Assembly: GCA_023383795.1 (NCBI GenBank)
Contig: JAHDYJ010000007.1
Coordinates: 9,363-73,362 of the forward strand
Direction: 5' to 3'
Source of the DNA: Burkholderiales bacterium
Lineage (GTDB): Bacteria > Pseudomonadota > Gammaproteobacteria > Burkholderiales > SG8-39
Length of the DNA stretch: 64,000 bases
Part shown: positions 1-64,000 of the stretch, one piece after another
How the letters are laid out: each line of letters begins with the position of its first letter
Position numbering within the stretch: the first letter of the stretch is position 1
Made by a program: the position numbers and the translations under genes
Notes under the pieces: generated by a model
Database searches by the model: none
Told to the model about the DNA's origin: nothing
What the model saw: the letters and a program-made list of their open reading frames with translations, nothing else

Positions 1-1059
1 CTCGAACTGCCGCTCGGGCGGCATCGCCAGGTGCTTGCCCTTCAGCATGCCGAAGGTGCCGAGCGGGCTCATCTCGGTCATGCCCCAGGCGTGGATGCAC
101 TCGACGCCGTACTCGGCGAACTGCGTGATCATCGCCGGCGGGCAGGCCGAGCCGCCGACCACCGCACGCCTGAGCGAAGAGAAGCGCAGGCCGTGCTCCT
201 TGACGTAGGCGAGGAGCCCCAGCCACACGGTCGGCACGCCCGCGGTCACCGTGACCCCTTCGGCCTCGAACAGCTCGTACAGGCTCTTGCCGTCGAGCCC
301 CGCGCCGGGCAGCACGAGCTTCGCCCCGTTCATCGGCGCGAGGTAGGCGATGCCCCACGAGTTGACGTGGAACATCGGCACCACCGGCAGGATCACCTCG
401 CGCGCCGACACGTTGAAGACGTCCGGCAGCGACGCCGCGTAGGCGTGCAGCACCGTCGAGCGGTGGGCGTACAGCGTGCCCTTCGGGTTGCCGGTCGTGC
501 CAGAGGTGTAGCACAGGCCGGAGGCGGCCCACTCGTCGAGCCGCGGCCATTCGTAGTCGCCGGTCTCGGCGCCGACCAGCTCCTCGTAGCACGCGAGCCC
601 CGCGATCTGCGCCTGCGGCATGTGCGCGCGGCCGGTCATCGCCACCCAGCCCTTGACGCCGGGACACCGCGGCGCGAGCTTCTCGACCAGCTCCGCGAAC
701 GTCAGGTCGAAGAAGACGTACGCGTCCTCGGCGTGGTTCACGATGTAGGCGATCTGGTCCGGGAAGAGCCGCGGGTTGATCGTGTGCGTCACCGCGCCCA
801 TGCCCGAGACGCCATAGTAGAGCTCGAGATGCCGGTAGCCGTTCCACGCCAGCGTACCGATCCGGTCGCCCTCTCGCACGCCGAGCCGCGCGAGCGCCTG
901 GGCGAGCTGCCGCGCGCGCCGGTGCAGGGCCGCATACGTGTAGCGGTGGATCGGCCCTTCGACCGCGCGCGAGACGACCTCGGCGTCGCCGTGGCAGCGG
1001 TCGGCGTGCCGGATCAGCGACGAGATCAAGAGCGGCATGTCCATCATCTGGCCACGCAT
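1..1059 (-). CDS. AMP-dependent acyl-CoA synthetase/ligase, 5' part (gene continues left of window)
   Basis: Not in the ORF track because it is open at the edge. My reverse-strand reading from ATG 1059..1057 gives MRGQMMDMPLLISSLIRHADR... and contains the canonical AMP-binding loop YTSGTTGNPKG. Frame stays open to base 1 (353 codons). GGAGGAG lies 4 nt upstream of the ATG. Confidence 0.85.
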   Translation of the reverse strand, partial: MRGQMMDMPLLISSLIRHADRCHGDAEVVSRAVEGPIHRYTYAALHRRARQLAQALARLGVREGDRIGTLAWNGYRHLELYYGVSGMGAVTHTINPRLFPDQIAYIVNHAEDAYVFFDLTFAELVEKLAPRCPGVKGWVAMTGRAHMPQAQIAGLACYEELVGAETGDYEWPRLDEWAASGLCYTSGTTGNPKGTLYAHRSTVLHAYAASLPDVFNVSAREVILPVVPMFHVNSWGIAYLAPMNGAKLVLPGAGLDGKSLYELFEAEGVTVTAGVPTVWLGLLAYVKEHGLRFSSLRRAVVGGSACPPAMITQFAEYGVECIHAWGMTEMSPLGTFGMLKGKHLAMPPERQFE

Positions 1060-1101
1060 CGGACTCCTCCTGGCGGACGTGATCGACGAGGCGCGAGGGG
1101 T

Positions 1102-1225
1102 TTCGTTCCCCGCAGAGGGAGGGTTACGGGAGGGAACCCGGGCGGGTTACCTCCTGTTCGTTCCCCGCGGAAGGAGGGTTACGGGAGGGAACCCGGGTGG
1201 GTTCCCTCCTGTTCGTTCCCCGCAG
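1102..1225. repeat. 55-bp tandem repeat, about 2.25 copies (1102-1156, 1157-1211, 1212-1225), each full copy containing a GC hairpin
   Basis: The two full copies differ at 4 of 55 positions in my alignment. Copy 2 has a perfect 11-bp stem GGAGGGAACCC/GGGTTCCCTCC (1184-1209, 4-nt loop). Sits in the 279-bp divergent region between 1..1059(-) and 1339..3057(+). Confidence 0.85.
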
Positions 1226-1338
1226 TCGGGGCAAGTTACCGTCGCCTCCGGGTGGGTGTCAACGGTGCGGCCCCGACGCGGCGCGCGCGGCCGCTCGGCT
1301 ATACTCGACGCGGTTCCCGCCACGCCGAGGAGGCCCGG

Positions 1339-3057
1339 GTGGCCCTGCGTTCGACCGCGCACTACTTTCTCGAGGGGCTCGTCGAGCTCGGCGTCGAGCA
1401 CGTCTTCGCCAACCTCGGGACCGATCACGCGCCGATCATCGAGGAGCTCGCGCGCTGGCGGCAGGAGCGGCGGCGGGCGCCGCGGTTCGTCCTGTGCCCG
1501 CACGAGAACGTCGCAATCCACATGGCGGGCGGCTACGCGCTCGCGACCGGGCGCGGCCAGGCGGTGCTGGTGCACGTCGACGTCGGCACCGGCAACGTCG
1601 CCGCCGGCATGCACAACCTGCAGCGCTACCGTTTGCCGGCACTGGTGATGGCGGGCAAGGCGCCCGCGACCTCGCGCGGCGAGCTCGTCGGCGCCCGCGA
1701 CAGCTACATCCACTACATGCAGGACGTGCGCGACATGCCGGCGATCGTGCGCCCGTACGCGAAGTGGGAGCACTCGCTCGACGCGGGCGTCGTCGCGAAG
1801 GAGCTCTTGCGGCGGGCACAGGCGATGATGGAGAGCGATCCCGCCGGGCCGGTCTACCTCAGCCTGCCGCGCGAGGCGCTGACGGCGCAGTGGGAAGAGG
1901 CCGACGTGGCGAGCTATCCGCCCGGCAAGTACGGCCCGCTCAAGGCGGGCGGCGCCGATCCGGACACGGTCGCCGCGCTCGCCGAGCGGCTGCTCGCCGC
2001 CGAGCGGCCGATCCTCGTCACCGCGTACGCCGGCCGGTATCGCGAGGCGCCGGCGCTCGTCGACGAGCTCGCGCAGCTCGCCGGCATCCGCGTGTTCGAG
2101 CACAACCCGATCCATCTCAACATCGACCGCACCTCGCCGTGCTTCGGCGGGTTCGCGCCGACCGAAGCGCTCGCGGAGGCCGACCTCGGCCTGCTCGTCG
2201 ACGTGGACGTGCCCTGGGTGTTGAAGGACCGGCGCGAGAACCCGGCGACGTTCTGGGCGCAGATCGACGTCGACCCGATCAAGCAGGACATTCCGCTGTG
2301 GGACTTCCCCGCCGAACAGCGCATCCAGGGCTCGTCGGCGCGCGTGCTGGCGCAGCTCGTCGCCGCGTTGAAGGCGCGCGCGGGCGAGGCGCAGCGTGCG
2401 CGCTCGCACGGCCGCATCGAGTCGTGGGCGCGATCGAACGCCGCGCGGCGCGAGGCGGTCGCGCGCGCGGCCGCGGAGCGCGGCGCGAAGGGCGCGCTGT
2501 CGGCGGCATACGTCTGCGCCGAGGTCGGCCGCGCCATCGGCTCGGACGCGATCGTGCTGAACGAGGCGGTACGCAACGGCGGGGTCGTGCAGGACCAGGT
2601 CGTGCGCACGCGGCCCGGCACCTACGTCGGCACCGGCGGCGGCGGACTCGGCTTCTCCGGCGGCATGGCGCTCGGCCTGAAGCTCGCGCAGCCCGACCGC
2701 GACGTCGTGCAGATCCTCGGCGACGGCAGCTTCTACTTCACGACGCCGCTCGCGGTGTACGCGGTGGCGAAGCAGTACGCGCTGCCGATCTTCACCGTCG
2801 TGCTCGACAACGGCGGCTGGGCGGCGGTGAAGGCCTCGACGCTGCGCGTCTATCCCGACGGCGCGGCGAAAGAGGCCGGCGAGTACCAGTCGATGCTCGC
2901 GCGCGGCATCGACCTGCACAAGGTCGCCGAGGCATGCGGCGCGCACGCCGAGGCGGTCGACGACCCCGAAGCGCTGCCCGCGGCGATCGGCCGCTGCCTG
3001 GAGGCGCTGCGCAGCGGGCGCGCCGCAGTGCTCGTCGCGCGCATCGCCGCGCACTGA
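1339..3057 (+). CDS. Thiamine-diphosphate-dependent enzyme, acetolactate-synthase-like family
   Basis: Last 572 codons of track ORF 31..3057. GTG 1339 is preceded by GAGGAGG (1327-1333). N-terminus reads GVEHVFANLGTDHAPI..PHENVAIHMAGGYA; ThDP motif GDGSFYF..VVLDNGGW. The upstream part of the track ORF is low-complexity read-through across the repeat. Confidence 0.85.
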   Translation: MALRSTAHYFLEGLVELGVEHVFANLGTDHAPIIEELARWRQERRRAPRFVLCPHENVAIHMAGGYALATGRGQAVLVHVDVGTGNVAAGMHNLQRYRLPALVMAGKAPATSRGELVGARDSYIHYMQDVRDMPAIVRPYAKWEHSLDAGVVAKELLRRAQAMMESDPAGPVYLSLPREALTAQWEEADVASYPPGKYGPLKAGGADPDTVAALAERLLAAERPILVTAYAGRYREAPALVDELAQLAGIRVFEHNPIHLNIDRTSPCFGGFAPTEALAEADLGLLVDVDVPWVLKDRRENPATFWAQIDVDPIKQDIPLWDFPAEQRIQGSSARVLAQLVAALKARAGEAQRARSHGRIESWARSNAARREAVARAAAERGAKGALSAAYVCAEVGRAIGSDAIVLNEAVRNGGVVQDQVVRTRPGTYVGTGGGGLGFSGGMALGLKLAQPDRDVVQILGDGSFYFTTPLAVYAVAKQYALPIFTVVLDNGGWAAVKASTLRVYPDGAAKEAGEYQSMLARGIDLHKVAEACGAHAEAVDDPEALPAAIGRCLEALRSGRAAVLVARIAAH

Positions 3058-3080
3058 GGAGCAGGCACGTGCCGCTTCAC

Positions 3081-3842
3081 ATGTCGAAGGAGGCCCGATC
3101 CGACGCGGCGGCGCCGTTGACCGAGGCCGAGCGAGCCGCGCGCGTGCAGCTCGCCGCGTGCTACCGCGTGTTCGACCACCTCGGCTGGACCGAGCTCGTC
3201 TTCAATCACATCACGCTGCGCGTGCCGGGGCCGGAACGGCTGTTCCTGATCAACCCGTTCGGCCTGCACTACCGCGAGGTGACCGCCTCGAACCTGGTGA
3301 CGATCGACCTCGAGGGCAACCCGGTGCGGCCGACGCCGCATCCGATCAACCGCGCGGGCTTCGTGATCCACAGCGCGATCCACGGCGCGATCGAGGCGGC
3401 CCACTGCGTGATGCACACGCACACGACGACCGGGATGGCGGTGGCCTCGCTCGCCGCGGGGCTCGCACACGACACCTTCTACGGCGCGCAGCTCCACGGC
3501 CGCGTCGCGTACCACGAGTTCGAGGGCGTCACCGTGAACGAGGGCGAGCGGGCGCGCCTGCTCGCGAGCATCGGCGACAGGCAGATCCTGATCCTGCGCA
3601 ACCACGGCCTGCTCACCTGGGGACGCACCCTGCCCGAGGCGTTCATGTGGCTGTGGACGCTGCAGCGCGCCTGCGACCTGCAGATCGCCGCGGCGGGCGC
3701 GGGACCGCTCCACCCGATCGCACCGGAGGTCTTCGAGCAGGCGAACCGCGAGGCCGGGCCGGCCGAGCCGGCGCTGTGCGAGGCGGTGTTCGCCGCGCTC
3801 GTGCGCGCGGTCGACGCGAAGGACCCGGGGTACAAGGCGTGA
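3081..3842 (+). CDS. Class II aldolase/adducin-domain protein
   Basis: Last 254 codons of track ORF 1197..3842, starting MSKEARSD. Shows RVQLAACYRVFDHLGW, NRAGFVIHSAIHGA and the His cluster HCVMHTHT typical of this fold. An in-frame GTG at 3069 is an alternative start. Confidence 0.8.
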   Translation: MSKEARSDAAAPLTEAERAARVQLAACYRVFDHLGWTELVFNHITLRVPGPERLFLINPFGLHYREVTASNLVTIDLEGNPVRPTPHPINRAGFVIHSAIHGAIEAAHCVMHTHTTTGMAVASLAAGLAHDTFYGAQLHGRVAYHEFEGVTVNEGERARLLASIGDRQILILRNHGLLTWGRTLPEAFMWLWTLQRACDLQIAAAGAGPLHPIAPEVFEQANREAGPAEPALCEAVFAALVRAVDAKDPGYKA

Positions 3843-3853
3843 GCGAGGCCGCC

Positions 3854-4873
3854 GTGCGCGTCTGCGTTGCCGGGGCCGGCGCCGTCGGCGGCCTGATCGC
3901 CGCGCGGCTCGCCCTGGCGGGAACGCAGGTAAGCGTGCTCGCGCGCGGCGCCCATCTCGAGCGTATGCAGGCCCGCGGCCTCGAGCTCGTCGACGAGACG
4001 GGCGTGCGCGCGCGTGCCGAGGTCCGCGCCGAGAGCGACCCGGCCGCGCTCGGGCGGCAGGAAGTGCTCGTCGTCGGGCTGAAGGCGCATCAGCTGCGCG
4101 ATGCCGCGGCGACGCTCGTCCCGCTCGTCGGTCCGGATACCGTGGTCGTGCCGGCGATCAACGGCGTGCCGTGGTGGTTCTTCCACGGCTTCGGCGGGAC
4201 GCTCGCCGGATCGCGGCTCGCGTCGGTGGACCCGGAAGGCGCCATCGCGCGCGCCCTGCCCCCGCGGAACGTGATCGGCGCGGTCGTGCATCTTTCGGCC
4301 GCGGTCGAGTCGCCCGGGGTCATCCGGCGCAAGGCAGGCAACCTGCTGATCCTGGGCGAGCCGTCCGGCGCGACGAGCGCGCGGCTGGAGCAGACCGTCT
4401 CGCTCCTGCGCCGGGCCGGCTTCGAGACGCAGGCCACCGACGCGATCCAGCGCGAGGTCTGGATCAAGCTGTGGGGCAACATGAACATGAACCCCATCAG
4501 CGCGCTCACCGGGTCGACCGCCGACGTGATCATGGACGATCCGCTCACCCTCGAGCTCGTGCGGGGGATGATGACCGAGGCCGCCGCCGTCGGCCGGGCC
4601 CTCGGCATCGACCTGGGGATGACGATCGAGCAGCGCTTCGCGGTGACCCGGAAGCTCGGCGCGTTCAAGACATCGATGCTGCTCGACTTCGAGCTCGGCC
4701 GCACGCCCGAGCTCGACGCGATCCTCGCCGCGCCGTGCGAGATCGGCGCGCGCCTGGGCATTCCGATGCCCTGGTCGCGGACCGTGCTCGGGCTCGCGCG
4801 GCAGCGCGCGATGAACTCGGGCCTCTACGGCTACACCGACGGCGGCCGCGCGTTCGGCGCGCGATCGCGCTGA
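3854..4873 (+). CDS. 2-dehydropantoate 2-reductase (PanE/ApbA) family oxidoreductase
   Basis: End of track ORF 3158..4873. GTG 3854 (VRVCVAGAGAVGG Rossmann start) is preceded by GAGG at 3845-3848. Alternative GTG 3839 overlaps the upstream stop. C-terminal block KTSMLLDFELGRTPELDAI is typical of the family. Confidence 0.8.
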   Translation: MRVCVAGAGAVGGLIAARLALAGTQVSVLARGAHLERMQARGLELVDETGVRARAEVRAESDPAALGRQEVLVVGLKAHQLRDAAATLVPLVGPDTVVVPAINGVPWWFFHGFGGTLAGSRLASVDPEGAIARALPPRNVIGAVVHLSAAVESPGVIRRKAGNLLILGEPSGATSARLEQTVSLLRRAGFETQATDAIQREVWIKLWGNMNMNPISALTGSTADVIMDDPLTLELVRGMMTEAAAVGRALGIDLGMTIEQRFAVTRKLGAFKTSMLLDFELGRTPELDAILAAPCEIGARLGIPMPWSRTVLGLARQRAMNSGLYGYTDGGRAFGARSR

Positions 4874-4919
4874 CGCGCCGCCGGCCGACCGTTCACCGCC
4901 CGCCCTGCGCCGCTCGCCG

Positions 4920-6023
4920 ATGAAACCTCCGTTCCGCGCCGACCACGTCGGCAGCCTGCTCCGCCCGCCGGAGCTCGTCGCCGCGCGCGCGCGGCACCGG
5001 CGCGGCGAGCTCGACGCCGAGGGCCTGCGCGCGGTCGAGGACGCGGCGATCCGGGCCGCGGTCGCGCGACAGGAAGCGATCGGCCTGCAGGGCGTCACCG
5101 ACGGCGAGTACCGCCGCGACTGGTGGCATCTCGACTTCCTCGCGCAGCTCGAGGGCGTGACCCTGCACGCGAACCCGGGGCCGAAGTTCGGCGGCACCGA
5201 GGAGCAGCCGCCGATCGCCACCGTGACCGCAAGGGTGCGCTGCACGCGGCCGATCATGGCCGACCACTTCGCATTTCTGAAGTCGGCGACCGCGCGGACC
5301 GCGAAGTTCACGATCCCGTCGCCCTCGATGCTTCACCTGCGCGGCGGACGCGCGTCGATCTCGCGCGCGGCCTATCCCGACCTCGCCGGGTTCTGGGCCG
5401 ACGCCGCCGCGGCCTACCGGGAGGCGATCGCCCACCTCGCCGCGGCCGGCTGCACCTACCTGCAGCTCGACGACGTCGCGTTCGCCTACCTCTGCGACGA
5501 GAAGGTGCGCGCGAGCTGCCGCGCGAACGGCGACGATCCCGATGCACTGCCCGGCATCTATGCCGACGCGATCAACGCCGCCCTCGCCGGCCGGCCGGCG
5601 GGAATGACGATCGCGATGCACACCTGCCGCGGCAACTTCAAGAGCGCGTGGGTCGCCTCCGGCGGCTACGACCCGGTCGCGGAGGCGATGTTCGCGACCG
5701 ACGTCGACGCCTATTTCATGGAGTTCGACAGCGCGCGCGCCGGCACCTTCGCGCCGTTGCGCCTGCTGCCCCGTGACGGGAAGAACCGCGGCAAGAAGGT
5801 CGTGCTCGGCCTGGTCACGACCAAGGTCGGGGCGCTCGAGGACAAGGACGCGCTCAAGCGGCGGATCGACGAGGCCGCGAAGTACGTTCCGCTCGAGAAC
5901 CTGTGCCTCTCGCCGCAGTGCGGCTTCTCCAGCACCCATCACGGCAACGCGCTCTCCGAGGACGAACAGTGGCGCAAGCTCGAGCGGGTGGTCGAGGTCG
6001 CGCGCGAGGTGTGGTCCATGTGA
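4920..6023 (+). CDS. MetE-catalytic-domain-only protein (cobalamin-independent methionine synthase family, about 370 aa)
   Basis: Track ORF, 367 aa: MKPPFRADHVGSLLRP.., TDGEYRR, MHTCRGN and LSPQCGFSS (Zn-ligand-type His/Cys positions). Half the length of true MetE. Confidence 0.8.
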   Translation: MKPPFRADHVGSLLRPPELVAARARHRRGELDAEGLRAVEDAAIRAAVARQEAIGLQGVTDGEYRRDWWHLDFLAQLEGVTLHANPGPKFGGTEEQPPIATVTARVRCTRPIMADHFAFLKSATARTAKFTIPSPSMLHLRGGRASISRAAYPDLAGFWADAAAAYREAIAHLAAAGCTYLQLDDVAFAYLCDEKVRASCRANGDDPDALPGIYADAINAALAGRPAGMTIAMHTCRGNFKSAWVASGGYDPVAEAMFATDVDAYFMEFDSARAGTFAPLRLLPRDGKNRGKKVVLGLVTTKVGALEDKDALKRRIDEAAKYVPLENLCLSPQCGFSSTHHGNALSEDEQWRKLERVVEVAREVWSM

Positions 6024-6049
6024 TGCAGCACAAAGAGGAGGAGGACATC

Positions 6050-6439
6050 ATGACGGCGTTCAACGTGGTCCGGTTCCGCGTGAGACCGGGGTATGAGACG
6101 CAATTCGTCGAGACGTACCGGAAGGTGCGTCAGGTCTACAAGGGCTCCCTCGGCGGAGCGGTGATCAAGACCGGAGACCGGACGTTCTGCTACGTGGGCG
6201 AGTGGCGCAACATGCAGTCGCTCGCCGCCGCGCGGCCCGCGATGATCACGACCCTCGATCGGCTGCGCGGCATGCTCGAGGACCTCGGCGGCGGCCTCGG
6301 CGTCACCGATCCGGTGTCGGGAGAGGTCGTCGCGCGATTCGCGCCGCCGAAGGCCGCGAAGAAACGCCCGGCGCGCGGCGGTCGCAAGGCGAAACCGGCC
6401 AAGGCGAAGAAGCGCGCGGCCGCGAAGCGCAAGCGGTAG
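6050..6439 (+). CDS. ABM (antibiotic-biosynthesis-monooxygenase/Dabb-like) domain protein with Lys/Ala/Pro-rich basic tail
   Basis: ATG 6050 (residue 50 of track ORF 5903..6439) is preceded by GAGGAGGAGGA. MTAFNVVRFRVRPGYETQF..GEWRNMQSLAAAR. The last ~35 aa read PPKAAKKRPARGGRKAKPAKAKKRAAAKRKR. Confidence 0.65.
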   Translation: MTAFNVVRFRVRPGYETQFVETYRKVRQVYKGSLGGAVIKTGDRTFCYVGEWRNMQSLAAARPAMITTLDRLRGMLEDLGGGLGVTDPVSGEVVARFAPPKAAKKRPARGGRKAKPAKAKKRAAAKRKR

Positions 6440-6803
6440 GGGCGGCGCGACGCCGCCATGGCGGGCCGGGCGCCGGCGAAGTCCGAGCCCCGCCGATCGA
6501 GCTCCGCTTCCAATTCGTATCGCCGTTCGGCTGCTTCGCGAACCCGCGCATCGACGCGCTCGCGGCGAAATACGGCCGCGCGGTCGACTGACGCGCGACG
6601 CGGGTCGGCGTCGGCGTCACGAAGGCGGGGGCATCCAGTCGCTGCTCGGTCTGCCGCTCGAGCGAGCGACCACATCCGCCGGGGCGGGATCCACGACCCG
6701 CATCACGGTAGCGCCGGTTCGAAGCCGGTACAATCCGGAACCTCTCTTCCCCGCCCCGCGGGCCCCGCGGGCGCGCGGGAGCGCACGCCTCCGGAGATCC
6801 AGC

Positions 6804-8903
6804 ATGAGCGACCCCACTCCCTACGCCGTCCGCGACGGCATCGCCGTGATCACGATGCACAACCCGCCGGTGAACGGCCTCGGGCACCCGCTGCGCGTGG
6901 CGATCACCGAGGGCCTCCGGCGCGCCGCCGCGGACGCGGCGGTGAAGGCCGTGGTGATCATCGGCTCGGCGAAGGCGTTCTCCGGCGGCGCCGACATCAG
7001 CGAGTTCAACACGCCGAAAGCGTCGACGGACCCGACGCTGCACCAGATCATCGACATGCTGGACGCGATGCAGAAGCCGGTCGTCGCCGCGATCGGCGGC
7101 TTCGCGATGGGCGGCGGACTCGAGCTCGCGCTCGGCTGCCACTACCGCGTGGCCGCGCCCGGCACGCAGCTCGCGCTACCCGAGGTGAAGCTCGGCATCC
7201 TGCCCGGCGCGGGCGGCACGCAGCGGCTGCCGCGCGCGATCGGCGCCGAGGCGGCGCTCGAGCTCATGGTGTCCGGCAACCCTGTGACCCCGGAGAAGGC
7301 GCCGAAGGGGCTCGTCGACGAGATCGTCCAGGGCGACCTGCTCGAGCTCGCGCTCAAGTACGCGGCGAGGATCGTCGCGGAGAAGCGCCCGCTGCGCCGC
7401 CTGCGCGACGAACGGGCGACGCTCGCGGGCGATCCGGCGGCGTTCTTCAAGGCCGCCAGAGAGCGGGTCGCGAAGCAGTCGCGCGGCTATCCGGCGCCGC
7501 CGAAGATCGTCGAGTGCGTCGAGGCCGCGGTGGCGCTGCCGTTCGACGAGGGACGCAAGTTCGAGCGCGCCCGCTTCGAGGAGCTGGTGGTCACCTCCGA
7601 GTCGAAGGCGATGCGCCACGCCTTCTTCGGCGAGCGCGCGGTGGAGAAGATTCCCGACGTGCCCAAGGATATCCCGACCGTCGACGTGAAGTCCGCGGCG
7701 ATCGTCGGCGCGGGCACCATGGGCGGCGGCATCGCGATGGCGTTCGCCAACGCCGGCATTCCGGTCAGGCTCCTCGACGCGCAGCAGGACGCGCTCGAGC
7801 GCGGCATCGGCGTGATCCGCAGGAACTACTCCGCAACGGTCGAGAAGGGCCGGCTCGCGCAGGCCGACATGGACAGGCGCATGGGGCTCATCCAGCCGAC
7901 CCTCTCGTACGGCGAGATCAAGGACTGCGACCTCGTCATCGAGGCGGTGTTCGAGAAGATGGACCTCAAGCGCGAGGTGTTCCGCCGGCTCGACGAGGTC
8001 ATGAAGCCGGACGCGATCCTCGCCACCAACACCTCGACGCTCGACGTGAACGAGATCGCGGCGTCGACGAAGCGGCCCGAGAGCGTGGTCGGCCTGCACT
8101 TCTTCAGCCCGGCGAACGTGATGCGCCTGCTCGAGATCGTGCGCGGCGCGAAGACCTCGAAGAGCGTGCTCGCCTCGGCGATGAAGCTCGCCCGGCGGCT
8201 GCGCAAGGTCGGCATCGTCTCCGGCGTGTGCGACGGCTTCATCGGCAACCGCATGATGGAGGAGTACGTGCGCCAGGCGTTCTTCCTGGTCGACGAGGGC
8301 GCCGCGCCGCAGGACGTCGACAAGGCCCTGCAGGACTGGGGCATGGCGATGGGCCCGTTCGCGATGCTCGACATGGCCGGCCAGGACATCGGCTGGGCCG
8401 TTCGCAAGCGCCGCAACGAGGAATCAAAGGCGGACCCGAAGGCGCGGCCGTACTCGGGCTGGATCGACCGCGTGTGCGAGCTCGGCCGCTTCGGTCAGAA
8501 GGCGGGCGCGGGCGTGTACAAGTACGAGAAGGGCGACCGCGCGCCGCGGCCCGACCCCGAGATCGAGAAGCTGATCGACGACTACCGCCGCGAGATCGGC
8601 GTGAGCCCGCGCGGCGTGCCGGCCGGCGAGATCGTCGAGCGCTGCATCTTCGCGCTCACGAACGAGGGCGCGCGCATCCTCGAGGAGGGCATCGCGCTCC
8701 GCGCCGTGGACATCGACATGGTGTACCTCACCGGCTACGGCTTTCCGGTCTACCGCGGCGGCCCGATGTTCTACGCCGACACCGTCGGGCTCGACCGCGT
8801 GCTGGCGGCGGTCCGCGGATTCGCCAAGGGCTACCATGGCGAGTGCTGGCGGCCCGCCCCGCTCCTCGAGAAGCTCGCCGCCGCGGGCAAGACCTTCAAC
8901 TGA
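6804..8903 (+). CDS. Bifunctional enoyl-CoA hydratase / 3-hydroxyacyl-CoA dehydrogenase (FadB/FadJ-like)
   Basis: Track ORF, 699 aa. N-terminal crotonase block AFSGGADISEF, central Rossmann IVGAGTMGGGIA, then NTSTL..HFFSPANVMRLLEIV. Confidence 0.9.
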   Translation: MSDPTPYAVRDGIAVITMHNPPVNGLGHPLRVAITEGLRRAAADAAVKAVVIIGSAKAFSGGADISEFNTPKASTDPTLHQIIDMLDAMQKPVVAAIGGFAMGGGLELALGCHYRVAAPGTQLALPEVKLGILPGAGGTQRLPRAIGAEAALELMVSGNPVTPEKAPKGLVDEIVQGDLLELALKYAARIVAEKRPLRRLRDERATLAGDPAAFFKAARERVAKQSRGYPAPPKIVECVEAAVALPFDEGRKFERARFEELVVTSESKAMRHAFFGERAVEKIPDVPKDIPTVDVKSAAIVGAGTMGGGIAMAFANAGIPVRLLDAQQDALERGIGVIRRNYSATVEKGRLAQADMDRRMGLIQPTLSYGEIKDCDLVIEAVFEKMDLKREVFRRLDEVMKPDAILATNTSTLDVNEIAASTKRPESVVGLHFFSPANVMRLLEIVRGAKTSKSVLASAMKLARRLRKVGIVSGVCDGFIGNRMMEEYVRQAFFLVDEGAAPQDVDKALQDWGMAMGPFAMLDMAGQDIGWAVRKRRNEESKADPKARPYSGWIDRVCELGRFGQKAGAGVYKYEKGDRAPRPDPEIEKLIDDYRREIGVSPRGVPAGEIVERCIFALTNEGARILEEGIALRAVDIDMVYLTGYGFPVYRGGPMFYADTVGLDRVLAAVRGFAKGYHGECWRPAPLLEKLAAAGKTFN

Positions 8904-8908
8904 GCCCG

Positions 8909-9535
8909 ATGCAGAACTCCGGGGAGCTTGCCTACTGGAACGAGCGCTTCGGCGGCGCGCACTACCACTACGGCACCGCGCCGAACGCCTTCCTCGCGAG
9001 CCAGGCGCATCTGCTGCGCCCCGGGATGAGCGCGCTCTCGGTCGCCGACGGCGAGGGGCGCAACAGCGTCTGGCTCGCCGGGCAGGGGCTCGCGGTCACC
9101 GCCTTCGACTTCTCGCCGCCCGCGGTCGAGAAGGCGCGCAAGCTCGCCGCCGAACGCGGCGTCGCGGTCGACCACCGCCTCGCGGACATCTACGCGTGGG
9201 ACTGGGACGCGCGCGCGTACGATCTCGTCGTCGCGATCTTCATCCAGTTCTCGCCGCCGGCCGAGCGCGCGCAAGTGTTCGCCGGCCTGCGGCGCGCGCT
9301 GGCGCCGGGCGGCCTGCTCCTCCTGCAGGGCTACACGCCGCGCCAGCTCGACTACAAGACCGGCGGGCCGCCGCACGCCGAGAACATGTACACCGAGGCG
9401 CTCCTGCGCGAGGCGTTCGGCGGGCTCGAGATCGCGCACCTCGTCGAGCACGACGACGAGATCCACGAAGGCGCGCGCCACAGCGGCATGTCGGCGCTCG
9501 TCGACCTCGTGGCGCGCAAGCCCGCGCGGGGATGA
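8909..9535 (+). CDS. Class I SAM-dependent methyltransferase
   Basis: Last 208 aa of track ORF 6458..9535, starting MQNSGELAYWNERF. Shows ALSVADGEGRNSVWLAGQG..FDFS and LAPGGLLLLQGY. Confidence 0.7.
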   Translation: MQNSGELAYWNERFGGAHYHYGTAPNAFLASQAHLLRPGMSALSVADGEGRNSVWLAGQGLAVTAFDFSPPAVEKARKLAAERGVAVDHRLADIYAWDWDARAYDLVVAIFIQFSPPAERAQVFAGLRRALAPGGLLLLQGYTPRQLDYKTGGPPHAENMYTEALLREAFGGLEIAHLVEHDDEIHEGARHSGMSALVDLVARKPARG

Positions 9536-9548
9536 CGGCGGGGCGCCG

Positions 9549-10931
9549 TCAGGCGGCGAAGATCTTCCCGGGGTTCATCAGGTTCTGCGGGTCGAGCGCG
9601 GCCTTCACCGCGCGCATGACCGCCACCGACTCGCCGTGCTCGGCCGCGAGGAACGCGATCTTGCCGGCGCCGATGCCGTGCTCCCCGGTGCAGGTCCCGC
9701 CCATCGCGAGCGCGCGGTGCACCAGGCGCTCGTTCAGCGCCTCGGCGCGCGCGAGCTCCCCGGCGTCGCCGGGCTTCACCAGCACGAGCAGGTGGAAGTT
9801 GCCGTCGCCGACGTGGCCGACGATGGGAACGACGAGGCCCGACGCGTCGATGTCGCGCCGCGTCTCCACGATGCACTCGGCGAGCCGCGAGATCGGCACG
9901 CAGACGTCCGTGATGAGCGCCTTCGAGCCGGGCCTGAGCGCCATGCCGGCGTAGAGCGTGTTGTCGCGCGCCTGCCACAGGCGGCTCCGCTCCTCGGGCC
10001 GCGTCGCCCACTGGAACCCGAGCCCGCCGCGCTCGCGCGCGATCTCGCCCAGCATCCCGGCCTGCTCGGCCACGGCGGCCTCGGTGCCGTGGAACTCGAA
10101 GAAGAGCGTGGGCCGCTCGGCGTAGTCGAATCCCGCGTGCGCGTTCACGCCGCGCATCATCACGTCGTCGAGCAGCTCGATCCGCGCGACCGGGATGCCG
10201 GACTGGATCGCCGTGATCACGGTGCTCACCGCATCGGCGAGGGCCGGGAAGGCGCACACCGCCGAGCTGATCGCCTGCGGCACCGGATGCAGCCTGAGCG
10301 CGATCTCGGTGATCACGCCGAGCGTGCCCTCCGAGCCGACGAAGAGGCGCGTCAGGTCGTAGCCCGCGGCGGACTTGCGCGCGCGCGTCCCGGTGCGGAT
10401 CACGCGTCCGTCGGCGAGCACGACGGTGAGGCCGAGCACGTTCTCGCGCATCGTGCCGTAGCGCACGGCCATCGTGCCCGAGCCGCGCGTCGCGGTCATG
10501 CCGCCGAGCGAGGCGTCGGCGCCGGGGTCGATCGGGAAGAAGAGCCCGGTGTCCTTGACGTAGGCGTTCAGCTGCTTGCGCGTGACGCCCGCCTGCACGC
10601 GGCAGTCGAGGTCGTCCACGTTGACCTCGAGCACGCGGTTCATGCCGCCGAGGTCGATGCACACCCCGCCGCGCACCGCCCCGACGTGCCCCTCGAGCGA
10701 GGTCCCCGTGCCGAAGGCGATGACCGGCGTGCGGTGCTTCGCGCAGAGCCGCACGATCTCGGCCACCTCCTCGGTCGACTGCGGGAAGACGACCGCGTCG
10801 GGCGGCTGCGAGGGGTGGTAGGACTCGCCCTGCCCGTGCCGCTCGCGCACCGCCGGGTTGGTGGACAGGCGCTCGCCGAGCAGCGGCGCGAGGGCGGCGG
10901 CGAGCGACCGCTCGACGGACTCGACAGGCAT
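9549..10931 (-). CDS. FAD-linked oxidase (GlcD / D-lactate dehydrogenase family)
   Basis: C-terminal 460 aa of track ORF 9549..11450, starting MPVESVERS at 10931. Shows FPQSTEEVAEIVRLC, GTGTSLEGH, GTCTGEHGIGAGK. The upstream part of the track ORF is junk. Confidence 0.85.
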   Translation of the reverse strand: MPVESVERSLAAALAPLLGERLSTNPAVRERHGQGESYHPSQPPDAVVFPQSTEEVAEIVRLCAKHRTPVIAFGTGTSLEGHVGAVRGGVCIDLGGMNRVLEVNVDDLDCRVQAGVTRKQLNAYVKDTGLFFPIDPGADASLGGMTATRGSGTMAVRYGTMRENVLGLTVVLADGRVIRTGTRARKSAAGYDLTRLFVGSEGTLGVITEIALRLHPVPQAISSAVCAFPALADAVSTVITAIQSGIPVARIELLDDVMMRGVNAHAGFDYAERPTLFFEFHGTEAAVAEQAGMLGEIARERGGLGFQWATRPEERSRLWQARDNTLYAGMALRPGSKALITDVCVPISRLAECIVETRRDIDASGLVVPIVGHVGDGNFHLLVLVKPGDAGELARAEALNERLVHRALAMGGTCTGEHGIGAGKIAFLAAEHGESVAVMRAVKAALDPQNLMNPGKIFAA

Positions 10932-11066
10932 CACGATCTCCCGTTGAACGCTTGCGAGGGGGGCGCGCGGACCGGCATCGCAGCGCGCCGAGGCCTCAAG
11001 GATAGGCGGTCGCCGCCGGTCGCGCTCGGCGCGCCGGGCGGCGTCGGTATGACTCCCTAAGTATGA

Positions 11067-11095
11067 TTGACCGGCGCGGCCGGGCGTCCAATACT
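11067..11095 (+). promoter_or_regulatory. Candidate sigma70-type promoter for the hybrid kinase gene
   Basis: TTGACC (11067-11072), 17-nt spacer, AATACT (11090-11095), 32 nt before ATG 11128. Pattern match only. Confidence 0.3.
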
Positions 11096-11127
11096 GGGCG
11101 ACTTCCGGGCGGCTGTGCGAGGCTTCG

Positions 11128-13401
11128 ATGCCGCGGCACGCGATACCGTTGGACGGCGAGGTCGGCCGGCTGGAGCGGTCGGGGGCGCAGCTCGAGCGTG
11201 CGCTGAAGGCGTCGCGCGCGCAGCAGGCCGCGACCGCCGAGATCCTGGGGACGATCAGCCGCGCGCCGACCGACCTCGGCCCGGTGCTCGACACCATCGT
11301 CGCCCACGCCGCCCGGCTCTGCGAGGCGCACTTCGCGTTCGTCATGCTGAACGAGGGCGGGCGGCTCGCGCTCGCGGCGCACACCGCCTGCACGCCCGAG
11401 TTCGTCGAGTTCCTCAAGGGCGGGAAGGCGCCGAGCCGCGCGAGCACCACCGCCCGCGCGGCGCTCGAGCGCCGGCCGGTTCAGGTGCCCGATTTCCAGG
11501 CGGAGCCCGGCATGGTCGTCACCGACGCGCACCGCGTCGAGAACGTGCGCACCGTCCTCGCCGTGCCCATGTGCCGCGGCGATGCGCTGCTCGGCGTGTT
11601 CTCGGTCTGGCGGCGCGAGGTGCGGCCCTTCTCCGACGAGCAGGTCCGCCTGCTCGAGACCTTCGCCGACCAGGCGGTTATCGCGCTGGAGAACGTCCGC
11701 CTCCTGCGGGAGCTCGAGGCGCGCAACGGCGAGCTCACCGAGGCCCTGGACCGCCAGACCGCGATGGCGCAGATCCTCGCGGTGATCAGCAGCTCGCCCG
11801 CCGATGCGCGCCCGGTCTTCGAGACCATCGTGCGGAACGCGGTGACGCTCTGCCGGAGCCGCTTCGCGAACGTCTTCCTGTACGACGGCGAGCTGCTGCA
11901 CTACGCGGCCAGCCACAACACCGGGCCCGACTACGTCGAGCTGCTTCGCGCCAAGTACCCGATGCGCCCGGACCGCTCGCAGGTGTCCGGGCGGGTGGTG
12001 CTCGCCGGCGCGGTGGTCCGGGTGGAGGACGTGAGCGTCGATCCGGAGTACGACCAGCGCTTTCCGGCGGCGATGGGCTGGCGGCGGATGCTCGGCGTCC
12101 CGATGCTGCGCGAGGGCCGGCCGCTCGGCGCCGTCGTCGTCGGCTGGGCGGAGGCCGGACCGGTGCCGCGCGCCCGGGAGGAGCTGCTGCAGGCCTTCGC
12201 CGACCAGGCCGCGATCGCGATCGCGAACGTCAGGCTGTTCGACGAGATCCAGGACAAGAGCCGCCGGCTCGAGCTCGCCAACACGTACAAGTCGCGCTTC
12301 CTCGCCGCGGCGAGCCACGACCTGCGCCAGCCGCTGCACGCGCTGAACCTGTTCGTCGCGCAGCTCAAGGCCGAGCGCGATCCCGCCGCGCAGGACCGGC
12401 TCGTGGCGCGCATCGACGCGGCGGTCGATGCGATGAACGAGCTCTTCGATGGTCTGCTCGACATGTCGAAGCTCGACGCCGGCGTGCTCGAGGTCCGCCC
12501 GACCGAGTTCCCGGTCCAGCAGCTCCTCGCGCGCATGGAAACGACGTTCGCGGCGGCCGCGCGCGAGAAGGGGCTGCGGCTGCGCGTGGCGCCGCGCCGC
12601 GTGTGGATCCGCAGCGACTTCAGCCTGCTCGAGCGGATCCTGCTCAACCTGGTGTCGAATGCGGTGCGCTACACGACGCGAGGCGGCGTGCTGATCGGCT
12701 GCCGCCGCCGCGGCGGCGAGCTGCGCCTGGACGTGCTGGACACCGGCCCGGGCATCCCCGCCGACCAGCGGCGCAACGTCTTCGGCGAGTTCTACCGGCT
12801 CGCGCCGCCGGAGCCGGCTCGACGCGGCGGCCTCGGTCTCGGACTCGCGATCGTCGAGCGGCTGGGCGAGCTGCTCGGGCACCCGGTCGAGCTCGCCTCG
12901 CGGCTCGGCACGGGATCGCGCTTCTCGGTCTCGGTGCCGCAGGCGCCGGCGCGCGGGTTTTCGGCGGAGCCTCCCGCCGCGGCTGCCGCGTTCGCCGATC
13001 CGCTGCGCGGCAGGTTGATCGTCGTGATCGACGACGACGCGCTGGTGCTGGACGGCATGCGCGGGCTCCTGCGGAGTTGGCGCTGCGAGGTCGTGGCCGC
13101 GAGCTCGGGCGCGGCCGCGCTGGCGCGGCTCGCCGAGCTCGGCCGGCCGCCCGACGCGATCGTGTCCGACTATCGGCTGGCCGACGGCGCGAGCGGCATC
13201 GACGCCATCGCCGCCCTGCGCGGCGCGCTGGGCGTCGCCATCCCGGCGTTCCTCATCAGCGGCGACACGGCGCCCGAGGGGCTGCGCGACGCCCGCGCGA
13301 GCGGCTATCTGCTGCTGCACAAGCCGGTGCCGCCGATCGCGCTGCGCGCCGTGCTCGGCCGGCTTCTGGCCGCGCGCGCGACGCCGCTCGCGGCCGCGTA
13401 G
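11128..13401 (+). CDS. Hybrid sensor histidine kinase: coiled coil, two GAF domains, HisKA, HATPase, receiver
   Basis: Track ORF, 757 aa. Two repeats of the ..ILxxISxxPxDxxPVxxTIVxxAxxLC.. GAF-type block. H-box FLAAASHDLRQPL, N/G boxes LVSNAVRYT and DTGPGIP..GLGLGLAIV, C-terminal receiver VIDDD..SDYRLADG..LHKP. Confidence 0.9.
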   Translation: MPRHAIPLDGEVGRLERSGAQLERALKASRAQQAATAEILGTISRAPTDLGPVLDTIVAHAARLCEAHFAFVMLNEGGRLALAAHTACTPEFVEFLKGGKAPSRASTTARAALERRPVQVPDFQAEPGMVVTDAHRVENVRTVLAVPMCRGDALLGVFSVWRREVRPFSDEQVRLLETFADQAVIALENVRLLRELEARNGELTEALDRQTAMAQILAVISSSPADARPVFETIVRNAVTLCRSRFANVFLYDGELLHYAASHNTGPDYVELLRAKYPMRPDRSQVSGRVVLAGAVVRVEDVSVDPEYDQRFPAAMGWRRMLGVPMLREGRPLGAVVVGWAEAGPVPRAREELLQAFADQAAIAIANVRLFDEIQDKSRRLELANTYKSRFLAAASHDLRQPLHALNLFVAQLKAERDPAAQDRLVARIDAAVDAMNELFDGLLDMSKLDAGVLEVRPTEFPVQQLLARMETTFAAAAREKGLRLRVAPRRVWIRSDFSLLERILLNLVSNAVRYTTRGGVLIGCRRRGGELRLDVLDTGPGIPADQRRNVFGEFYRLAPPEPARRGGLGLGLAIVERLGELLGHPVELASRLGTGSRFSVSVPQAPARGFSAEPPAAAAAFADPLRGRLIVVIDDDALVLDGMRGLLRSWRCEVVAASSGAAALARLAELGRPPDAIVSDYRLADGASGIDAIAALRGALGVAIPAFLISGDTAPEGLRDARASGYLLLHKPVPPIALRAVLGRLLAARATPLAAA

Positions 13402-13412
13402 CGACCACCTTC

Positions 13413-14072
13413 CTAGCCCGTCCGCGGGCCGAGCCCGAGCGCGCGCGCCGCGACGACCGCCTCGGTGCGGTTGGTCGCCTTCAGCGCCCGCAGGATCGCC
13501 GTGACGTGGTTCTTGACCGTCGGCTCGGCGAGGTCGAGCGCCCGGCAGATCGCCTTGTTGCTCTTGCCCTGCATCAGCAGCGCGAGCACCTCCAGCTGCC
13601 GCTCGGTGAGCGCCGGATCGGCACCCGCGGTGCCGGGCCGCGCGGCCCCGCGCTCGCCCGCCCGATGAGCGAGGATCTCGGGCGGGATGTACATGCCGCC
13701 GGCGAGAATGAGGTTGAAGGCGCTCAGCATCACTTCGCGCGGCGCCGACTTCGGAATGAAGCCGCTCGCGCCGAGCTCGAGCGCCCGGGCGACGCTCTCG
13801 CGGTCCTGCCGGCCCGAAAGCACGACGACCGACGTCGCCGGATGGCGCTCGCGCAGCTCGGCGAGGACCTCGAGGCCGTCGCGGTCGGGCAATCCCAGGT
13901 CGAGCAGGACGAGGTCGACGTCCGGATGCCGCGCGATCTCCTGCGCCGCCTGCCGCCAGTTCGCCGCCTCGACGACGCCCGCACCTCCCCTGAGCTCCGC
14001 GCGCAGCTCCCCGAGCACGCCGCGCAGCGCGTCTCGAACCAGCGCGTGATCGTCGACTACGAGCACCTTCAT
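13413..14072 (-). CDS. NarL/LuxR-family response regulator
   Basis: Last 219 aa of track ORF 13413..14357, starting MKVLVVDDHALVRD at 14072. Receiver DLVLLDLGLPDRDG; C-terminal HTH LTERQLEVLALLMQGKSNKAICRAL..TVKNHV. Confidence 0.9.
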   Translation of the reverse strand: MKVLVVDDHALVRDALRGVLGELRAELRGGAGVVEAANWRQAAQEIARHPDVDLVLLDLGLPDRDGLEVLAELRERHPATSVVVLSGRQDRESVARALELGASGFIPKSAPREVMLSAFNLILAGGMYIPPEILAHRAGERGAARPGTAGADPALTERQLEVLALLMQGKSNKAICRALDLAEPTVKNHVTAILRALKATNRTEAVVAARALGLGPRTG

Positions 14073-14253
14073 GCGCGGAGGCCCCGCCGGGAGAGTCCGC
14101 TCGAAGAATACTTTAGTACCGGGACCCATGCACCTGCGGGCGGCATCCGAAGCGGTCGTCGCGACCGCGGTAGCAGGACGCCTGACTGATTTTCCCGGCC
14201 CGCGCGCGCTGCCACACTGGGCTCGTCGTTCGCACGCTTGTGGAGGCGCAGAC

Positions 14254-14709
14254 ATGGAAACCCTGCTGACGGCGATCGTCACGTGGCTCGCGGTCAATTT
14301 CAACCTGCCTGCGGTATACGAGCATCCCCGCATCGAGCTGGCGTCCGCGGAGACCATGCACGCCGTGCGCTACCGGCGACCCGGCGCGACCCATGCGCAG
14401 CCCGCCGCCCGCACGGTACGGCCGGGCCAGCTGCCCGAGGTCGAGGCGCTCTACGACGACGCGACCCGCACGCTCTACCTGCCCGAGGAGTGGACGGGCC
14501 GCACGCCCCGCGAGCTCTCGGTGCTCGTGCACGAGATGGTCCATCACTTGCAGAACGCGGCGGGCCTCCGCTACGAGTGCGCCCAGGCGCGCGAGAAGCC
14601 CGCCTACGTCGCGCAGAGCCGCTGGCTCGAGCTCTTCGGCCGCACGCTCGGTGAGGAGTTCGGGATCGATCCGATGACGGTGCTGGTCCGCACCGCGTGC
14701 ATGCACTGA
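14254..14709 (+). CDS. Small HExxH-motif protein of unknown function (paralogue 1)
   Basis: ATG 14254 (METLLTAIV..) preceded by GGAGG. 151 aa; motif [10 protein letters not shown]. Shares blocks with the next gene. Confidence 0.6.
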
Positions 14710-15269
14710 GCGGCGCGCGGAGCGTCCCCGTGAACCGGACCCAGGGCCGTCTGTGGGCGGCTGCGGTGGCGGCGCTCTGCGCCGGCGCCACCGCGCCATC
14801 GGGCGCGTTGAATGGCGCCTCCGAGCGCGCCGCCGCGCTGCGGCACGATCCCCGCTTCATCCTCGAAGCAGTGGCCCGACGCATGGGCATTCGTCTGCGG
14901 CCGGAGGTCCCGCTTCCCGCGATCCGCCTCGAGAGCCGGACGCCGCTTGCGCGCCTGCAAGCCGCGGCCGAGCGCGAATGGGGATTCCGGCCGCGCGCGT
15001 TCGTCAGCGTCTATGCGCCGGCCGGAAACGCGATCTACCTGATCGACGATGCGACGCACTACCGCCGGCACGGCGGGACGCCGGACGACTCGCTCGCACA
15101 CGAGTTCGTGCACTACCTCCAGGCGGCCTACCGCCGCGACGCGCTCGATGCGGACTGGGTGGAGTCCGAGGCTGTATCGGTGCAAACATGGTTCCGGAGC
15201 GAGTACATGGCGCCGAAGCGGCTCGCCGCCCGGCCCGCGCCGCGGGCCCGGCCGGAAACCGGGCGCTGA
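14697..15269 (+). CDS. Small HExxH-motif protein of unknown function (paralogue 2), probable signal peptide
   Basis: Track ORF, 190 aa, overlapping the upstream gene by 13 nt. N-terminus [20 protein letters not shown]; motif [10 protein letters not shown]. Start not certain (an in-frame GTG lies further in). Confidence 0.55.
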
Positions 15270-15352
15270 GCGCCCCGGCGCGCGACGGCGCACATGCGGC
15301 CGTCAGCTTGTACACTCGACCGCACCTGCACCTCGGTTGCGGAGGCCGCGAA

Positions 15353-15883
15353 GTGCGACTGGACGCCATTCCCGTCGGGAAGAATCCGCCCGACGACGTC
15401 AACGTGATCATCGAAGTGCCGGTCGGCGGCGAGCCGATCAAGTACGAGCTCGAGAAAGCCTCCGGTGCGCTCTTCGTCGACCGGTTCCTGTACACGCCGA
15501 TGCGTTATCCGGGAAACTACGGGTTCGTCCCGCACACCCTGTGCGGCGACGGCGATCCGCTCGACGTGCTGGTCGCGAACACCCGCGCGCTCGTACCGGG
15601 CTCGGTGATCAGCTGCCGCCCGGTCGGCGTGCTCGTGATGGAGGACGAGGCGGGCCCGGACGAGAAGGTCATCGCCGTGCCGAGCCACAAGCTGACCAAG
15701 CGGTACGACTCGGTGAAGACGGTCGCCGACCTGCCCGAGATCACGCGCAGCCAGATCGAGCACTTCTTCGCGCACTACAAGGACCTCGAGCCCGGCAAGT
15801 GGGTCAAGATCGTGCGGTGGGGCGACGTCGCCGAGGCGCGTCGCTTCGTCGCCGAGGCGATCGAGCGCGGCAAGGCGCCCTGA
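15353..15883 (+). CDS. ppa: Inorganic pyrophosphatase (family I)
   Basis: GTG 15353 preceded by [51 protein letters not shown] are classic family I PPase blocks. Last 176 aa of track ORF 14753..15883. Confidence 0.92.
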
Positions 15884-15958
15884 GACGTTCTTTTCCCGGA
15901 TAATCTCCCCACGGCCGGCCTGCCCGGCCCGATCCGCACGATCTCCTGGGAGGCCGGC

Positions 15959-17137
15959 ATGAACGAAGCCGTCATCGTCTCGACCGCCCGCACCGCGCTC
16001 ACCAAGTCCTGGCGCGGTGCGTTCAACAACACCCACGGGGCGAAGCTCGGCGGCTACGCCGTCAAGCACGCGCTCGAGACCGCCGGCGTCGCGCCGGCGG
16101 AGGTCGAGGACGTGATCATGGGCTGCGCGCTGCCGGAGGGCGCCACCGGCTCGAACATCGCGCGGCAGATCGCGATCCGCGCCGGCTGCCCGGTGCGCAC
16201 GCCCGGCGTGACGGTGAACCGGTTCTGCTCGTCGGGCCTGCAGGCCGTGGCGATGGCCGCGCAGCGCATCATCGCCGGCGAGGGTGACATCTTCGTCGCC
16301 GGCGGCGTCGAGTCGATCTCGTGTGTCCAGAACGAGATGAACAGGCACATGCTCGCGAACGACTGGCTGCTGCGGCACAAGCCGGAGATCTACTGGCCGA
16401 TGCTGCAGACCGCCGAATACGTCGCGAAGAAGTACGACATCGGTCGCGAGGCGCAGGACCGCTATGGCGTGCAGAGCCAGCTGCGCGCGGCGGCCGCGCA
16501 GAAGGCGGGCAAGTTCAAGGAGGAGCTCTTCCCGATCACCGCGCGCATGAAGGTGGTCGACAAGGAGACGGGCAAGGAGAGTGTCCGCGAAGTCCTCGCC
16601 GACCGCGACGAGGGCATCCGGGCCGACACCACCTACGAGGGCGTCGCGCAGATCAAACCGGCGGTCGAGGGCGGCGTGATCGCCGCCGGCAACGCGAGCC
16701 AGTTCTCCGACGGCGCCGCGGCCTGCGTCGTGATGAACGCGAGGCTCGCCGAGCGCCGCCATCTCGCGCCGCTCGGCGTGTTCCGCGGCTTCGCGGTCGA
16801 GGGCTGCGAGCCCGCCGAGATGGGGATCGGCCCCGTGTACGCGGTGCCGAAGCTCCTCAACCGAACCGGCCTCGGGATGGACGACATCGGGCTCTGGGAG
16901 CTGAACGAGGCGTTCGCCGTGCAGGTGCTCTACTGCCGCGACAGGCTCGGCATCCCGGACGAGATCCTCAACGTGAACGGCGGCGCGATCGCGCTCGGGC
17001 ACCCGTACGGCGTCAGCGGCGCGCGGCTGGTCGGCGCGGCGCTGCTCGAAGGCAAGCGCCGCGGCGTGAAGCACGTCGTCGTGACGATGTGCGTCGCCGG
17101 CGGCATGGGCGCCGCCGGGCTGTTCGAGGTGCTTTGA
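15959..17137 (+). CDS. Acetyl-CoA C-acyltransferase (thiolase)
   Basis: Track ORF, 392 aa. Active-site blocks [41 protein letters not shown] before the ATG. Confidence 0.92.
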
Positions 17138-17206
17138 TTCGCCTCGCCATCCCCGCGCAGACCGTGATCCATGTTCGCGTAGAGAGCTCATGACCTCTGA
17201 CCTGGA

Positions 17207-17224
17207 TTCCCGCTTGCGCGGGAA
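17207..17224. repeat. REP-type hairpin TTCCCGC-TTGC-GCGGGAA
   Basis: 7-bp perfect stem, 13 nt before the GTG of the next gene. Same core as the hairpin at 55151-55170. Translates to the familiar IPAQAGI-type spurious peptide in track ORFs. Confidence 0.7.
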
Positions 17225-17236
17225 CGACAAGCAACC

Positions 17237-18787
17237 GTGCCATCGCTGAGCCTCGGCGAAGTCCTGCGGGCGAGCGCGGCGCGCAACGCGCGCCACGAGG
17301 CAATCGTCGACGGGGCGCGCCGGATCACCTACGCCGAGCTCGACGGTCGCGTCGACCGGCTGGCGCACGCGCTCGCCGCGCGCGGCGTGCGCGGCGGCGA
17401 CGTCGTCGCGGTGCTCAGCCTCAACGGGCACGAGCTGCTGGAGGCCTATTTCGCCTGCGCGCGGCTCGGCGCGGCGATGTGCCCGCTCAACCCGCGCTCT
17501 TCGGCCGAGGAGGTCGCGTGGACGCTCGGGCACGCGGGCGCGAGGCTCGTCCTCGCCGAGGCCGAGCTGCAGGGCGGACTCGAGCGCGCGGCCGATGCGA
17601 TCGAGCTCGGCGTCGTGGTCCACCGCGGCGAGCCGGCGCGCCCCGGGTGGGCGCGCTACGAGGCGCTGATCGAGGCCGCGCCGGGCGCGCCGTTCGCCGG
17701 GCCGGAGCCGCAGGCCGACGCGCCGGTGCTGCTCCTGTACACGCTGAAGGGCCAGGGCGAACCGCTCGGCGCGACGCTCAGCCACGCGAACGTGCTCGCG
17801 GACACGCTCACCGCCCTCACCTACGCGCGCCTCGACGCGCGCGACCGCGTGCTGCAGGGCATGCCGCTCAACCACGTCGCCGGGCTGCACATCCTGACCA
17901 TCGCAGCGCTCGTCCAGGGCGCGACGGTGGTGATCGCACGGCAGTGGCGGCCGGACATCGTGTGCGAGCTCGTCGCGCGCGAGCACTGCACGATCACGGT
18001 CATGGTGCCGACCGCGTTGCGCCAGCTGCTCGAGAGCGAGGCGCTGGCGCGCGCCGACCTGCGCTCGCTCACGCGGGTGATCGGCGCCGCCGGCCAGTAC
18101 GACCGCGCGCTCTTCGCCGAGGCGCTCTACCGCCTGCGCCTGGAGCAGATGCTGTTCGGCTACGGGCTCACCGAGGCCTCCCCGATCGTCACCGTCGCGG
18201 CGACGAGCGCCGAGACGCTCTGGAAGGAGAACGCGCTCGGCTGGCCGGTCTGGTACAACCGCGTGCGCCTCGTCCGGAGCGACGGCACCGACGCGCCGCC
18301 GGGCGAGTCCGGCGAGATCCGGGTCAAGGGCCCCAACGTCTTCCTCGGCTATCACGACGCGCCGCTCGCCACGGCTGCGGCGCTCACGCCCGACCGGTGG
18401 CTGCGCACCGGCGATCTCGCGACGATGGACGCCGAGGGGTGCCTCTTCTTCGCCGGGCGCCTCGGCGCGAGCATCAAGTCGGGCGGCGAGAACGTCGACG
18501 CGATCGAGGTCGAGCAGGCGATCCTCGCGTGCGCGCCGGAGGTGCGCTCGGCCGCGGTCGTCGGCCGGCGCGATCTGAAGTGGGGCGAGCGGGTGATCGC
18601 CTGCTGCACGCTGCACGCCGGCCGCACGCTCGATGCCGCCGAGCTCGGGCGCCGGCTGCGCGAGCGGCTGGCGGGATTCAAGCTGCCGCGCGAGGTGCAC
18701 TTCCTCGACGCGCTGCCGCTCACCGAATCGGGCGCGATCGATCGTGCGCGCCTGCATGCGCTGCTCGATGGCGCGGTGCGCAAGTGA
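17237..18787 (+). CDS. ANL-superfamily (acyl-CoA ligase-like) protein with degenerate core motifs
   Basis: Track ORF, 516 aa (GTG start). Keeps GYGLTE, GEIRVKGPNVFLGY, RTGDLA, GRLGASIKSGGENV. However, the P-loop reads YTLKGQGEPLG and the C-terminal Lys position reads SGAIDR. Confidence 0.8.
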   Translation: MPSLSLGEVLRASAARNARHEAIVDGARRITYAELDGRVDRLAHALAARGVRGGDVVAVLSLNGHELLEAYFACARLGAAMCPLNPRSSAEEVAWTLGHAGARLVLAEAELQGGLERAADAIELGVVVHRGEPARPGWARYEALIEAAPGAPFAGPEPQADAPVLLLYTLKGQGEPLGATLSHANVLADTLTALTYARLDARDRVLQGMPLNHVAGLHILTIAALVQGATVVIARQWRPDIVCELVAREHCTITVMVPTALRQLLESEALARADLRSLTRVIGAAGQYDRALFAEALYRLRLEQMLFGYGLTEASPIVTVAATSAETLWKENALGWPVWYNRVRLVRSDGTDAPPGESGEIRVKGPNVFLGYHDAPLATAAALTPDRWLRTGDLATMDAEGCLFFAGRLGASIKSGGENVDAIEVEQAILACAPEVRSAAVVGRRDLKWGERVIACCTLHAGRTLDAAELGRRLRERLAGFKLPREVHFLDALPLTESGAIDRARLHALLDGAVRK

Positions 18788-18836
18788 AGCTGCAGCGGCT
18801 CACGGCGCGGCTGAGCTCTCGCACCCCCCACCCCTG

Positions 18837-18858
18837 CCCTTCCCCTTAAGGGGGAGGG
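18837..18858. repeat. GC-rich palindrome CCCTTCCCCTT/AAGGGGGAGGG (member of a CCCTCCCCC..GGGGGAGGG hairpin family)
   Basis: Read directly. Lies between convergent genes 17237..18787(+) and 18935..19600(-). Confidence 0.6.
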
Positions 18859-18934
18859 TCCCTTCTTCCCGCGCCCTGATCTTGTCGCCCGCCCGGCGGA
18901 GAGCGGGCCCGCGCGGGGGCCGAGCGCCCTGGCG

Positions 18935-19600
18935 CTACCGCTGCGCGTGCATTCCCTTCGCCTCCGAAGCGAGGGGGAGGGTCAGGGTGGCGGTCGGGCG
19001 CCTCGCGCGCCTGCGCTTCGCCGCGCGCGCCGCCGCCGGCACGAACACCGCCAGCAGGTCGTCGGCGAGCTCGGCGATGCCGAGCGGCCCGTCGCGCTGG
19101 TACCACTGCAGCGTCCAGTTGAGCGCGCCGAGCATCGCGAGGCGCAGCAGCCTGAGATCGCCGCTCACCAGCCCCGCGGCGGCGGCCTCGTCGAGCACCT
19201 CGCGCCACATCGCCTCGACCTCGTCGCGCAGGCCGACGACGCGCCGGCGCGGCCGCGCCGCGAGGCTGCGCCACTCCTGGATCACGACCGCCTGCTCGTC
19301 GCCGCCGCCGTGCAGCGCGGTCAGGTGGCCGAGGAAGAGCGCGCGCAGCCGCTCGAGCGGCGAATCGGCCGCCGCGAGCGGCCCGCGGGCGGCGGCGGCG
19401 AACTGCCGCATCCCCTCGAGCATCACCGCCACGAGCAGCTCCTCCTTGCTCGCGAAGTGATAGAAGATGCTGCCCGACTGGACGCCGACCGCGCGCGCGA
19501 TCTCGCGCGCCGTGGTGCGCTCGTAGCCGTAGCGGCGGAAGAGCGCGGCCGCGGCGGCGATCAGCCGGCGGCGGCGCTCCGGGTCCTCGGGGCGGGCCAT
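18935..19600 (-). CDS. TetR-family transcriptional regulator
   Basis: Track ORF, 221 aa. N-terminal HTH LFRRYGYERTTAREIARAVGVQSGSIFYHFASKEELL. Confidence 0.9.
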   Translation of the reverse strand: MARPEDPERRRRLIAAAAALFRRYGYERTTAREIARAVGVQSGSIFYHFASKEELLVAVMLEGMRQFAAAARGPLAAADSPLERLRALFLGHLTALHGGGDEQAVVIQEWRSLAARPRRRVVGLRDEVEAMWREVLDEAAAAGLVSGDLRLLRLAMLGALNWTLQWYQRDGPLGIAELADDLLAVFVPAAARAAKRRRARRPTATLTLPLASEAKGMHAQR

Positions 19601-19602
19601 GG

Positions 19603-19672
19603 CGCATTCTAGGCGGCGCCCATTAACTGAGCAAGCGCTTGATTAATTCCCCGGGCGCGGCCTAGAATGGCG
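19603..19672. promoter_or_regulatory. Divergent promoter/operator region with a 17-bp inverted repeat; each arm carries TAGAAT
   Basis: Left arm CGCATTCTAGGCGGCGCC (19603-19620) and right arm GGCGCGGCCTAGAATGG (19654-19670) match at 16/17 positions when reverse-complemented. Plus strand: TTGATT (19639-19644), 18 nt, TAGAAT (19663-19668). The only AT-rich patch lies between the arms. Confidence 0.4.
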
Positions 19673-19701
19673 CGGTCGCCCGTTCCGCCCTCCCCCCGCC
19701 C

Positions 19702-20631
19702 ATGAGCGAAGCCCTGCAGTGGCCCACCTTGCGCCGCATCGTCGTCGTCGGCGGCGGCGGGCTCATGGGCCACGGGATCGTCGCCGCCTGCCTGGCCGGT
19801 CACCCGACCGCCGAAGTGCATCTCGTCTCGCGCCGCCGGGAGTCGCTCGAGCACGGCATGGCGCTCCTGCGGAGCGGCCCCTTCGGGCTCGAGAACCTGG
19901 TGAAGAAGGGCAAGCTCTCCGGGGAAGCCCTCGCGGCGGCGCTCGAGCGCGTGCGTCCCGGCCTCGACATCGGCGCGGCAGCCGGCGGGGCCGAGCTCGT
20001 CTTCGAGACCGTCCCCGAGGCGGTCGCGGCCAAGCATGCGGTGCTCCGCGAAGTGGAGGCGGCTGCGCCCCGCTCGGCGATCATCGCCACGAACACGTCG
20101 TCGATCATGATCGGCGAGCTCGCCGGCGCGCTCGCGCATCCCGAGCGCCTGGTCGGGACGCACTGGTTCTACCCGGCGAACGTGATGCCGCTGGTCGAGG
20201 TGGCGCGCGGCGAGCAGACCGCGCCGTGGGCGGTCGACGCCGTCGTGGACTTCCTCGCGCGCCTGCGCAAGAAGCCGGTGGTCGTGAACGACGCGCCGGG
20301 CTTCTTCACCACCCGCTTCATCAACCTCTTCATCGCCGAGGCGATGCGCTCGGTGGAGAGCGGCATCTGCGGCATCGCCGAGGTCGACGAGATGGTGAAG
20401 ACCGGCCTCGGCTGGCCGATGGGCGTGTTCGAGCTCCTCGACAGGACCGCGTCGTTCGATTCCTGGTACCACGCGCAGGAGTACCTGCACGCGACGCTCG
20501 GCGAGCGCTACGCGGTGCCGCCGATCGCGCGCCGCGTGTTCGGCGCCGGCTACCGCGGCGCGCCCGCGCTCAAGCCCGGCAGCCGCGGCGGCTGGTACGA
20601 CTATTTCGGGTTGAGACCCCCGAGCCGATGA
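19702..20631 (+). CDS. 3-hydroxyacyl-CoA dehydrogenase (3-hydroxybutyryl-CoA dehydrogenase family)
   Basis: Track ORF, 309 aa. Rossmann VVVGGGGLMGHGIV, ATNTSS, HWFYPANVMPLVEV, PGFFTTRF. Confidence 0.88.
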   Translation: MSEALQWPTLRRIVVVGGGGLMGHGIVAACLAGHPTAEVHLVSRRRESLEHGMALLRSGPFGLENLVKKGKLSGEALAAALERVRPGLDIGAAAGGAELVFETVPEAVAAKHAVLREVEAAAPRSAIIATNTSSIMIGELAGALAHPERLVGTHWFYPANVMPLVEVARGEQTAPWAVDAVVDFLARLRKKPVVVNDAPGFFTTRFINLFIAEAMRSVESGICGIAEVDEMVKTGLGWPMGVFELLDRTASFDSWYHAQEYLHATLGERYAVPPIARRVFGAGYRGAPALKPGSRGGWYDYFGLRPPSR

Positions 20632-20640
20632 TTGGACCGG

Positions 20641-20712
20641 GCGATATGCAAGGGGAGCGCTCGCCCTGTTCGTACGGCTGCTCCCCGCAGCCGCCAGAGC
20701 CCGTTCGCTCTG
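20641..20712. repeat. Intergenic hairpin cluster containing the CCTGTTCGTACG box
   Basis: ATATGCAAGGGGAGCGCTCGCCCTGTTCGTACG, followed by perfect 6-bp stems GGCTGC/GCAGCC and CAGAGC/GCTCTG. The box recurs at 1151-1168, 1206-1223, 23768-23783 and 23806-23822. Confidence 0.6.
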
Positions 20713-20743
20713 GAAGCTGCCACTGCTGCAACGGAGAAATGTC

Positions 20744-21931
20744 ATGAACGAGGTCGTGATCGTCGAGGCCTGCCGGACCGCGCAGGGCACGTTCGGCGGA
20801 ACGCTGCGCGACGTCCCGGCGCACGCGCTCGCGCGCCACGTCGTGAAGGAGGCCGTGCGGCGCGCCGGCATCGATCCGCTCGAGATCGAGGGCGTCGCGA
20901 TGGGCCAGGTCTACCAGAGCTCGGAGGCGCTCAACATCGCGCGCTTCTGCGCGATGGAGGCGGACCTGCCCTTCGCCGTCGCCGGCTACTCGGTGAACGC
21001 CGCGTGCTGTTCCTCGCTCGAGGCGGTGAGCTGCGCGGTGCGCGACATCGCCTGCGGCGACGCCCAGGTCATGATCGGCGCGGGCGTCGAGAACATGAGC
21101 GCCGCGCCCTACCGCGTCACCGGGCATCGCTGGGGCATGCGGCGCGGCCATTCGGAGATCATCGACCAGTTCGAGGAATCGACCTGGAGCGCATCGACGT
21201 ACAGGTTCGGCCGCTTCAACATGGGCATGTCGGGCGACCACATCGCGAAGGTCTACGGCATCTCGCGCGCCGAGCAGGACGAGTACGCGCTGCGCTCGCA
21301 GCAGCTCGCCGTGCGCTCGATCGACTGCGGCGCCTTCGCCGCCGAGATCACGCCGGTCACCGTGCAGACGCGCGCCGGTCAGGTCGAGTTCGCGGTGGAC
21401 GAGCACCTACGCCGCGACACCTCGCTCGAGAAGCTCGCGCGGCTCAAGCCGAGCTTCGGCGAGGGCGGCACGGTCACCGCCGGCAACGCCTCGGGCGTGA
21501 GCGACGGCGCCTCCGCCGTGCTGCTGATGTCGCACGCCAAGGCCGCTGCGCTCGGCGTCAAGCCGCTCGCGAGGTTCCGCAGCACCGCGCGCGTCGGCGT
21601 CGATCCGCGCCTGATCTGCATGAGCCCGGGCCCGGCGGGCAAGCTCGCGGTGGAGCGCGCCGGGCTGCGGCCGAAGGACATCGGCTGGTGGGAGATCAAC
21701 GAAGCGTTCGCCTCGGTCGTGCTGGCGTCGATGAAGGAGCTCGACATCGGCCTCGAGCGCGTGAACCCCGCCGGCGGCGGCATCGCGCTCGGGCATCCGG
21801 TCGGCAACAGCGGCTGCCGGACGCTGGTGACGATGGTGCACGCGATGCGCCGCGAGGGCATCCGTTACGGCTGTTGCACGATCGGCGGCGGCGGCGGCAT
21901 CGCCACGGCCGCGGTGCTCGAGCTTTGCTAG
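20744..21931 (+). CDS. Thiolase-family acetyl-CoA acyltransferase
   Basis: Track ORF, 395 aa. NAACCSSLEAV, GHPVGNSGCR, CCTIGGGGGIATA. GGAGAA before the ATG. Confidence 0.88.
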   Translation: MNEVVIVEACRTAQGTFGGTLRDVPAHALARHVVKEAVRRAGIDPLEIEGVAMGQVYQSSEALNIARFCAMEADLPFAVAGYSVNAACCSSLEAVSCAVRDIACGDAQVMIGAGVENMSAAPYRVTGHRWGMRRGHSEIIDQFEESTWSASTYRFGRFNMGMSGDHIAKVYGISRAEQDEYALRSQQLAVRSIDCGAFAAEITPVTVQTRAGQVEFAVDEHLRRDTSLEKLARLKPSFGEGGTVTAGNASGVSDGASAVLLMSHAKAAALGVKPLARFRSTARVGVDPRLICMSPGPAGKLAVERAGLRPKDIGWWEINEAFASVVLASMKELDIGLERVNPAGGGIALGHPVGNSGCRTLVTMVHAMRREGIRYGCCTIGGGGGIATAAVLELC

Positions 21932-21946
21932 ACAGGAGAGAGACCG

Positions 21947-23713
21947 ATGAGCGCTGTGCTCGAACCGCAGGGCAAAGGTGCGGCGGAAGGCGCCGCGGCC
22001 GCGCCGGCCGAGTATCCGCCGCAATTCAACCCGGAATTCCTCGAGGCGACGCGCCGGCTCGAGCACGAGTGGCGCGCGAAGTTCGACGCCGTCGCGCGGA
22101 AATTCGGCGTCGACCCGGCCGCCTATCAGCGCCGCACCGACTCCGGCCTGCCGGTGAAGCCGGCGTACTTCCCGCACGACGTGGCCAACGGCCGCTACGA
22201 CATGCTGACCGCGCCGGGCGTGTATCCGTTCACCCGCGGCCTTTACCCGGCGCAGTACCAGTTCATGTACTGGGCGAACCAGCCGGTGATCGGGTACGGC
22301 CTGCCGGAGGACACGCGCAAGCGCATGGACTACCTCGAGCGGCAGGGGATGACCGGGTACTTCGGCAACACGTTCTACAACCTGGTGTACGACCTCGTCT
22401 CGCACGAGGGCCTCGATCCCGACCACCCGGCCGCCGAGGGGCGCGTCGGGCAGTGCGGGATGGCGGTCTACTCGGTCGAGGACAACGCTCGGCTCTTCGA
22501 CGGTCTCGCGCTCGACAGGATCAACGTCATCCACATCTCGTACTACGAGGTGCTGCCGGTGCTCGCGCACTACCTCGCCTACGCGCGGCGGCGCGGCGTG
22601 CCCTGGTCGAAGCTCGGCGGCAACTCGATGAGCTGGTACTACCAGAGCGCCTACGTCGGCATGACCTGCTTCCCGCCCAAGGGCGGCATGGACCTCGCGG
22701 TGGAGCTCGTCAACTTCTGCACCCGCGAGATGCCGCGCTGGAACACGGTCAACATCTTCGGCTACGGGATGGAGGAGGCCGGCGCCACCGCGGTGCAGGA
22801 GGTCGCGTTCTCGGTCGCGGCGGGCATCGACTACGCGCGCGCCTGCGTCGCGAGCGGGCTCGCGCCGGACCGGTTCCTCTCGCGCTTCGGGTTCCAGATC
22901 TCGCAGTCGAACGACTTCTTCGAGGAGATCTGCAAGATCCGCGCGCTGCGCCGCCTGTGGGCGCGCAAGTGCCACGCGCTCGGCGCGCGCGACCCGAAGA
23001 GCATGCACGTCCGCATCCATACGCACACGGCCGGCTCGGTGCTCACCGCGCAGCAGCCGCTCAACAACCTGATCCGTACCACGCTGCACGCCTTCGGCGC
23101 CGCGCTTTCCGGCACCCAGGCGATGGAGGTGAGCTCGTTCGACGAGGCGCTCGCGATCCCGACCGAGCACGCGCACACGATGGCGCTCAGGATCCAGCAG
23201 ATCATCCAGGAGGAGTCGGGCATCACGCGCGTCGCCGACCCGCTCGGCGGCTCCTACTACGTCGAAGCGCTGACCGACCAGATCGAGGCGGCGGCGGAGA
23301 GGATCTTCGACGCGGTCGAGGCGCGCGGCGGCTACCACAAGTGCCACGACTTCGTGCGCTCGTCGATCGAGGAGAGCGCCGCGCGCTGGCGCGACCAGGT
23401 CGACGCGAAGGAGCGGATCGTCGTCGGCATGAACAAGTACGAGTCGGCCGAGGTGCAGGACATCGAGATCTTCCGCGTCGACCCGGAGAGCGAGCGCATC
23501 GCGGTCGAGCGGGTGCGCGGGTTGCGCGCGCGCCGCGACGCGAAGCGCTGGGAGGCCGCGATGGCGGCGCTCGACGCCGCCGCCGGGCGCTTCGCCGGCG
23601 GCGAGATCGGCGTCCTGATGCCGGCGATGATCGAGGCCGCCGACGCCGACGCCACGACCGGCGAGCTGATGGGCGTGCTCAAGAAGCGCGTGGGGTGGGG
23701 CTCTCCTTACTAG
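21947..23713 (+). CDS. Acyl-CoA mutase-like large (substrate-binding TIM-barrel) subunit, highly divergent
   Basis: Track ORF, 588 aa, AGGAGAGAG before the ATG. Family blocks YPFTRG, EEAGATAVQEVAF, FFEEICKIRALRRLWA, FDEALAIPTE, DPLGGSYYVEALT. Several canonical substrate-contact blocks are replaced (see findings). Confidence 0.8.
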   Translation: MSAVLEPQGKGAAEGAAAAPAEYPPQFNPEFLEATRRLEHEWRAKFDAVARKFGVDPAAYQRRTDSGLPVKPAYFPHDVANGRYDMLTAPGVYPFTRGLYPAQYQFMYWANQPVIGYGLPEDTRKRMDYLERQGMTGYFGNTFYNLVYDLVSHEGLDPDHPAAEGRVGQCGMAVYSVEDNARLFDGLALDRINVIHISYYEVLPVLAHYLAYARRRGVPWSKLGGNSMSWYYQSAYVGMTCFPPKGGMDLAVELVNFCTREMPRWNTVNIFGYGMEEAGATAVQEVAFSVAAGIDYARACVASGLAPDRFLSRFGFQISQSNDFFEEICKIRALRRLWARKCHALGARDPKSMHVRIHTHTAGSVLTAQQPLNNLIRTTLHAFGAALSGTQAMEVSSFDEALAIPTEHAHTMALRIQQIIQEESGITRVADPLGGSYYVEALTDQIEAAAERIFDAVEARGGYHKCHDFVRSSIEESAARWRDQVDAKERIVVGMNKYESAEVQDIEIFRVDPESERIAVERVRGLRARRDAKRWEAAMAALDAAAGRFAGGEIGVLMPAMIEAADADATTGELMGVLKKRVGWGSPY

Positions 23714-23754
23714 AACCGATCTCAAAATGCGAATGCGGTCGCGAAAGAGGGGAT

Positions 23755-23923
23755 CTACAAAAGGCTCGCCCCTTGTTCGTTCGGGATATACACAAGGGGC
23801 AATCTGCCCCTTGTTCGTACGACCTCGGTTCGGGAAGAAGCACGGCCGCGATTCTGAGATAGCCTCTGACCCTTCCCCGCAGGGGAAGGCACGACGCTCC
23901 CTCCCCCTTTGTGAGGGGGAGGG
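23755..23923. repeat. Composite repeat block inside the mutase inter-subunit spacer
   Basis: Two CCCCTTGTTCGT(T/A)CG boxes, the second within a perfect 9-bp hairpin ACAAGGGGC-AATCT-GCCCCTTGT (23792-23814). Then CCTTCCCC-GCA-GGGGAAGG (23871-23889) and CCCTCCCCC-TTTGTGA-GGGGGAGGG (23899-23923). Confidence 0.75.
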
Positions 23924-23986
23924 TCGGGGAGGGGGTGGCGCGGGCGCCTCCTCGCTATGATGACCCGCACAAGAACGGAACCAGTT

Positions 23987-24400
23987 ATGACCGACCGAAT
24001 CATCCGCGTGCTGCTCGGCAAGACCACCATGGAGTGCCACGACCGCGGCGTGCGCTATCTTGCGACCAAGCTTCGCGACGCGGGCATGGAGGTGGTGTTC
24101 ATCAACTTCCTCGAGCCGCGCGAGATCATCGACGTCGCCGTCGACGAGGACGTCGACGTGATCGGCATCTCGAGCTCGGTCGAGGGCCACATTCCGGTCG
24201 CGCGCGAGGTCATGCGCCGCCTGCGGGAGCGCGCGATGGAGGATGTCCTGGTGGTGTTCGGCGGCGTGATCCCCGAGCGCGACATCGGCCCGATGAAGGA
24301 GATGGGAGTCCGCGAGGTCTTCGGGCCGGGCTCGTCGGCCGAGGCGTTCATCGGGTTTCTCCGGGCCAACGTCCGGGAGCGGCACTTCGCCGCCGAATAG
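23987..24400 (+). CDS. Cobalamin-binding small subunit of the mutase-like enzyme
   Basis: In track ORF 23957..24400; I prefer ATG 23987 (MTDRIIRVLLGK..), which matches the short N-terminus of known small subunits. B12-binding fold blocks DVIGISSS and VVFGGVIP. The DxHxxG loop reads ECHDRG. Confidence 0.8.
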   Translation: MTDRIIRVLLGKTTMECHDRGVRYLATKLRDAGMEVVFINFLEPREIIDVAVDEDVDVIGISSSVEGHIPVAREVMRRLRERAMEDVLVVFGGVIPERDIGPMKEMGVREVFGPGSSAEAFIGFLRANVRERHFAAE

Positions 24401-24512
24401 GCTCCGCCGCCGGGACGTCGGCATCGCACGCGTTCGCGGCAATGAAGGCACAATCTCGTCGTCGGGCCCGGGCAGCTTCCGGGCTCAAACATCACCCACA
24501 GGGGAGGGGAAA

Positions 24513-25829
24513 ATGAAACGAAGCATCGTGGTCGGCACGATCGCCTCGCTCGCGCTTTTCGGTGCTCCGGCACTCGCGCAGAACGAGCAGTTCTTTCCGA
24601 TGAACGGCTACTGGGTGGGCCCGTACGCGGCCGGCGGATCGGCGATCTTCGGCGGCATGATCGACTACATGGCGATGGTGAACGCCCGCGACGGGGGCGT
24701 GGGCGGGGTCAGACTCACCTGGGAGAAGTGCGAGACCGAGTACAACAACGCGCGCGGAGTCGAGTGCTACGAGCGCCTGAAGACCAAGGGTCCGACCGGG
24801 GCGACGCTGGTGCATCCGCTCTCCACCGGCATCACCTACTCGCTGATCGAGAAGGCGACGGGCGACAAGATCCCGCTGGTGACCCTCGGGTACGGGCGCA
24901 CCGATGCGACCGACGGGCGGGTGTTCCCGTACATCTTCCCGCTGATCACCAACTACTGGTCGCAGAGCACCGCCAAGATCAAGTTCATCGGCATGCGCGA
25001 AGGCGGGATGGACAAGTTGAAGGGCAAGAAGATCGTGAACGTCTATCACGACTCGGCCTACGGCAAGGAGACCATCCCGATCCTCGACGCCCAGGCGAAG
25101 AAGTACGGGTTCCAGGTCACGCACATCCCGGTGGCGCACCCGGGCAACGAGCAGGGGGCGCAGTGGCTGCAGGTGCGCCAGATCCGGCCCGACTGGGTGA
25201 TCCTGCGCGGCTGGGGGGTGATGAACCCGACCGCGATCAAGGCGGCGCAGCGGGTCGGCTTCCCGCGCAACAAGATGCTGGGCGTGTGGTGGTCCGGCGC
25301 CGAGGAAGACACCATCCCGGCCGGCGACGCGGCGAAGGGCTACATCGCCGCCGGCTTCAACGTCTCCGGAACCAACTACCCGGTGATCAAGGACATCGAG
25401 AAGCACGTCTACGCCAAGAGCAAGGGCGAGATGGAGGACCGCTCGCGGCTGGGCAGCATCCTGTACAACCGCGGGGTGGTGCACGGCATCATCAACGTCG
25501 AGGCGCTGCGCACCGCGCAGGCCAAGTTCGGCAAGAAACCCCTCACCGGCGAGCAGGTTCGCTGGGGGCTCGAGAACCTGAACATCGACGAGAAGCGCCT
25601 GAAGGAGATCGGGGCGACCGGCTTCATGCAGCCGCTCAAGGTCTCGTGCATGGACCACGAGGGCGGCGGCGCGGTGAAGTTCCTGCAGTGGGACGGCGCG
25701 AAATGGAACGTGATCAGCGACTGGATCACCTCCGATCAGTCGCTCGTGCGTCCGATGGTCGAGCAGTCGGCCGCCAGGTACGCGAAGGAGAAGAACATCA
25801 CCCCGCGCGACTGCGCGAAAGAAGGCTGA
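24513..25829 (+). CDS. ABC-transporter periplasmic substrate-binding protein (Leu/Ile/Val-binding-protein-like family), orphan
   Basis: Track ORF, 438 aa. Signal peptide MKRSIVVGTIASLALFGAPALAQ; AGGGGAGGGGAAA before the ATG. No permease or ATPase gene adjacent. Confidence 0.8.
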   Translation: MKRSIVVGTIASLALFGAPALAQNEQFFPMNGYWVGPYAAGGSAIFGGMIDYMAMVNARDGGVGGVRLTWEKCETEYNNARGVECYERLKTKGPTGATLVHPLSTGITYSLIEKATGDKIPLVTLGYGRTDATDGRVFPYIFPLITNYWSQSTAKIKFIGMREGGMDKLKGKKIVNVYHDSAYGKETIPILDAQAKKYGFQVTHIPVAHPGNEQGAQWLQVRQIRPDWVILRGWGVMNPTAIKAAQRVGFPRNKMLGVWWSGAEEDTIPAGDAAKGYIAAGFNVSGTNYPVIKDIEKHVYAKSKGEMEDRSRLGSILYNRGVVHGIINVEALRTAQAKFGKKPLTGEQVRWGLENLNIDEKRLKEIGATGFMQPLKVSCMDHEGGGAVKFLQWDGAKWNVISDWITSDQSLVRPMVEQSAARYAKEKNITPRDCAKEG

Positions 25830-25837
25830 TCCGCCCT

Positions 25838-25866
25838 CGCCCTTCCCCTGCGGCGGGGGAAGGGCG
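25838..25866. repeat. GC hairpin CGCCCTTCCCC-N7-GGGGAAGGGCG between convergent genes (possible bidirectional terminator)
   Basis: 11-bp perfect stem starting 9 nt after the stop at 25829. No T-tract follows, so terminator function is unproven. Confidence 0.5.
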
Positions 25867-25908
25867 GGCCGCGTCGCGCGTCGCGCGCCGCGCGCGGCGG
25901 CGCGCCCC

Positions 25909-26997
25909 TCAGCGCGCCGGCACGCCGATCGCCACCGGCCGGATCGGCGAGCCCGCGCTGCCGCGCTCGCGCAGCGGCAGGATCATCGTGCACGAGGTCC
26001 ACACCTTGTCGCGTGCGAGCTCGCCGAGGTTCGCGCTCTCGATGTGATGGATGCCCGCCTCGGTGAGCAGGTGATGGTGCACCGCGAACGGCGTGCCGGG
26101 CGGCGTGCCGGCCGGGGGGCCGGCCTTGCCCTGCAGCTGCCCCTCGTTCACCGGGTCGACGAACGGCGTGTCGAGCCCGACCGCGACGACGCGCTTCTCG
26201 GCCAGGTATCTCGCCGCGTCGTACGAAAGCCCGGGCGCCTTGGTGTAGTAGACCTTCTCGGTATCGGGGTCGCGCCAGGCGTCGCCCCACCCGGTGTACA
26301 CGTACAGCACGTCGCCGGGCAGGATGCCGCGCCACTCGAGCCCCTGCGCCTTCAGCATCGCCTCGATGTCCTTCGCGGTGACGAGCGCGCCGGCTGCCAG
26401 GGCGCGGCCCTTGCCGAGGCGGCTCTTGGCGTCGAGCAGCACCGCGCTGGTGACGAGCGGCGGCGCCTTTTCCATGCCGAGCCGGTGCAGGAAGGCGTCC
26501 GGCGTCGGCTTCACGTCCTTCTGGGTGTACCCGCCGTAGTACAGAGCGCCTGCGGCCGGGTTCGGGCTCTTTCCGTCCCACGGCTGCTTCAGGTACGCGA
26601 AATGCCCGAGCGCGTCGATCTGCGTACCCTGCGCCTGCGGCTCGCCGGTGACGGTCTCGGTGTTGAACGCGTGCACGGTCCCCGGAAGCACCGCGGTCGG
26701 ATTGAACTTGTACGCGTACGGCCCGCTGAACGGCGACATCGGCATCGTGTTCGAGCGGACGTGCGAGAGCTCGTACGCCCTCGCGTTCGGCTGCGCGAGG
26801 AAATGCGCGCAGCGCATGAAGGTGCCGGCCCCGATCGCGTTCGCCATGCCGCGCTCGTCGCCGGCCGGCCACGGCGGGGCCGGCACCAGCGTCTTCGAGC
26901 GATCGACGGCGTCGCGCTCGGCAGCCTCCATCATCGCGTTCGTCGCGCAGCCGCCCGCGAGCGCCGCGCACACGCCGACGGTCATCAGTCGCATCAT
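25909..26997 (-). CDS. Cyclase-family (kynurenine-formamidase-fold) protein, predicted lipoprotein
   Basis: Last 362 aa of track ORF 25909..27177, starting MMRLMTVGVCAALAGGCAT (lipobox LAGGC) at 26997 with GGAGAGGA upstream. Family block GTQIDALGHF. Confidence 0.7.
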   Translation of the reverse strand: MMRLMTVGVCAALAGGCATNAMMEAAERDAVDRSKTLVPAPPWPAGDERGMANAIGAGTFMRCAHFLAQPNARAYELSHVRSNTMPMSPFSGPYAYKFNPTAVLPGTVHAFNTETVTGEPQAQGTQIDALGHFAYLKQPWDGKSPNPAAGALYYGGYTQKDVKPTPDAFLHRLGMEKAPPLVTSAVLLDAKSRLGKGRALAAGALVTAKDIEAMLKAQGLEWRGILPGDVLYVYTGWGDAWRDPDTEKVYYTKAPGLSYDAARYLAEKRVVAVGLDTPFVDPVNEGQLQGKAGPPAGTPPGTPFAVHHHLLTEAGIHHIESANLGELARDKVWTSCTMILPLRERGSAGSPIRPVAIGVPAR

Positions 26998-27188
26998 CGT
27001 CCTCTCCCCCTCCAGAGTGGTCTTCGCGGGAAAGAATACTCCTCCGGACCGACGGCCCCGTGCCGTCGCGACGACCGGCGCATTGCATTGCACCATGGCT
27101 ACGCCGGCCGCGGCGTCGCGCGTGGCCGGAGCGCGCGCCGAGGGATGCAGTAAACTCGGCCACCTCGAAGGAGGCACGCGAGGCGAAC

Positions 27189-29519
27189 ATGAACAAGTTC
27201 GGAATCGGTCAACCGGTGCGCCGCGTCGAGGACCCGCGCTTCCTCACCGGACGCGGCAGGTACGTGGACGACATCAACCTGCCGCACCAGGCGTACGCGG
27301 CGCTCGTGATCTCGCCGCACGCGCACGCGCGCGTGAATGGCGTCGACGCGTCGAAGGCGCTCGCGGCGCCGGGCGTGCTCTGCGTGCTGACCGGCGCCGA
27401 CGTCGTCGCCGAGAAGCTCGGCGGCCTGCCGCCGCAGTTCATGCCCGAGGACATGGGCGGCCCCAAGGGCTACCGCACGTTCCGGCCGATCCTCGCGACC
27501 GAAAAGGTGCGCTTCGTCGGCGACCGCGTCGCGATCGTCGTCGCCGAGACCGCGGCGCAGGCGCGCGACGCGGTCGAGCTGGTCGAGGTCGACTACGCGC
27601 CGCTCGCGGCCGTGGCGAACGCCGAGGACGCGCTCGCGGACGGCGCACCGAGGGTGTGGGACGATGCGCCGGGCAACCTCGCCTTCCCGCTCGCGCTCGG
27701 CAACAAGGACGCGACCGACGCGGCGTTCGCACGGGCGAAGCACGTAGTGAAGCTGCGCCTCGAGAACAACCGCCTCTCGGCGAACGCGCTCGAGCCGCGC
27801 GGCGCGATCGGCGACTACAGCGCCGCCGACGACGCCTACACGCTCTACACCAGCACGCAGAATCCGCACGGCGTGCGCACCGTGATCTCCCAGGCCGTGT
27901 TCCGCATGCCGGAGACCAAGCTCCGCGTGATCGCGCACGACGTCGGCGGCGGGTTCGGCATGAAGGGCGACACCTACCCCGAGGAGGCGCTGGTGCTGTG
28001 GGCGTCGCGCCGCGTCGGCCGGCCGGTGAAGTGGGCGCCGACGCGCTCCGAGAGCCTGCAGAACGACGACCACGGCCGCGACCAGGTCGTCTACGGCGAG
28101 ATGGCGCTCGACGGCGACGGCAGGATCCTCGCGATCCGCTCCACCGCGGTGCACGGCATGGGTGCGTGCGTCACCGGTGCGGCAGTCGTCCCGGTGCTCT
28201 ACGGGCTGAAGCTGGTGCCGAACGCGTACGCGATTCCGGCCGTCCACGTCTCGGCGAAGGCGGTGTTCACCAACACCACGCCGACCGCGCCGTACCGCGG
28301 CGCCGGGCGCCCGGAGGGCGTCTACCTCGCCGAGCGGCTGATCGACCAGGCGGCGATCGACCTCGGCATCGATCCGGTCGAGATCCGGCGCCGCAACCTC
28401 ATCGCGCCGGACGCGATGCCGTTCGCCTCGCCGACCGGCTTCACCTACGACAGCGGCGAGTTCGCGCAGGCGATGGACAAGTGCCTCGCGCTCGCCGACT
28501 GGAAGGGGTTCGACGCGCGCCGCAAGGCCTCCGAGGCCAAGGGCCGCCGCCGCGGGCGCGCCCTCACCTACTACATCGAGGACTGCGGCGTGTTCAACGA
28601 GCGCATGGAGCTCAGGTTCGATCCGAGCGGCAACGTGACGATCGTCGCCGGCACGTTCTCGCACGGCCAGGGCCACGCGACCGCCTACGCGCAGATGGTG
28701 TCCGACTGGCTCGGCGTGCCGTTCGAGAGCATCCGCCTGGTGCAGGGCGACACGAACCAGGTCTCGTTCGGCCGCGGCACCTACGCCTCGCGCAGCGTCA
28801 TGCTCGGCGGCGGCGCGCTGCGCGCGGCCGCCGACGCGATCATCGAGAAGGCAAGGCCGCTCGCCGCGCACCTGATGGAGGCCGCCGCCGGCGACGTCGA
28901 GTTCAGGGAGGGCAAGTTCGGCATCAAGGGCACCGACCGCGCGATGCCGCTCACCGAGGTCGCGCGCGCGTTCTACCGGCCGGTGGGCCTGCCGAGGCAG
29001 TTCGGCATCGGTCTGGAAGCGAGCGGCTCGGCCGCGACCGAGCCGCCGAACTTCCCGAACGGCTGCCACGTCTGCGAGGTCGAGGTCGATCCCGAGACCG
29101 GGCAGGTCGCGATCGACCGCTACACGGTCGTCGACGACGTCGGCATCGCGATCAACCCGCTGATCTGCGAGGGCCAGGTGCAGGGCGGCCTCGCGCAGGG
29201 CATCGGCCAGGCGCTCGTCGAGCACGTGATCTACGACCGCGAGTCCGGGCAGCTCGTGACCGGGTCGTTCGGCGACTACGCCATGCCACGCGCCGACGAC
29301 CTTCCCGGCACGGAGATGGACTTCCACAACGTGCCGTGCAGGACCAACCCGCTCGGCGTGAAGAGCATCGGCGAGGCCGGCTCGGTCGGCGCGCCGCCGA
29401 CGGTGATCAACGCGGTCCTCGACGCGCTGCGCCCGCTCGGCGTGAAGCACATCGACATGCCGGCGACGCCGCGCCGGGTGTGGGAGGCGATCCGCGCGGC
29501 GGGCGCGAGCGGCGCATGA
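27189..29519 (+). CDS. Xanthine-dehydrogenase-family molybdopterin-binding large subunit (CoxL form-II-like)
   Basis: Last 776 aa of track ORF 27060..29519, starting MNKFGIGQPVRRVEDPRFLTGRGRYVDD. Shows GGGFGMK and the loop APYRGAGRPEG. Confidence 0.88.
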   Translation: MNKFGIGQPVRRVEDPRFLTGRGRYVDDINLPHQAYAALVISPHAHARVNGVDASKALAAPGVLCVLTGADVVAEKLGGLPPQFMPEDMGGPKGYRTFRPILATEKVRFVGDRVAIVVAETAAQARDAVELVEVDYAPLAAVANAEDALADGAPRVWDDAPGNLAFPLALGNKDATDAAFARAKHVVKLRLENNRLSANALEPRGAIGDYSAADDAYTLYTSTQNPHGVRTVISQAVFRMPETKLRVIAHDVGGGFGMKGDTYPEEALVLWASRRVGRPVKWAPTRSESLQNDDHGRDQVVYGEMALDGDGRILAIRSTAVHGMGACVTGAAVVPVLYGLKLVPNAYAIPAVHVSAKAVFTNTTPTAPYRGAGRPEGVYLAERLIDQAAIDLGIDPVEIRRRNLIAPDAMPFASPTGFTYDSGEFAQAMDKCLALADWKGFDARRKASEAKGRRRGRALTYYIEDCGVFNERMELRFDPSGNVTIVAGTFSHGQGHATAYAQMVSDWLGVPFESIRLVQGDTNQVSFGRGTYASRSVMLGGGALRAAADAIIEKARPLAAHLMEAAAGDVEFREGKFGIKGTDRAMPLTEVARAFYRPVGLPRQFGIGLEASGSAATEPPNFPNGCHVCEVEVDPETGQVAIDRYTVVDDVGIAINPLICEGQVQGGLAQGIGQALVEHVIYDRESGQLVTGSFGDYAMPRADDLPGTEMDFHNVPCRTNPLGVKSIGEAGSVGAPPTVINAVLDALRPLGVKHIDMPATPRRVWEAIRAAGASGA

Positions 29520-30691
29520 AGCGCAGCACCGACCGCATCCTGACCACGCACGTCGGCAGCCTGCCGCGGCCGGCCGATCTGCTCGAGATGACGCTCGCCC
29601 GCGACCGCGGCGAGCCGTACGACGCGCAGGCGTACCCCGCCCGGTTGCGGTCGGCGGTGGCCGAGGTCGTGCGGGCGCAGGCCCGTGCCGGCATCGACGT
29701 CGTCGACGACGGGGAGTTCGGCAAGCCGGGCTTTATCCACTACGTCAATCAGCGGCTGACCGGCTTTGCCCCGGCGAGCGGCGCACCGCCGCAGAGCCCG
29801 TTCGCGGACTCGCGCGAGTACCGGGCGTTCCCGGAGTACTACGCGGCGGAGGCCCGCGCGCATCCGAGTCCCGCGGCCAAGGCGCCGCACATGGAGTGCG
29901 TGGGGCCGATCACCTACTGCGGCCACGAGGCGCTCGCCACCGACATCGCCAATCTCGAGGCCGCGCTCGCCGAAGTCGAGGTCGAGGAAGCCTTCATGCC
30001 GGCGGTCTCGCCGTCGAACGTCGAGGAGTGGCAGCGGAACCGCTACTACAAGACCGACGAGGAGTTCGTGTTCGCCGTCGCCGAGGCGATGCGCGAGGAG
30101 TACAAGGCGATCGTCGAGGCGGGCATCGTGCTGCAGATCGACGATCCGCGCCTGGTGACCTATTACAACGTCACGCCGGAGGCGAGCGTCGCCGACTGCC
30201 GCAGGTGGGCCGAGACGCGGGTCGAGGCGCTGAACCACGCGCTCGCCGGCCTGCCGCGCGAGCGCATCCGCTTCCACACCTGCTACGGCATCAACATCGG
30301 CCCGCGGGTGCACGACATGGACGTGAAGGACATGATCGACATGATCCTGCGCGTGAACGCCGGCGCCTACTCGTTCGAGGCCGCCAACCCGCGCCACGAG
30401 CACGAGTGGAAGGTGTGGAAGGACGCGAAGCGTCCCGCCGGCACCGTGCTGATCCCGGGCGTGATCACGCACTCGAACGTGATGGTCGAGCACCCCGAGA
30501 CGGTCGCCGATCGGATCGAGCGCTTCGCCGCCGCGGTCGGTCGCGAGAACGTGATCGCCGGCGCCGACTGCGGCTTCGGCACCTTCGCCGGCTCCGAGGA
30601 GATCCAGGAGCGGATCGTGTGGGCGAAGCTCGCGGCGCTCGCCGAGGGCGCGCGCCTCGCCACGCGACGGCTCTGGGGCCGCGGCGGATGA
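29516..30691 (+). CDS. Cobalamin-independent methionine synthase II family protein (MetE-like catalytic domain)
   Basis: ATG 29516 overlaps the upstream TGA (ATGA). MKRSTDRILTTHVGSLPRP.., FHTCYG, GADCGFG. Last 391 aa of track ORF 26648..30691. Confidence 0.8.
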   Translation: MKRSTDRILTTHVGSLPRPADLLEMTLARDRGEPYDAQAYPARLRSAVAEVVRAQARAGIDVVDDGEFGKPGFIHYVNQRLTGFAPASGAPPQSPFADSREYRAFPEYYAAEARAHPSPAAKAPHMECVGPITYCGHEALATDIANLEAALAEVEVEEAFMPAVSPSNVEEWQRNRYYKTDEEFVFAVAEAMREEYKAIVEAGIVLQIDDPRLVTYYNVTPEASVADCRRWAETRVEALNHALAGLPRERIRFHTCYGINIGPRVHDMDVKDMIDMILRVNAGAYSFEAANPRHEHEWKVWKDAKRPAGTVLIPGVITHSNVMVEHPETVADRIERFAAAVGRENVIAGADCGFGTFAGSEEIQERIVWAKLAALAEGARLATRRLWGRGG

Positions 30692-30809
30692 GGTCGTCCC
30701 CGCGTACGCGGCGGATCCGGTCCGCCGCCGCGCGACGGCACCTGGATCCAGATTGCGGGAACGACGTCCTGCTTCGAGCGTCGCGGCAGCGTCGCGCCCC
30801 GGCGGCGCC

Positions 30810-31952
30810 TCAGGCGCTCCCCCATACCGACTGCGCCACCTCGACGACGAGCTCGAGCTTGCGGCGCTCGTCGTCGATCGTCACCGGGTTGCCGAGGTAG
30901 TTGCTCGAGAAGCCGCACTGCGGCGAGAGGCACAGGCGCTCGAGCGGAACGTACCGCGCGGCCTCGGCGACGCGCGCCGCGAGCGCGTCGGCCGACTCGA
31001 GCTCCGGGGTCTTGGTCGACACCAGGCCGAGCACGACGATCTTGTCCTGCGGCATGAAGCGCAGCGGCGCGAAGCCGCCCGCGCGCGGGCTGTCGTACTC
31101 GAGGAAGAACGCGTCCACGTTGATCCCGTTGAACACGCGCTCGGCGATCGGGTCGTAGCCGCCCTCGGCCATCCAGTGGCCCTGGTAGTTGCCGCGGCAG
31201 GTGTGCATCGCGAGCGTCATGCCCGCCGGCCGATTCGCGGCGATCCTGTTGATCGTGCGTATGTAGTCATCGAGCATCGCGTCCGGCTCGTCGCCGCGCG
31301 CGCGGAACTTCGCGCGCTGGCGCTCGTCGCACAGGCACGAGGTCATCACCTCGTCGAGCTGGACGTAGGTGCAGCCGGCCTCGCCGAGCGCCCGGAGCTC
31401 CGCGATGTACGCGTCGGCAAGGTCGTCCCAAAAGGCGGCAAGGTCGGGGTACGCGGTCTTGCTGATCGTCTCGCGGCTCGCGAAGCCGTAGAGCGTCTGC
31501 GGCGCCGGCATGGTGACTTTCGGCGTTCCCTTCGTCACGACCGACTTCAAGAAGCGGAACGGCCCGACGTTCACGCTCCGGCGCCAGCGGATCGGGCCGG
31601 TGACGTCGATGCGCGGCGCGGGCACGGTGTGCCCTTTCTCGTCGCGGAAGCGCTCGGCGCCCCGGTACGAGCCCGCGACGCCCTCGAGCGAGAGCAGGAA
31701 CTCGCTCCACCAGATGCGCCGGCGGAACTCGCCGTCGGTGATCGAGCGAAGCCCCGCGTCCTCCTGCAGCTTCACCACCTCGCGGATGCACTCGTCCTCG
31801 AGCGCGCGGAGCTCCGCGTTCTCGTGCGGGCCGAAGTTGTGGTCGAGGTCGTGCGGCCCGAGCAGGCGCTCGCGCGCCTGCATCAGTCTCTCCGGGCGCC
31901 GCAGGCTGCCGACGTGGTCGGCGCGGAACGGCGGCGTCGTGCGTGCATTCAT
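30810..31952 (-). CDS. MetE-catalytic-domain-only protein, paralogue of 4920..6023
   Basis: Track ORF, 380 aa. PPFRADHVGSLRRP, TDGEFRR, MHTCRGN, LSPQCGFSS. GAGAGGAGA before the ATG. Confidence 0.8.
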   Translation of the reverse strand: MNARTTPPFRADHVGSLRRPERLMQARERLLGPHDLDHNFGPHENAELRALEDECIREVVKLQEDAGLRSITDGEFRRRIWWSEFLLSLEGVAGSYRGAERFRDEKGHTVPAPRIDVTGPIRWRRSVNVGPFRFLKSVVTKGTPKVTMPAPQTLYGFASRETISKTAYPDLAAFWDDLADAYIAELRALGEAGCTYVQLDEVMTSCLCDERQRAKFRARGDEPDAMLDDYIRTINRIAANRPAGMTLAMHTCRGNYQGHWMAEGGYDPIAERVFNGINVDAFFLEYDSPRAGGFAPLRFMPQDKIVVLGLVSTKTPELESADALAARVAEAARYVPLERLCLSPQCGFSSNYLGNPVTIDDERRKLELVVEVAQSVWGSA

Positions 31953-31976
31953 GGCTATCTCCTCTCGTGGTCCGGG

Positions 31977-32987
31977 CTAGCGATGCTTCCTCGCCGCCGC
32001 GACCAGCGCATCGTAGTCGGCCTTGAGCTGCAGGTCCTTCGCCAGGATCGGCGGCAGCACCGAGGTCGTCTGCTCGATGTAGCGCGCGGCCTGGGCCGGC
32101 GCGAGCGTGATCGTCTCGCCGCCGTTCTTCTCCCACGCGCCCTGGATGCGCTTCAGGTCCTCGACGCCGCGCGTGGCGAAGAGGTCCTCGGCCTTGCGCG
32201 CCTCGTCGCGGACGATCGCCTCGAGCTCCGGCCCGAGCGATTTCATGAACTTGCGGTTGACGAGCCCTGCGGCCACCAGGAACGAGCCGGGCAGCTGCGT
32301 GAGGCCCTTGGCGACGTCATAGTACTTGAAGGCGACGTAGATCACGAAGCCCGCGATCAGGCCGTCGATCGCGCGATTCTGCATCGCCGGCAGCACCTCG
32401 CCGAGCGGCATCGAGACGGGCGAGGCGCCGAGCTGCTTGAACGGCTCGACCTGCAGGGGCGCGGCGCCCGGCACGCGGATCTTCTGTCCCTTGAAGTCGG
32501 CGAGCGAGCGGATCGGCTTGTGCGAGAGCAGCATCAGCGGGCCGTTCACGAACGTGAAGAGCGGCTCGACGCCCTTCGCCTCGCCGAACGTCGCGAGGCG
32601 CCGCTTGATCTCCGGGTCGGTCAGCACCTTCTGCGCGTGCGCCACGCTGTCGAACAGGCCGGGCGCGTCGAACACCTGGAAGCGCGGCTCCAGCCCGATC
32701 ATGAAGCCGACCGCCGGCGCGGTGAGCTCGATCGTGCCGAGCGCGACGCCCTCGACGGTGCGCGGGATCGGCCCGAGCTGGCTCGCCGGATAGATCTCGA
32801 CCTTGATCCGCCCGCCGGCGCGCGCCTCCACCCCGGCCTTGAACGCCTTCATCCACTCGACGGTGACGTCGTTGTTGGTCGGCGTCGAGAGCTTCATCGT
32901 GAACTGCTGCGCCTGCGCGCCGGCGGCGAGCGCACCGAGCGCGAGCGCCGCCGCCAGGCGGGCCAGATTCCGCATCGATCTCCTCAT
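31977..32987 (-). CDS. TRAP transporter substrate-binding protein (DctP type)
   Basis: Track ORF, 336 aa. Signal peptide ..LAAALALGALAAGAQAQ; AAGAGGAGG before the ATG. Overall DctP-like sequence (..KVEIYPASQLG..). Confidence 0.82.
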   Translation of the reverse strand: MRRSMRNLARLAAALALGALAAGAQAQQFTMKLSTPTNNDVTVEWMKAFKAGVEARAGGRIKVEIYPASQLGPIPRTVEGVALGTIELTAPAVGFMIGLEPRFQVFDAPGLFDSVAHAQKVLTDPEIKRRLATFGEAKGVEPLFTFVNGPLMLLSHKPIRSLADFKGQKIRVPGAAPLQVEPFKQLGASPVSMPLGEVLPAMQNRAIDGLIAGFVIYVAFKYYDVAKGLTQLPGSFLVAAGLVNRKFMKSLGPELEAIVRDEARKAEDLFATRGVEDLKRIQGAWEKNGGETITLAPAQAARYIEQTTSVLPPILAKDLQLKADYDALVAAARKHR

Positions 32988-33030
32988 GACGTGGCCTCCT
33001 CTTGGTTGTACATCGGGTCGAGCATCCCGT

Positions 33031-34773
33031 TCAGCCGCCCGCCGCCGGGTCGACCGGCGCGAGCACGACGTGGACGAGCGCGAGCTGCCCGCGCGCGACC
33101 GCCGCGAGCCCGCGCGCGAGCGCGGCGCGCACCTCGCCGGGCGCGGCGACCGTCTCGCCGCGGCCGCCGTAGGCGCGCGCGAGCGCCGGATAGTCGGGGC
33201 GCGGCGCGATCGCGGTCCCGGCGAACCTCCCGGTGCGCACCGCCCACCCGTCGGGGAACTCCTTCGCGACGTCCGACTTCTGCGAGAGATAGCCGGCGTT
33301 GTCGAACAGCACGACGAGGATCGGCAGGGCGTGCTCCTGCGCCGCGCCGAACGAAGCGGGCACCGGGTTGTAGTGGAGCGCGCCGTCGCCGATCGTGGCG
33401 ACCACCGTGCGCCCGGGCGCGGCGGCCTTGACCCCGAGCGCGGTGCCGAGCCCGACGCCGAGGCCGCCGTAGCTCGCCTCGAAGAAGGCGCCCGGCCCGA
33501 GCCGATCGAGGATGCGCACGACGTCGAGCCGGTGGGTGATCGTCTCGTCGACGACGATCGCGTCGGCGGTGAGCAGCTCCCCGAGCTCGTGCACGACCCA
33601 GCGCGTCTCGATCGGCGAGCGTCCGCCCGCGGCGCGCGCCTCTGCGCGCACCGCCGCGCGCCGCGCGTCGTGCCGCTCGCGCCAGCGCTGGGCGATCGCG
33701 GCGCGCGACCCGGAAGCCACGACGGCCTGCACCCGCTCGAGGAGCATCGCGAGCGAGCGCTCGGCGTCGCCGGTCGCTACGAGATCGGCGCGGAAGCCCC
33801 ATGCGGGCAACTGTGGTCCGAGCGGCGCCTCGCCGAGCGCGACGACCCGCGTCCCCGGCGCCGGCAGCGCGGACGGCGGATGCCAGGGCGCCACCGCCTC
33901 GACGAGAAAGACGAGGTCCGCCTCGGCGAGCAGCGCCTCCATCTCCGTCGCCGCCACGCCGCCGTAGAGCGGGTGCGCGCGCGGGAAGTTGACGTAGGTC
34001 GGCTGCCACGCCTCGACCACCGGCGCGCCGAGCGTCTCCGCGAGCGCGACGAGCCGCGCCACCGCGGCGACGCTCCGGCCCGCCTGCTCGGTCACGATCA
34101 CCGGATTCCTCGCTTCGCACAGCGCGCGAGCGAGCTCGTCGAGCGTCGCCGGGTCGGCCGACGGCGCGCGCGGGAGCGCCGCCGCCGGCGGTTCGGCGGT
34201 CATCGGCGCCATCAGGAACTCGACCGGCACCGAGAGGAACGTGGGGCCGCCCGGCGCCGCCACGGCGAGCTGCGCCGCACGCTGGACGGCGTGAGGCAGC
34301 AGCCGGCTCGTGGTCGCGGCGGCGCTCCACTTCACGCACGGCGCGACGAGCCGCGCCGGCCCGCCGACGTCGGCGAGCAGGCGCAGCCACTGGCGGCCCG
34401 GATCCGGGACGTCCGGCGCTTCGCCAAACGCGATCGACTCGCCGGCGAGCACCACCATCGGGATGCGCTCGTGCAGCGCCGCGCGCAGGCCCATCGTCGC
34501 GTGCAGCGCGCCGACCGTTGTGTGGAGCACCACGGCGGGCAGCTTGCCGGTCGCTCTTGCGTAGCCGCTCGCCATGGCGACCGCCGTCATCTCGTGCCGC
34601 ACCGACGTGTACGCGGGCACCTCGTCCGGCCGGTACGGCCTCGCGAGCGCCTCCCAGAGCGGCGCCCAGTCCGAGCCCGGCGAGGCGAAGATGCGCTCGA
34701 CGCCCATCGCGCGCAGCACGCGGAGCAGCGCCTCGGCGCCGGTCGCGCCCGTCACGCGCGTCGTCCCGCTCAT
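33031..34773 (-). CDS. Thiamine-diphosphate-dependent enzyme, acetolactate-synthase-like family (second copy in window)
   Basis: Track ORF, 580 aa. GVERIFASPGSDWAP, VRHEMTAVAMASGYA, ThDP motif IGDGALHYN..VLFDNAGY. Confidence 0.85.
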   Translation of the reverse strand: MSGTTRVTGATGAEALLRVLRAMGVERIFASPGSDWAPLWEALARPYRPDEVPAYTSVRHEMTAVAMASGYARATGKLPAVVLHTTVGALHATMGLRAALHERIPMVVLAGESIAFGEAPDVPDPGRQWLRLLADVGGPARLVAPCVKWSAAATTSRLLPHAVQRAAQLAVAAPGGPTFLSVPVEFLMAPMTAEPPAAALPRAPSADPATLDELARALCEARNPVIVTEQAGRSVAAVARLVALAETLGAPVVEAWQPTYVNFPRAHPLYGGVAATEMEALLAEADLVFLVEAVAPWHPPSALPAPGTRVVALGEAPLGPQLPAWGFRADLVATGDAERSLAMLLERVQAVVASGSRAAIAQRWRERHDARRAAVRAEARAAGGRSPIETRWVVHELGELLTADAIVVDETITHRLDVVRILDRLGPGAFFEASYGGLGVGLGTALGVKAAAPGRTVVATIGDGALHYNPVPASFGAAQEHALPILVVLFDNAGYLSQKSDVAKEFPDGWAVRTGRFAGTAIAPRPDYPALARAYGGRGETVAAPGEVRAALARGLAAVARGQLALVHVVLAPVDPAAGG

Positions 34774-34804
34774 GGCGTCCGGCCGCGGAAGCGGTCGCGC
34801 ATGG

Positions 34805-35767
34805 CTACTCGCCGCGGATCCCGAGCTGGGGCAGGAGCTTCGCGTAGCGCGCGCTCTCGGCCCGCACGTAGCCGGCGAACGCCTCCGGCGTCATCGGCGC
34901 GGCGATCTGCAGGCCGGTCGACTCGAGCTGCTTGCGCAGCGCCGGATCCTTCAGGAGCTGCGTGACCTCGCGGTTCATCCGCTGCACGACTTCGCCCGGC
35001 GTGCCCGCCGGCGCGTAGAACCCGAAATACGGGCCGCCGTCCACGCCGCGCACGCCGGCTTCGGCGAGCGTCGGCACGTCGGGGAAGTCCGGCCGGCGCT
35101 GCTCGGCGCAGACCGCGAGCATCCGCAGCCGCCCGGCCCGCACGTGCTCGAGCGCGATGCCCGGATCGAAGACCGCCTGCACGTGTCCGCCGAGCAGGTC
35201 CTTGATCGCGGGGCCGGCGCCCTTGTAGGGCACGTGCGTGATGTCGGCGCCGGTCTCGAGCTTGAACACCTCGGCCGCGATGTGCAGCGCCGTGCCGGTT
35301 CCGGCCGTGCCGTAGCTCACGCGGCCCGGATTGGCCCGCGTGTAGCTCACGAACTCGGCGACGCTCTTCGCCGGGACCGACGGATGGACCTCCAGGTGCA
35401 TGGTGATCGTGACCGCCGGCGCGATCGGCACCAGCGTCTTCAGCGGATCGAGGTTCGGTCGTTTGCCGACGTGGGGCGCGATCATCACGTTGCTCCCCGG
35501 CGTGAAGAGCAGCGTGTAGCCGTCGGCCGGCAACTGGGCGAGCGCCTGGAACCCGACGTAGCCGTCGCCGCCCGGCCGGTTCTCGACCAGCATCGGCTGC
35601 CCGAGCGCCTCCTGCAGGCGCGTCGCGAGCAGGCGCGCGGTGCGGTCGGCCACGCCCCCCGGTGCGACGTTCACCATCAGCTTGACCGGCTGGGTCGGCC
35701 ACTGCTGCGCGTGCGCCGCGCCGGCGAAGGCCGCGGCGGCCAGCATCACTGCGATCGACTTCGTCAT
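34805..35767 (-). CDS. Bug/TctC-family (tripartite tricarboxylate transporter) substrate-binding protein
   Basis: Last 320 aa of track ORF 34805..37207, starting MTKSIAVMLAAAAFAGAAHAQQWPTQPVKLMV at 35767 with GGAGGGGAGA upstream. ..YKGAGPAIKDLLGGHV.. is typical of Bug proteins. Confidence 0.88.
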   Translation of the reverse strand: MTKSIAVMLAAAAFAGAAHAQQWPTQPVKLMVNVAPGGVADRTARLLATRLQEALGQPMLVENRPGGDGYVGFQALAQLPADGYTLLFTPGSNVMIAPHVGKRPNLDPLKTLVPIAPAVTITMHLEVHPSVPAKSVAEFVSYTRANPGRVSYGTAGTGTALHIAAEVFKLETGADITHVPYKGAGPAIKDLLGGHVQAVFDPGIALEHVRAGRLRMLAVCAEQRRPDFPDVPTLAEAGVRGVDGGPYFGFYAPAGTPGEVVQRMNREVTQLLKDPALRKQLESTGLQIAAPMTPEAFAGYVRAESARYAKLLPQLGIRGE

Positions 35768-35874
35768 TCTCCCCTCCTTTGCAGATGGTCCCGGGCGCCG
35801 CGCGGACCGCCGCCGCGGCCCGCGCCGCCCGAGACCGGTTTCACGACCCGGATCGTCCCTCGCGTCGCGCATGA

Positions 35875-37158
35875 TCAACCGGTCCTCAGCAGGAGCCGCA
35901 CGCCCGCGAGCGAGAGGTCCGGCACGTAGGTGATCAGCACGAGCGCGACGAGATACAGCGCGATGAACGGCACGATGCCGCGGTAGATGACCGCGAGCGG
36001 CAGCCCGAGCGCCGACTGCGCGACGAAGATGTTGATGCCGAACGGCGGCGTGAACAGCCCGATCGCGAGGTTCACGGTCAGCACGATGCCGAAGTGCACC
36101 GTGTCGATCCCGGCCGCCTTCACGACCGGCACCAAGAGCGGCGTGAGCAGCAGGATCGCGGAGATCGGATCGAGGAAGCAGCCGGCCACGAGCAGGACGA
36201 GATTGATCATCGCGAGCAGCATCCACTGCGCGAGGTCGAGCGCCTCGAGCCACGCCACCAGGGTCGCCGGGACCTGGTTCACCGTCAGGAGCCACGAGAA
36301 CACGTTCGCGCACGCGACGATGATCAGCACCTGCCCGGTGAACAGCACCGTCGCGGCCGCCGCGTCGACGATCTCGCGCCAGCCGAGGTCGCGGTAGACG
36401 AAGCGCGTGACGAGCGCCGCGTAGACGCAGGCGATGCCGGCCGCCTCGGTCGGCGAGAAGACCCCGCCGTAGATGCCGCCGAGCACGATCACCGGCGCGC
36501 CGAGCGCCCACGCGCCGCGCCCGAGCGCGCGCGCGAACACCGGCCAGCGGAACGCCTCGCCCGCGCCGATGCCGTTGCGCCGCGCGAACCAGACGACGTA
36601 GGCCGCGAGCAGCGCCGCGATCAGCAGCCCCGGCGCGACGCCCGCCGCGTAGAGCCGCGGCACCGATTCCTGCGCCGCGACCCCGTACACGATCAGCGGG
36701 ATGCTCGGCGGGATGATCACGTCGATCGCGCCGACCGCGGTCACGAGGCCGGCCGAGAAGCGCTCCGGGTAGCCGCCGCCGCGCATCGCCGGCAGCGTGA
36801 TCTTGCCGATCGTCGCCACCGCGGCCGCGCTCGCGCCGCAGATCGCGCCGAAGATCGCCGATGTGCCGACCGCGGTGACGCCGAGACTGCCGCGGACCGC
36901 GCCGATCCCGCCCTGCACGACGTCGACGATGCGCCGCGCGACGCTGCCGCGCGCCATCAGCTCGCCGGCGTACACGAAGTACGGCACCGCCAGCAGCGCG
37001 AAGACGTCGATCGCGCCGAAGAGGTTCTGGTGCAGGGCGGCGAGCGGCACGTTCATGTAGAAGACGAGCGCCACCGTCACCGCCGAGAGCAGCACGAGGA
37101 AGATCGGGAAACCGGCGAACAGCAGCACGGCCGGCACGACGCCGAGGGCGAAGATCAC
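35875..37158 (-). CDS. TRAP transporter large permease (DctM type)
   Basis: Last 427 aa of track ORF 35875..37596. GTG 37158 overlaps the DctQ stop (GTGA). Polytopic hydrophobic sequence with DctM blocks (..VPYFVYAGELM.., ..PPSIPLIVYG..). Confidence 0.88.
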   Translation of the reverse strand: MIFALGVVPAVLLFAGFPIFLVLLSAVTVALVFYMNVPLAALHQNLFGAIDVFALLAVPYFVYAGELMARGSVARRIVDVVQGGIGAVRGSLGVTAVGTSAIFGAICGASAAAVATIGKITLPAMRGGGYPERFSAGLVTAVGAIDVIIPPSIPLIVYGVAAQESVPRLYAAGVAPGLLIAALLAAYVVWFARRNGIGAGEAFRWPVFARALGRGAWALGAPVIVLGGIYGGVFSPTEAAGIACVYAALVTRFVYRDLGWREIVDAAAATVLFTGQVLIIVACANVFSWLLTVNQVPATLVAWLEALDLAQWMLLAMINLVLLVAGCFLDPISAILLLTPLLVPVVKAAGIDTVHFGIVLTVNLAIGLFTPPFGINIFVAQSALGLPLAVIYRGIVPFIALYLVALVLITYVPDLSLAGVRLLLRTG

Positions 37159-37670
37159 GGTTGCGCTCCTGCGCGCTGCGCGTGCCGCCGCGCCATGCGC
37201 CTGGCACGCAGCGCCAGCACGGCGTGCCGCGCGGCGACGAGGGCGATCAGCGCGAACCCGAGCGGCACCGCGGCGTGCGGGATCCACATCGGAATACCGG
37301 CGGTGTTCGACTTCTGCTGCAGCAGGAACATGCTCCAGGTGTACTGCGCCGACAGCGCGAGCGTGATGCCGGCGAGCAGCGCGAGCACGGCGAGCTCGGT
37401 GGCGCGCAGCGCGCCGCGCAGCCGCCCGGGCAGGAAGCGGGCGAGCGCGTCCATGCGCAGGTGATTCCCGCGCCAGGCGACCACCCCGGCGGCGAGGAAG
37501 GTCGTCCACACCATGATGAAGACCTGCAGCTCGTCGGCGCCGAGAATCGTGCCGCCGAGCAGGTAGCGGTCGACCACGTTCGCGAAGTTCAGGCACACGC
37601 CGGCGACGAGGGCGAGCGCGAGCGAGCGCTCGATGGCGCGCGTGGCCCGGTCGAAGAAGCGGTCGATCAT
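37155..37670 (-). CDS. TRAP transporter small permease (DctQ type)
   Basis: Track ORF, 171 aa. Four hydrophobic segments. Position and 4-nt overlap with the DctM gene. Confidence 0.8.
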   Translation of the reverse strand: MIDRFFDRATRAIERSLALALVAGVCLNFANVVDRYLLGGTILGADELQVFIMVWTTFLAAGVVAWRGNHLRMDALARFLPGRLRGALRATELAVLALLAGITLALSAQYTWSMFLLQQKSNTAGIPMWIPHAAVPLGFALIALVAARHAVLALRARRMARRHAQRAGAQP

Positions 37671-37874
37671 CGTCCCGGCCGCCCCGTCTCGAGATGGAGT
37701 CCGTCCCGCGCCGCCCTCACAGCTCGATGACCTCCTTCGGCGCGCGGTGCAGGCGCGCGGCGGGACCGTCCGGGCCGACGAGGTGATGCGCGCTCATGCC
37801 GGAGCGCTCCTGCCCGCGGGACCTTTCGTGTACATTACGGCGCCCCCACGCGCGCCGGCCAGGTCACCCCGAGC

Positions 37875-38555
37875 ATGCCCCGCCAGTCCAGACGCGCCGC
37901 CGCGCCCCGCATCGGGCTGCGCGAGCGGAACAAGCTCGAGAAGCTGGAGCGCATCCGCGCCGCCGCGCGCGCCCTCTTCCGGCGGCACGGCTACAGCGCC
38001 GCGACGATGCGCCAGATCGCGCACCGCGCGCACGTGGGCCTCGGCACGCTCTTCAGCTACGCCGACGACAAGCGTGACCTCGTGTTCCTGATCTTCAACG
38101 AGGAGCTCGACACGCTCACCGACCGGGCGCTCGCCGCGCCGCGCGCGCGCGACCCGCTGCTCGCCCAGCTGATGGCGATCTTCGAGCGCCACTACGAGCA
38201 GTTCGCCCAGCATCCGGCGCTCTCGCGCCTCGCGCTGCAGGAGCTCACGTTCTACTCCACCGGCAAGCAGGCGGAGGCCTTCCACGCGATCCGCGGCCGG
38301 CTGATCGCCGGGATCGAGCGCCTCGTCGCGCAGGCGCAACGCGCCGGCCGGATCCGTGCGAGCCCGGACGCGAAGTTCATCGCGCGCCAGATCTTCTTCG
38401 TGTATTCCGCAGCGGTGCGCTGGTGGATCGCCGCCCCCGCGCCGCGCGTGGCGGCGGGCCTCGCCGATCTGCGCCGCGTGCTCGCGCTGCAGATCGAGGG
38501 TCTCGCCGCGCGGCCCGGCGCGAGGCGCGCCGCGGCGCGGCGCCGGACGGCGTGA
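37875..38555 (+). CDS. TetR-family transcriptional regulator
   Basis: Track ORF, 226 aa. HTH LFRRHGYSAATMRQIAHRAHVGLGTLFSYADDKRDLV. Confidence 0.88.
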   Translation: MPRQSRRAAAPRIGLRERNKLEKLERIRAAARALFRRHGYSAATMRQIAHRAHVGLGTLFSYADDKRDLVFLIFNEELDTLTDRALAAPRARDPLLAQLMAIFERHYEQFAQHPALSRLALQELTFYSTGKQAEAFHAIRGRLIAGIERLVAQAQRAGRIRASPDAKFIARQIFFVYSAAVRWWIAAPAPRVAAGLADLRRVLALQIEGLAARPGARRAAARRRTA

Positions 38556-38690
38556 GCCGGGAACCGCGGCCGGAAGCCGCGCGAGACCACGCTTGCGCAC
38601 CGCAACGGACAGCGGCGTGGGGACGATAGGCAGGTTCATCGCACAGGGGTTCCGGGGCCTGCATCCGGCCGGACGCCACGGCGGGCCGCG

Positions 38691-39533
38691 CTACAGCCCC
38701 AGGATGCGCTCGGCGTTTTTGTGGAAGATCTTCTCCATGATCTCGTCCTTGTATCCGAGCTCGGCCCATTCCTTGAGGATCCGCGCGTAGGGCATGCTCG
38801 GGTAGTCGCTGCCGAACATCACCTTGTCCTGCAGCCGCGCGCGCATGTCCACCTTCAGGTTGCCGGGGAAGTGCTTCGGCGCCCAGCCGGACATCTCCCA
38901 GTACACGTTGCCCTTGTGCAGCGCCACCGCGGTCGTCTCGTCGACCCACGGCCAGCCGGGGTGCGCCATCAGGATCCTGAGGTTCGGGAAGTCGGCCGCG
39001 AGGTCGTCGATCGCCGACGGATGCGCGTGGCGGATCCGCGCGCCCATGCCGCCGGGCATCCCGGCGCCCATGCCGGTGGTGCCGACGTCGATCATCACCG
39101 CGGCCTCGAGCTCGTCGATCGTCTCGAACAGCGGGTAGAAACGCCGGTCGTTCACGGCGAAGTGCTGCATGATCGGGTGGAAGTGGAACCCGATGAAGCC
39201 GAGCTCGCGCACGCACTTCCTCGCCTCGCGGATCGCGAGCTCACCCTTGAGCGGATCGAGCGTCCCCCAGCACTGGATGATCCGCTTCGGATGGCGCTGC
39301 CACATCGCGTGCACGTAGTCGTTCGTGCACGGCGGCGTCCCGACCGTGGTCTCGAGGTCGAGCGCGACGAGGCACGCCTCCACCCCGGCCTCGGTGAAGT
39401 CCTTGATCACCTCTTCCTCGGGCTTGCCGACCCAGCCGCGGTTCCAGTACTTCGCCAGCGCCTCGACGTAGGGGCCCTGGCTGTCGATCCAGGCCTGGGT
39501 GCCGGGGTAGCAGTGCAGATCGATGATGCGCAT
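38691..39533 (-). CDS. Amidohydrolase-2 (ACMSD / non-oxidative decarboxylase / lactonase) family protein
   Basis: Track ORF, 280 aa. MRIIDLHCYPG.., ..GFHFHP.., ..ILMAHPGWPW.., ..MFGSDYP... GAGGAT before the ATG. Confidence 0.8.
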   Translation of the reverse strand: MRIIDLHCYPGTQAWIDSQGPYVEALAKYWNRGWVGKPEEEVIKDFTEAGVEACLVALDLETTVGTPPCTNDYVHAMWQRHPKRIIQCWGTLDPLKGELAIREARKCVRELGFIGFHFHPIMQHFAVNDRRFYPLFETIDELEAAVMIDVGTTGMGAGMPGGMGARIRHAHPSAIDDLAADFPNLRILMAHPGWPWVDETTAVALHKGNVYWEMSGWAPKHFPGNLKVDMRARLQDKVMFGSDYPSMPYARILKEWAELGYKDEIMEKIFHKNAERILGL

Positions 39534-39549
39534 GACGGATCCTCGGGGC

Positions 39550-41208
39550 TCACGCGGACTTCGCTTCGCGCTCGGCCGCGAGCTTCTGCGCGACCGTCTC
39601 CGCGAGCGCCTTCTTCGACACCTTGCCGAACGTCGACACCGGGAACTCCGGCACGACCTCGAGCCGCTCGGGCAGCTTGAACTTCGCGATCTCCTTCTCG
39701 AGCAGGAAGGCGACGAGCTCCTTCAGCGCGAGGGATCTCCCGGGCCGCGGCACGACGAACGCGCACATCCTCTCGCCGAGGTTCGCATCCGGCATCGGGA
39801 CGCAGGCGACGTTCTGCACCGCCGGATGCATCAGGATCAGGTTCTCGACCTCCTCCGCGCTGATCTTCTCGCCGCCGCGGTTGATCAGGTCCTTCTTGCG
39901 GCCCTCGACGACGTAGTTGCCGCTCGGATGCAGGCGCATCAGGTCGCCCGAGCGGTAGAAGCCGTCCGGCGTGAACTGCCGCGCGTTGTACTCGGGCGCG
40001 CCGAAATAGCCGCGCAGCGTGTACGGGCCGCGGCACGAGAGCTCGCCCACCGCGCCCGCCGGCACCTCGCGCCCCTCGTCGTCGATCAGCCTCACCTCGT
40101 CGTCGGGGCAGATCGGCCGGCCGCAGGTCTCGAGCTTGACCTCGTCCGGGTCGTCCCACCGCACGAACATCAGCAGGCCCTCGGACATGCCGAAGTTCTC
40201 CTGCACGAACGCGCTCGGGACGAGACCCTGGGTGCGCAGCCGCACCTCCGGCTGCATGCGCTGGCCGCCGCTCTGGATGAGGCGCAGCGACGAGAGGTCG
40301 TAGTCGCCGATCGCCGGATCGTTGATCAGCCGGATCAGGAACGCCGGCACGACCTTGAGGTGCGTCACGCGGTGGCGCTGGATGCGCTCGAACACGTCGG
40401 CCGGCCGCGTGGTCGGGCTCAGCACGACCCTGCCGCCGTTGAAGAAGGCGCCCTGGATGCCCGGGCAGGCGAGCGGGAGGTTGTGGGCGATCGGCAGCGC
40501 GATGAGCACCACTGTGTCGCCGGTCACGCGGCAGACCTCGGCGGCGGTCTTCGAGTTGTAGGCGTAGTCGTTGTGGGTGCGCGGGATCAGCTTCGGAATG
40601 CCGGTCGTGCCGCCCGAGAGCTGGAACACCGCGGGATCGGCCGGATCGATCGCGATCTTCCCGAGCGCGCTCCGCGGAAGCCTCGCCGGCCGCTCGATCA
40701 GCTCGGCAAGCGGGATTTCCCCCGCGCCCGCGGCGCCGAGCACGATGCGGAACCCGAGCGACGGGCTCTCCCGCTGCACGCGCTCGATGGTCGATGCGAA
40801 GCGGAAGTCGCCCTGCGCCTCCGGATAGACGCAGGTCGTCGCGCCCGAGAGCTGCACGAACTGGCTGATCTCCAGGTACCGGTGCGTCACCAGCGCCGCG
40901 ATCGGGATCGCGCCGATCTTCTGCAGCGCGAAGTAGAGCAGCACGAACTCGGCCACGTTGGGCAGCGTGGGCACCACCCGGTCGAGCGGCGTCAGGCCGA
41001 GCTCGAGCAGGTTGAGCGCGAGGTTGTCGGTGATGCGGTCGACGTCGCGGTAGGTGTACTGCCGCTCGCCGTCGACCAGCGCCACGCGGTCGGCGTACCG
41101 CGCGAAGCAGGCGGCGAACTCCTGCGCGAGCGGCCTGTCCCGCCAGTAGCCCCTCTCGCGGTAGCGGCGCTGGAACTCCGGCGGAAAGGGGACGAATCCC
41201 TCGAGCAT
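39550..41208 (-). CDS. Aryl-acid adenylating enzyme / aryl-CoA ligase of the EntE/DhbE (2,3-dihydroxybenzoate-AMP ligase) type
   Basis: Track ORF, 552 aa. N-terminus FPPEFQRRYRERGYWRD; P-loop FQLSGGTTGIPKLIPRTH; NFGMSEG; RSGDLM; GRKKDLINRGGEKISAEEVE; FGKVSKKAL. Confidence 0.85.
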   Translation of the reverse strand: MLEGFVPFPPEFQRRYRERGYWRDRPLAQEFAACFARYADRVALVDGERQYTYRDVDRITDNLALNLLELGLTPLDRVVPTLPNVAEFVLLYFALQKIGAIPIAALVTHRYLEISQFVQLSGATTCVYPEAQGDFRFASTIERVQRESPSLGFRIVLGAAGAGEIPLAELIERPARLPRSALGKIAIDPADPAVFQLSGGTTGIPKLIPRTHNDYAYNSKTAAEVCRVTGDTVVLIALPIAHNLPLACPGIQGAFFNGGRVVLSPTTRPADVFERIQRHRVTHLKVVPAFLIRLINDPAIGDYDLSSLRLIQSGGQRMQPEVRLRTQGLVPSAFVQENFGMSEGLLMFVRWDDPDEVKLETCGRPICPDDEVRLIDDEGREVPAGAVGELSCRGPYTLRGYFGAPEYNARQFTPDGFYRSGDLMRLHPSGNYVVEGRKKDLINRGGEKISAEEVENLILMHPAVQNVACVPMPDANLGERMCAFVVPRPGRSLALKELVAFLLEKEIAKFKLPERLEVVPEFPVSTFGKVSKKALAETVAQKLAAEREAKSA

Positions 41209-41224
41209 GTCGCGTCTCCGTGAC

Positions 41225-41986
41225 TCAGGTCGACGACGAGTACCCGCCGTCGATGACGATCACCTCGCCGGTGACGAACCGGTTCGACTCGATGAGGCTC
41301 ATCATCGTCTCGGCGACGTCGCCCGCGGTGACGCAGCGCTTGAGCGGCGTCGCCTTCGCGCGCTTGCCCATGAGCTCGTCGTACTTGTCCTTGAGCATGC
41401 GCTTCATCCAATCGCCCTCCATCCAGCCGGGCGCCACCGCGTTCACGCGGATCTCGGGCCCGAGGTTCCAGGCGAGCGTCTTGGTCAGGTTGACGACCGC
41501 GGCCTTGCTCGCGGCATAGGGCAGCGGCTGCGGCCCGGGGCGCAGGCCCACGATGCTCGCGGTGTTCACGATGCACGGATCGGTGCCCTTGCGCAGGAGC
41601 GGCAGCGCCGCGCGCGTCACCTGGAAAAGGCCGCGCACGTTCACCGCGAAGACGCGGTCCCAGTCCTCGAGCGCGAGGCTCTCGAGGTCCTTCGGCTTCC
41701 AGCGCGCGGTGGTGCCGGCGTTGTTGACCAGCACGTCGAGCCGCCCGAACGCCTCGCCGACCTGCGCGAGCATCGCGCGCACGCCGGTCTCGTCGCTCAC
41801 GTCGCACCCGACGAGCAGCGTCTTCGCGCCGAGCTTCCCGGCCGCGGCCGCGGTCTCGCGCGCGGCGGCCTCGCTCGAGGCGTAGTTGACCGCCACGTCG
41901 TACCCCGCCCGCGCGAGCGCGAGCACGATGCTCCTGCCGATTCCGGTCGCCGCCCCGGTGACGAGGGCGGTCTTGCGGTCGGGCAT
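41225..41986 (-). CDS. Short-chain dehydrogenase/reductase (SDR)
   Basis: Track ORF, 253 aa. TGAATGIG, NNAG, YAASKAA. GGAGGAGG before the ATG. Confidence 0.9.
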   Translation of the reverse strand: MPDRKTALVTGAATGIGRSIVLALARAGYDVAVNYASSEAAARETAAAAGKLGAKTLLVGCDVSDETGVRAMLAQVGEAFGRLDVLVNNAGTTARWKPKDLESLALEDWDRVFAVNVRGLFQVTRAALPLLRKGTDPCIVNTASIVGLRPGPQPLPYAASKAAVVNLTKTLAWNLGPEIRVNAVAPGWMEGDWMKRMLKDKYDELMGKRAKATPLKRCVTAGDVAETMMSLIESNRFVTGEVIVIDGGYSSST

Positions 41987-42036
41987 CCGGACCTCCTCCG
42001 GCCGCGGCGCGATCGCCGCAGCCTCGTCACGCGCGT

Positions 42037-42054
42037 ATTCGAACGCGTTCGAAT
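42037..42054. promoter_or_regulatory. Perfect 18-bp palindrome ATTCGAACGCGTTCGAAT, candidate operator
   Basis: Read directly; it is its own reverse complement. Flanked by GCGCG..CGCGC. Lies 51 nt upstream of the SDR start (41986), in the gap after the DUF3237-like gene. Confidence 0.5.
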
Positions 42055-42109
42055 TTTCGCGCCATGATTCGCCCGCCCGGCGGCTTTGTCAAGCGGCGGG
42101 CGCGGCCCC

Positions 42110-42580
42110 TCAGGAGACCGAGTAGAAGTCGAGGATCACGCGATCGCGCGTGCGTACCCCGCTGCACACCGCGACGGTGCGGTTCAGCCAGTCGTAGGCG
42201 GGCGCGCTCGTCTCGAAGGATGGCGCCGCGCGAAAATAGTAGTGCTTCGGATCCACCGCCTCGCCGCGCGCGATGCGTTCGAGCGCTTCCGCAGGGCCGT
42301 GGCGGTAGCCGAAGTTGCGTACGTAGACGAGCGCGCCGTCGGTCGCCTCGATCGTGTAGCGCGCCTCGAGCACCGCCGTGCCGTCGGGCCGGATGATCTG
42401 CCAGTCGGCGCCGCCCGGCAGGATGCGCCCGGCGAGCTTCGGTCCGGTCACCTCGCCGCCGGTGATGTCGACGATGCGCCGCTCGCCCGCCGGCGTGCGG
42501 CCGAGCGAGCGCGGCGCCGCCACGGCGACCGCGGCGCGGAAGACGAGCTCGAGTCGAGGTTCGGGCGGATCGAAGGCCAT
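42110..42580 (-). CDS. DUF3237-like beta-barrel protein of unknown function
   Basis: Last 156 aa of track ORF 42110..42862, starting MAFDPPEPRLELVF at 42580. ..GGADWQIIRPDG..LEARYTIETDG-type pattern. Family name recalled from memory; moderate certainty. Confidence 0.55.
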   Translation of the reverse strand: MAFDPPEPRLELVFRAAVAVAAPRSLGRTPAGERRIVDITGGEVTGPKLAGRILPGGADWQIIRPDGTAVLEARYTIEATDGALVYVRNFGYRHGPAEALERIARGEAVDPKHYYFRAAPSFETSAPAYDWLNRTVAVCSGVRTRDRVILDFYSVS

Positions 42581-42683
42581 CTGCGGTTCCCGCGGCGTGC
42601 AGCGGCAAGGATACATGGACTGCGTGCACGGGGCGGATTTGCTACGCTCGCCCGCGATCGCACCCGGACCGGAGTCCGCCGCC

Positions 42684-43460
42684 ATGGGCGTCAAGCAGCT
42701 CTTCGATCTCGCCGGCAAGGCGGCGCTCGTCACCGGCGGCTCGCGCGGGCTCGGCCTGCAGATCGCCGAGGCGCTCGGCGAGATGGGCGCGCGGATCGCG
42801 CTCACCGCGCGCAAGGCCGACGAGCTCGAGGCGGCGCGCGCGCACCTCGCCGACCGGGGCATCGAGGCGCTGCCGCTCGCCTGCGACCTGCAGCAGGCCG
42901 GGGCGGTCGGGCCGATGGTGGAGGCGGCGCTCGCGCGCTACGGCCGCATCGAGATCCTGGTCAACAACGCCGGCGCCACCTGGGGCGCGCCGGCCGAGGA
43001 CCACCCGCTCGAGGCGTGGAACAAGCTCGTCAACCTGAACCTGACCGCGGCGTTCCTCGTCACGCAGGCGGTGGGCAGACGCTCGATGATCCCGCACCGC
43101 TACGGGCGCATTGTCAACGTCGCATCGATCTCCGCGCTCCGCGGGCAGATGCCGGAGCAGACGCAGACGATCGCCTACAACACGACCAAGGGCGGTCTCG
43201 TCAATTTCACCCGCGCGCTCGCGGCGGAATGGGGGCGCCACGGCATCACCGTGAACGCGATCGCGCCGGGCTACTTCCCGTCGAAGATGACGCGCGGTAC
43301 GCTCGATCGCATCGGCGCGTCGCTCGTCGCGGCGACCCCGCTCGGGCGGCTCGGCGGCGACGAGGACCTGAAGGGCCTCGCGGTGCTGCTCGCCTCCGAT
43401 GCCGCGCGGCACATCACCGGGCAGATCGTTGCGGTGGACGGCGGCGCGTCGGTCGTGTGA
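42684..43460 (+). CDS. Short-chain dehydrogenase/reductase (SDR)
   Basis: Last 258 aa of track ORF 42378..43460, starting MGVKQLFDLAGKAALVTGGSRGLG. NNAG; YNTTKGG. Confidence 0.88.
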   Translation: MGVKQLFDLAGKAALVTGGSRGLGLQIAEALGEMGARIALTARKADELEAARAHLADRGIEALPLACDLQQAGAVGPMVEAALARYGRIEILVNNAGATWGAPAEDHPLEAWNKLVNLNLTAAFLVTQAVGRRSMIPHRYGRIVNVASISALRGQMPEQTQTIAYNTTKGGLVNFTRALAAEWGRHGITVNAIAPGYFPSKMTRGTLDRIGASLVAATPLGRLGGDEDLKGLAVLLASDAARHITGQIVAVDGGASVV

Positions 43461-43546
43461 CCGGCCGCGCCGCAAGGAACTTGCGCACGCGCGCGCCCGA
43501 TGCTTCCGCTTGCGGCGCCCGCCCGCAGGTGACACACTCACGCACC

Positions 43547-43972
43547 ATGCAGACCAACGCGACGAAGCACGACGTTCCCGGCGGCGAGTACTGGCGCACG
43601 ATTCCGTTCGCCGAGAGCCTCGGCGTCAGGCCGATCGAGATCACCGAGGCCCACGCCGTGGTCGAGCTGCGCAAGCGGCCGGAGCTCCTGAACAGCTGGG
43701 GCGCGGCGCACGGCGGCGTCCTCATGACCATGCTCGACGTCGTGATGAGCATGGCGGTGCGCGGCCACTACCGCGCCAACACCGCGGTGGTCACCATCGA
43801 CATGAGCGTCGGCTTCATGAACGCGAGCCGCAACGACTTCGTGCGCGCCGAGGGCCGCGTGCTGCACGGCGGCCAGTCCACCGCGTTCTGCGAGGGCGAG
43901 GCGCGCGACGAGTCGGGCCTGCTGCTCGCGAAGGCGATCGGCACCTTCAAGCGGGTCACGGAACGGAAGTAG
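43547..43972 (+). CDS. PaaI/YbdB-type hotdog-fold thioesterase
   Basis: Last 141 aa of track ORF 42086..43972, starting MQTNATKHD. ..NSWGAAHGGVLMTMLD.. is the characteristic PaaI-family block. Confidence 0.75.
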   Translation: MQTNATKHDVPGGEYWRTIPFAESLGVRPIEITEAHAVVELRKRPELLNSWGAAHGGVLMTMLDVVMSMAVRGHYRANTAVVTIDMSVGFMNASRNDFVRAEGRVLHGGQSTAFCEGEARDESGLLLAKAIGTFKRVTERK

Positions 43973-44081
43973 GTTCGCCCCTACGGGCCAATCACCATGG
44001 CCCTCACCGGGGAGCAGATCGGCAGCCTCGTCTGCGTCGCGGCCGCACGCCGACGTGCGCCCGCTGCGCGCGGCGCGCGGC

Positions 44082-45428
44082 TCAAGCCCGGTCGGGGCCG
44101 AACTCGACGCGGACGCGCAGACCCTTGCCGCCCGCTCCGTCTGCCAGGTGGAGACTCGCACCGTGTCGCTCGGCGACGCGCCGGACGATGGAGAAGCCGA
44201 GGCCGCTCCCCTCTTCCGCGGAACCGAGCACACGGTAGAAGCGCTCGAGCACCCGCGCGCGCTCGTCGGCCGGGATGCCCGGACCCGTGTCCTCGACCTC
44301 GCACGACGGCCGTCCGTTCTCGAACCGGACCCGCACTCGGACCGCGCCGCCCGCCGGCGTGTAGCGGATCGCGTTGTCGACGAGGTTCCGGAGCATGACG
44401 TCGAGAAGCGCGGCGTTGCCGCGAACGGTCGCGTCCGGCCCGTCCTCCAGGGCCACCTCGACGCCCTTGTCGAGCGCCCATGGCGCGAGCTCGGCGACGG
44501 CGTCGGCCGCCGCCCTCCGGAGATGCACCGGTGCGCTTTCGGCCGGTCCGGCGCCGGCTTCCACCCGCGCGAGCGTCAGGAGCTGCCCGGCGAGGTGCGC
44601 GGTGCGGTCGGCGCCCTGGACGATGCTTGCGAGCGCGCGGTCGCGCTCGGCCGCCTCGCGCGCGGCGAGCGCCACCTGCGCGTGCGTCTTGATCGCCGCG
44701 AGCGGCGTGCGCAGCTCGTGCGCCGCGTCGTCGGTGAAGCGGCGCTCCTTCTCGAACGCCTCGCGCACGCGCGCGAACAGCCGGTTGAGCGCGCCGACCA
44801 GCGGCACGACCTCACGCGGCGCGCCGCGCGCCTCCACCTCGGCGAGGTTCTCGGCCGCGCGGCCTTCCACCTCGCGCGCGAGCCGGTCGAGCGGCCGCAG
44901 GCTGCGCCCGACGCCGACCCAGATCAGCAGCCCGAACGCCGGCAGCGCGTAGGCGAGCGGCGTCAGCATGCCGAGCGCGATGCGGCGCGCGAGCGCCGCG
45001 CGCACGTCGGCGCGCTCGCCGACGACCACCCGCACGCGGTGGCGCTCGTCGACGAGCGCATACGTGCGCCAGCGCTCGCCCGCGGCGACCTGCGCGCCGA
45101 AGCCTTCGCCGCGGCCGCCCAGCGCCTCGGAGGGCGCGCCCGCCGAACGCAGCACCACCCGCCCGCGGCGATCGCTCACCTGGAAGACGAGCGCGCGCTG
45201 GTAGCGGTGGCCGAGCGGCCGGTCCTCCACCTCGAGCTCGTCGGGCTCGTGCCGGACCTGCGCGAGCAGGAGCTGCGCCGACTCGACGAGCTGCGCGTCG
45301 AAGAGCTCGCCGATCTCGTGGCGCGCGTCGAGGACGCTCGTCACCGCGACCGCAGCCCACGCGAGCGCGAACCCGGCGAGCAGCAGCGCGAGCAGGCGCC
45401 CACGCAGCGAGTGCGGTCGCTCAGCCAC
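44082..45428 (-). CDS. Two-component sensor histidine kinase (QseC/OmpR-partner type)
   Basis: Track ORF, 448 aa (GVG start overlaps the regulator stop by 8 nt). Two TM segments; H-box AAHELRTPL; N-box LVDNAIRYTP; DTGPGIP; GSGLGFSIV. Confidence 0.9.
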   Translation of the reverse strand: MAERPHSLRGRLLALLLAGFALAWAAVAVTSVLDARHEIGELFDAQLVESAQLLLAQVRHEPDELEVEDRPLGHRYQRALVFQVSDRRGRVVLRSAGAPSEALGGRGEGFGAQVAAGERWRTYALVDERHRVRVVVGERADVRAALARRIALGMLTPLAYALPAFGLLIWVGVGRSLRPLDRLAREVEGRAAENLAEVEARGAPREVVPLVGALNRLFARVREAFEKERRFTDDAAHELRTPLAAIKTHAQVALAAREAAERDRALASIVQGADRTAHLAGQLLTLARVEAGAGPAESAPVHLRRAAADAVAELAPWALDKGVEVALEDGPDATVRGNAALLDVMLRNLVDNAIRYTPAGGAVRVRVRFENGRPSCEVEDTGPGIPADERARVLERFYRVLGSAEEGSGLGFSIVRRVAERHGASLHLADGAGGKGLRVRVEFGPDRA

Positions 45429-46092
45429 CTCGGGCAGCCTTCTCGACGAGATAGCCGACCCCGCGGATGGTCTTGATCAGGCCGGCGCCGAGCTTGCGCC
45501 GCAGGCGGTGAACGTAGACCTCCACCGCGTTGCTCTCGATCTCGCCGCCGAAGCCGTACAGGCTGTCTTCGAGCTGCTCGCGCGAGAGCACGCGCCCGGC
45601 GTTGCGCAGCAGCTCGTGCAGCACCGCGAACTCGCTCGGCGAGAGCTCGACCGGCGCGCCGCCCAACCTGACCGTATGCGCGGCCGGGTCGACGACCAGG
45701 TCGCCGTGGCGCAGCTCCGGCGCGCCGCGCCCGGCGGCGCGGCGAACGAGCGCGCGGGCGCGGGCCTTGAGCTCGCCGAGATCGAATGGCTTCACCAGGT
45801 AGTCGTCGGCGCCCGTATCGAGGCCCTCGATGCGGTCGGCGACCGCGTCGCGCGCGGTGAGGACGAGCACTGGAGTCGCGTCGCCGCGCGCGCGCTGCGC
45901 GCGCAGCACCTCGAGTCCGGCGAGGCGCGGCAGCCCGAGATCGAGGATGACCAGCGCGAAGCGGCCCGCGCGCAGCGCCGCATCGGCGGCCGCGCCGTCG
46001 CGCACCCAGTCGACCGCGTGGTCGTCCTGCGCGAGCCCGGCGCGCACGCCCTCGCCGAGCAGCGGGTCGTCCTCGACGAGCAGGATGCGCAT
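45421..46092 (-). CDS. OmpR/PhoB-family response regulator
   Basis: Track ORF, 223 aa. MRILLVEDD, ILDLGLP, winged-helix ..VEVYVHRLRRKL..IKTIRGVGY. Confidence 0.92.
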   Translation of the reverse strand: MRILLVEDDPLLGEGVRAGLAQDDHAVDWVRDGAAADAALRAGRFALVILDLGLPRLAGLEVLRAQRARGDATPVLVLTARDAVADRIEGLDTGADDYLVKPFDLGELKARARALVRRAAGRGAPELRHGDLVVDPAAHTVRLGGAPVELSPSEFAVLHELLRNAGRVLSREQLEDSLYGFGGEIESNAVEVYVHRLRRKLGAGLIKTIRGVGYLVEKAARGG

Positions 46093-46101
46093 TGACCCAT
46101 T

Positions 46102-46659
46102 CTACTGACTGCCCGCGGCGTGCGCGGCCGTCCGGTCTTCGCGCGGGACGGCGACGCGCCGCTCGGAGAAGTCGCCCTCGGCGGCGCCTTCGTGGCATGC
46201 GCCGCAGTTCGCCGCGCTGCCGATCGCGGCGCGCCGCCAGACCCCCGGCGCGATCTCGTCGTGCTCGTGCCGAAACCAGCGCGTCCCGGTGATGCGCAGC
46301 GGCGTCTCACCCGGCGCGACCGCGCGCGCGGCTTTGCGGCCCGCGCGGCCCGCGCCGCGGTCGCCGCTCTCGCGCACGAGATACGCCGCGATCTCGCGCG
46401 CAGTCGCCGCATCGAGCGACGCATCCTCGCCGAAGTGGTCGGCGAGCCCGGACATGAGCTTCTCCCAGGAGCGGGCCGGGAGCAGCGCCGGCGGATAGGC
46501 GACGTGGCAGGCACCGCACTCGGTCCGCCAGGTTGGGTTGACGGTCCGCGGCGCGACGCCGCGGCGCTCCGGGTCCTCCGGTCCGCTCGCGAGCAGGACT
46601 CCGGTCGCGGTGACCGTCAGAACGAGCACCGCCACGGGTGCGAATCGACGAAAGCTCAT
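46102..46659 (-). CDS. Dihaem cytochrome c (DHC family)
   Basis: Last 185 aa of track ORF 46102..46773, starting MSFRRFAPVAVLVL (signal) with GGAGAAG upstream. Two CxxCH motifs (ECGACH, NCGACH). Confidence 0.8.
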   Translation of the reverse strand: MSFRRFAPVAVLVLTVTATGVLLASGPEDPERRGVAPRTVNPTWRTECGACHVAYPPALLPARSWEKLMSGLADHFGEDASLDAATAREIAAYLVRESGDRGAGRAGRKAARAVAPGETPLRITGTRWFRHEHDEIAPGVWRRAAIGSAANCGACHEGAAEGDFSERRVAVPREDRTAAHAAGSQ

Positions 46660-46679
46660 CGGCGTTTCTTCTCCATTGC

Positions 46680-47090
46680 CTATTTCGCTTCGATCAGGAA
46701 GCGTACGAAGTCGGCCTTCTCCTGCGCGGTGCACTCGCGCGCGAGCACGTCGCGGCAGTTGCGCCGGAACCATTTCTCGGCCTGCGCCGGATCGGCGAGC
46801 CGTTCGGGGTTCGCGGCGGGCGCGAGCGGAGCGATCGGCTTGCCGGTGCGCCCGTGACGTCCCGGCCAGCGCGGATCGGGCGAGTGGCAGCTCGCGCAGC
46901 CGGCCTCCGGGCCGGCCGATGCGATTCCGCTCCGCCGGTACAGCTCGGCGCCGCGCGCGGGCGAGGCCCCGGCGAACCCGGGGTCCCCGCGCCTCGCCTG
47001 CGCCTCGTAGTCGCGCAGCAGGTCGGCGGGCGCGCCAGCGAGCGCCGCGGGTGCCGCTGCGCAGAGCAGGACCGCGAGGACCCTACGCAT
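46680..47090 (-). CDS. Monohaem c-type cytochrome, DUF1924 / SHP-like
   Basis: Track ORF, 136 aa. Signal peptide MRRVLAVLLCAAAPAALAG; single CASCH haem motif. Start overlaps the cytochrome b stop by 8 nt. Confidence 0.7.
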   Translation of the reverse strand: MRRVLAVLLCAAAPAALAGAPADLLRDYEAQARRGDPGFAGASPARGAELYRRSGIASAGPEAGCASCHSPDPRWPGRHGRTGKPIAPLAPAANPERLADPAQAEKWFRRNCRDVLARECTAQEKADFVRFLIEAK

Positions 47091-47709
47091 TGCCGCCTTC
47101 CCTGCGCGCGGACCGCACCTGGATGCCGGTCCACATGCTACTCGCGACCGGCACGCCGCCGATGCGCTGGTGCAGCCACAGCGCGCCCACGTGCACGACG
47201 ATGAACGCCGCGACGAAGCTCGCGAGAAACTCGTGCGGCTCCTCCGCGAGCTCGGCGAGCCACACCTGGTCGAGCAGGCCGCCGGCGAGCGGCCCCATGC
47301 CGAGCTCGGACGCCGCGAGGGCGAGGCCGGTCACGGCCATCACCGCGAGCGTCCCGTAGAGCGCGAGAAAGGCCGCGCTCGCGAGCGGGTCGTGGCCCCA
47401 CCGGTGGCGGTCGGGCAGCCGGAAGTCGGTCAGGAGCCGACGCCATGCCTGCGGGTGCCACATGTCGGCGAGACGCGCGTGGCGCGGACCGACGAGCGCC
47501 CAGGCGAAGCGCGTCGCGAGCCCCAGCACGAGGCCATAGCCCGCGTAGACGTGCACGGTCCACACAGCGCGCTCGCCCGCGCCGTGCTCGAAGAGCTCCG
47601 CGCCCCAGCCGGTCGCAAGGAGCGCGACGATCGCCGCCGCGTTCCACCAGTGAAGAAGCCGCAGCGCCGGGTCGTATACCCGGCGCCGCTCGTGCCCAGC
47701 ATCGCTCAT
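47083..47709 (-). CDS. Membrane cytochrome b (cytochrome b561 / Ni-Fe hydrogenase b-type family)
   Basis: Track ORF 47083..47742; I prefer ATG 47709 (MSDAGHERRRVYD..) because GGAGGATGTC precedes it. LRLLHWWNA and four hydrophobic helices with conserved His. Confidence 0.8.
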   Translation of the reverse strand: MSDAGHERRRVYDPALRLLHWWNAAAIVALLATGWGAELFEHGAGERAVWTVHVYAGYGLVLGLATRFAWALVGPRHARLADMWHPQAWRRLLTDFRLPDRHRWGHDPLASAAFLALYGTLAVMAVTGLALAASELGMGPLAGGLLDQVWLAELAEEPHEFLASFVAAFIVVHVGALWLHQRIGGVPVASSMWTGIQVRSARREGGNA

Positions 47710-47847
47710 GACATCCTCCGATCGACGATTCACGCGCCGCACGGTAGCGCGTCCGGCTGAACGCGGCCTTAACGCGGCGGTCGGCCGTGATCGCTCCGTG
47801 CGAATTGCCGATAGCCGCTCGCGATCACCGGAAAAAAAGCGCAGAAG

Positions 47848-47876
47848 TTGACAGGGTTAGGCCCATTCGCTAACGT
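47848..47876 (+). promoter_or_regulatory. Candidate sigma70-type promoter for the M24/E1/E2 gene cluster
   Basis: TTGACA (47848-47853), 17-nt spacer, TAACGT (47871-47876), preceded by an A-tract (GGAAAAAAAGC). About 170 nt upstream of ATG 48050. Pattern match only. Confidence 0.35.
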
Positions 47877-48049
47877 CCGAGCGAGCGGAGGAACTGCGGC
47901 GCGGCGTCCAAGGCGGCGTCGCGCCCGCGTCGCCGTCCGAGTCCGGACGGAGGAAATCCACGCAGCTCGTCCGGCTCGCGCGCGCGGGCCGGCGCCGCTT
48001 TTGAGCGCGGGCTCGCCGCCCGGCGCCGCGCGTTGTGAAGGAGGCATTC

Positions 48050-49351
48050 ATGGCCCGCAAGACCCACGAACCGATCGTCCCGAAGCCCGAGGACCTCGAT
48101 CCGCACCACCGCTGGCATCGGCCGCTGCAGGCGCCGGGAACCACGCAGGTGGATTTCGAGGAGCGTGTCGACTTCCGCCGGCTGCACAACTACCGGCTCG
48201 CGCGCACCCGCCAGTCGCTCGCGAAGTCGGGCCTCGGCGCGGTGCTGTGCTTCGACCAGTACAACATCCGCTACATCTCGAGCACGGTGATCGGCGAGTG
48301 GGCGCGCGACAAGCTGATCCGCTACTGCCTGCTCACCGGCAACGGCGACCCGTACGTGTGGGACTTCGGCTCGGCCGCGCGCCACCACAAGCTGAACTGC
48401 CCGTGGCTCGCCGAGGACCACTGCCGCGCCGGCAACCCCGGCATGCGCGGCGCGATCAACCCGAAGGTGGGGCTGTTCGAGCTCGCGGCCAGGGAGATCA
48501 AGGACATCCTGGTCCAGGAGGGCGTCGCCAACATGCCGCTCGGCCTGGACGTGTGCGAGCCGCCGATGCTCTTCGCGCTGCAGAAGGAGGGCATCGACGT
48601 GCGCGACGGCCAGCAGATGATGCTGGATGCGCGCGAGATCAAGAGCCACGACGAGATCACGCTGCTCAACATCGCCTCCTCGATGGTCGACGGCGTCTAC
48701 CAGGACATCGCCGAGGCGCTCAAGCCCGGCGTCAAGGAGAGCCAGATCGTCGCGCTCGCCTCGAAGAAGCTCTACGAGCTCGGCTCCGACTGCGTCGAGG
48801 CGGTGAACGCGATCGCCGGCGAGCGCTGCAGCCCGCACCCGCACAACTTCACCGACCGGCTGATCCGTCCGGGCGACCCGGCATACTTCGACATCATCCA
48901 CTCCTTCATGGGCTACCGCACCTGCTACTACCGCACGTTCGCGGTCGGGCGGGCCTCGCCGGCGCACATCACCGCGTACAAGAAGGCGCGCGAGTGGATG
49001 GACCGGGCGATCGAGCTGCTGAAGCCCGGCATGACCTGCGACCAGGTGGCGAACGCCTTCCCGAAGGCGGAGGAGATCGGCTTCGACTCCGAGATGGCCG
49101 CCTTCGGCCTGAACTTCTGCCACGGCCTCGGCGTCGGCCTGCACGAGCGCCCGCTGATCTCGCGCCTCAACTCGTACAAGGACCCGTACGAGCTCAAGGC
49201 CGGCATGGTGTTCGCGGTCGAGACCTACTGCCCGGCCACCGACGGGTACTCGGCGGCGCGCATCGAGGAGGAGGTGGTGCTCACGCCCGACGGCGCGAAG
49301 GTGATCACGCTGTACCCGGCCGACGAGCTGCCGGTCGCCAATAAGTACTGA
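48050..49351 (+). CDS. M24-fold (creatinase/prolidase/DddP-like) hydrolase
   Basis: Track ORF 48035..49351; ATG 48050 is preferred because GAAGGAGG lies 6 nt upstream. N-terminal creatinase-like domain (..VLCFDQYNIRYISS..), pita-bread domain (..REIKSHDEITLL.., ..CHGLGVGLHERP.., ..FAVETY.., ..RIEEEV..). Confidence 0.8.
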   Translation: MARKTHEPIVPKPEDLDPHHRWHRPLQAPGTTQVDFEERVDFRRLHNYRLARTRQSLAKSGLGAVLCFDQYNIRYISSTVIGEWARDKLIRYCLLTGNGDPYVWDFGSAARHHKLNCPWLAEDHCRAGNPGMRGAINPKVGLFELAAREIKDILVQEGVANMPLGLDVCEPPMLFALQKEGIDVRDGQQMMLDAREIKSHDEITLLNIASSMVDGVYQDIAEALKPGVKESQIVALASKKLYELGSDCVEAVNAIAGERCSPHPHNFTDRLIRPGDPAYFDIIHSFMGYRTCYYRTFAVGRASPAHITAYKKAREWMDRAIELLKPGMTCDQVANAFPKAEEIGFDSEMAAFGLNFCHGLGVGLHERPLISRLNSYKDPYELKAGMVFAVETYCPATDGYSAARIEEEVVLTPDGAKVITLYPADELPVANKY

Positions 49352-49363
49352 AGCCGAGGACGT

Positions 49364-50392
49364 ATGGCCACCACCACCAAGGAACGCGCGCGGCCGGCCG
49401 CCGGCGACGCCGAACCCTCCCAGGAGAAGCGCCTCGAGATGTACCGCATGCTGGTCGAGCTGCGGTATTGCGAGAAGCGCGCGTACGACCTCTTCCTGCA
49501 GAACCTGATCAAGGGCACGAGCCACCTGTCGCTCGGGCAGGAGGCGATCGCCGCCGGCTTCGCCGCGGCGATGCGGCCGGACGACTGGACCTTCTGCACC
49601 TACCGCGGCCATGCCCACACCCAGGCGCGCGGCGCGTCGATGACCGGCGTGCTCGGCGAGCTGATGGGCCGCGAGTGCGGGCTGCTGAAGGGCAAGGGCG
49701 GGTCGATGCACCTCACCGACGTCGAGAAGGGCGCCATGGGGTCCTACGCGATCGTCGGCGCGCACCTGCCGATCGCGATCGGCGCGGCGTGGTCGGCGCA
49801 GTACCGCGGCACCGACCAGGTCGCGGTGTGCTTCTTCGGCGACGGCACCACCAACATCGGCGCCTTCCACGAGGCGCTGAACATGGCGAAGATCTGGAGC
49901 CTGCCGGTCGTCTTCGTCTGCGAGAACAACCTGTACATGGAGTACACGCCGATCCACCAGGTCACCGCCGTGGAGCACCCGGCCGCCGACCGCGCCTCGG
50001 CCTACGGGCTCGAGCGCATCATCGTCGACGGCAACGACGTCGACGAGGTCTACCGCACCGCGCAGCGGACGATCGGCATGGCGCGCGCCGGCAAGGGACC
50101 GTCGCTCGTCGAGGCCAAGACCTACCGCCACAGCGGCCATTCGCGCGCCGACCCCGCCAAGTACCGGCCCGAGGGCGAGCTCGAACGCTGGCTCGAGCGC
50201 GACCCGATCAAGACCTACCGCGAGCGGCTGCTCGGCATGGGCGTCGCCGCAGCCACGCTCGACGGCATCGAGGCCGAGGCGACGCGCAAGGTGGAGGAGG
50301 CGACCGCCGCCGCGAAGGCGTCGCCGCCGCCGCCGGCGTCGCTGATCGAGCAGGACGTGTGGGCCGACGGAGGCGCGGCATGGCGGAACTGA
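49364..50392 (+). CDS. ThDP-dependent 2-oxoacid/acetoin dehydrogenase E1 component, alpha subunit
   Basis: Track ORF, 342 aa. ..YRGH.., GKGGSMH, ThDP motif FFGDGTTNIGAFHEALNMA..VFVCENN. Confidence 0.9.
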   Translation: MATTTKERARPAAGDAEPSQEKRLEMYRMLVELRYCEKRAYDLFLQNLIKGTSHLSLGQEAIAAGFAAAMRPDDWTFCTYRGHAHTQARGASMTGVLGELMGRECGLLKGKGGSMHLTDVEKGAMGSYAIVGAHLPIAIGAAWSAQYRGTDQVAVCFFGDGTTNIGAFHEALNMAKIWSLPVVFVCENNLYMEYTPIHQVTAVEHPAADRASAYGLERIIVDGNDVDEVYRTAQRTIGMARAGKGPSLVEAKTYRHSGHSRADPAKYRPEGELERWLERDPIKTYRERLLGMGVAAATLDGIEAEATRKVEEATAAAKASPPPPASLIEQDVWADGGAAWRN

Positions 50393-51357
50393 CCTTTCGC
50401 GAGGCGGTCGCCGCCGGCATCGCGCAGGAGATGCGCCGCGACGAGCGCGTGGTGTTCCTCGGCGAGGACGTCGCCGCCGCGGGCGGCGTCTTCAAGACGA
50501 CCGTGGGGCTGCTCGAGGAGTTCGGGCCGAAGCGGGTGCGCGACACGCCGATCTCCGAGCAGGCGATCATCGGCGCGACGATGGGCGCGGCGATGACCGG
50601 ACTGCGCCCGATCGCCGAGATCATGTTCTCCGACTTCTTCGCGGTGTGCTGGGATCTCGTCGCGAACCAGATCGCGAAGACCCGCTACATGACCGCCGGC
50701 CAGGTGACGCTGCCGCTCGTGATCCGCACCGCCAACGGCGGCGGCGTGCGCTTCGGCGCGCAGCACTCGCAGAGCGTCGAGAACTGGGCGATGGCGATCC
50801 CGGGCCTGAAGGTGGTCGCGCCGTCGACCGCCGCCGACGTCAAGGGGCTGATGGCCGCGGCGGTGCGCTCGGACGATCCGGTGATCTTCTTCGAGCACAA
50901 GGGCCTCTTCGGCACGAAAGGCGAGGTGCCCGACGACGAGCACGTCGACGAGCTCGGCACCGCCAAGGTGCTGCGCGAGGGCAAGGACGCGACGATCGTA
51001 GCGCTCGCGATGATGGTCCCGCGCGCGCTCGAGGCGGCGAAGATCCTGGAGGCGGAGCACGGCATCTCCGCGACGGTGGTCGACGTGCGCTCGCTCGTGC
51101 CGCTCGACACGCAGACGATTCTCGAGGAGGTGCGCAAGACCGGGCGCCTCTTCACGGTCGAGGAGAACCCGCGCCTGTGCGGCTGGGGCGCCGAGATCGT
51201 GTCGATCGCCGGCGAGGAGTGCTTCTACGATCTCGACGGCCCGATGGTGCGCATCACGACGCCGCACGTGCCGCTGCCGTGCGCCGACGCCCTCGAGGAC
51301 GCAACCATCCCGTCGGTCGCCCGGATCGTGGAGACCGTCCGCACGTCGATGGGCTAG
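50380..51357 (+). CDS. 2-oxoacid/acetoin dehydrogenase E1 component, beta subunit
   Basis: Last 325 aa of track ORF 49468..51357, starting MAELTFREAVAAGIAQEM. GGAGG upstream; 13-nt overlap with the E1 alpha gene. ..RVRDTPISEQAIIG.., ..HSQS.. Confidence 0.9.
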   Translation: MAELTFREAVAAGIAQEMRRDERVVFLGEDVAAAGGVFKTTVGLLEEFGPKRVRDTPISEQAIIGATMGAAMTGLRPIAEIMFSDFFAVCWDLVANQIAKTRYMTAGQVTLPLVIRTANGGGVRFGAQHSQSVENWAMAIPGLKVVAPSTAADVKGLMAAAVRSDDPVIFFEHKGLFGTKGEVPDDEHVDELGTAKVLREGKDATIVALAMMVPRALEAAKILEAEHGISATVVDVRSLVPLDTQTILEEVRKTGRLFTVEENPRLCGWGAEIVSIAGEECFYDLDGPMVRITTPHVPLPCADALEDATIPSVARIVETVRTSMG

Positions 51358-51474
51358 GGAACGCAGGCGCCGCCGCCGGGCACCCGATCGGCGGTCCGGC
51401 GCGTGCGTCGCCCACCGCGCTTTCGCCACGCTTCTTTCCATCACACGCTGCACGCCCGCGGAAACACGAGATCG

Positions 51475-52767
51475 ATGGACGTCATCATGCCCCAGCTCGG
51501 CGAGACGGTGACCGAAGGCACCGTCGTCGTCTGGCACAAGAAGGTCGGCGACCAGGTCAAGGCCGACGAGAACCTGTTCGACATCGAGACCGACAAGGTC
51601 ACCGCGGAGATCCCGGCGCCCGCCACCGGGGTCCTGAGGGAGATCCTCGTCCAGGAAGGCACGACGGTCGCGGTCGGCGCGAAGCTCGCGGTGATCGAGG
51701 TCGCGGGCGCCGCGGCGGCGCAACCGGCACCGCCCGCTTCCGTCCCCTCGACCTCCGCGCCCTCCGCGTCCGCGCCCCCGGCTTCCGCACCCGCGGCGCC
51801 GGCGGCGCGGCCTGCACTGGCCGATGCGTCCGCGGCGGGCGATGCGCCGCTCTCGCCGGTGGTGCGGCGCCTGATCGCCGAGCACGGACTCGATCCGGCC
51901 AGGATCCGCGGCACCGGGCGCGGCGGGCGCATCACGCGCGAGGACGTGCTCGCCGCGGTCGACGCTGCCGCATCGTCGGCTGCGCCGGCGTCGCCGCCCG
52001 CGCCGAAGGCACCCGCGCCGAGCGCCGGGAAGACGCCGGCGCCGCCGTCTGGCGCGCAGACCGAGGTCGTTCCGCTCAGCCGGATCCGCAAGCAGATCGG
52101 CGCGCACATGGTGCGCTCGAAGGCGACCAGCCCGCACGTCCTGCAGGCCGTGGAGGTCGACTTCCACGCGGTCGAGGCCGCGCGGCGGGCGCGCGCGGAG
52201 GAGTGGCGCCGCCGCGAGGGGTTCGGGCTCACCTACCTGCCCTTCGTCGCGCGCGCGGCGATCGACGCGATCGCCGAGTTCCCGCGCGTCAACGCGTCGA
52301 TCGAAGGCGACAACCTGCTCGTCCACAAGCGGGTGAACCTCGGCGTGGCGGTCGACCTGAACTTCGAGGGCCTGATGGTGCCGGTGATCAGGGACGCGCA
52401 GACGCTGCGGCTCGCCGCCATCGCGCGCGCCATCAACGCGTTCGCGACGCGCGCGCGCGCGGGCACGATCAACCCCGACGATCTCGCCGGCGGCACCTAC
52501 ACGCTCTCGAACTCGGGGCCGTTCGGCACGCTGATCACCGCGCCCGTGATCAACCAGCCGCAGGTCGCCATCCTGTCGACCGACGGGGTGCGCAAGAAGC
52601 CGGTGGTGATCGAGTCGCCGGCGGGCGATGCGATCGCGATCCGCCCGGTGGGCGTGCTGGCGCAGTCGTTCGATCATCGCGCCTTCGACGGCGCCTACTC
52701 CGCCGCGTTCCTGCGGCGCGTGCGCGAGATCATCGAGACGCGGGACTGGTCGGCCGAGCTGGGCTAG
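51475..52767 (+). CDS. Dihydrolipoamide acyltransferase (E2) with lipoyl, subunit-binding and catalytic domains
   Basis: Residue 25 onward of track ORF 51403..52767 (MDVIMPQLGETVTEG). Lipoyl-Lys motif IETDKV; Ala/Pro linker; PVVRRLIAEHGLD; catalytic DHRAFDG. Confidence 0.9.
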   Translation: MDVIMPQLGETVTEGTVVVWHKKVGDQVKADENLFDIETDKVTAEIPAPATGVLREILVQEGTTVAVGAKLAVIEVAGAAAAQPAPPASVPSTSAPSASAPPASAPAAPAARPALADASAAGDAPLSPVVRRLIAEHGLDPARIRGTGRGGRITREDVLAAVDAAASSAAPASPPAPKAPAPSAGKTPAPPSGAQTEVVPLSRIRKQIGAHMVRSKATSPHVLQAVEVDFHAVEAARRARAEEWRRREGFGLTYLPFVARAAIDAIAEFPRVNASIEGDNLLVHKRVNLGVAVDLNFEGLMVPVIRDAQTLRLAAIARAINAFATRARAGTINPDDLAGGTYTLSNSGPFGTLITAPVINQPQVAILSTDGVRKKPVVIESPAGDAIAIRPVGVLAQSFDHRAFDGAYSAAFLRRVREIIETRDWSAELG

Positions 52768-52811
52768 GCGGCGCCCGGACATTTCCTCATCGGACAAACG
52801 GGGGAGGACAC

Positions 52812-53834
52812 ATGATCAGGGCCGGAATCGTCGGCCTCGGCTGGTGGGGCAAGACACTGGTGGAGGCGGCGCAGGGGAGCTCGGAGATCCAGTTCACGGC
52901 CGGCGCGTCGCGCACGGTCTCCCCCGAGCTGCAGGAGTTCGCCGCCGCGCAGGGCCTGCGGCTGCACGGCAGCTTCGAGGAGCTGCTGAAGGATCGCAAG
53001 CTCGACGCGGTCGTGCTCGCCACGCCGCACTCGATGCACGTGCAGCAGGTGGTCGCGGCCGCGCGGCGCCGCAGGCACGTCTTCTGCGAGAAGCCGTTCG
53101 CGCTGACCAAGGCCGAGGCCGCCAAGGCCGTCAAGGCGGTCGAGAAGGCCGGCGTCACGCTCGGGCTCGGCTACAACCGCCGCTGGCATCCGGCGATGAC
53201 CGACCTGCGCAACCGGGTCCAGAACGGCAAGCTCGGGACGATCCTGCACGTCGAGGGCACGATGTCCTTCCCGAACGCGCTCTACCTGAAGCCGAGCCAG
53301 TGGCGCGCGAATCCGGAGGAGACGCCGTGCGGCGGGCTGACGCCGATGGGCGTGCACTTCGTCGACGCAATCATCGACCTCTTCGGCCAGGTCGAGGAGG
53401 TGCACTGCATGAGCATGCGCCGCGCGGTCGAGATCGACACCGACGACACGACCTCGATCCTGTTCCGCATGAAGAACGGGATGTCGGCGTACCTCGGCAC
53501 CATGACCGCGACCGGCGGGTGCTTCCGGCTCCAGGTGTACGGCTCCGAGGGCTGGGTGCGCCTCGACGGCGTGACGCACATCGCCGGCGCCTCGTCGGAG
53601 GAGCGGCGCACGCGGCTCTTCGGCGCTTGCACGTTCCAGCCGGTCAAGGGATCGGCCGAGACGTGGCAGGCGGAGGCGTTCGACACTTCGCGCGCGGCGC
53701 TCGAGGCCTTCGCGAAGGCCGCGGCGGGCGGGCCGGCGTACCCGATCACCCACGACGAGATGATCCACGGCGCTGCGGTCACCGAGGCGATCGTCAAGTC
53801 GGCCGCGGCGGGCAAGACGAAGAAGGTCGCGTAG
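52812..53834 (+). CDS. Gfo/Idh/MocA-family NAD(P)-dependent oxidoreductase
   Basis: Last 340 aa of track ORF 50646..53834, starting MIRAGIVGLGWWGK with GGGGAGGA upstream. ..VFCEKPFALT.. Confidence 0.85.
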   Translation: MIRAGIVGLGWWGKTLVEAAQGSSEIQFTAGASRTVSPELQEFAAAQGLRLHGSFEELLKDRKLDAVVLATPHSMHVQQVVAAARRRRHVFCEKPFALTKAEAAKAVKAVEKAGVTLGLGYNRRWHPAMTDLRNRVQNGKLGTILHVEGTMSFPNALYLKPSQWRANPEETPCGGLTPMGVHFVDAIIDLFGQVEEVHCMSMRRAVEIDTDDTTSILFRMKNGMSAYLGTMTATGGCFRLQVYGSEGWVRLDGVTHIAGASSEERRTRLFGACTFQPVKGSAETWQAEAFDTSRAALEAFAKAAAGGPAYPITHDEMIHGAAVTEAIVKSAAAGKTKKVA

Positions 53835-53868
53835 CACGAGCCAGACCGAGCGCGCTGCACGCCTACCC

Positions 53869-53895
53869 CGCCCTCCCCCTCTTTGGGGGAAGGCG
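53869..53895. repeat. GC hairpin CGCCCTCCCCC-N5-GGGGGAAGGCG (same family as 23899-23923)
   Basis: Read directly. 10 of 11 stem pairs. Lies 35 nt after the stop at 53834. Confidence 0.5.
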
Positions 53896-53944
53896 GCGCA
53901 GGTGGCGACGCCCGCCAACCGAACAGCAGGGAAGGGAAGACACG

Positions 53945-55144
53945 ATGGATCTGGGCGGCAATCTCGGGCACCTCACCTACTCGACGCTCGTCCATCCCGG
54001 CGACACCTGGGACGAGATGTGGGCGAGCCTCACGCGCTACGTGCCGGCGGTGAAGCAGCGCTTCGCGCCCGACAGGCGCTTCGGCGTGTCGCTGCGGCTG
54101 TCCGGCAAGTCGGCCGAGCGCCTCGCCGCGAACGCGGCCGAGCGCGCGCGGCTGCAGGCGTTCCTGGACGAGAACAACATGTACCTCTTCACGGTGAACG
54201 CGTTCCCGCACGGGCCGTTCAAGGGCACGCGCGTGAAGGAGCTCGTGTACGAGCCCGACTGGCGCACCGACGAGCGCGCGAGCTACACGATGCAGGTCGC
54301 CGACATCCTCGCCGAGGTCGCGCCGGCGGACGTCGCGCCGTCGATCCAGAGCCCGCCGCTCGGCTTCAAGCCGCGCGTGACCGGCCCCGACGTGATCGAC
54401 GCCTACACGCGCCAGGTGCTGAAGACCGTCGCCCACCTGGTCGGGCTGCGCGAGCGCACCGGGCGCACCGTGACGCTCGCGCTCGAGCCCGAGCCGGCCT
54501 GCTTCCTCGAGGTGACCTCCGAGGTGATCGACTATTTCGGCCGCCACCTCTACAGCCCCGCCTCGGTCGACGCGCTGGCAAGGCAGACCGGGCTCTCGAA
54601 GCCGCGGGCCGAGGAGGCGCTGCGCCGCCATCTCGGCACCGTCTTCGACATCTGCCACCAGGCGGTGGAGTACGAGAACATCGCCGAGGCGCTCGGCAGC
54701 CTGAAGCGCGCCGGGGTCCCGGTGTTCAAGCTGCAGGCCGCCGCCGCGATCCGCATCCCGCAGGTGACGCAGGAGGTGGTGAAGGCGCTGGAAGCATACG
54801 ACGATCCGGTCTACCTGCACCAGACGGTCGAGATGAAGGACGGGAAGCTCTCGCGCTTCGTCGACCTGCAGGAGGCGTTCGCCGCGTTCCGGAGCGACCC
54901 GGGCCCGCGCGAGTGGCGCATCCACTTCCACGTGCCGGTGTTCCTCGAAAGCCTCGGCGCGCTCTTCAAGACGACGCGCCCGGCGATCGAGGAAGCCCTG
55001 CGGGTGCACAAGGCCGACGCCGTGTCGACGCAGGTCGAGATCGAGACTTACACCTGGGACGTGCTGCCGGACGAGCTGAAGACCGGCGACATCGTCGACT
55101 ACGTGGTGCGCGAGCTCGAGTGGGTGCGCGGCGAGCTCGTCTGA
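53945..55144 (+). CDS. Xylose-isomerase-like TIM-barrel protein (sugar-phosphate isomerase/epimerase fold; possibly EboE-like)
   Basis: Last 399 aa of track ORF 52628..55144, starting MDLGGNLGHLTYSTLVHPGDTW. ..LALEPEP.., ..HFHVPVF.., ..VEIETYTW... The EboE resemblance is from memory only. Confidence 0.6.
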   Translation: MDLGGNLGHLTYSTLVHPGDTWDEMWASLTRYVPAVKQRFAPDRRFGVSLRLSGKSAERLAANAAERARLQAFLDENNMYLFTVNAFPHGPFKGTRVKELVYEPDWRTDERASYTMQVADILAEVAPADVAPSIQSPPLGFKPRVTGPDVIDAYTRQVLKTVAHLVGLRERTGRTVTLALEPEPACFLEVTSEVIDYFGRHLYSPASVDALARQTGLSKPRAEEALRRHLGTVFDICHQAVEYENIAEALGSLKRAGVPVFKLQAAAAIRIPQVTQEVVKALEAYDDPVYLHQTVEMKDGKLSRFVDLQEAFAAFRSDPGPREWRIHFHVPVFLESLGALFKTTRPAIEEALRVHKADAVSTQVEIETYTWDVLPDELKTGDIVDYVVRELEWVRGELV

Positions 55145-55150
55145 TTCGTC

Positions 55151-55170
55151 ATTCCCGCGCAGGCGGGATT
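55151..55170. repeat. REP-type hairpin ATTCCCGC-GCAG-GCGGGATT
   Basis: 6-bp perfect core stem TCCCGC/GCGGGA, 7 nt after the stop at 55144. Same core as 17207-17224. Confidence 0.7.
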
Positions 55171-55238
55171 GCATTGCGCCGCCGAACGGCCCACCGGATC
55201 CCCGCTCGCGGCGATGACGCGATGAGGAGGTCTGCGAA

Positions 55239-56120
55239 ATGAAAGTCGGATTCATCGGCCTCGGCCGCATGGGCGGCGGGATCGCCGGCCGCCTGCAGGG
55301 CGCGGGCCACGAGCTCGTCGTCTACAACCGCACGCGCGAGAAGGCCGCGGCGCTCGAGAAGGCGGGCGCGAAAGTCGTCGGCTCGATCGCCGAGGCGTGC
55401 GCCGGGCGCGAGGTCGTGGTGACGATGCTCGCGCACGACCAGGCGCTCGAGGAGGTCGCGCTCGGCGCCGGCGGCATCCGCGGCGCGCTGGCGAACGGCG
55501 CGATCCACGTCGCGATGGGCACGCACGGCGTCGCCGCGACGCGCGCGCTCGCGCGCGCACACGCCGAGGCCGGCCAGGTCTACGTCGCCGCGCCGGTGCT
55601 CGGCCGGCCCGAGGTCGCAGCGGCCGGCCAGCTCGGCATCGTCGCGGCCGGCCCCGCCGACGCGGTGGCGAAGTGCCGCCCGCTCTTCGACGTGATGGGC
55701 CGGCGCACGTTCGAGGCCGGCGCCGACCAGTCGGCCGCCGCCGCGATCAAGCTCGCCAACAACTTCGTGCTCGGCTGCGCGATCGAGGTGCTCGGCGAGG
55801 CGTTCGTGCTCGCCGAGAAGCACGGCGTCGCGCGCGCCCTGCTCTACGACGTGCTGACCGACGTGCTGTTCGCCTGCCCCGCCTACAAGGGCTACGGCGA
55901 CATCATCGCGAAGCAGGACTGGGACCGCGTCGGCATCACGGCGCGCCTCGCGCTGAAGGACTGCAACCTGGCGCTCGCCGCCGCCGAGGGCGTCGAGGTG
56001 CCGCTGCCGAGCGGCAGCGCCTGGCGCGACCGGTTGATCGGCGCGATCGCGCACGGCCTCGCCGAGAAGGACCAGTCGGTGGTCGCGGTGGCGCAGGCGC
56101 GGGCGAGCGGGCTGGGGTGA
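55239..56120 (+). CDS. NAD(P)-dependent beta-hydroxyacid dehydrogenase (3-hydroxyisobutyrate / 6-phosphogluconate dehydrogenase NAD-binding family)
   Basis: Track ORF, 293 aa. MKVGFIGLGRMGGGIA; ..AAPVLGRPE..; ..AAAIKLANN.. Confidence 0.88.
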   Translation: MKVGFIGLGRMGGGIAGRLQGAGHELVVYNRTREKAAALEKAGAKVVGSIAEACAGREVVVTMLAHDQALEEVALGAGGIRGALANGAIHVAMGTHGVAATRALARAHAEAGQVYVAAPVLGRPEVAAAGQLGIVAAGPADAVAKCRPLFDVMGRRTFEAGADQSAAAAIKLANNFVLGCAIEVLGEAFVLAEKHGVARALLYDVLTDVLFACPAYKGYGDIIAKQDWDRVGITARLALKDCNLALAAAEGVEVPLPSGSAWRDRLIGAIAHGLAEKDQSVVAVAQARASGLG

Positions 56121-56258
56121 CAAACGGCGAACGGTGAACGGTAAGCGGCAAGCGGAAAAAGCGGTGCCGCGGATTGCGCGGAGCCGAGAGCGCATCCCGA
56201 TAGCGCGGCGCGCGTTGCGCGCTGCGCGTCCCGTTCACCGCTTACCGTTCACCCGTCT
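56121..56258. repeat. ORF-less inverted heptanucleotide-array element (arms 56121-56155 and 56231-56258)
   Basis: Left arm: CAAACGG CGAACGG TGAACGG TAAGCGG CAAGCGG. Right arm: CCGTTCA CCGCTTA CCGTTCA CCCGTCT. A perfect 16-bp inverted repeat GGTGAACGGTAAGCGG (56133-56148) / CCGCTTACCGTTCACC (56238-56253) is separated by 89 nt. The element fills the convergent gap and overlaps the SDR stop codon. Confidence 0.85.
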
Positions 56259-57024
56259 TCGGGGCCAGCTGCAGGTCCGCGCCCCCGAGGATCATCCGGT
56301 TCCAGGTCGGCGAGACGACGATCTCGTTCAGGCACATGTGCGGCGGCGCCTCGGCGACGAAGCGCACGATGCGGGCGAGGTCCGCGGGCTTCAGCATCCG
56401 CGCCTCCTCCTCCGTGCTCGGCGGCACCGGCCGCGCCTTCAGGATCGCCGTCGCGACCTCGCCCGGGAAGATCACGCAGCCGCGGATGCCGTTCACGCCT
56501 TCCTCGATGTTGAGCGAGGCAGTCATCGATGCGAGCGCATGCTTGCTCGCGTTGTACGCCGGACCGGCGAGATAGCCGTCGTAGCGTCCGTACCACGACG
56601 AGACGTTGATCACGACCCCGTCGCGCCGGGCGCGCATCGCCGGCAGCGCCGCGGCCGTGCAGTAGAAGGCGCCGTTCAGGTTCACGCCGAGCACGCGCTC
56701 CCAGCTCTCGAGCGCGAGCTCGTTCCAGTGGCGCTTCGGCACGTTCGTCCCGGCGCAGTTCACCAGGACGTCGATGCGGCCGTGGCGCTCGAGGATCTCG
56801 TGCGCGGCGTGCGCCACCTGCTTGCGCTCGGCCACGTCGAGCGGCATCTTCTCGACCCGGCCGCCGGCGGCGGTGACGAGCGCGCGCGTCTCCTCGAGCG
56901 CCTCGGAGCGCCGCCCCGATATCACCACGAGCGCGCCGGCGCCCGCCAGCTCCACCGCCACCGCCTGCCCGATGCCGCTGCCGGCCCCGGTGATCCACGC
57001 GATCCTGCCGCTCGATGCGCTCAT
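56242..57024 (-). CDS. Short-chain dehydrogenase/reductase (SDR)
   Basis: Track ORF, 260 aa. TGAGSGIG, NCAG, YNASKHA. GGGAGG before the ATG. The last codons (..TGER*) lie inside the heptad array. Confidence 0.88.
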   Translation of the reverse strand: MSASSGRIAWITGAGSGIGQAVAVELAGAGALVVISGRRSEALEETRALVTAAGGRVEKMPLDVAERKQVAHAAHEILERHGRIDVLVNCAGTNVPKRHWNELALESWERVLGVNLNGAFYCTAAALPAMRARRDGVVINVSSWYGRYDGYLAGPAYNASKHALASMTASLNIEEGVNGIRGCVIFPGEVATAILKARPVPPSTEEEARMLKPADLARIVRFVAEAPPHMCLNEIVVSPTWNRMILGGADLQLAPKTGER

Positions 57025-57087
57025 TTCCGCCGCCTCCCGATCCGTTCGCCGCCCCTGCTATCATCGCGCCGCCAGGGGGGAGACACA

Positions 57088-57495
57088 ATGACCGGAGCGG
57101 AGTCCATCGCCTACCTCGTCGCGCGCGTGCTGTCGACCGGAATCTGGATCGCGGCGGGCTGGTACAAGTGGGCGCACTACGAAAAGACGATCGGCGAAAT
57201 GGTCCAGCACGGCGTCCCGCTGCCGCGCCTGGTCCTGCCGCTCGTGCTGGCCCTCGAGTTCGTCGGCGCGGCGATGCTCGTCTTCGACGTCCACGTCTGG
57301 GCCGCGGCGCTCGCCTGGATCGCCTTCACCATCCCGGCGAGCATCATGTACCACTTCCGCTTCATGGTGCGCGAGGGCACGATCGACTTCGTCCAGTTCC
57401 TGCTCGGCTGGAAGAACGTCTCCATCATGGGCGGCTTGATCGCGCTGATCCTGCTCGACAAGAGCCGCCCGGCATGGCTGTTCGGCGGCGGCTGA
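57088..57495 (+). CDS. DoxX-family small membrane protein
   Basis: Last 135 aa of track ORF 56134..57495, starting MTGAESIAYLVARVL with GGGGGAGA upstream. Four hydrophobic helices. Confidence 0.6.
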   Translation: MTGAESIAYLVARVLSTGIWIAAGWYKWAHYEKTIGEMVQHGVPLPRLVLPLVLALEFVGAAMLVFDVHVWAAALAWIAFTIPASIMYHFRFMVREGTIDFVQFLLGWKNVSIMGGLIALILLDKSRPAWLFGGG

Positions 57496-57505
57496 CCGGC
57501 GGACC

Positions 57506-59059
57506 CTACCGCCGCTCGTAGCGCTCGAGGAGCTTCTCGGAGCCGAACTCGCGCGTCGCGACGTGGGCGAACCCGGCCCGCGCGAGCAGCGCCGGCACCT
57601 CGTCCTGCGGGTCGTACACGTCGCGCACGCGCCGCACCAGCACGAGCGTGCGCCGCCCTTCGATCGCGCGCGCGAGGCCGGCGAGCCCGTCGGGCTCGAC
57701 CACCGGCACGCAGCGGCTCGTCGGGTACTCGACCGCGAGGCCGGGCGCGGGGTACGGCCGGGGCACGCCGCGCATCGCCCGCGCGACCTGCGCCTGCGCG
57801 GCCGCATGCGCGAGCGGCAGCTCGAGCTCGTTCGGCAGCAGCAGCACGAGCGCGTCCTCCGGCGTCGCCGCGAGCGCGCGCACGATCGCGTTCCACGGCT
57901 CCTTGCGCTGCCCCTGCGCGAGCAGCAGATGGTCGGCGAAGAGGCTCGCCGCCACGAGCGGCAGGAAGACCGCCATCCGCAATGCGGCCGAGCGCAGGCG
58001 CGCAATCGCCGCTGCGACGCCGATGCAGGCCGGCAGCGCGATCCCGATCAGCACGCGCGCGATCAGGATCGGCTTCAGGAGCAGGCTCGCCGCCAGCGTG
58101 AACAGGATCGGCCCGACCGCCATGCACCCGAGCAGCAGCGCGGCGCCGCGACGGCCGCTGCGCCAGAGGCCGGCGAGCCCGAGCACGAAGAGGCCGGCGA
58201 CCGCCGCCACCACCCACGGCAGCGGTGCGCCGAGCACCAGTCCGACCTCGTGCAGCACGTACCCCGCGGTCGGCCACGGGATCCAGAACGCATCGATCAC
58301 GCCGCGCGCCTGCGCGATGTAGGTCGGCAGGTACGGCGCCCACGCAGCCGCGATCGCCAGCGCGACCAGGGCGACCGCGCGGCCGTGGCGGCGCGCGCCG
58401 GGCTCGATCGCCATCCAGGCGAGCGCCGCGCAGGCGAGGCTCGCGAGCACGAACACCGCGGTGTTGCGCAGCCAGACCGCGAGCGCGCCGCCCGCGGCGA
58501 GCGCGAACCAGGCGCCGAGCCCTTCGCGCACGCCCGGCCGCGCGGAGCTGCCGGCGGCCGGGTCGCCGCGGCAGGTGACGCGCAGGCCGCCGTAGAGGAC
58601 GAGAGCGAACGCGACCGTGACGAGCGCGTAGGCGCGCGCCTCCTGGGCGAACTCGATCTGAAACGGCGCGACCGCGAGGAGCGCCGCGGCGAAGAACCCG
58701 ACCGCCGGAGCGATCACGCGCGCCGCGCCCCACAGCACCGCCACCGCGAGGACGCCGGCGAGCGCGCTCGGCGCGCGCAGCGCGGCGGCGCCGTCGCCGG
58801 CGAGCGCGACCCACCCCTTCAGGATCAGCGGATAGAGCGGAGGCTGGGGATCGCAGGTCGGAACGAGCCAGGCGAGCGCGCCGAGCGGTTGGCGCGCGGC
58901 CCACCACGAGTAGGCCTCGTCGAGCCACACGGGCTCGCGGCCGAGGCCGTGGAAGCGCAGCGCCGCCGCCACGGCGAGCAGCAGGCCGAGACCCGCCCAC
59001 TCGACGCGCGACGCCGCGCCGCGCGCTGCGCCGGCCGCCTTGCCCTGCCCCGCGCCCAC
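57506..59059 (-). CDS. Polytopic membrane glycosyltransferase, GT39/ArnT-like (PMT_2-type)
   Basis: Track ORF, 517 aa (GTG start after GGGGAGGGGGAA). N-terminal ..FHGLGREPVWLDEAYSWW.. is typical of this family; many TM helices and a soluble C-terminal domain. Confidence 0.65.
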   Translation of the reverse strand: MGAGQGKAAGAARGAASRVEWAGLGLLLAVAAALRFHGLGREPVWLDEAYSWWAARQPLGALAWLVPTCDPQPPLYPLILKGWVALAGDGAAALRAPSALAGVLAVAVLWGAARVIAPAVGFFAAALLAVAPFQIEFAQEARAYALVTVAFALVLYGGLRVTCRGDPAAGSSARPGVREGLGAWFALAAGGALAVWLRNTAVFVLASLACAALAWMAIEPGARRHGRAVALVALAIAAAWAPYLPTYIAQARGVIDAFWIPWPTAGYVLHEVGLVLGAPLPWVVAAVAGLFVLGLAGLWRSGRRGAALLLGCMAVGPILFTLAASLLLKPILIARVLIGIALPACIGVAAAIARLRSAALRMAVFLPLVAASLFADHLLLAQGQRKEPWNAIVRALAATPEDALVLLLPNELELPLAHAAAQAQVARAMRGVPRPYPAPGLAVEYPTSRCVPVVEPDGLAGLARAIEGRRTLVLVRRVRDVYDPQDEVPALLARAGFAHVATREFGSEKLLERYERR

Positions 59060-59117
59060 TTCCCCCTCCCCGAGCGCGGCGGCGCCTGCTCCGAGACGCT
59101 CGCCGCGGGCAATCAGC

Positions 59118-59813
59118 TCACCGGCGCGCGAACTGCGCCGCGCCGAACATGTTCTCGCGCCACTGCGGATCGTCCGGCGGCGGCCGGCGTACGTGCGCGA
59201 GCACCTGCAGCGCGCGCTGGACCGCGGGCCGCGCGTTGATGGCGTCGAACCAGCGCTTGACGCGCGGATAATCCTCCAGCGCGACGCCCTGCCGCTCGTG
59301 CGAGCGCAGCCAGGGCATGATCGCGATGTCGGCGATCGAGTACTCCGCGCAGCCGACGTACTCGCTCTCCGCGAGCCGCTTGTCGAGCACGCCGTACAGC
59401 CGGTGGGCCTCCTTCGTGTAGCGCTCGATCGGATACGGGAGCTTCTCGAGCGCGTAGGCGCGGAAGTGGTGCGCCTGGCCGAGCATCGGCCCGATGTGCC
59501 CCATCTGGAACATCAGCCACTGCAGCACGGAGTAGCGGTCGCGGACGCTCTCCGGCAGGAGCCGGCCGGTCTTCGCCGCGAGGTACAGCAGGATCGCCCC
59601 CGACTCGAACATGGACATGGGCTTGCCGTCGGGCCCCTCGGAGTCGACGATCGCCGGGATCTTGTTGTTCGGGCTGATCGCGAGGAATTCCGGCCTGAAC
59701 TGCTCGCCGGCGCCGATGTTCACCGCGTGGACGCGGTACTCGAGACCGGTCTCCTCGAGCATGATGTGGATCTTGTGCCCGTTGGGCGTCGGCCAGGTGT
59801 AGAGGTCGATCAT
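59118..59813 (-). CDS. yfcG: Nu-class glutathione S-transferase-like disulfide reductase (YfcG-like)
   Basis: Residue 26 onward of track ORF 59118..59888: MIDLYTWPTPNGHKIHIMLEE..GEQFRPEFLAISPNNKIPAIVD..FESGAILLYLAAKTG, near-collinear with my memory of E. coli YfcG. The track's N-terminal extension is translated heptad repeat. Confidence 0.85.
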   Translation of the reverse strand: MIDLYTWPTPNGHKIHIMLEETGLEYRVHAVNIGAGEQFRPEFLAISPNNKIPAIVDSEGPDGKPMSMFESGAILLYLAAKTGRLLPESVRDRYSVLQWLMFQMGHIGPMLGQAHHFRAYALEKLPYPIERYTKEAHRLYGVLDKRLAESEYVGCAEYSIADIAIMPWLRSHERQGVALEDYPRVKRWFDAINARPAVQRALQVLAHVRRPPPDDPQWRENMFGAAQFARR

Positions 59814-59827
59814 TCGCGAGACAGTTT

Positions 59828-59883
59828 GGCAGTTGGCAGCGGGCAGTTGGCAGTGGGCAGTTGGCAGTGGGCCGTGGACGGTG
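59828..59883. repeat. Solo tandem heptanucleotide array, 8 units of GGCAGTT/GGCAGTG type
   Basis: GGCAGTT GGCAGCG GGCAGTT GGCAGTG GGCAGTT GGCAGTG GGCCGTG GACGGTG. Lies 14 nt upstream of the yfcG-like start. Same heptad as 62097-62131. Confidence 0.9.
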
Positions 59884-59942
59884 CTCACGGAGCCACGGGC
59901 GCGCGCATATTACACGTGTTCTTCGGGTACGCTCACCACTCC

Positions 59943-60950
59943 TCAATACTCGCTCAAGCGCACCACCTGCTTGCCGAGGTTCTCGCCGCGCAGCATGCCG
60001 ATGAAGGCCCGCGGTGCGTTCTCCAACCCATGCGCGACCGACTCGAAATACCTGAGCTTGCCCTCGGCATGCCAGCCCGCGAGCTGGCGAAGCGCTTCGG
60101 GCCAGACCTCGAGCCGGTCCGAAACGATGAATCCCTGCATGCGGATGCGGTTCACGAGCACCGCGCCGAGGTTGCGCACGGGATAGGCTGCGGTCGCGTT
60201 GTACTGCGACACCAGTCCGCAGATCGTCACGCGCGCGAACGGATTGGTGAGCGCGAGCACCGTGTCCAGCACCTCGCCGCCCACGTTCTCGAAGTCGACG
60301 TCGACGCCGTCCGGCGCGGCGCGCTCGAGGTCCTCGCGCAGCCGCCCGGCCTTGTAGTCGACGCACGCGTGGAAGCCGAGCTCCTGGACGACGTGCGCGC
60401 ACTTGACCGCGCCGCCGGCGATGCCGACCGCGCGGCAGCCGTGCATGCGCGCGAGCTGCCCGACCACGCTGCCGACCGCGCCGGCGGCGGCCGACACCAC
60501 GACCGTCTCGCCGGCCTCGGGCCGCGCCATGTCGAGCAGCCCCATCCAGGCGGTGACGCCGGGCATCCCGAGCACGCCGAGATAGTGCGAGAGCGGCGCG
60601 ACGGCCGGATCGACCTTGCGCAGCGCGGCGCCGTCGGAGAGCGCATAGAGCTGCCAGCCGAGCGACCCGGTGACGAACTCGCCCGCGCGGAACTGCGGGC
60701 TGCGCGAGGCGATCACCTCGCCGACGGTGCCGCCGATCATCACCTCGCCGAGCTCCGCGCGCTTCGCGTAGGACTTCGCGGCGTTCATGCGCATCCGCAT
60801 GTAGGGATCGAGCGAGAGCCAGTGGTTGCGCACCAGCACCTGCCCGTCGGCCGGCTGCGCCACCGGCGACTCGACGATGCGGAAGTCGGCCTCCGTCGGG
60901 AAGCCGCTCGGCCGGCTCGCAAGCAGGACCTGCAGGTTGCGCATGGTCAT
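59943..60950 (-). CDS. NADP-dependent oxidoreductase, medium-chain reductase family (YncB / alkenal-one reductase type)
   Basis: Last 335 aa of track ORF 59943..62162, starting MTMRNLQVLLASRPSGFPT. ATG overlaps the upstream stop (ATGA). ..VSAAAGAVGSVVGQLA.. Confidence 0.85.
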   Translation of the reverse strand: MTMRNLQVLLASRPSGFPTEADFRIVESPVAQPADGQVLVRNHWLSLDPYMRMRMNAAKSYAKRAELGEVMIGGTVGEVIASRSPQFRAGEFVTGSLGWQLYALSDGAALRKVDPAVAPLSHYLGVLGMPGVTAWMGLLDMARPEAGETVVVSAAAGAVGSVVGQLARMHGCRAVGIAGGAVKCAHVVQELGFHACVDYKAGRLREDLERAAPDGVDVDFENVGGEVLDTVLALTNPFARVTICGLVSQYNATAAYPVRNLGAVLVNRIRMQGFIVSDRLEVWPEALRQLAGWHAEGKLRYFESVAHGLENAPRAFIGMLRGENLGKQVVRLSEY

Positions 60951-62080
60951 CCGAGCGCCGCGAACCGCGCGGCATGGTGGTCCGCGTCGCCGAGCTGGAA
61001 GTCGATCATGGTCAGCCGCTTCGCGTAGTGGCTCGCTGGCATCTCGTCGGTCACGCCCATCCCGCCGTGCAGCTGGATCGCGGCCTGGGCGACGAGCCGT
61101 CCCGAGCGCCCGAGGTGCGCCTTGGCGGCCGACACCGTTCGCGCCCGCTCGACCGCGTCTTCCGCATCGGCCCTGACCGCCGCGAGGAGCGCCAACGAGC
61201 GCGATTGCTCGAGGTGGATGAACATGTCGACCGCGCGGTGCTGGAGCGCCTGGAAGCGGCCGATCGGCTGGCCGAACTGCTGTCGCGTCTTGAGGTAGTC
61301 GAGGGTCTGCGCGTTCAGCGTCTCCATTACGCCGACCGCCTCGGCGCACAACGCGGCCGCGCCGACGTCCACGACGCGCTCGATGATCGGCAGCGCCTCG
61401 TCGAGCGGCCCGAGGAGCGCACCCGCGTCCACCGTCACTCCGTCGAGCGCGACCTCGGCCGCGCGCTGGCCGTCGATGGTGCGGTAGCCGCGCACGCTCA
61501 CACCCTTGGCGGCGCGCTCGACCAGGAACAGGCTGATGCCGGCCGCCTCGCGCTCGGCGCCCGCCGTGCGCGCCGAAACGACCAGGACGTCGGCCTGGGC
61601 GCCCCACGGCACGACGGCCTTGCGCCCGTCGAGCACGAACCCCGTCCCGGCGCGCCGCGCGCGCGCCGCCACCTGCGCGAGATCGTAGCGCGCGCCCGCC
61701 TCGCCGTGCGCGAGCGTGAGCAGCAGCTCCCCGCGCGCCGCGGCCGGCAGCAGGCGCTCGCGCTGCGCCGGCGTGCCCGCGCGCGCGACCGTCCCGGCGC
61801 CGAGCACCGCGCTCGCGAGGTACGGCTCCACGACGAGCCCGCCGCCGAGCGCCTGCATCGCGACGAGCGTGTCGACCGCGGTGCCGCCGAAGCCGCCGTG
61901 CGCCGCCGGCAGCGTCAGGCCGAGCAAGCCCATCTCGGCGAGCTGCGCCCAGATCTCGCGGCTGAAGCCCTCGGCCGAGCGCACGATCGCGCGGCGCTTC
62001 TCGAACGGGTACTCGCGCGCGACGAAGCGGGCGAGCGAGTCGCGCAGGAGCTGCTGTTCCTCGGAGAACGAGAAGTCCAC
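60947..62080 (-). CDS. Acyl-CoA dehydrogenase family protein (small-subunit-like member of a two-gene ACAD pair)
   Basis: Track ORF, 377 aa (GTG start): MDFSFSEEQQLLRDSLARF... C-terminal region ..YAKRLTMIDFQLGDADHH.. lacks the usual YEGT-type catalytic Glu block. Confidence 0.85.
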   Translation of the reverse strand: MDFSFSEEQQLLRDSLARFVAREYPFEKRRAIVRSAEGFSREIWAQLAEMGLLGLTLPAAHGGFGGTAVDTLVAMQALGGGLVVEPYLASAVLGAGTVARAGTPAQRERLLPAAARGELLLTLAHGEAGARYDLAQVAARARRAGTGFVLDGRKAVVPWGAQADVLVVSARTAGAEREAAGISLFLVERAAKGVSVRGYRTIDGQRAAEVALDGVTVDAGALLGPLDEALPIIERVVDVGAAALCAEAVGVMETLNAQTLDYLKTRQQFGQPIGRFQALQHRAVDMFIHLEQSRSLALLAAVRADAEDAVERARTVSAAKAHLGRSGRLVAQAAIQLHGGMGVTDEMPASHYAKRLTMIDFQLGDADHHAARFAALG

Positions 62081-62096
62081 GGCGCTCTCGCGAGTT

Positions 62097-62131
62097 GGCA
62101 GTCAACAGTTGGCAGTTGGCAGAGGTCGCAG
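62097..62131. repeat. Heptanucleotide array, downstream (3') flank of the four-helix-bundle gene
   Basis: GGCAGTC AACAGTT GGCAGTT GGCAGAG GTCGCAG. 62111-62123 (GGCAGTTGGCAGA) is the exact complement of 62540-62552. Confidence 0.85.
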
Positions 62132-62139
62132 CGCGACGG

Positions 62140-62493
62140 TCACGGCTCCACTCCGCGTTCAATGGTGCGCATCAAGCCGACAAGCATTGCCAAGGTCTCC
62201 CGCGTCTGTTCGATCCATTCGCGTCCAACGTCTCTCTCGAAGTAGCCAATCTCCACTCCGACGTAGAGCCGCGTTCTCAGCTCACCGCAGGAACCCTTCG
62301 CGTAGGTCAGGAAGCGCACCTTCTCGTTCAGCGATCCCCGCTCGACTCCCTCTGCAGCATTGCTCGGAACGGAGAGCGCCGAGCGCGTGATCTGATCGCG
62401 AAAGCCAAAGTCGCGCACGCCGCGGAGATGCTTGTGTATTTCTACTGTCAGCCGCGTGGACCTCTTCCACACGTCCAGATCTTCGAAGCTCAT
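62140..62493 (-). CDS. Four-helix-bundle protein (23S rRNA intervening-sequence protein / Avd-like family)
   Basis: In track ORF 62140..62547. ATG 62493 gives MSFEDLDVWKRSTRLTVEIHKHL..FGFRDQITRSALSVPSNAAEG..F..AKGSCGELRT, the hallmark pattern of this family. The track's TTG-initiated extension is translated heptad repeat. Confidence 0.85.
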   Translation of the reverse strand: MSFEDLDVWKRSTRLTVEIHKHLRGVRDFGFRDQITRSALSVPSNAAEGVERGSLNEKVRFLTYAKGSCGELRTRLYVGVEIGYFERDVGREWIEQTRETLAMLVGLMRTIERGVEP

Positions 62494-62528
62494 GACCGGT
62501 TCCGATCGCCGCTCTCCTGGGGCGGTCC

Positions 62529-62569
62529 GCCAACTCCAGTCTGCCAACTGCCGACTGTCAACTGCCGAC

Positions 62570-62570
<1 letters not shown>
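62529..62570. repeat. Heptanucleotide array, upstream (5') flank of the four-helix-bundle gene, inverted relative to 62097-62131
   Basis: GCCAACT CCAGTCT GCCAACT GCCGACT GTCAACT GCCGACT. The last base is the first base (plus-strand sense) of the ACAD stop codon at 62570-62572. Confidence 0.85.
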
Positions 62571-63760
<1,190 letters not shown>

Positions 63761-63914
63761 GATCGCTGCCCAGGACGAGATCGGGACGGTCAATGGTAGC
63801 CCAGTTGCGCGGCTCGACGGCGCCCGCCCGATGCGGCATGCTTCGCCGGCCGGGCTGTCATCGCCGGTTCGATGGCCGGGTCCGTGACGGGATCGAGACG
63901 GAATCGGAGGCGAC

Positions 63915-64000
63915 ATGAAGGCGGTGGTCTGCAAGGCGTTCGGCCCGATCGACGACCTCGTCGTCGCCGACGTGCCGGCGCCGCAACCGGGCGCCGGCGA
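63915..64000 (+). CDS. Zinc-type alcohol dehydrogenase / NADPH:quinone oxidoreductase family protein, first 28 codons only
   Basis: ATG 63915 preceded by GGAGG (63906-63910). MKAVVCKAFGPIDDLVVADVPAPQPGAG is a typical N-terminus for this family. Runs off the window. Confidence 0.6.
   Translation, partial: MKAVVCKAFGPIDDLVVADVPAPQPGAG

Follow-up and report, generated by a model that had tools for sequence, protein, structure and literature searches.

A putative TetR-repressed catabolic operon built around a B12-dependent acyl-CoA mutase of an uncharacterised clade in a Burkholderiales bacterium

In the window (the whole stretch of Burkholderiales DNA analysed here, 64,000 nucleotides long), a TetR-family repressor gene (18935-19600, minus strand; Pfam TetR_N and TetR_C_24) is separated by a 101-bp spacer from a divergent series of plus-strand genes. 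The series opens with an NAD-dependent 3-hydroxyacyl-CoA dehydrogenase (HADH; 19702-20631; 3HCDH_N and 3HCDH) as operon gene 1 and continues with a thiolase of the short-chain acetoacetyl-CoA/BktB-like type (thiolase 2; 20744-21931; Pfam and TIGR01930), the large, substrate-binding subunit of an acyl-CoA mutase (mutL; 21947-23713; full-length PF01642 match, E = 2.6e-155), the small, cobalamin-binding subunit (mutS; 23957-24400; PF02310, E = 8e-22; its exact start lies somewhere in the first ~10 codons) and a periplasmic solute-binding protein (SBP) of the LivJ/Peripla_BP_6 type (24513-25829; Pfam, with 510 bits to PDB 4RU0). Two further plus-strand genes, encoding thiolase 1 (15959-17137; Thiolase_N and Thiolase_C; NCBIfam PRK07108 at 727 bits, cut-off 615) and an ANL-superfamily protein with degenerate adenylation motifs (17237-18787; AMP-binding and AMP-binding_C domains), form a unit of their own, convergent with tetR; thiolase 1 is tied to the mutase cluster only in the subgroup to which the window belongs (L001-L004, L011). 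The initial annotation had named all of these genes and the divergent placement of tetR, and each gene was found where it had been placed, with a strong family match. For ~10 kb around the cluster there is neither an acyl-CoA dehydrogenase nor an ECH-family gene, and one has to go as far as 6246-8903, past unrelated genes, to reach the closest, a FadB-like ECH+HADH fusion. MeaB is likewise missing from the window cluster, and the genome encodes three MeaB proteins elsewhere. A ThDP enzyme at 33031-34890 was considered as a 2-hydroxyacyl-CoA lyase and rejected: it is PRK08327/benzoylformate-decarboxylase-like and its context is unrelated.

Of the two enzymes that precede the mutase, thiolase 2 has the catalytic Cys/His/Cys motifs, and HADH has intact catalytic Ser and His/Glu motifs, but with an Asn-to-Thr change in GFxxNR that runs through all of its orthologues. 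A short-chain character is suggested for both, since acetoacetyl-CoA thiolases and BktB are the solved structures nearest to thiolase 2, and a 3-hydroxybutyryl-CoA dehydrogenase is the one nearest to HADH. The ANL protein is another matter: its P-loop reads YTLKGQGEPLG where (S/T)SGTTGxPKG is expected, and the A10 lysine is replaced by Ala (ESGAIDR). Both changes are kept in five orthologues, while a pair of canonical ligases aligned with them retains both features; the earlier ligase-like reading of this gene is weakened accordingly. The description of the SBP as an orphan is borne out, as it has no gene for an ABC permease or ATPase beside it within the window. It is, however, 83% identical to the SBP of a complete ligase-livGHM-SBP-livF operon on another contig (C157) and 58-60% identical to the SBPs of transporter genes that are joined to the mutase cluster in two related loci (L009, L012).

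The spacer between tetR and the HADH gene holds a predicted operator and promoter (19623-19668, plus strand), recognised by a promoter scan, inverted repeats and a box kept across relatives. The palindrome TTAACTGAGCAAGCGCTTGATTAA (19623-19646; core 19627-19642) overlaps the promoter: its right half is the -35 element TTGATT (19639-19644), followed 18 nt on by the -10 element TAGAAT (19663-19668), the sole sigma-70-like match of the scan in 11 kb. The operator is flanked in turn by 17-nt inverted-repeat arms (19605-19621 and 19653-19669). The 16-nt box YYRAGCRRGCGCTTGA is present in one copy, at the same place, in 17 of 17 related loci, and its exact sequence occurs only once in the 4.9-Mb genome; a second operator proposed by the genome-wide search (one mismatch, intragenic, on contig C10) was taken as a chance match. 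Downstream, no terminator-like site was found on the plus strand between 19.7 and 25.8 kb, the mutL/mutS spacer included. This spacer (23714-23956, plus strand) is rich in hairpins (RNA fold -115.6 kcal/mol, z = -2.9); it has the look of a REP-type insertion and no U-tract terminator, and differs from the arrangement in relatives, in which mutL and mutS almost abut. The conserved operator appears to link TetR to the operon.

Is the association of these genes more than local? Gene neighbourhoods were counted at the 28 loci of the same mutase clade with enough flanking sequence (Pseudomonadota, Actinomycetota and Methylomirabilota) and at 21 loci of other mutases. HADH adjoins the mutase in 27 of the 28 clade loci, a thiolase also in 27, TetR in 24 and MeaB in 22, against one, none, none and four of the 21, respectively. 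For HADH and thiolase, Fisher tests give p values of ~1e-11 to 1e-13, which overstate the support because the loci are not phylogenetically independent. The clade HADHs are orthologous (54-79% identity), the regulator is of the TetR_C_24 type, the coupling of mutase, HADH and thiolase recurs under two gene orders, with thiolases from two distinct lineages, and a Thermaerobacter (Bacillota) locus inspected outside the counted set has the same genes. The comparative-genomics test suggested in the initial annotation thus has a positive outcome: this mutase clade is co-conserved with HADH and thiolase, and with TetR as well, and such neighbours are lacking beside other mutases. From gene content and operator conservation, the cluster appears to be a genuine catabolic module whose genes are regulated together. 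Only the closest relatives share the exact order HADH-thiolase-mutL-mutS-SBP, and the SBP comes after mutS in no other locus than L001 and the window.

The relatives also qualify a second claim. That the set includes no acyl-CoA dehydrogenase or hydratase is true of the window, but this is a derived state of its subgroup: in 15 of the 28 loci an ECH-family gene directly follows mutS. In these partners (ech_a, ech_b and the Acidimicrobiia types) both crotonase catalytic glutamates, seen in the same comparison in the FadB reference and the L098 relative, are missing, and a lone acidic residue is found at a PaaG/isomerase-like position instead. In three related Burkholderiales-type loci the divergent minus-strand unit encodes an acyl-CoA dehydrogenase together with an SCPx-type thiolase, and in two of these loci (L037, L041) the operator lies just upstream of the unit. 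Overall, an acyl-CoA dehydrogenase is present in about five loci only, and in none of the 26 alpha/Acidimicrobiia-type loci. In deeper relatives the set is MeaB-mutL-mutS-ECH, and neither HADH nor thiolase belongs to it; an anaerobe-like relative has an NMO/enoyl-reductase-like gene upstream. Two neighbours first taken as hints of 4-hydroxybutyrate metabolism were dropped: the CoA-transferase by the Thermaerobacter locus and the HpaB-family gene by a Methylomirabilia locus are nearer, in NCBIfam and below cut-off, to butyryl-CoA:acetate transferase and HpaB, respectively.

The large subunit is an unmistakable member of the mutase family: it covers positions 1-512 of the 512 in PF01642 (the TIM-barrel substrate domain), scores 463 bits against TIGR00641 (cut-off 304), and finds methylmalonyl-CoA mutase (MCM) and 2-hydroxyisobutyryl-CoA mutase (HCM) as its best Foldseek matches (HCM at a TM of ~0.7 and 34% identity). 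Its scores against human MCM and HcmA (338 and 320 bits, respectively) place it about equally far from both. In the tree, the clade is monophyletic (support 1.0) on a long stem, and its nearest neighbours are other divergent paralogues, not HcmA; it is rare, and its members come almost all from uncultured genomes. The “divergent active-site blocks” of the initial annotation are present and kept clade-wide: seven altered motifs stay the same throughout ~120 homologues, some with as little as 58% identity. His244 (P. shermanii MCM numbering), which hydrogen-bonds the thioester carbonyl and is thought to assist rearrangement in all studied acyl-CoA mutases, is kept by every MCM-, ICM- and HCM-type reference in the alignment; here GYH has become GYG, as in nearly all clade members sampled (one has GYE). 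The Gln197, Gln330 and Asn366 equivalents are substituted too, and RQ is changed to QP in the conserved WT(I/M)RQ block. Of the MCM specificity pair Tyr89/Arg207, the first is Val and the second Gly/Met, and the Phe/Gln signature of isobutyryl-CoA mutase (ICM) is missing at these positions, at which the ICM-type outgroups of the same alignment have F and Q. In HcmA, according to Kurteva-Yaneva et al. in 2015, Ile90 reportedly sets specificity and Asp117 is said to bind the substrate hydroxyl; with HcmA numbering mapped on the 4r3u chain by pairwise alignment, both positions are Val, invariantly within the clade. To judge from these alignments, nearly every substrate contact appears to have been replaced, leaving a seemingly hydrophobic pocket without the catalytic His of the family; because His244 has given way to Gly, the chemistry may differ as well. 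An AlphaFold2 model built with 32 clade sequences (pLDDT 70.5) falls below 50 at exactly the active-site segments.

Such losses could be read as decay. The mutase nevertheless appears to be a working B12 enzyme and not a relic, since the small subunit retains the His and Gly of DxHxxG, the Tyr243 and Glu370 equivalents are kept in the clade, and MeaB adjoins the mutase in most relatives. The B12-binding motif of the window protein is ECHDRG, a conservative Asp-to-Glu change from the canonical DxHDRG of most clade members. That the protein is no carbon-skeleton mutase at all, but a dead scaffold or a B12 enzyme for another 1,2-shift (e.g., of a hydroxyl), would account for the lost His244, Gln197, Gln330, Asn366 and RQ, but is highly improbable: the same replacement residues recur without change from phylum to phylum, the B12-binding subunit is intact, most loci have a dedicated MeaB, and a wider radiation of related mutases, also without His244, keeps MeaB and the small subunit.

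What, then, might this enzyme rearrange? The operon probably serves to degrade an unusual branched or hydroxylated acid, and we infer its direction, the class of its substrate and the effector of TetR as follows. A free organic acid would be imported by a Liv-type ABC system, of whose SBP the window SBP would be a recent copy, and converted to its CoA ester, likely by the FadD11-like ligase encoded with that transporter on the other contig and not by the degenerate ANL protein of the window. The acyl-CoA, or a product derived from it, would free TetR from the palindrome that overlaps the -35 box. The mutase would then move the thioester carbon to the neighbouring carbon, so that a skeleton unfit for β-oxidation would become open to oxidation by the co-conserved (S)-3-hydroxyacyl-CoA dehydrogenase, with the mutase product as the HADH substrate, and the short-chain-type thiolase would cleave the result. 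We rather favour this route as a whole, with a TetR-repressed catabolic operon and an AdoCbl-dependent mutase of an uncharacterised clade as its key enzyme.

Of the single chemistries, an HCM-like one is the most likely, in which a 2-hydroxy-2-alkylacyl-CoA, not 2-hydroxyisobutyryl-CoA, would be converted to a 3-hydroxyacyl-CoA. That the mutase product feeds HADH and thiolase directly is a tentative proposal, put at somewhat under an even chance. 2-Hydroxyisobutyrate (2-HIBA) is disfavoured, as the initial annotation had suspected, because the same genome has a canonical hcm cluster elsewhere (GntR | hcmB-hcl-meaH-hcmA, on contig C57). The rearrangement from 2-hydroxy to 3-hydroxy put forward there remains a candidate, but it is not the sole simple reading: the ECH-family and acyl-CoA dehydrogenase genes of relatives count against an HCM-type route, which needs neither, and the reading is further weakened by the change of Asp117 to Val and by the branching of the clade apart from HcmA.

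Among the alternatives, the better surviving one, itself unlikely, is a mutase like ICM or pivalyl-CoA mutase (PCM) that straightens a branched acyl-CoA without a hydroxyl group (isobutyryl-, 2-methylbutyryl-, pivalyl-type or longer); two more enzymes, an acyl-CoA dehydrogenase followed by a hydratase, would then have to act before HADH and thiolase, and here would be supplied from elsewhere in the genome. A hydrophobic pocket whose specificity positions hold neither Arg nor Gln nor Asp is consistent with such a substrate, as are the acyl-CoA dehydrogenases of three related loci (operator-preceded in two), the ECH-family gene of most, the NMO/enoyl-reductase-like gene of the anaerobe-like relative, and the resemblance of HADH and thiolase to the C4 enzymes of butyryl-CoA oxidation. 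However, acyl-CoA dehydrogenase is confined to so few loci, and never found in the alpha/Acidimicrobiia-type ones, while nearly every clade locus has HADH and thiolase; the Glu pair of hydratases is absent from the ECH-family partners; and the enzyme lacks the ICM Phe/Gln signature in a genome that already encodes IcmF separately. This outcome is the one that the initial annotation had named as refuting its own proposal.

Slightly less probable still is that the mutase works in the MCM direction, as an analogue of the conversion of succinyl-CoA to methylmalonyl-CoA with a neutral group in place of the carboxylate: a linear 4-hydroxyacyl-CoA or 4-oxoacyl-CoA (e.g., levulinyl-CoA) would become a 2-methyl-3-hydroxy- or 2-methyl-3-oxoacyl-CoA, from which HADH and thiolase would release propionyl-CoA and an acyl-CoA, and the ECH-family partner would be a C2 epimerase/isomerase. 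In this scheme mutase, HADH and thiolase suffice and no acyl-CoA dehydrogenase is needed; the carboxylate binder Arg207 is gone from a hydrophobic pocket; an ECH-family protein with one PaaG/isomerase-like acid and no hydratase glutamates fits a proton-shuffling enzyme; and an SCPx-type thiolase, of a type that handles 2-methyl-branched 3-oxoacyl-CoAs, is found with the operon in Burkholderiales-type loci, two of which have the operator in front of it. Against these stand a literature search (levulinyl-, 4-hydroxyvaleryl- and 2-methylacetoacetyl-CoA with mutases) that turned up no such mutase, the acetoacetyl-CoA type of thiolase 2, the absence of the SCPx thiolase and the ECH-like gene from the window and from many loci, and the wholly inferential nature of the argument.

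For the clade as a whole, we give an even chance to a rearrangement beyond those of methylmalonyl-, ethylmalonyl-, isobutyryl-, pivalyl- and 2-hydroxyisobutyryl-CoA, catalysed in a rebuilt site without the catalytic His and feeding a dedicated dehydrogenase and thiolase directly; the candidates for its substrate are tertiary 2-hydroxy acids of greater length, or 4-hydroxy/4-oxo acids that would pass through 2-methyl-3-hydroxyacyl-CoA. Literature searches found nothing on this mutase clade or on gamma-substituted acyl-CoA mutases, and to our knowledge only a handful of acyl-CoA mutase specificities have been described, each of which gave access to a pathway (those of propionate, ethylmalonyl-CoA, MTBE/2-HIBA and pivalate). 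If the proposal is true, this rearrangement would be a new B12-dependent entry into β-oxidation. The clade is a well-defined target for a new B12-dependent reaction because it is coherent across phyla, has fixed partners (HADH, thiolase, TetR and MeaB) and has almost all substrate contacts altered, and the operon offers three independent handles on the substrate: (i) a dedicated SBP; (ii) a repressor with a defined operator; and (iii) a coupled NAD-linked assay. Synthetic pathways are a further field in which B12 mutases that form or use up hydroxyacyl-CoAs are in demand (PMC11599936).

Pathways that join a mutase to a 3-hydroxyacyl-CoA dehydrogenase have precedents in HcmAB and RcmAB, the latter in the Desulfococcus acetone route (PMC7176365). 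With the HcmAB/2-HIBA pathway of Aquincola tertiaricarbonis (PDB 4R3U) the window system shares split large and small subunits, the AdoCbl family fold, a small aliphatic residue at the Tyr89/Ile90 position and the order mutase, 3-hydroxyacyl-CoA dehydrogenase, thiolase; it differs in having Val for Asp117, Gly for the His at MCM position 244, a six-residue insertion before the (A/D)FD block and a replaced QNDILKE block. The contexts differ as well: TetR, HADH and thiolase here, a GntR regulator, the hcl ligase and meaH in the HCM operon (PMC7176365). The RcmAB-type mutase of acetone degradation in Desulfococcus biacutus, compared here by its published description, likewise acts with a 3-hydroxybutyryl-CoA dehydrogenase and feeds a thiolase (PMC7176365), but no ThDP lyase is linked to the window cluster. 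Isobutyryl-CoA mutase/IcmF and pivalyl-CoA mutase share the hydrophobic pocket without Arg at 207; unlike them, the clade lacks the Phe/Gln signature, His244 and a MeaB fusion. The E. coli sbm-ygfD-ygfG-ygfH operon encodes MCM, a MeaB-type G-protein, a crotonase-family methylmalonyl-CoA decarboxylase and a CoA-transferase. Relatives of the window locus share with it the order MeaB, mutase, crotonase-family protein, sometimes with a CoA-transferase or ligase, and in both cases the crotonase-family member is not a hydratase; the clade differs in lacking the Arg207 carboxylate binder and in adding HADH and thiolase, and the window in having neither MeaB nor the crotonase-family gene.

Judged from its sequence, the cluster in the window is a conserved, TetR-controlled module in which an AdoCbl mutase would act with an (S)-type 3-hydroxyacyl-CoA dehydrogenase (HADH) and a short-chain-type thiolase. 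Pfam and NCBIfam scans bear out, position for position, all the genes called in the initial annotation: thiolase 1, of the PRK07108 type (15959-17137, + strand), and an ANL-family protein (17237-18787, +) precede tetR (TetR_N/TetR_C_24; 18935-19600, -), beyond which lie HADH (19702-20631, +), thiolase 2 (20744-21931, +), the mutase large subunit (mutL; 21947-23713, +; PF01642, E = 2.6e-155), its B12-binding small subunit (mutS; 23957-24400, +), and a Peripla_BP_6 solute-binding protein (SBP; 24513-25829, +). The window has a G+C content of 68-75%, and the cluster is flanked by unrelated genes for an inorganic pyrophosphatase, a two-component pair, a cyclase-family protein, and a molybdopterin dehydrogenase subunit.

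Which acyl-CoA mutase is this? Against solved structures, MutL is about equidistant from human methylmalonyl-CoA mutase (MCM; 338 bits) and the 2-hydroxyisobutyryl-CoA mutase (HCM) subunit HcmA (4R3U; 320 bits), and Foldseek with an AlphaFold2 model of moderate quality (pLDDT 70.5, active-site segments worst) finds MCM and HCM equally (TM 0.67-0.70). Its homologs form a sharply delimited group (at least 57% identity), beyond which the next genome matches are ordinary isobutyryl-CoA mutase (ICM)- or MCM-type enzymes at ~40%; a deeper member in a 50%-identity representative library, at 51% identity, carries the same signature. Its members were found in MAGs of Burkholderiales, Steroidobacteraceae, Roseiarcus, Hyphomicrobiales, Rhodospirillaceae, Rhodobacteraceae, Acidimicrobiia, Methylomirabilia, and Thermaerobacter. 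It is rare: of the 201 genomes sampled from the window's own order, only the window's genome has a member. In a maximum-likelihood tree the group receives a support of 1.0, its stem measures 1.13 substitutions per site, and it is not sister to HcmA of the same genome but groups loosely with other divergent paralogs. By these measures the mutase belongs to a distinct, coherent clade.

Seven blocks are near-invariant across the clade: (i) WANQPVIGY, in place of WT(I/M)RQ(Y/F/I)AGF, puts Val where MCM has Tyr89 and HcmA has Ile90; (ii) GYFGNTFYNLVYDL replaces a shorter (A/D)FD block, with a 6-residue insertion and Val for HcmA Asp117, which we take to be the hydroxyl-binding residue; (iii) GNSM(S/N)WY(Y/H)Q substitutes the whole of GT(I/V)QNDILKE; (iv) SAYV-GM spans the region of MCM Arg207/ICM Gln, and this specificity residue is gone; (v) FGYG(M/I/V)EEA, in place of the usual GYH, has Gly for MCM His244, presumably the catalytic His; (vi) IHTHT(S/A)G has His for Gln330; and (vii) MEVS(S/A)(F/Y)DE has Ser for Asn366 and retains Glu370. 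MutS keeps the His-on motif, which is ECHDRG in the window's subgroup but DxHDRG in other members. A wider radiation of acyl-CoA-mutase-like proteins (library entries P0126, P0128, P0129, P0130, and P0132; loci L097 and L098) has Gly, Asp, Asn, or Ser at His244; where the context is known, MeaB and a B12-binding subunit are still present.

The HADH, thiolase, and TetR neighbors noted in the initial annotation are conserved with this clade, though not in a fixed order. The comparison rests on tblastn searches with the window's proteins and those of two annotated relatives, and neighbors were counted wherever 3 kb or more flanked the mutase on either side (28 loci in the clade, 21 with other mutases): HADH adjoins 27/28 clade mutases and 1/21 others, thiolase 27/28 and 0/21, TetR 24/28 and 0/21, MeaB 22/28 and 4/21, and an ECH (enoyl-CoA hydratase)-family gene 15/28 and 1/21. 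The p-values for HADH and thiolase (1e-11 to 1e-13) are upper bounds on significance because the loci are not independent samples; even so, the pattern over phyla and gene orders is clear. HADH is orthologous in all linked loci (54-79% identity), and the linked thiolases belong to two lineages with a mutual identity of only ~35-40%, which argues that the linkage is functional, not merely inherited. Beta/gamma-proteobacterial loci read tetR(-), then meaB-HADH-thiolase-mutL-mutS-ECH-like, in many cases with a FadD11-like ligase next; alpha-proteobacterial and Acidimicrobiia loci read thiolase(-), then mutL-mutS-HADH-tetR-meaB, and in some an ECH-like gene comes after meaB. The order is HADH-thiolase-mutS-mutL-tetR-CoA-transferase in Thermaerobacter and mutL-mutS-HADH-thiolase in Methylomirabilia. 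Deeper relatives (NMO-MeaB-mutL-mutS-ECH or MeaB-mutL-mutS-ECH-ligase) have no HADH or thiolase nearby. One subgroup, consisting of the window and five related loci (L001-L004 and L011), no longer has meaB or the ECH-like gene but has acquired the thiolase/ANL pair upstream.

Among solved structures, thiolase 2 is closest to acetoacetyl-CoA thiolases and BktB, and HADH to 3-hydroxybutyryl-CoA dehydrogenases. In all mutase-linked HADH orthologs (the window's and those of L001-L045), Asn of the GFxxNR substrate-contact motif is Thr (GFF(M/T)TRF) and the Ser and His/Glu catalytic residues are retained; the swap is a second hint of an unusual shared substrate.

How is the module controlled? The tetR-HADH spacer holds a palindrome, TTAACTGAGCAAGCGCTTGATTAA (19623-19646), whose right half is the -35 element of the region's only promoter-like site (TTGATT-18-TAGAAT, 19639-19668). 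A 16-nt box, YYRAGCRRGCGCTTGA (idealized TCAAGCG-AG-CGCTTGA), sits at the same position in 17/17 beta/gamma-type loci; the 4.9-Mb genome has a single exact copy, and the sole 1-mismatch match is intragenic. A conserved, genome-unique box at the operon promoter argues that TetR is a dedicated local regulator, with this box as its putative operator. Alpha-proteobacterial and Acidimicrobiia loci (L014-L045) have a different conserved palindrome, TAACGnACGnnCGTTA, just upstream of mutL, presumably the operator of their TetR lineage; a second copy precedes the divergent thiolase in several alpha-proteobacterial loci. Co-transcription of the operon is likely, and no terminator-like site was found on the + strand between 19.7 and 25.8 kb. 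GC-rich hairpin elements occupy two intra-operon spacers (20632-20743 and 23714-23956), which suggests REP-like insertions; the latter, the 243-nt mutL-mutS spacer, holds a hairpin stack without a U-tract (-115.6 kcal/mol, z = -2.9) that is missing in relatives.

The proposal that the set includes neither an acyl-CoA dehydrogenase nor a hydratase holds in the window, where no gene of either family lies within ~10 kb of the cluster and the closest ECH-containing gene is a FadB-like fusion (6246-8903), but only for the window subgroup: elsewhere an ECH-family gene immediately follows mutS on its 3' side. These mutS-linked proteins lack both crotonase glutamates, carry a single acidic residue in the SPD/CPE motif, as in PaaG-like isomerases, have unassigned "hydratase/isomerases" and ECI2 as nearest structures, and are probably not hydratases. 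An ortholog (54-60%) lies just left of the window on the same contig (C223:7889-8650), with the non-hydratase active-site pattern LCPEAASS seen in the mutS-linked genes, and adjoins a DmdB-like (3-methylthiopropionyl-CoA-ligase-family) ligase gene whose 5' part is window 1-1059 (-).

Some relatives have an extended regulon: in L007, L037, and L041 a divergent unit encodes both an acyl-CoA dehydrogenase and a thiolase of the SCPx type. Extra operator copies stand directly upstream of this unit in L037 and L041, and L012 and L041 have others in front of livHM permease genes. Such a regulon suits an ICM-like or pivalyl-CoA mutase (PCM)-like reaction, in which the substrate would be non-hydroxylated and the dehydrogenase and hydratase would come from elsewhere, a reading we consider unlikely. 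Clustering of all neighbors turned up no other widely shared gene: neither a ligase, a transferase, nor a transporter is conserved, and the same holds for acyl-CoA dehydrogenase. In two Burkholderiales loci, L007 (4448-6547) and L037 (2635-4008), a stand-alone AccC-like biotin carboxylase gene separates tetR from the SCPx-type thiolase; in L037 an operator copy stands in front of it.

Which enzyme, then, activates the substrate? In the ANL protein, described as ligase-like in the initial annotation, the P-loop is degenerate (YTLKGQGEPLG) and the catalytic A10 lysine has become Ala. It is thus unlikely to be the activating enzyme; with both changes kept in five orthologs, it is a maintained non-canonical ANL protein paired with the PRK07108-type thiolase. 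The SBP is 83% identical to one in a complete operon on another contig (C157:2105-9382; FadD11-like ligase-livG-livH-livM-SBP-livF), whose ligase and permeases share 63-64% identity with the ones that adjoin the mutase operon in L041, L009, and L012. Other parts of the genome would thus offer a plausible transporter for the "orphan" SBP and a plausible ligase for the pathway.

PF01642 is represented by seven proteins in this genome, including a canonical MCM (C109) and IcmF (C126); outside the window, contigs C57, C86, C193, C35, C109, and C126 carry them. MeaB genes lie only alongside other mutases. Contig C57 carries a complete cluster, GntR followed by hcmB-hcl-meaH-hcmA, in agreement with the published hcm arrangement (PMC7176365). 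2-Hydroxyisobutyrate is thus already covered, in line with the earlier guess that the module could serve another substrate. Two further divergent mutases read GQH: that on C86 lies near TetR, MeaB, aldolase-like, thioesterase, and acyl-CoA dehydrogenase genes, and that on C193 has His at the Gln330 position.

We infer that the mutase would act on a short or medium acyl-CoA, rearranging it for HADH and thiolase to finish. For a thioester 1,2-shift to give a 3-hydroxyacyl-CoA, the starting compound must be a 2-hydroxy-2-alkylacyl-CoA, as in the HCM-style reaction first proposed; we hold to it tentatively, at somewhat less than an even chance. The coupling of the mutase to HADH and thiolase stands, but Val replaces Asp117, the hydratase/dehydrogenase gap is confined to a subgroup, the ANL protein is degenerate, and hcm lies elsewhere. 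A shift in the opposite direction, from 4-hydroxyacyl-CoA to 2-methyl-3-hydroxyacyl-CoA, is quite improbable.

A literature search found no description of the clade, and the finding is of interest chiefly because the substrate can now be tested for directly. In its working the module resembles the HCM and RCM routes. The clade nevertheless differs from HCM in its specificity residues, with Val for the presumed hydroxyl-binding Asp117 of HcmA, as well as in gene context and in phylogeny. Nor does it carry the signature of MCM or ICM.

Follow-up and report, generated by a model that had tools for sequence, protein, structure and literature searches.

Methylmalonyl-CoA mutase (MCM; human MMUT, PDB 2xij/8gju; P. 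shermanii, 1req) is a fused protein of TIM-barrel and Rossmann architecture with FDEAL and DxHxxG-type cofactor motifs. Its FDEAL glutamate (P. shermanii Glu370) binds the adenosine ribose, Arg82 and Arg87 (P. shermanii) line the substrate tunnel, and His244 is considered catalytically important; PDB entry 1e1c is the H244A mutant. The signature of isobutyryl-CoA mutases (ICM) is Phe at the Tyr89 position (Phe80) and Gln at the Arg207 position (Gln198), with His244 kept. IcmF of Cupriavidus metallidurans (4xc6), of the same superfamily and fold, is fused to its G-protein and acts on a non-carboxylated substrate. Three MCM residues, namely Tyr89, Arg207 and His244, contact the substrate (PMC11988910). 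The 2-hydroxyisobutyryl-CoA mutase HcmAB of Aquincola tertiaricarbonis (4r3u) consists of two separate subunits, and its product is 3-hydroxybutyryl-CoA. Kurteva-Yaneva et al. reportedly described in 2015 that Ile90 and Asp117 of HcmA define the pocket. RcmAB (RCM) of Kyrpidia tusciae and Bacillus massiliosenegalensis, the 2-hydroxyisobutyryl-CoA mutase specific for (R)-3-hydroxybutyryl-CoA, is also a two-subunit enzyme, with MeaB/MeaH; the pocket residues of RcmA are I95, V122, V172, H174, Y252 and F296 (PMC11599936 supplement), and the hcm and rcm clusters contain hcl (2-HIBA-CoA ligase), meaH and a GntR regulator (PMC7176365).

We analyzed a stretch of 64,000 nucleotides of Burkholderiales DNA (hereafter, the window; 72% GC). 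An acyl-CoA mutase large (catalytic) subunit of 588 aa is encoded at 21947..23713 and a small cobalamin-binding subunit of 147 aa at 23957..24400, both on the forward strand and with GC3 values of 0.96 and 0.91, respectively. The large subunit matches PF01642 (MM_CoA_mutase, Pfam) over the full length of the profile (518 bits, E=2.6e-155, positions 1-512 of 512), exceeds the NCBIfam cut-off for TIGR00641 (463 bits, cut-off 304) and falls far short of every NCBIfam equivalog cut-off. The small subunit matches PF02310 (78 bits) and TIGR00640 (114 bits), and its best PDB matches are 2yxb followed by HcmB (4r3u_C). By family assignment, the two ORFs are a true B12-dependent acyl-CoA mutase with full-length large and small subunits, separate and of the same size class as in HcmAB (562-584/136-158 aa) and unlike the fused MCM. 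Searched against PDB sequences, the large subunit matched MCM and HCM at E ~1e-99 to 1e-94, with human MCM the top match by score (E=1e-99, 35% identity) and HcmA at 36% identity. The AF2 model aligned with MCM and HCM at a TM of 0.69 (Foldseek), MCM being the best overall match in sequence and fold; IcmF is more distant (TM 0.65, 21-22% identity, 117 bits over residues 258-526 only). Structural comparison of the model, in line with a check proposed in an earlier note on this DNA, supports the fold; pLDDT is below 50 at the pocket loops (109-111, 145-147, 362-368 and 395-403), so the pocket is not argued from structure.

To map residues, we aligned the large subunit with human MCM (2xij/8gju) and HcmA (4r3u) in HMMER; conserved flanks make the placement of the relevant blocks unambiguous, and a MAFFT alignment returned identical block columns. 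The block WTIRQYAGF reads WANQPVIGY, which places Val114 at Tyr89 (human Tyr110) and Gln112 at P. shermanii Arg87 (human Arg108); P. shermanii Arg82 corresponds to Met107, and with both tunnel arginines replaced CoA binding itself may differ. GQQG------LSVAFD is aligned to GMTGYFGNTFYNLVYD, revealing a 6-residue insertion at 138-143, ahead of the strand in which HcmA Asp117 becomes Val147. Similarly, GTIQNDILKEFMVRNT is aligned to GGNSMSWYYQSAYVGMT (HMMER); Gln197 is replaced by Ser227 and Arg207 (human Arg228) by Gly238. SGYHM reads FGYGM, with Gly274 in place of His244 (human His265), HCQT reads HTHT, with His360 in place of Gln330, and TQSLHTN reads TQAMEVS (Glu394/Ser396). The remodelled pocket thus comprises Val114, Val147, His196, Ser227, Gly238, Gly274, His360 and Glu394/Ser396. 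In HcmA, Arg207 is likewise replaced by a non-basic residue; HcmA differs in Ile90 and Asp117 (both Val here), in the His of SGYH (Gly), the Gln of HCQT (His) and SLHTN (AMEVS), and in lacking the insertion. When matched by listed residues rather than by alignment, Val147, Val194, His196, Tyr273 and Phe316 resemble V122, V172, H174, Y252 and F296 of RcmA from B. massiliosenegalensis, with pocket-residue spacings of 33, 47, 2, 77 and 43 here versus 27, 50, 2, 78 and 44; RcmA differs in Ile95 (Val114 here) and in lacking the 6-residue insertion.

None of the alternative gap placements in the HMMER and MAFFT alignments brings back the canonical pocket residues. The earlier note had read the two ORFs as mutase catalytic and B12 subunits, which the HMM searches confirm (Pfam, 518 and 78 bits). 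It had also reported the YWANQPVIGY block, FGYGMEEAG with Gly for His244, the loss of an Arg207-type residue, HTHT for H(S/C)QT and a longer block for TG(I/L)S(V/T)xFD; all of these stand in both alignments, and a proper alignment restoring the His/Tyr/Gln/Asp positions, named in that note as a refutation, was not found. The TQAMEVS block was absent from its list.

The signature blocks are invariant throughout a clade whose members are 58-97% identical and span six phyla, with representatives in Burkholderiales, Alphaproteobacteria, Acidimicrobiia, Streptomyces, Nocardioides, Bacillota and Methylomirabilia. Identity of the clade to MCM and HCM is 35-36%, and a neighbor-joining (NJ) tree places it outside the MCM+HCM group. 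New polar residues are invariant in the clade, namely His196, His360, Glu394, Asn111, Gln112, Tyr148 and Ser227, and the His244 position holds G, occasionally E, C or D. His244 is also missing from 70 of the 127 50%-cluster representatives nearest to the query, suggesting that the family explores other solutions. Relatives are labelled only 'acyl-CoA mutase large subunit family protein' by NCBI and 'methylmalonyl-CoA mutase N-terminal domain/subunit' by JGI, and no characterized clade member was found in literature searches or source names. Together, the invariant signature and the tree support a distinct uncharacterized clade, as previously proposed, whose substrate-contact residues appear unlike those of every studied mutase; the new substrate suggested alongside it is our inference. 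Since the pocket is rebuilt, the enzyme probably rearranges a small acyl-CoA different from that of any studied mutase.

Features of cofactor handling are largely retained. The small subunit carries the loop E26-C-H28-D-R-G31, aligned to DGHDRG, S72-S-S74 at the SxL position and G102-G103. Across 62 clade small subunits, the cobalt-ligand His28 and HDRG are invariant, as is G102-G103, and SxL is S-S-S clade-wide and in register (clade alignment). F398-D-E400-A-L of the large subunit is aligned to FDEAL of human MCM, with D399, E400 and A401 invariant in the clade. The Glu for Asp in ECHDRG had been listed in support of a new substrate or altered chemistry: the substitution is real, and the argument fails, since it is a neutral polymorphism, with Asp in 50 of the 62 clade members and Asp/Glu exchange even between relatives 79-80% identical. 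Likewise, the reported lack of MeaB is correct for the window, in which tblastn detected no homologue anywhere, and loses its force as an argument, given that meaB (TIGR00750, above cut-off) lies inside the operon (≤6 kb) in 38 of the 79 loci compared from relatives, Burkholderiales with 78-80% identity among them. This points to ordinary AdoCbl handling rather than altered cofactor chemistry, MeaB/MMAA-type chaperone genes being a feature shared by these relatives and MCM, and the lack of MeaB is local to this lineage. No adenosyltransferase was seen among the Pfam-scanned ORFs, some stretches of the window not being resolved into ORFs.

The enzymes encoded around the mutase act on CoA thioesters. 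A thiolase (acetyl-CoA C-acyltransferase; 20744..21931, forward strand; Thiolase_N, Thiolase_C; TIGR01930, 418 bits) sits 16 nt upstream of the large-subunit gene, preceded by a 3-hydroxyacyl-CoA dehydrogenase of the 3HCDH family (309 aa; 19702..20631, forward; PF02737, PF00725) whose best PDB matches are 3-hydroxybutyryl-CoA dehydrogenases and which reaches no NCBIfam equivalog cut-off. A TetR-family regulator (18935..19600, reverse; TetR_N and TetR_C_24) is divergently transcribed. The intergenic region (19601..19701) contains, by pattern matching, a sigma-70-like promoter (19639-19668), a 17-nt inverted repeat (19605-19621/19653-19669) and a palindrome (19625-19648), making it a candidate TetR operator. 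Further upstream, an AMP-forming acyl-CoA ligase (17237..18787, forward; AMP-binding domains) probably activates the free-acid substrate in this lineage. Its best PDB match is feruloyl-CoA synthetase (8wev), with fatty-acyl-CoA synthetases also matched, and it is not HCL-like; orthologues 71-92% identical occupy the same position in five related loci (L009-L012 and L021), and a 40-41% identical ligase occurs in Streptomyces, Nocardioides and Nocardia operons. A second thiolase lies upstream of the ligase (15959..17137, forward; Thiolase domains; NF005494, 727 bits, above cut-off). Directly downstream of the mutase, a periplasmic solute-binding protein with a signal peptide (Peripla_BP_6; 24513..25829, forward; PF13458, 137 bits) possibly serves substrate uptake; the association is weak, as the gene is operon-adjacent elsewhere only in L009, whereas in L014, L016 and L018 homologues (59-62%) are some 8 kb distant. 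Between the subunit genes lies an unusually long spacer (23714..23956, ~244 bp) in which short direct repeats accompany two perfect 10-bp hairpins (23792-23814 and 23899-23923). The mutL stop and the His codon are 325 nt apart here, whereas in 53 loci from relatives this distance has a median of ~56 nt and never exceeds 216; the spacer is probably a lineage-specific insertion and, with its hairpins, might disturb co-expression.

We next surveyed the neighborhoods of 79 related loci, counting homologues within 6 kb. mutS was found in 65 loci, thiolase in 55, 3HCDH in 51, MeaB in 38, TetR in 36-44, crotonase (ECH) in 29 and acyl-CoA dehydrogenase in 12-17, and de novo clustering of all neighbors across the 79 loci returned no other conserved neighbor. 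The module was seen directly in loci from Rhodobiaceae, Hyphomicrobiales, Thermaerobacter, Methylomirabilia, Actinomycetia and Streptomyces. Acyl-CoA dehydrogenase falls outside the core module and lies chiefly beside more distant relatives from Desulfobacterota and Chloroflexi. An AbfT/Cat-type CoA-transferase is among the neighbors in three loci (L003, L044, L045) and an AbfD-like protein in L007. The thiolase, 3HCDH and TetR neighbors, which the earlier note had missed, are the strongest functional clue at this locus.

Our preferred reading, which we hold to be probable though far from certain, is that the locus encodes a functional heteromeric AdoCbl acyl-CoA mutase of a new specificity class, feeding or draining 3-hydroxyacyl-CoA into the dehydrogenase-thiolase pair. 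With His28, the small subunit would hold AdoCbl in the base-off/His-on state, and the contact to the adenosyl ribose would be kept by Glu400 of FDEAL. The surroundings of the migrating acyl group are rebuilt, the carboxylate-binding Arg207 giving way to Gly, the Tyr89 lid to Val and the general-acid His244 to Gly; with these residues replaced, the substrate should not be methylmalonyl-, ethylmalonyl-, isobutyryl- or (in the manner of HCM) 2-hydroxyisobutyryl-CoA. Most likely the role would be catabolic, converting a branched or tertiary short acyl-CoA that is barred from beta-oxidation into a 3-hydroxyacyl-CoA or its immediate precursor. The simplest candidate substrate, proposed from the gene neighborhood, would be a 2-hydroxy-2-methylacyl-CoA, which in this lineage the upstream ligase would supply; the mutase product would be oxidized, and thiolytic cleavage would then yield acetyl-CoA and a second acyl-CoA. 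Family membership, the cofactor motifs, the rebuilt and invariant pocket and the recurrent gene module are shown by the sequences; we infer the direction of the reaction, the identity of the substrate and a part for His360 or His196 in standing in for His244. Val at the HcmA-Asp117 position and the V-x-H strand, both shared with RcmA, are a weak pointer to a hydroxy-C4-type substrate, and the AbfT/Cat-type and AbfD-like neighbors are a further one. Against this reading, the loss of His244 may reflect another mechanism or a protein lacking mutase activity altogether, the replaced tunnel arginines and the hairpin-bearing spacer raise the doubts named above, and the ligase is unlike the 2-HIBA-CoA ligase. 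In addition, 3HCDH enzymes are normally (S)-specific, at odds with the (R)-product that the RcmA-like pocket features would suggest.

Several other readings compete with this one. The most serious, which we nevertheless judge unlikely, is an isofunctional 2-hydroxyisobutyryl-CoA/3-hydroxybutyryl-CoA mutase that performs the HCM/RCM reaction through a differently built pocket and whose product goes to two acetyl-CoA. Once 2-HIBA is activated, its catabolism requires exactly a mutase, a dehydrogenase and a thiolase, the set conserved here with nothing else; some loci also have a ligase or CoA-transferase, and the dehydrogenase, given its top PDB matches, would together with the thiolase consume the HCM product. 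Val at the HcmA-Asp117 position and the V-x-H strand, as in RcmA of B. massiliosenegalensis, also speak for it. However, HcmA Ile90 and Asp117 are Val114 and Val147 here, and the 6-residue insertion widens the spacing between these pocket positions to 33, from 27 in both HcmA and RcmA. Instead of the hcl ligase and GntR of the hcm/rcm clusters, this locus has a FadD/feruloyl-CoA-synthetase-type ligase and TetR, and neither Kyrpidia nor B. massiliosenegalensis is among the 80 that were listed out of 103 relatives in a species-representative genome scan. Less probable still is an ICM-like mutase of isobutyryl-CoA/n-butyryl-CoA, or another alkyl-branched mutase, in which a valine-derived or similar branched acyl-CoA would enter ordinary beta-oxidation, served by the crotonase, dehydrogenase and thiolase of the neighborhood and by an acyl-CoA dehydrogenase of the housekeeping kind. 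The crotonase and acyl-CoA dehydrogenase counts agree with such a route, as do the lost carboxylate-binding Arg, which would also argue against ethylmalonyl-CoA mutase (ECM), and the small or hydrophobic Val114, Val147 and Gly238 in place of polar residues. Against it, acyl-CoA dehydrogenase is not in the core module, the ICM signature is missing (Val114 and Gly238 at its positions), the score for the IcmF equivalog NF045497 is 148 bits where 1500 are required, and the invariant polar His196, His360, Glu394, Asn111, Gln112 and Ser227 argue against a purely alkyl substrate.

A paralogue that is catalytically dead or has a regulatory role, as the MutA beta subunit of MCM does, or a protein with other chemistry or a non-CoA substrate, would fit Gly at the His244 position, the Met and Gln at Arg82 and Arg87, and the many nearby cluster representatives without His244. 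We give this reading little credence: the pocket shows invariant residues and no decay, the cobalt-ligand His, the GG and the adenosine-binding FDEAL are conserved, 38 loci have a dedicated MeaB chaperone in the operon, all partners are CoA-thioester enzymes, and no MCM alpha-type catalytic partner subunit is encoded nearby. Hardly any weight falls on an ordinary MCM, the name given to relatives by JGI automatic annotation and in line with the top-scoring PDB match, as the contact triad Tyr89/Arg207/His244 is Val/Gly/Gly here, the 396 bits for the MCM equivalog NF006944 fall short of its cut-off of 876, and the surrounding genes encode thiolase and 3HCDH rather than an epimerase or a propionyl-CoA carboxylase. 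Ordinary MCM was ruled out on its failed defining residues.

We tentatively suggest, as a possibility short of probable, that the clade performs a rearrangement that no characterized acyl-CoA mutase performs, with His360 or His196 as a relocated acid catalyst. Examples would be the conversion of longer 2-hydroxy-2-methylacyl-CoA to 3-hydroxyacyl-CoA, or of 4-hydroxy/4-oxoacyl-CoA to 2-methyl-3-hydroxy/3-oxoacyl-CoA. If true, this would define a B12-dependent route of catabolism that is new, and the family would have a second mechanistic solution.

The mutase pair consists of two plus-strand ORFs, a large subunit at 21947-23713 (588 aa) and a small subunit at 23957-24400 (147 aa). The G+C content of the window is about 72%, and real genes were told from other ORFs by a GC3 filter. 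The large ORF covers the whole of the Pfam MM_CoA_mutase profile (518 bits, E=2.6e-155) and matches TIGR00641 with 463 bits. For the small ORF, the matches are to the B12-binding domain (78 bits) and to TIGR00640 (114 bits). Among solved structures, the large subunit comes closest to human methylmalonyl-CoA mutase (MCM, E=1e-99) and to HcmA of the Aquincola 2-hydroxyisobutyryl-CoA mutase (HCM, E=3e-94), while the best structural-database matches of the small subunit are the Aeropyrum B12-binding subunit 2yxb and HcmB. An AlphaFold2 model of the large subunit, built from a 20-sequence alignment, reaches a pLDDT of 73 overall and superposes on MCM and HCM with a TM score of about 0.69; because pLDDT falls below 50 in the pocket loops, the model was used for fold confirmation only and not for pocket analysis. 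Profile matches, solved relatives and superposition thus identify the pair as a genuine two-subunit member of the acyl-CoA mutase superfamily, confirming the assignment made in the earlier note from the sequence.

The blocks that line the substrate pocket were placed by HMMER alignments to human MCM and HcmA, each block being bounded by strongly conserved flanks. In human MUT, the substrate-contact residues are Tyr110, His265 and Arg228 (PMC11988910). In the query, the block WTIRQYAGF reads WANQPVIGY, replacing Tyr89 (P. shermanii MCM numbering, here and below; human Tyr110) with Val114 and human Arg108 with Gln112. The block GQQG------LSVAFD reads GMTGYFGNTFYNLVYD, with a six-residue insertion and Val147 at the position of HcmA Asp117. 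Where the canonical sequence is GTIQNDILKEFMVRNT the query has GGNSMSWYYQSAYVGMT, so that Gln197 becomes Ser227 and Arg207 becomes Gly238; SGYHM reads FGYGM (His244 to Gly274) and HCQT reads HTHT (Gln330 to His360). All the replacements of substrate-contact blocks noticed earlier are therefore upheld, and a further remodelled strand, TQSLHTN to TQAMEVS, counted here as the seventh, joins them. Two MAFFT alignments gave the same columns as HMMER, and shifting the gaps does not bring back the canonical His, Tyr, Arg and Gln. Also intact is FDEAL, the motif that in MCM contacts the adenosyl ribose through its glutamate. The signature blocks W109-V114, G137-D149, G225-M228, Y273, H358-T361 and Q391-V395 are invariant in the 20-sequence alignment, which spans 58-97% identity.

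Relatives sharing this pocket signature, hereafter the clade, are numerous. More than 100 relatives at 60-97% identity came out of a search through 5.8 billion proteins; their hosts are Burkholderiales, Steroidobacteraceae, Thermaerobacter, Methylomirabilia, Actinomycetia, Hyphomicrobiales and others, and their names go no further than 'acyl-CoA mutase large subunit family protein' or the generic JGI 'methylmalonyl-CoA mutase'. Scanning one genome per GTDB species gave 103 relatives, 80 of which were retrieved. The closest among the matches listed comes from a Burkholderiales MAG (97% identity) that probably belongs to the lineage of the window itself; cultured carriers among those retrieved include Streptomyces colonosanans MUSC 93, Streptomyces sp. 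NPDC001292, Nocardioides sp. Root140, Nocardia australiensis and Microtetraspora sp. Among 1.84 billion 50%-cluster representatives, the best match is 51% identical and groups with the clade, followed by matches at 45%, 42% and 40%; identity to human MCM and HcmA is 35% and 36%, respectively. In a neighbor-joining tree, MCM and HCM are joined in a group that excludes the clade along with the cluster representatives P0121 and P0122, and our literature search found neither a characterised member of the clade nor a named new mutase. The tree, the invariant signature and the lack of a characterised member in that search bear out the earlier proposal of a distinct, uncharacterised clade, which is a conserved lineage and not a decaying copy.

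In the mutase family, the histidine at position 244 is considered the catalytic acid. Its equivalent is missing from 70 of the 127 full-length representatives closest to the query (from the set P0121-P0270), with Asn, Asp, Gly, Val or other residues instead; the family thus holds many unstudied pocket types, and its diversity goes well beyond what the characterised enzymes would lead one to expect. His360 or His196 might conceivably stand in for His244 in the query. Across the family, compensation for the lost His244 by a histidine at position 330 was rejected, the association being only weak (11/70 representatives without His244 versus 4/57 with it). A wider superclade defined by the GYFG insertion takes in Desulfobacterota and Chloroflexi variants with Phe, Ile or Cys at the His244 position and with other gene neighbours. 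It includes a sister subclade (loci L077, L079-L082 and L085, from Desulfobacterota, Syntrophaceae and 'tar biofilm' MAGs) that is 46-48% identical, keeps the GYFG insertion and carries the motifs WVNQMSLGY, SYNLPHD, CGYF/AGYF (Phe at the His244 position), HIHT and TNALHTS. These genes adjoin acyl-CoA dehydrogenases, not thiolase and 3-hydroxyacyl-CoA dehydrogenase, and the subclade probably represents yet another specificity, in anaerobes.

Upstream of the mutase lie, in order, a thiolase (15959-17137, +), an AMP-forming ligase (17237-18787, +), a TetR regulator (18935-19600, -), a 3-hydroxyacyl-CoA dehydrogenase (3HCDH; 19702-20631, +) and a second thiolase (20744-21931, +); a solute-binding protein gene follows downstream (24513-25829, +). 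Six relatives from different phyla have in common a core of thiolase, large and small subunit, 3HCDH, a TetR_C_24 regulator and the G-protein chaperone MeaB, with a crotonase, a CoA-transferase or an acetyl-CoA-hydrolase/transferase as occasional extras. Within 6 kb of the mutase, tblastn across 79 related loci found the small subunit in 65, thiolase in 55, 3HCDH in 51, MeaB in 38, TetR in 36, crotonase in 29, ligase in 13 and acyl-CoA dehydrogenase in 12, the last mostly in Desulfobacterota and Chloroflexi, whose relatives are distant (43-52% identical). When all ORFs of the 79 loci were clustered de novo, no further conserved family emerged. In Streptomyces the operon runs thiolase, TetR, ligase, crotonase, large subunit, small subunit, 3HCDH, MeaB. 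The subunit genes of relatives abut or overlap (the stop codon of the large subunit and the codon for His are a median of about 56 nt apart, versus 325 nt in the window), so the 244-bp spacer at 23714-23956 looks like a lineage-specific insertion, perhaps REP-like; it has lower G+C, short direct repeats and two perfect 10-bp hairpins, ACAAGGGGCA/TGCCCCTTGT and CCCTCCCCCT/AGGGGGAGGG. The intergenic region that separates TetR from the divergently transcribed 3HCDH contains, at 19605-19669, a sigma-70-like promoter and the palindrome AACTGAGCAAGCGCTTGATTAATT, both enclosed by a 17-nt inverted repeat, CATTCTAGGCGGCGCCC / GGGCGCGGCCTAGAATG; these nested repeats could be the operator.

Other genes in the window were also annotated. 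Just upstream of the thiolase-ligase-mutase cluster are a GAF-containing hybrid histidine kinase (11128-13401, +), a LuxR-type response regulator (13413-14357, -) and a DUF6647 protein (14071-14709, +); the last two ORFs overlap, at the 3' end of the response-regulator one. Three paralogous Meth_synt_2 (cobalamin-independent methionine-synthase-like) genes at 4920-6023 (+), 29516-30691 (+) and 30810-31952 (-), the second identified from its translation and from a Meth_synt_2 gene at the matching place in the related locus L005, are scattered round a putative cyclase (25909-27177, -), a molybdopterin hydroxylase large subunit (~27190-29519, +) and a TRAP transporter, in what is presumed to be a catabolic cluster. 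Two TPP enzymes, distantly benzoylformate-decarboxylase-like (about 91-127 bits to BFD), lie at 1351-3057 (+), next to an AMP-ligase (2-1146, -), and at 33031-34773 (-), next to the TRAP transporter genes DctP (31977-32987), DctM (35875-37596) and DctQ (37155-37670). Further along are E1-alpha and E2 components of a 2-oxoacid dehydrogenase complex (49364-52767 and beyond; the ORF filter resolved neither of the places expected for E1-beta and E3, ~50392-51403 and 52767-55239), a 3-hydroxyisobutyrate-dehydrogenase-like gene (55239-56120) and two acyl-CoA dehydrogenases (60947-63934, -).

The earlier note had also raised possible altered chemistry, partly from a Glu-for-Asp change in the small-subunit loop and from the missing chaperone gene. 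The loop reads D-x-H-D-R-G in 50 of 62 clade members and E-x-H-D-R-G in the other 12, and either residue occurs among relatives that are 79-80% identical to the query, so the Glu is a neutral variant; the His, Arg, Gly and GG pair are invariant. The window indeed holds no meaB, but 38 of the 79 related loci have the gene inside the operon, the Burkholderiales relatives L014-L019 among them, with scores above the MeaB equivalog cut-off. Altered cofactor handling finds no support in view of this polymorphism and of MeaB in relatives; judged from the sequences, cofactor handling looks ordinary. In 60 of 62 clade small subunits (query and L011-L088), the SxL motif is replaced by S-[ST]-S (Leu to Ser), and the clade small subunits have a one-residue deletion after Asn50; both could bear on the lower ligand or cobamide accepted. 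No Rfam match to a cobalamin riboswitch or other RNA was found anywhere in the window.

As to the substrate, loss of Arg207 would exclude a carboxylated compound of the MCM or ethylmalonyl-CoA mutase (ECM) kind, and the new invariant polar residues His196, His360, Glu394, Asn111 and Gln112 argue against a plain alkyl one. The mutase of the auxin (iaa) pathway, suggested by the nearby Mo-hydroxylase, acts on a succinyl-type carboxylate and was set aside because Arg207 is missing here. The only constant partners of the mutase are an (S)-type 3HCDH, thiolase and a repressor, so that most simply it would supply a 3-hydroxyacyl-CoA, or its direct precursor, to the final two steps of beta-oxidation. 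Enzymes of this family catalyse a 1,2-shift of the thioester carbon; if the product is a 3-hydroxyacyl-CoA, the substrate would by this chemistry be a 2-hydroxy-2-methylacyl-CoA, as in the HCM reaction type. Alternatively, the branched partner could be a 2-methyl-3-hydroxy- or 3-oxoacyl-CoA, derived from a 4-hydroxy- or 4-oxoacyl-CoA.

HcmA Ile90 and Asp117 are not kept in the clade, and the ligase and regulator in the window are of other types than those of HCM, which indicates that the clade is not HCM. The pocket of RcmA, the (R)-specific counterpart, was compared by the six residue numbers in the supplement of PMC11599936; by these numbers the clade resembles RcmA in the Val at the HcmA Asp117 position and in a Val-x-His strand, but differs at the Ile95 position and in residue spacing. 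Pattern searches among the 270 retrieved proteins found no RcmA-like representative. An acetone/2-hydroxyisobutyrate route through a 2-hydroxyacyl-CoA lyase was rejected, the TPP enzymes of the window being benzoylformate-decarboxylase-like, not HACL/oxalyl-CoA-decarboxylase-like, and 9-20 kb away; a role of the ligase at 17237-18787 as 2-hydroxyisobutyrate-CoA ligase is likewise unsupported. Since the clade is distinct, uncharacterised and strongly constrained, a new specificity is likely; this part of the original interpretation stands, and altered cofactor chemistry is unsupported.

To our knowledge, about half a dozen specificities of AdoCbl-dependent acyl-CoA mutases are known (MCM, ICM/IcmF, HCM, RCM, ECM and PCM). 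Earlier new ones opened the ethylmalonyl-CoA pathway, MTBE/2-hydroxyisobutyrate degradation and pivalate degradation, and each gives metabolic engineers a new tool for C-C rearrangement. The weight of the clade is lessened by the many such unexplored branches in the family and by the indirect nature of the substrate proposal. What makes it noteworthy is a pocket wholly rebuilt yet invariant and missing the canonical catalytic histidine, a wide distribution (common in soil, marine and sediment bacteria of at least six phyla), cultured hosts, and a portable, compact and testable module (mutase, MeaB, 3HCDH, thiolase, TetR) that makes the substrate experimentally tractable. Once this substrate is identified, genes that at present wrongly bear the name methylmalonyl-CoA mutase would gain a function, and predictions of B12 dependence for environmental genomes would become sharper.

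Follow-up and report, generated by a model that had tools for sequence, protein, structure and literature searches.

The window analysed here, a stretch of 64,000 nucleotides from a Burkholderiales bacterium, carries two neighbouring genes for acyl-CoA dehydrogenases (ACAD1 and ACAD2) and, between them, a gene for a small four-helix-bundle protein that is enclosed by two inverted arrays of 7-nt units (Table 1). The 117-aa ORF that an earlier sequence-only reading had placed in this gap was recovered at exactly this position and matches PF05635. ACAD1, whose TGA stop codon was read from the sequence at 62572-62570, matches TIGR03204 (pimC_large) over its full length with 518 bits, and ACAD2 matches TIGR03203 (pimD_small) with 404 bits, both under the equivalog cut-off; the ACAD2 protein is 100% identical to a protein from a Burkholderiales MAG. 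The insert is thus located between two protein-coding genes and outside any 23S/16S rRNA gene helix. Rfam returned nothing relevant in the whole window at the gathering threshold or in 55900-62800 at E <= 1, and the window contains no rRNA. No sigma-70-like promoter was found by a promoter scan of 61800-62900, the sole intrinsic terminator match in the cassette was weak, a 5-bp stem where ACAD2 begins (chance level compared to shuffles), and the PADLOC defence models gave zero matches. The 12-nt segment preceding the GTG codon of ACAD2 is possibly a weak ribosome-binding site brought by the insert; this pre-start segment is distinct in each lineage with a different insert.

Table 1 Position of the genes, arms and heptad arrays discussed in the text
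Feature	Position	Strand	Basis
ORF-less inverted bracket, unit other than that of the cassette	56123..56254	.	Periodicity scan, sequence, fold
Single array, GCCCACT/GCCAACT, 6.7 copies, C-rich on operon coding strand	59826..59872	-	TRF, pattern search, sequence
ACAD2, PimD-like small-subunit acyl-CoA dehydrogenase, 377 aa, GTG start at 62080	60947..62080	-	Pfam ACAD domains; downstream gene
12-nt segment CGCGAGAGCGCC, 3' arm to downstream ACAD GTG	62081..62092	-	Sequence reading
3' arm, C-rich on coding strand, ..CTGCGAC CTCTGCC AACTGCC AACTGTT GACTGCC AACT	62093..62131	-	TRF period 7, 4.3 copies at 62093-62122
Four-helix-bundle gene, 117 aa, PF05635 / TIGR02436 / NF008912	62140..62493	-	HMM matches, AF2/Foldseek
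Leader, 5' arm to four-helix-bundle ATG, GGACCGCCCCAGGAGAGCGGCGATCGGAACCGGTC	62494..62528	-	Sequence reading
5' arm, G-rich on coding strand, AGTCGGC AGTTGAC AGTCGGC AGTTGGC AGACTGG AGTTGGC	62529..62570	-	TRF period 7, 6.0 copies
ACAD1, PimC-like large-subunit acyl-CoA dehydrogenase, 396 aa	62570..63760	-	Pfam ACAD N/M/C domains; upstream gene

The 5' arm begins on the final base of the ACAD1 stop codon, and TRF recovered there the six tandem units that had been claimed. On the 3' side, where five units had been proposed (62097-62131), the array itself was detected by TRF, while the outermost units, GGCAGAG and GTCGCAG, are degenerate. The arms are inversely complementary over 32 nt with 88% matches (62092-62123 versus 62540-62571), and this pairing includes the exact 13-nt complementarity already pointed out in the sequence-only reading (62111-62123 / 62540-62552). 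The complementarity score is 22, whereas 300 shuffles averaged 8.0 and reached at most 13. When up to two mismatches were allowed, GCCAACTGCCRACT gave 11 matches in the window versus 0.7 expected, all of them within three arrays.

The 117-aa protein (MSFEDLDVWKRS...) matched PF05635 with an E-value of 3.3e-27 (95.2 bits; cut-off 33.8), TIGR02436 with 95.7 bits (cut-off 24) and NF008912 with 162 bits (cut-off 124); profile searches gave no match to a transposase or to any other family besides four-helix-bundle models. It matched XCC0516 (PDB 2GSC) at an E-value of 1e-12 with 33% identity. An AF2 model of the monomer (pLDDT 96) predicts helices at residues 7-23, 31-51, 55-81 and 87-112, and Foldseek aligned this model to XCC0516 (2GSC), BT_0352 (2RLD) and Avd (4DWL) with TM-scores of 0.86, 0.82 and 0.77, respectively. 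The profile matches together with the predicted fold confirm that the protein belongs to the up-down four-helix-bundle family PF05635 / TIGR02436, as previously proposed. Its designation as Avd/23S-IVS-type is correct with regard to the family, but not as to closeness to Avd of diversity-generating retroelements (DGRs), as the protein is far nearer to stand-alone proteins of the XCC0516 type. XCC0516 and BT_0352 are structural-genomics proteins without an assigned function. To our knowledge, the four-helix-bundle protein has no nuclease, recombinase or other catalytic motif.

The four-helix-bundle gene is compositionally foreign, with a GC content of 59% and a GC3 of 73% compared to a GC3 of 95-97% in the neighbouring genes. 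Leaving a sister contig aside, the nearest homologues share no more than 69% identity, and the few named ones belong to Thermodesulfobacteriota/Desulfobulbales and to Desulfuromonas. Members of the family are annotated in a very large number of bacterial genomes, with at least 596 loci in the scan; among 2.9 million viral contigs, a single relative from the subfamily of the 117-aa protein was found, suggesting that the family is not phage-borne. Between the window and the sister contig, the gene has accumulated 7 non-synonymous and 0 synonymous changes, and the sister-contig copy is altered at conserved positions, e.g. L15P. Judging from these substitutions, the gene may be decaying instead of functioning.

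The insert in related genomes

The cassette is a discrete, derived insertion into a gap of 1-7 nt between ACAD1 and ACAD2. The distance from the ACAD1 stop to the ACAD2 start is 489 nt here, 7 nt in the relatives L092-L095 and 1 nt in L096, whose ACAD2 proteins are 76% and 66% identical, respectively, and which lack the insert. Both ACAD protein ends are intact despite the insert, and the C-terminus of ACAD1 (...NIIAQMVLGL*) is the same as in insert-free relatives. While the cassette is retained in the sister contig, which is 98% identical, the operon lacks the four-helix-bundle gene in all relatives that are less than 98% identical. The sequence-only reading had interpreted the gene and its arms as a discrete insertion module and had named as the opposite outcome an ancestral gene of variable position with blurred boundaries. 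The relatives have empty sites with sharp boundaries, stop and start codon being only 1-7 nt apart. Comparison with the orthologous ACAD pairs therefore defined the boundaries of the insert, but not a target-site duplication, as the ancestral spacer comprises only 1-7 nt and varies among the relatives. An identical-protein search gave no indication of recent mobility, with P0001 and P0006 each occurring in a single genomic context.

Heptad arrays beyond the cassette

Two further array loci in the window had been overlooked in the sequence-only reading. The single array at 59826-59872 stops 12 nt ahead of the start codon of a GST gene and is not accompanied by a four-helix-bundle gene. No G-arm facing it was found in the window (score 5), but such a counterpart exists in the sister genomes L089 and L090. 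There, this ADH|GST bracket encloses between its arms a promoter-like box, CGTGTAAnATGCGC, which is also present in L092, where no array occurs. Host sequence enclosed in this way is awkward for a simple model in which a bracket moves in one piece and counts against the cassette reading. The second locus, a bracket between two convergent genes with a stop codon at the start of each arm, consists of a G-arm (AACGGCG AACGGTG AACGGTA AGCGGCA AGCGG, 56123-56155), a spacer of 74 nt and a C-arm (CCCGTTC ACCGCTT ACCGTTC ACCC, 56230-56254), with a complementarity score of 16. 

The GCCNACT unit occurs in three arrays of the window and in a further one on the adjoining stretch of the sister contig. In sister genomes, arrays at the site of the 59826-59872 array carry differing units, and the ACAD junction of L089 harbors an ORF-less bracket built from another unit. 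Dispersed arrays within one genome share their unit, whereas orthologous sites of sister genomes differ. Across the surveyed loci described below, 11 of 46 further arrays in a locus had the local unit, compared to 2.5% across loci. The repeat units therefore look genome-specific, a statement based on sequence reading and on the shared-unit statistic, as most of the degenerate arrays escaped a stricter periodicity scan of the sister loci.

The survey covered 74 homologous loci in genomes of Proteobacteria, Verrucomicrobiota, Planctomycetota, Bacteroidota, Clostridia and Chloroflexota. In the 150 nt next to either ORF end, period-7 arrays reached a density of 3.03 per kb versus 0.113 per kb elsewhere in the same loci (27-fold) and period-8 arrays one of 0.64 versus 0.02 per kb, with the remaining periods near zero. 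Both flanks of the gene carried arrays in 41 of the 74 loci, one flank in 21 and neither flank in 12; random segments taken from these loci gave a background of 2.8%. The arms were inverted complements in 52 of the 74 loci (controls: mismatched partners, 2.3%; direct orientation, 10 of 74). Their polarity was highly uniform: G exceeded C in 41 of 47 5' arms and C exceeded G in 43 of 53 3' arms, and brackets lacking the gene had the G...C configuration in 18 versus 0 cases. The gene pointed in the same direction as its two neighbours in 42 loci and against the two of them in 7, and its stop codon often fell within the 3' array. The host sites were diverse and included rfbB|rfbA-like junctions, PglZ|BrxL of a BREX system, cas6|cas4 in Anabaena and, in Xanthomonas, accB|XCC0516, where an array of four GGGAATC units precedes XCC0516; a location between cmr3|cmr2 has been described in Pleurocapsa (PMC3936711). 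The combination of gene and bracket recurs across phyla and in unrelated operons, so that the inverted arrays, which had been proposed to be part of the module, are not a local accident.

Units also followed the protein. Similarity of the units was correlated with similarity of the proteins (Mantel r = 0.14, p <= 0.0005), and units at most one base apart were found for 31% of the protein pairs that were less than 40% divergent versus 1.4% of those at 60-70% divergence. CAGTNGG-type units surround the closest homologues in Planctomycetota, Verrucomicrobiota and Gammaproteobacteria. This covariation could be plain co-inheritance. Vice versa, of 47 well-flanked CAGTNGG x3 arrays in metagenomes, just one (about 2%) had a PF05635 gene beside it, and ORF-less brackets with loops of 17-91 nt as well as single arrays are common. 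Thus, the co-occurrence of gene and arrays that the sequence-only reading had suggested to score holds in one direction: the gene predicts arrays (27-fold), but an array does not predict the gene, which is missing beside about 98% of the CAGTNGG arrays. As most arrays lack the gene, they are possibly primary and the gene secondary, which again counts against the cassette reading.

RNA pairing and the origin of the cassette

In the predicted fold, the arms pair in both the MFE and the centroid structure (z = -5.0), and on this model it is plausible that they also pair in the polycistronic RNA. Excision of the cassette from the operon RNA by RNase III is plausible as well, by analogy to the intervening sequence (IVS) in the 23S rRNA of Coxiella, which carries this gene family: tandem GACAGAT heptamers (two to three, variable in copy number) lie directly upstream of its ORF, and RACE located the RNase III cuts within the terminal stem (PMC4990558). 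Across the arm pairings of 54 loci, we observed no excess of G-U over A-C (78 G-U, 102 A-C and 155 other mismatches), which suggests that arm complementarity does not have to be preserved at the level of RNA. From the sequences, it may just as well reflect one unit being present in both orientations.

Taken together, we consider it fairly probable that segment 62081-62569 is a representative of a widespread selfish IVS-type cassette, which was inserted into the operon, is transcribed by read-through and is cut by RNase III within the arm duplex. Such a cassette would consist of a promoter-less PF05635 gene enclosed by inverted arrays of ~7-nt repeats, with the G-rich arm at the 5' and the C-rich arm at the 3' side. 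Read-through would produce it as part of the operon RNA, in which the arms would anneal to an imperfect duplex of roughly 32-45 bp with the gene extruded as a loop, and RNase III would cleave this duplex as in the homologous 23S rRNA intervening sequences. The cut would render the insertion tolerable; it would split the messages for ACAD1, the four-helix-bundle protein and ACAD2 and would end the ancestral translational coupling. More speculatively, the protein, which forms a pentameric ring in solved relatives, might recognize the heptad arrays and help to maintain or spread them. If so, brackets without an ORF and single arrays, both of which are abundant, could be its non-autonomous relatives.

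A further-reaching version, which we regard as tentative and rather unlikely, unites all of these in one system, in which the pentameric PF05635 protein would recognize about five 7-nt units and drive the creation, homogenization and spread of genome-specific heptad brackets. The brackets might be templated with a host polymerase or a reverse transcriptase, and ORF-less rRNA IVSs would also be non-autonomous products. G-rich strands running inward 5' to 3' from both sides would be expected from 3'-end extension of two broken host ends. 

Similarly doubtful is the converse, that the brackets are primary: a hairpin-forming intergenic repeat would spread or grow alone, e.g. by slippage, and the gene would be a lodger in a safe-harbour loop that is processed out of the RNA, its protein being unrelated to the arrays. 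This would fit the large excess of arrays over genes (1 of 47 with the gene), the frequent ORF-less brackets with their short loops, one of which lies in the window itself, the bracket with another unit at the ACAD junction of L089 and the ability of arms to flank ancestral host sequence. It fits poorly with units that co-vary with the protein sequence across phyla and with the many gene stop codons inside the 3' array, which suggest that gene and array are one unit; moreover, a mechanism moving the gene alone is not known. Alternatively, the arrays may act at the DNA level, as the terminal inverted repeats of an element that resembles a transposon and has abundant MITE-like derivatives. Its mobility factor would be the four-helix-bundle protein, by itself or together with an enzyme of the host, and RNA pairing would be incidental. 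A purely DNA-level element would not be expected to show the sense bias in operons (42 versus 7), no target-site duplication or identical copies at different sites were seen, and the protein is a 117-aa helical bundle without known nuclease or recombinase motif. Even with the fixed outside-to-inside polarity of the arms, the lack of a G-U excess, the genome-specific units, a gene-to-bracket ratio like that of autonomous to non-autonomous elements and the mobility role that Ralph and McClelland proposed in 1993 for the IVS ORF (as cited in PMC4990558) in its favor, we consider this improbable.

Two further explanations concern the gene itself. That it encodes a chaperone or regulator partner of the ACAD pair, next to ordinary simple-sequence repeats present by chance, would agree with its co-transcribed position in sense orientation, but the same family resides in unrelated operons and arrays are enriched 27-fold around it, leaving this very improbable. 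We rejected a functional partnership with the ACADs based on the absence of the gene from the operon in relatives less than 98% identical and on its foreign composition. An Avd accessory protein of a DGR appears more remote still. Avd is a pentameric, basic accessory factor that binds nucleic acids and the reverse transcriptase. The 117-aa protein shares family and fold with it (4DWL, TM 0.77), and PF05635 matches Avd-like proteins (PMC10053308); however, its identity is 10-12% to Avd versus 33% to the stand-alone XCC0516, its subfamily has only the one relative in the viral contigs, and heptad brackets are not a described feature of DGRs. A role as DGR component was rejected, as neither a reverse transcriptase nor another DGR component lies within ~6 kb on either side, where the Pfam annotation of the sister contig shows only metabolic and transport genes.

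Relation to known systems and significance

A close parallel to the cassette is found in 23S rRNA IVSs, e.g. of Leptospira and of Coxiella burnetii (helix 45), where an S23p/PF05635 ORF occupies the loop and complementary termini form a long stem. These IVSs are regarded as selfish, and for that of Coxiella, excision by RNase III has been experimentally demonstrated (PMC4990558). In contrast, the cassette resides in a protein-coding operon, where it sits between cistrons and would break translational coupling rather than fragment an rRNA, its arms consist almost entirely of heptads, and its processing is predicted. Avd (4DWL) and XCC0516 (2GSC) both assemble as homopentameric rings (PMC4990558). 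XCC0516 resembles the 117-aa protein not only in sequence and fold but also in the heptad array ahead of its gene.

With respect to the repeats, the arrays resemble cyanobacterial STRRs and the Xanthomonas GGGAATC and Nostoc GGGGAYT arrays, all of which are tandem intergenic 7-nt units of variable copy number; as in STRRs, the units lie in non-coding DNA and the same unit is dispersed. We know of no study that linked the repeats flanking XCC0516 or BT_0352 to these proteins. Heptamers have been described as the 'most abundant intergenic periodic repeat' in 7,006 genomes, and arrays in Xanthomonas are often paired in convergent, inverted orientation (in Xcc, 70 of 186); the arrays were considered as G-quadruplex or phase-variation candidates or left unexplained, and the PF05635 gene was not mentioned (PMC4692102; bioRxiv 10.1101/309039). 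Not all units are G4-capable, however, as illustrated here by CAGTTGG. Like REP/REPIN elements with their RAYTs, the system combines many short, inverted, hairpin-forming and genome-specific intergenic repeats with a rare gene that they flank. RAYTs, though, are IS200/IS605-type (Y1 HUH) transposases of known chemistry, whereas here a small helical bundle without known catalysis is encoded, and REPs are single palindromes rather than periodic arrays. The flanked gene belongs to PF05635 with no other family match, and we therefore do not assign the locus to the REPIN-RAYT systems. Terminal inverted repeats in fixed outside-in orientation (41/47 and 43/53; gene-less, 18 versus 0) are a feature shared with MITEs and transposons. 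We found no report of a general connection between PF05635 genes and heptad arrays at their flanks, although coverage of subscription journals was poor and an earlier description is possible.

At the locus itself, the cassette replaces the 1-7-nt, translationally coupled junction between the two subunits of one enzyme, so that processing of the cassette RNA or polarity could affect subunit stoichiometry. For the family, the 'associations' of the gene with CRISPR-Cas, BREX and metabolic operons are probably incidental insertions. More generally, our findings join two loose ends, a protein family without an assigned function and the most over-represented intergenic periodic repeat of prokaryotes. 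The IVS protein family was already known in 1993 and members have been crystallized twice, and published surveys of tandem heptamer repeats reportedly give no clue to their function. That the gene typically lies inside an inverted heptad bracket provides a concrete, testable hypothesis for both protein and repeats, which is supported by the fixed polarity of the brackets, by units that track protein and genome and by the many-fold excess of gene-less brackets. If protein and repeats do form one system, this would explain both the over-representation of 7-nt periodicity in intergenic regions and the role of the IVS protein.

A derived cassette at an acyl-CoA dehydrogenase junction

The cassette, a four-helix-bundle gene with a heptad arm on either side, separates two acyl-CoA dehydrogenase genes, ACAD1 (PimC-large-like) and ACAD2 (PimD-small-like), both of which score below the equivalog cut-offs. 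By a 100% protein match, the DNA comes from a Burkholderiales MAG. The sequence-only reading had assigned the ORF to the Avd/23S-IVS-type four-helix-bundle family, and this identity was borne out: the ORF matched PF05635 with 95 bits as well as TIGR02436 and NF008912, all above curated cut-offs, and the crystallised XCC0516 at E 1e-12. In agreement, the structure model of the protein is a four-helix bundle (pLDDT 96), with TM-scores of 0.86 (XCC0516), 0.82 (BT_0352) and 0.77 (Avd of DGRs). The proposed exact 13-nt complementarity between the arms is likewise present, as part of a 32-nt region that is 88% complementary (score 22; 300 shuffles averaged 8 and reached 13 at most). A promoter scan identified no sigma-70-type promoter inside the cassette, and a terminator scan of it returned a single weak 5-bp stem at the ACAD2 start, which is at chance level.

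Features of the window and of compared loci
Feature	Position	Strand	Basis or context
ACAD1 stop codon TGA	62572-62570	minus	sequence
5' heptad run AGTCGGC AGTTGAC AGTCGGC AGTTGGC AGACTGG AGTTGGC	62529-62570	minus	Tandem Repeats Finder, period 7, 6.0 copies
Leader between 5' heptads and ORF, 35 nt		minus	sequence
Four-helix-bundle ORF, 117 codons	62493-62140	minus	sequence
3' heptad run, complementary type, ...CTCTGCC AACTGCC AACTGTT GACTGCC AACT	62093-62122	minus	Tandem Repeats Finder, period 7, 4.3 copies
Spacer from 3' heptads to ACAD2 start, 12 nt		minus	sequence
ACAD2 start codon GTG	62080	minus	sequence
Lone C-rich array, cassette's unit (GCCNACT)	59826-59872		12 nt upstream of GST gene; without four-helix-bundle gene
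C-rich array just upstream of GST start, relatives	L001 8643-8699; L088 ~12270-12330; L089 7237-7266; L090 7300-7329
ORF-less bracket, other unit AACGGTG/AAGCGGC	56123-56155 / 56230-56254		between two convergent genes
55-nt unit tandem repeat (TTCGTTCCCCGCAGAAGGAGGGTTACGGGAGGGAACCCGGGCGGGTTACCTCCTG)	1102-1225		2.3 copies, 92% match; unrelated to heptad arrays
ACAD junction, ORF-less inverted bracket, 104 nt	L089 4897-5000
ACAD junction, REP-like GC-rich palindromes	L088 9761-10000; L090 4946-5063		GTCATCCCCGCGAAAGCGGGGATCC; CCGCTTGCGCGGAAATGAC
Cassette insertion, rfbB/rfbA-like junctions			four lineages
Cassette insertion, PglZ/BrxL of BREX system	L097 2452-2900		Desulfobulbaceae
Family gene inserted, cas6/cas4			Anabaena plasmid; behind >300 nt of GGTGACA/GGGAACA heptads

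The cassette is a discrete, derived insertion. In relatives whose ACAD pair lacks it, the ACAD1 stop and ACAD2 start are 7 nt (L092-L095, small subunit 76% identical) or 1 nt (L096, 66%) apart; in the window 489 nt intervene, with ACAD1 still ending in ...NIIAQMVLGL* and ACAD2 still beginning with (M/V)DFSFSEEQ.... The earlier reading as a discrete insertion module therefore held. The gene has a GC of 59% and a GC3 of 73%, compared to a GC3 of 95-97% in its neighbours. A metagenome contig (L001) carries the same cassette in the same place, with 98% identity across the aligned cassette region. Besides this sister contig, the closest homologues of the protein reach at most 69% identity, and the few named close ones belong to Thermodesulfobacteriota/Desulfobulbales and Desulfuromonas. 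At the same junction, the relative L089 (86%) has an ORF-less inverted bracket of another unit (GTGAAGG CGTGAAA ... / TCTTCAC x5), and L088 (89%) and L090 (85%) have REP-like palindromes. As the occupants differ between relatives, the 1-7-nt gap is a hot spot for small intergenic elements of several kinds. L089 and L001 come from one metagenome sample, 3300009873.

Between the gene in the window and its copy in L001 (6001-6354), all 7 nucleotide differences are non-synonymous and 0 synonymous; the neighbouring genes show pS of 0.03-0.10 and pN of 0.004-0.03. The changes at conserved, near-invariant positions (K10R, L15P, Q34R, G70A) are on the L001 copy, which therefore seems to be decaying. 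Decay of the IVS gene has also been reported for Coxiella.

The heptad bracket across the gene family

Bracketing by heptad arrays is a general property of the PF05635 gene family. A one-genome-per-species scan with an alignment of homologues as query gave 80 loci (34-62% identity) from Gamma- and Betaproteobacteria, Desulfobacterota, Verrucomicrobiota, Planctomycetota, Bacteroidota, Clostridia, Chloroflexota and others, 74 of them with usable flanks. At the great majority of these 74 loci, 7 was the best short period in the 200-nt flanks of the ORF; at a minority it was 8. Period-7 arrays occurred at 3.03 per kb up to 150 nt from the ORF ends versus 0.113 per kb in the remaining 494 kb, and period-8 arrays at 0.64 versus 0.02 per kb; periods 4-6 and 9-12 were essentially absent. 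Arrays flanked the gene on both sides at 41 loci, on one side at 21 and on neither at 12, the threshold being reached by 2.8% of random 165-nt segments from the same loci. The arms were inverted complements at 52/74 loci, compared to 2.3% for mismatched partners and 10/74 when scored in direct orientation. The 5' arm was G-rich in 41/47 cases and the 3' arm C-rich in 43/53, and the gene's stop codon often forms the first part of the 3' array and is included in it. The gene was co-directional with both neighbours at 42 loci and opposed to both at 7. The repeat unit varies by lineage (CAGTTGG, AAGCTAT, CTAGGTG, AGTCATT, GGTTTCT, AACGGGG and others).

Some single arms comprise 12-22 or more perfect heptads, as in the downstream flanks of marine Gammaproteobacteria (L020, L023, L048, L053, L054) and in Anabaena (L227 1126-1488); examples are AACCTAG x22, TCGCAAC x18 and GGTGACA/GGGAACA over >300 nt. 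Such arms imply rapid, slippage-type expansion of one arm.

In the reverse direction, from array to gene, the association is weak. Metagenome contigs scanned for exact CAGTNGG x3 matches yielded 85 arrays at 80 loci, and only 1 of these had a PF05635 gene nearby, both by tblastn with 29 queries and by a profile HMM run on all ORFs within 800 nt. When 500 nt or more was required on each side of the array, the count was 1/47. The co-occurrence of gene and arrays holds in the direction from gene to arrays and is weak in the other. All 18 CAGTNGG arrays with an inverted partner had the order G-arm...C-arm, 0 the opposite; their loops measured 17-91 nt, with one of 362 nt containing nested palindromes. 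In the ORF-less bracket at 56123-56254 of the window, each arm starts at a gene's stop codon, the TGA being part of the heptad. From this bracket, a second four-helix-bundle gene, cognate to it, would be expected at another place in the genome. The bracket's unit resembles that flanking the Pseudomonas homologue in L019.

The cassettes occupy unrelated operons. In the BREX locus, the gene's stop overlaps the brxL ATG (ATGA), and the first brxL codons lie within the 3' array (AAAACTG AACACTG AGAACTG ATGACTG AAAACTT). A family gene lies between cmr3 and cmr2 in Pleurocapsa (PMC3936711). According to a supplementary table in Rehm et al. 2015, a GGGAATC x4 array lies between accB and XCC0516, overlapping the start of XCC0516 as annotated; hence, a heptad array also precedes the family member that has been crystallised. 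Five loci from five genera of different orders (L019, L024, L027, L031, L037) have the cassette at one syntenic junction, where the upstream gene ends ...GYF* and the downstream gene starts MSHQSDLI..., reflecting either an old insertion or a site preference.

Repeat units follow both protein and genome. Rotation-minimal unit distance correlated with protein distance (Mantel r = 0.14, p <= 0.0005) and less with GC difference (r = 0.055); units were at most 1 base apart in 31% of protein pairs <40% divergent versus 1.4% at 60-70% divergence. Other arrays in a locus shared the local cassette's unit in 11/46 cases versus 2.5% across loci. Among the Burkholderiales relatives, each genome has one common unit in its arrays at three intergenic sites (GCCNACT for the window as well as L001, GTCCACT for L088, CWTCACN for L089), and at the orthologous site upstream of GST the unit differs per genome (GCCAACT, GTCCACT, CATCACC, CCTCACT). 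This pattern is concerted evolution or recurrent replacement; the sample is small, and part of it was read by eye, as the degenerate arrays escaped a strict automatic scan.

Proposed RNA processing and a possible DNA-level component

The window feature is a cassette of the IVS type, located in an mRNA operon. In Coxiella, the 23S IVS contains a gene of the PF05635 family and, upstream of this ORF, 2-3 GACAGAT heptamers; RNase III was shown experimentally to cut inside the 28-bp terminal stem of this IVS (PMC4990558). The cassette may work in the manner of such intervening sequences of 23S rRNA that carry an S23p ORF, with the difference that it is not located in rRNA. Its gene has no promoter and lies in sense orientation, and would be transcribed together with the operon. 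In the predicted fold of the operon RNA, the arms pair as a closing stem (MFE -240.5 kcal/mol, z = -5.0). The paired arms could be a substrate of RNase III; cutting there would free the message of the gene and part the messages of ACAD1 and ACAD2 from each other. Such self-removal at the RNA level would explain why rRNA and tightly coupled operons tolerate the element.

Arm mismatches showed no excess of G-U over A-C (78 G-U versus 102 A-C and 155 other), so arm complementarity need not be under selection in RNA. A DNA-level or protein-recognition component besides the RNA step is indicated by the constant polarity of the arms, by units specific to each genome and by the covariation of protein and unit. 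With non-autonomous repeats in large numbers and few genes, the element resembles the pattern of REPIN/RAYT and of MITEs and transposons, but it has no recognisable transposase. Furthermore, the loop upstream of the GST-site array holds a conserved promoter-like box (CGTGTAAnATGCGC) that also occurs in the array-less L092; in L089 and L090 the bracket arms flank this box, which fits poorly with a simple one-piece transposon. A diversity-generating retroelement was rejected, as no RT lies within about 6 kb on either side in the sister contig and identity to Avd is 10-12%.

Heptamers were noted earlier for the single Coxiella case, and the heptamer arrays of Xanthomonas and Nostoc were described with the gene unmentioned (PMC4692102). 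Heptamers were also ranked first in abundance among periodic repeats of intergenic DNA, with 'no clear clue' as to what they do (bioRxiv 10.1101/309039), and the gene in cas operons was interpreted as a functional association (PMC3936711). A general link between gene and bracket was stated nowhere in the literature searched, which mostly excluded subscription journals, so an earlier description is possible. This general association of the gene family with the bracket is a more interesting result than the window's own feature.
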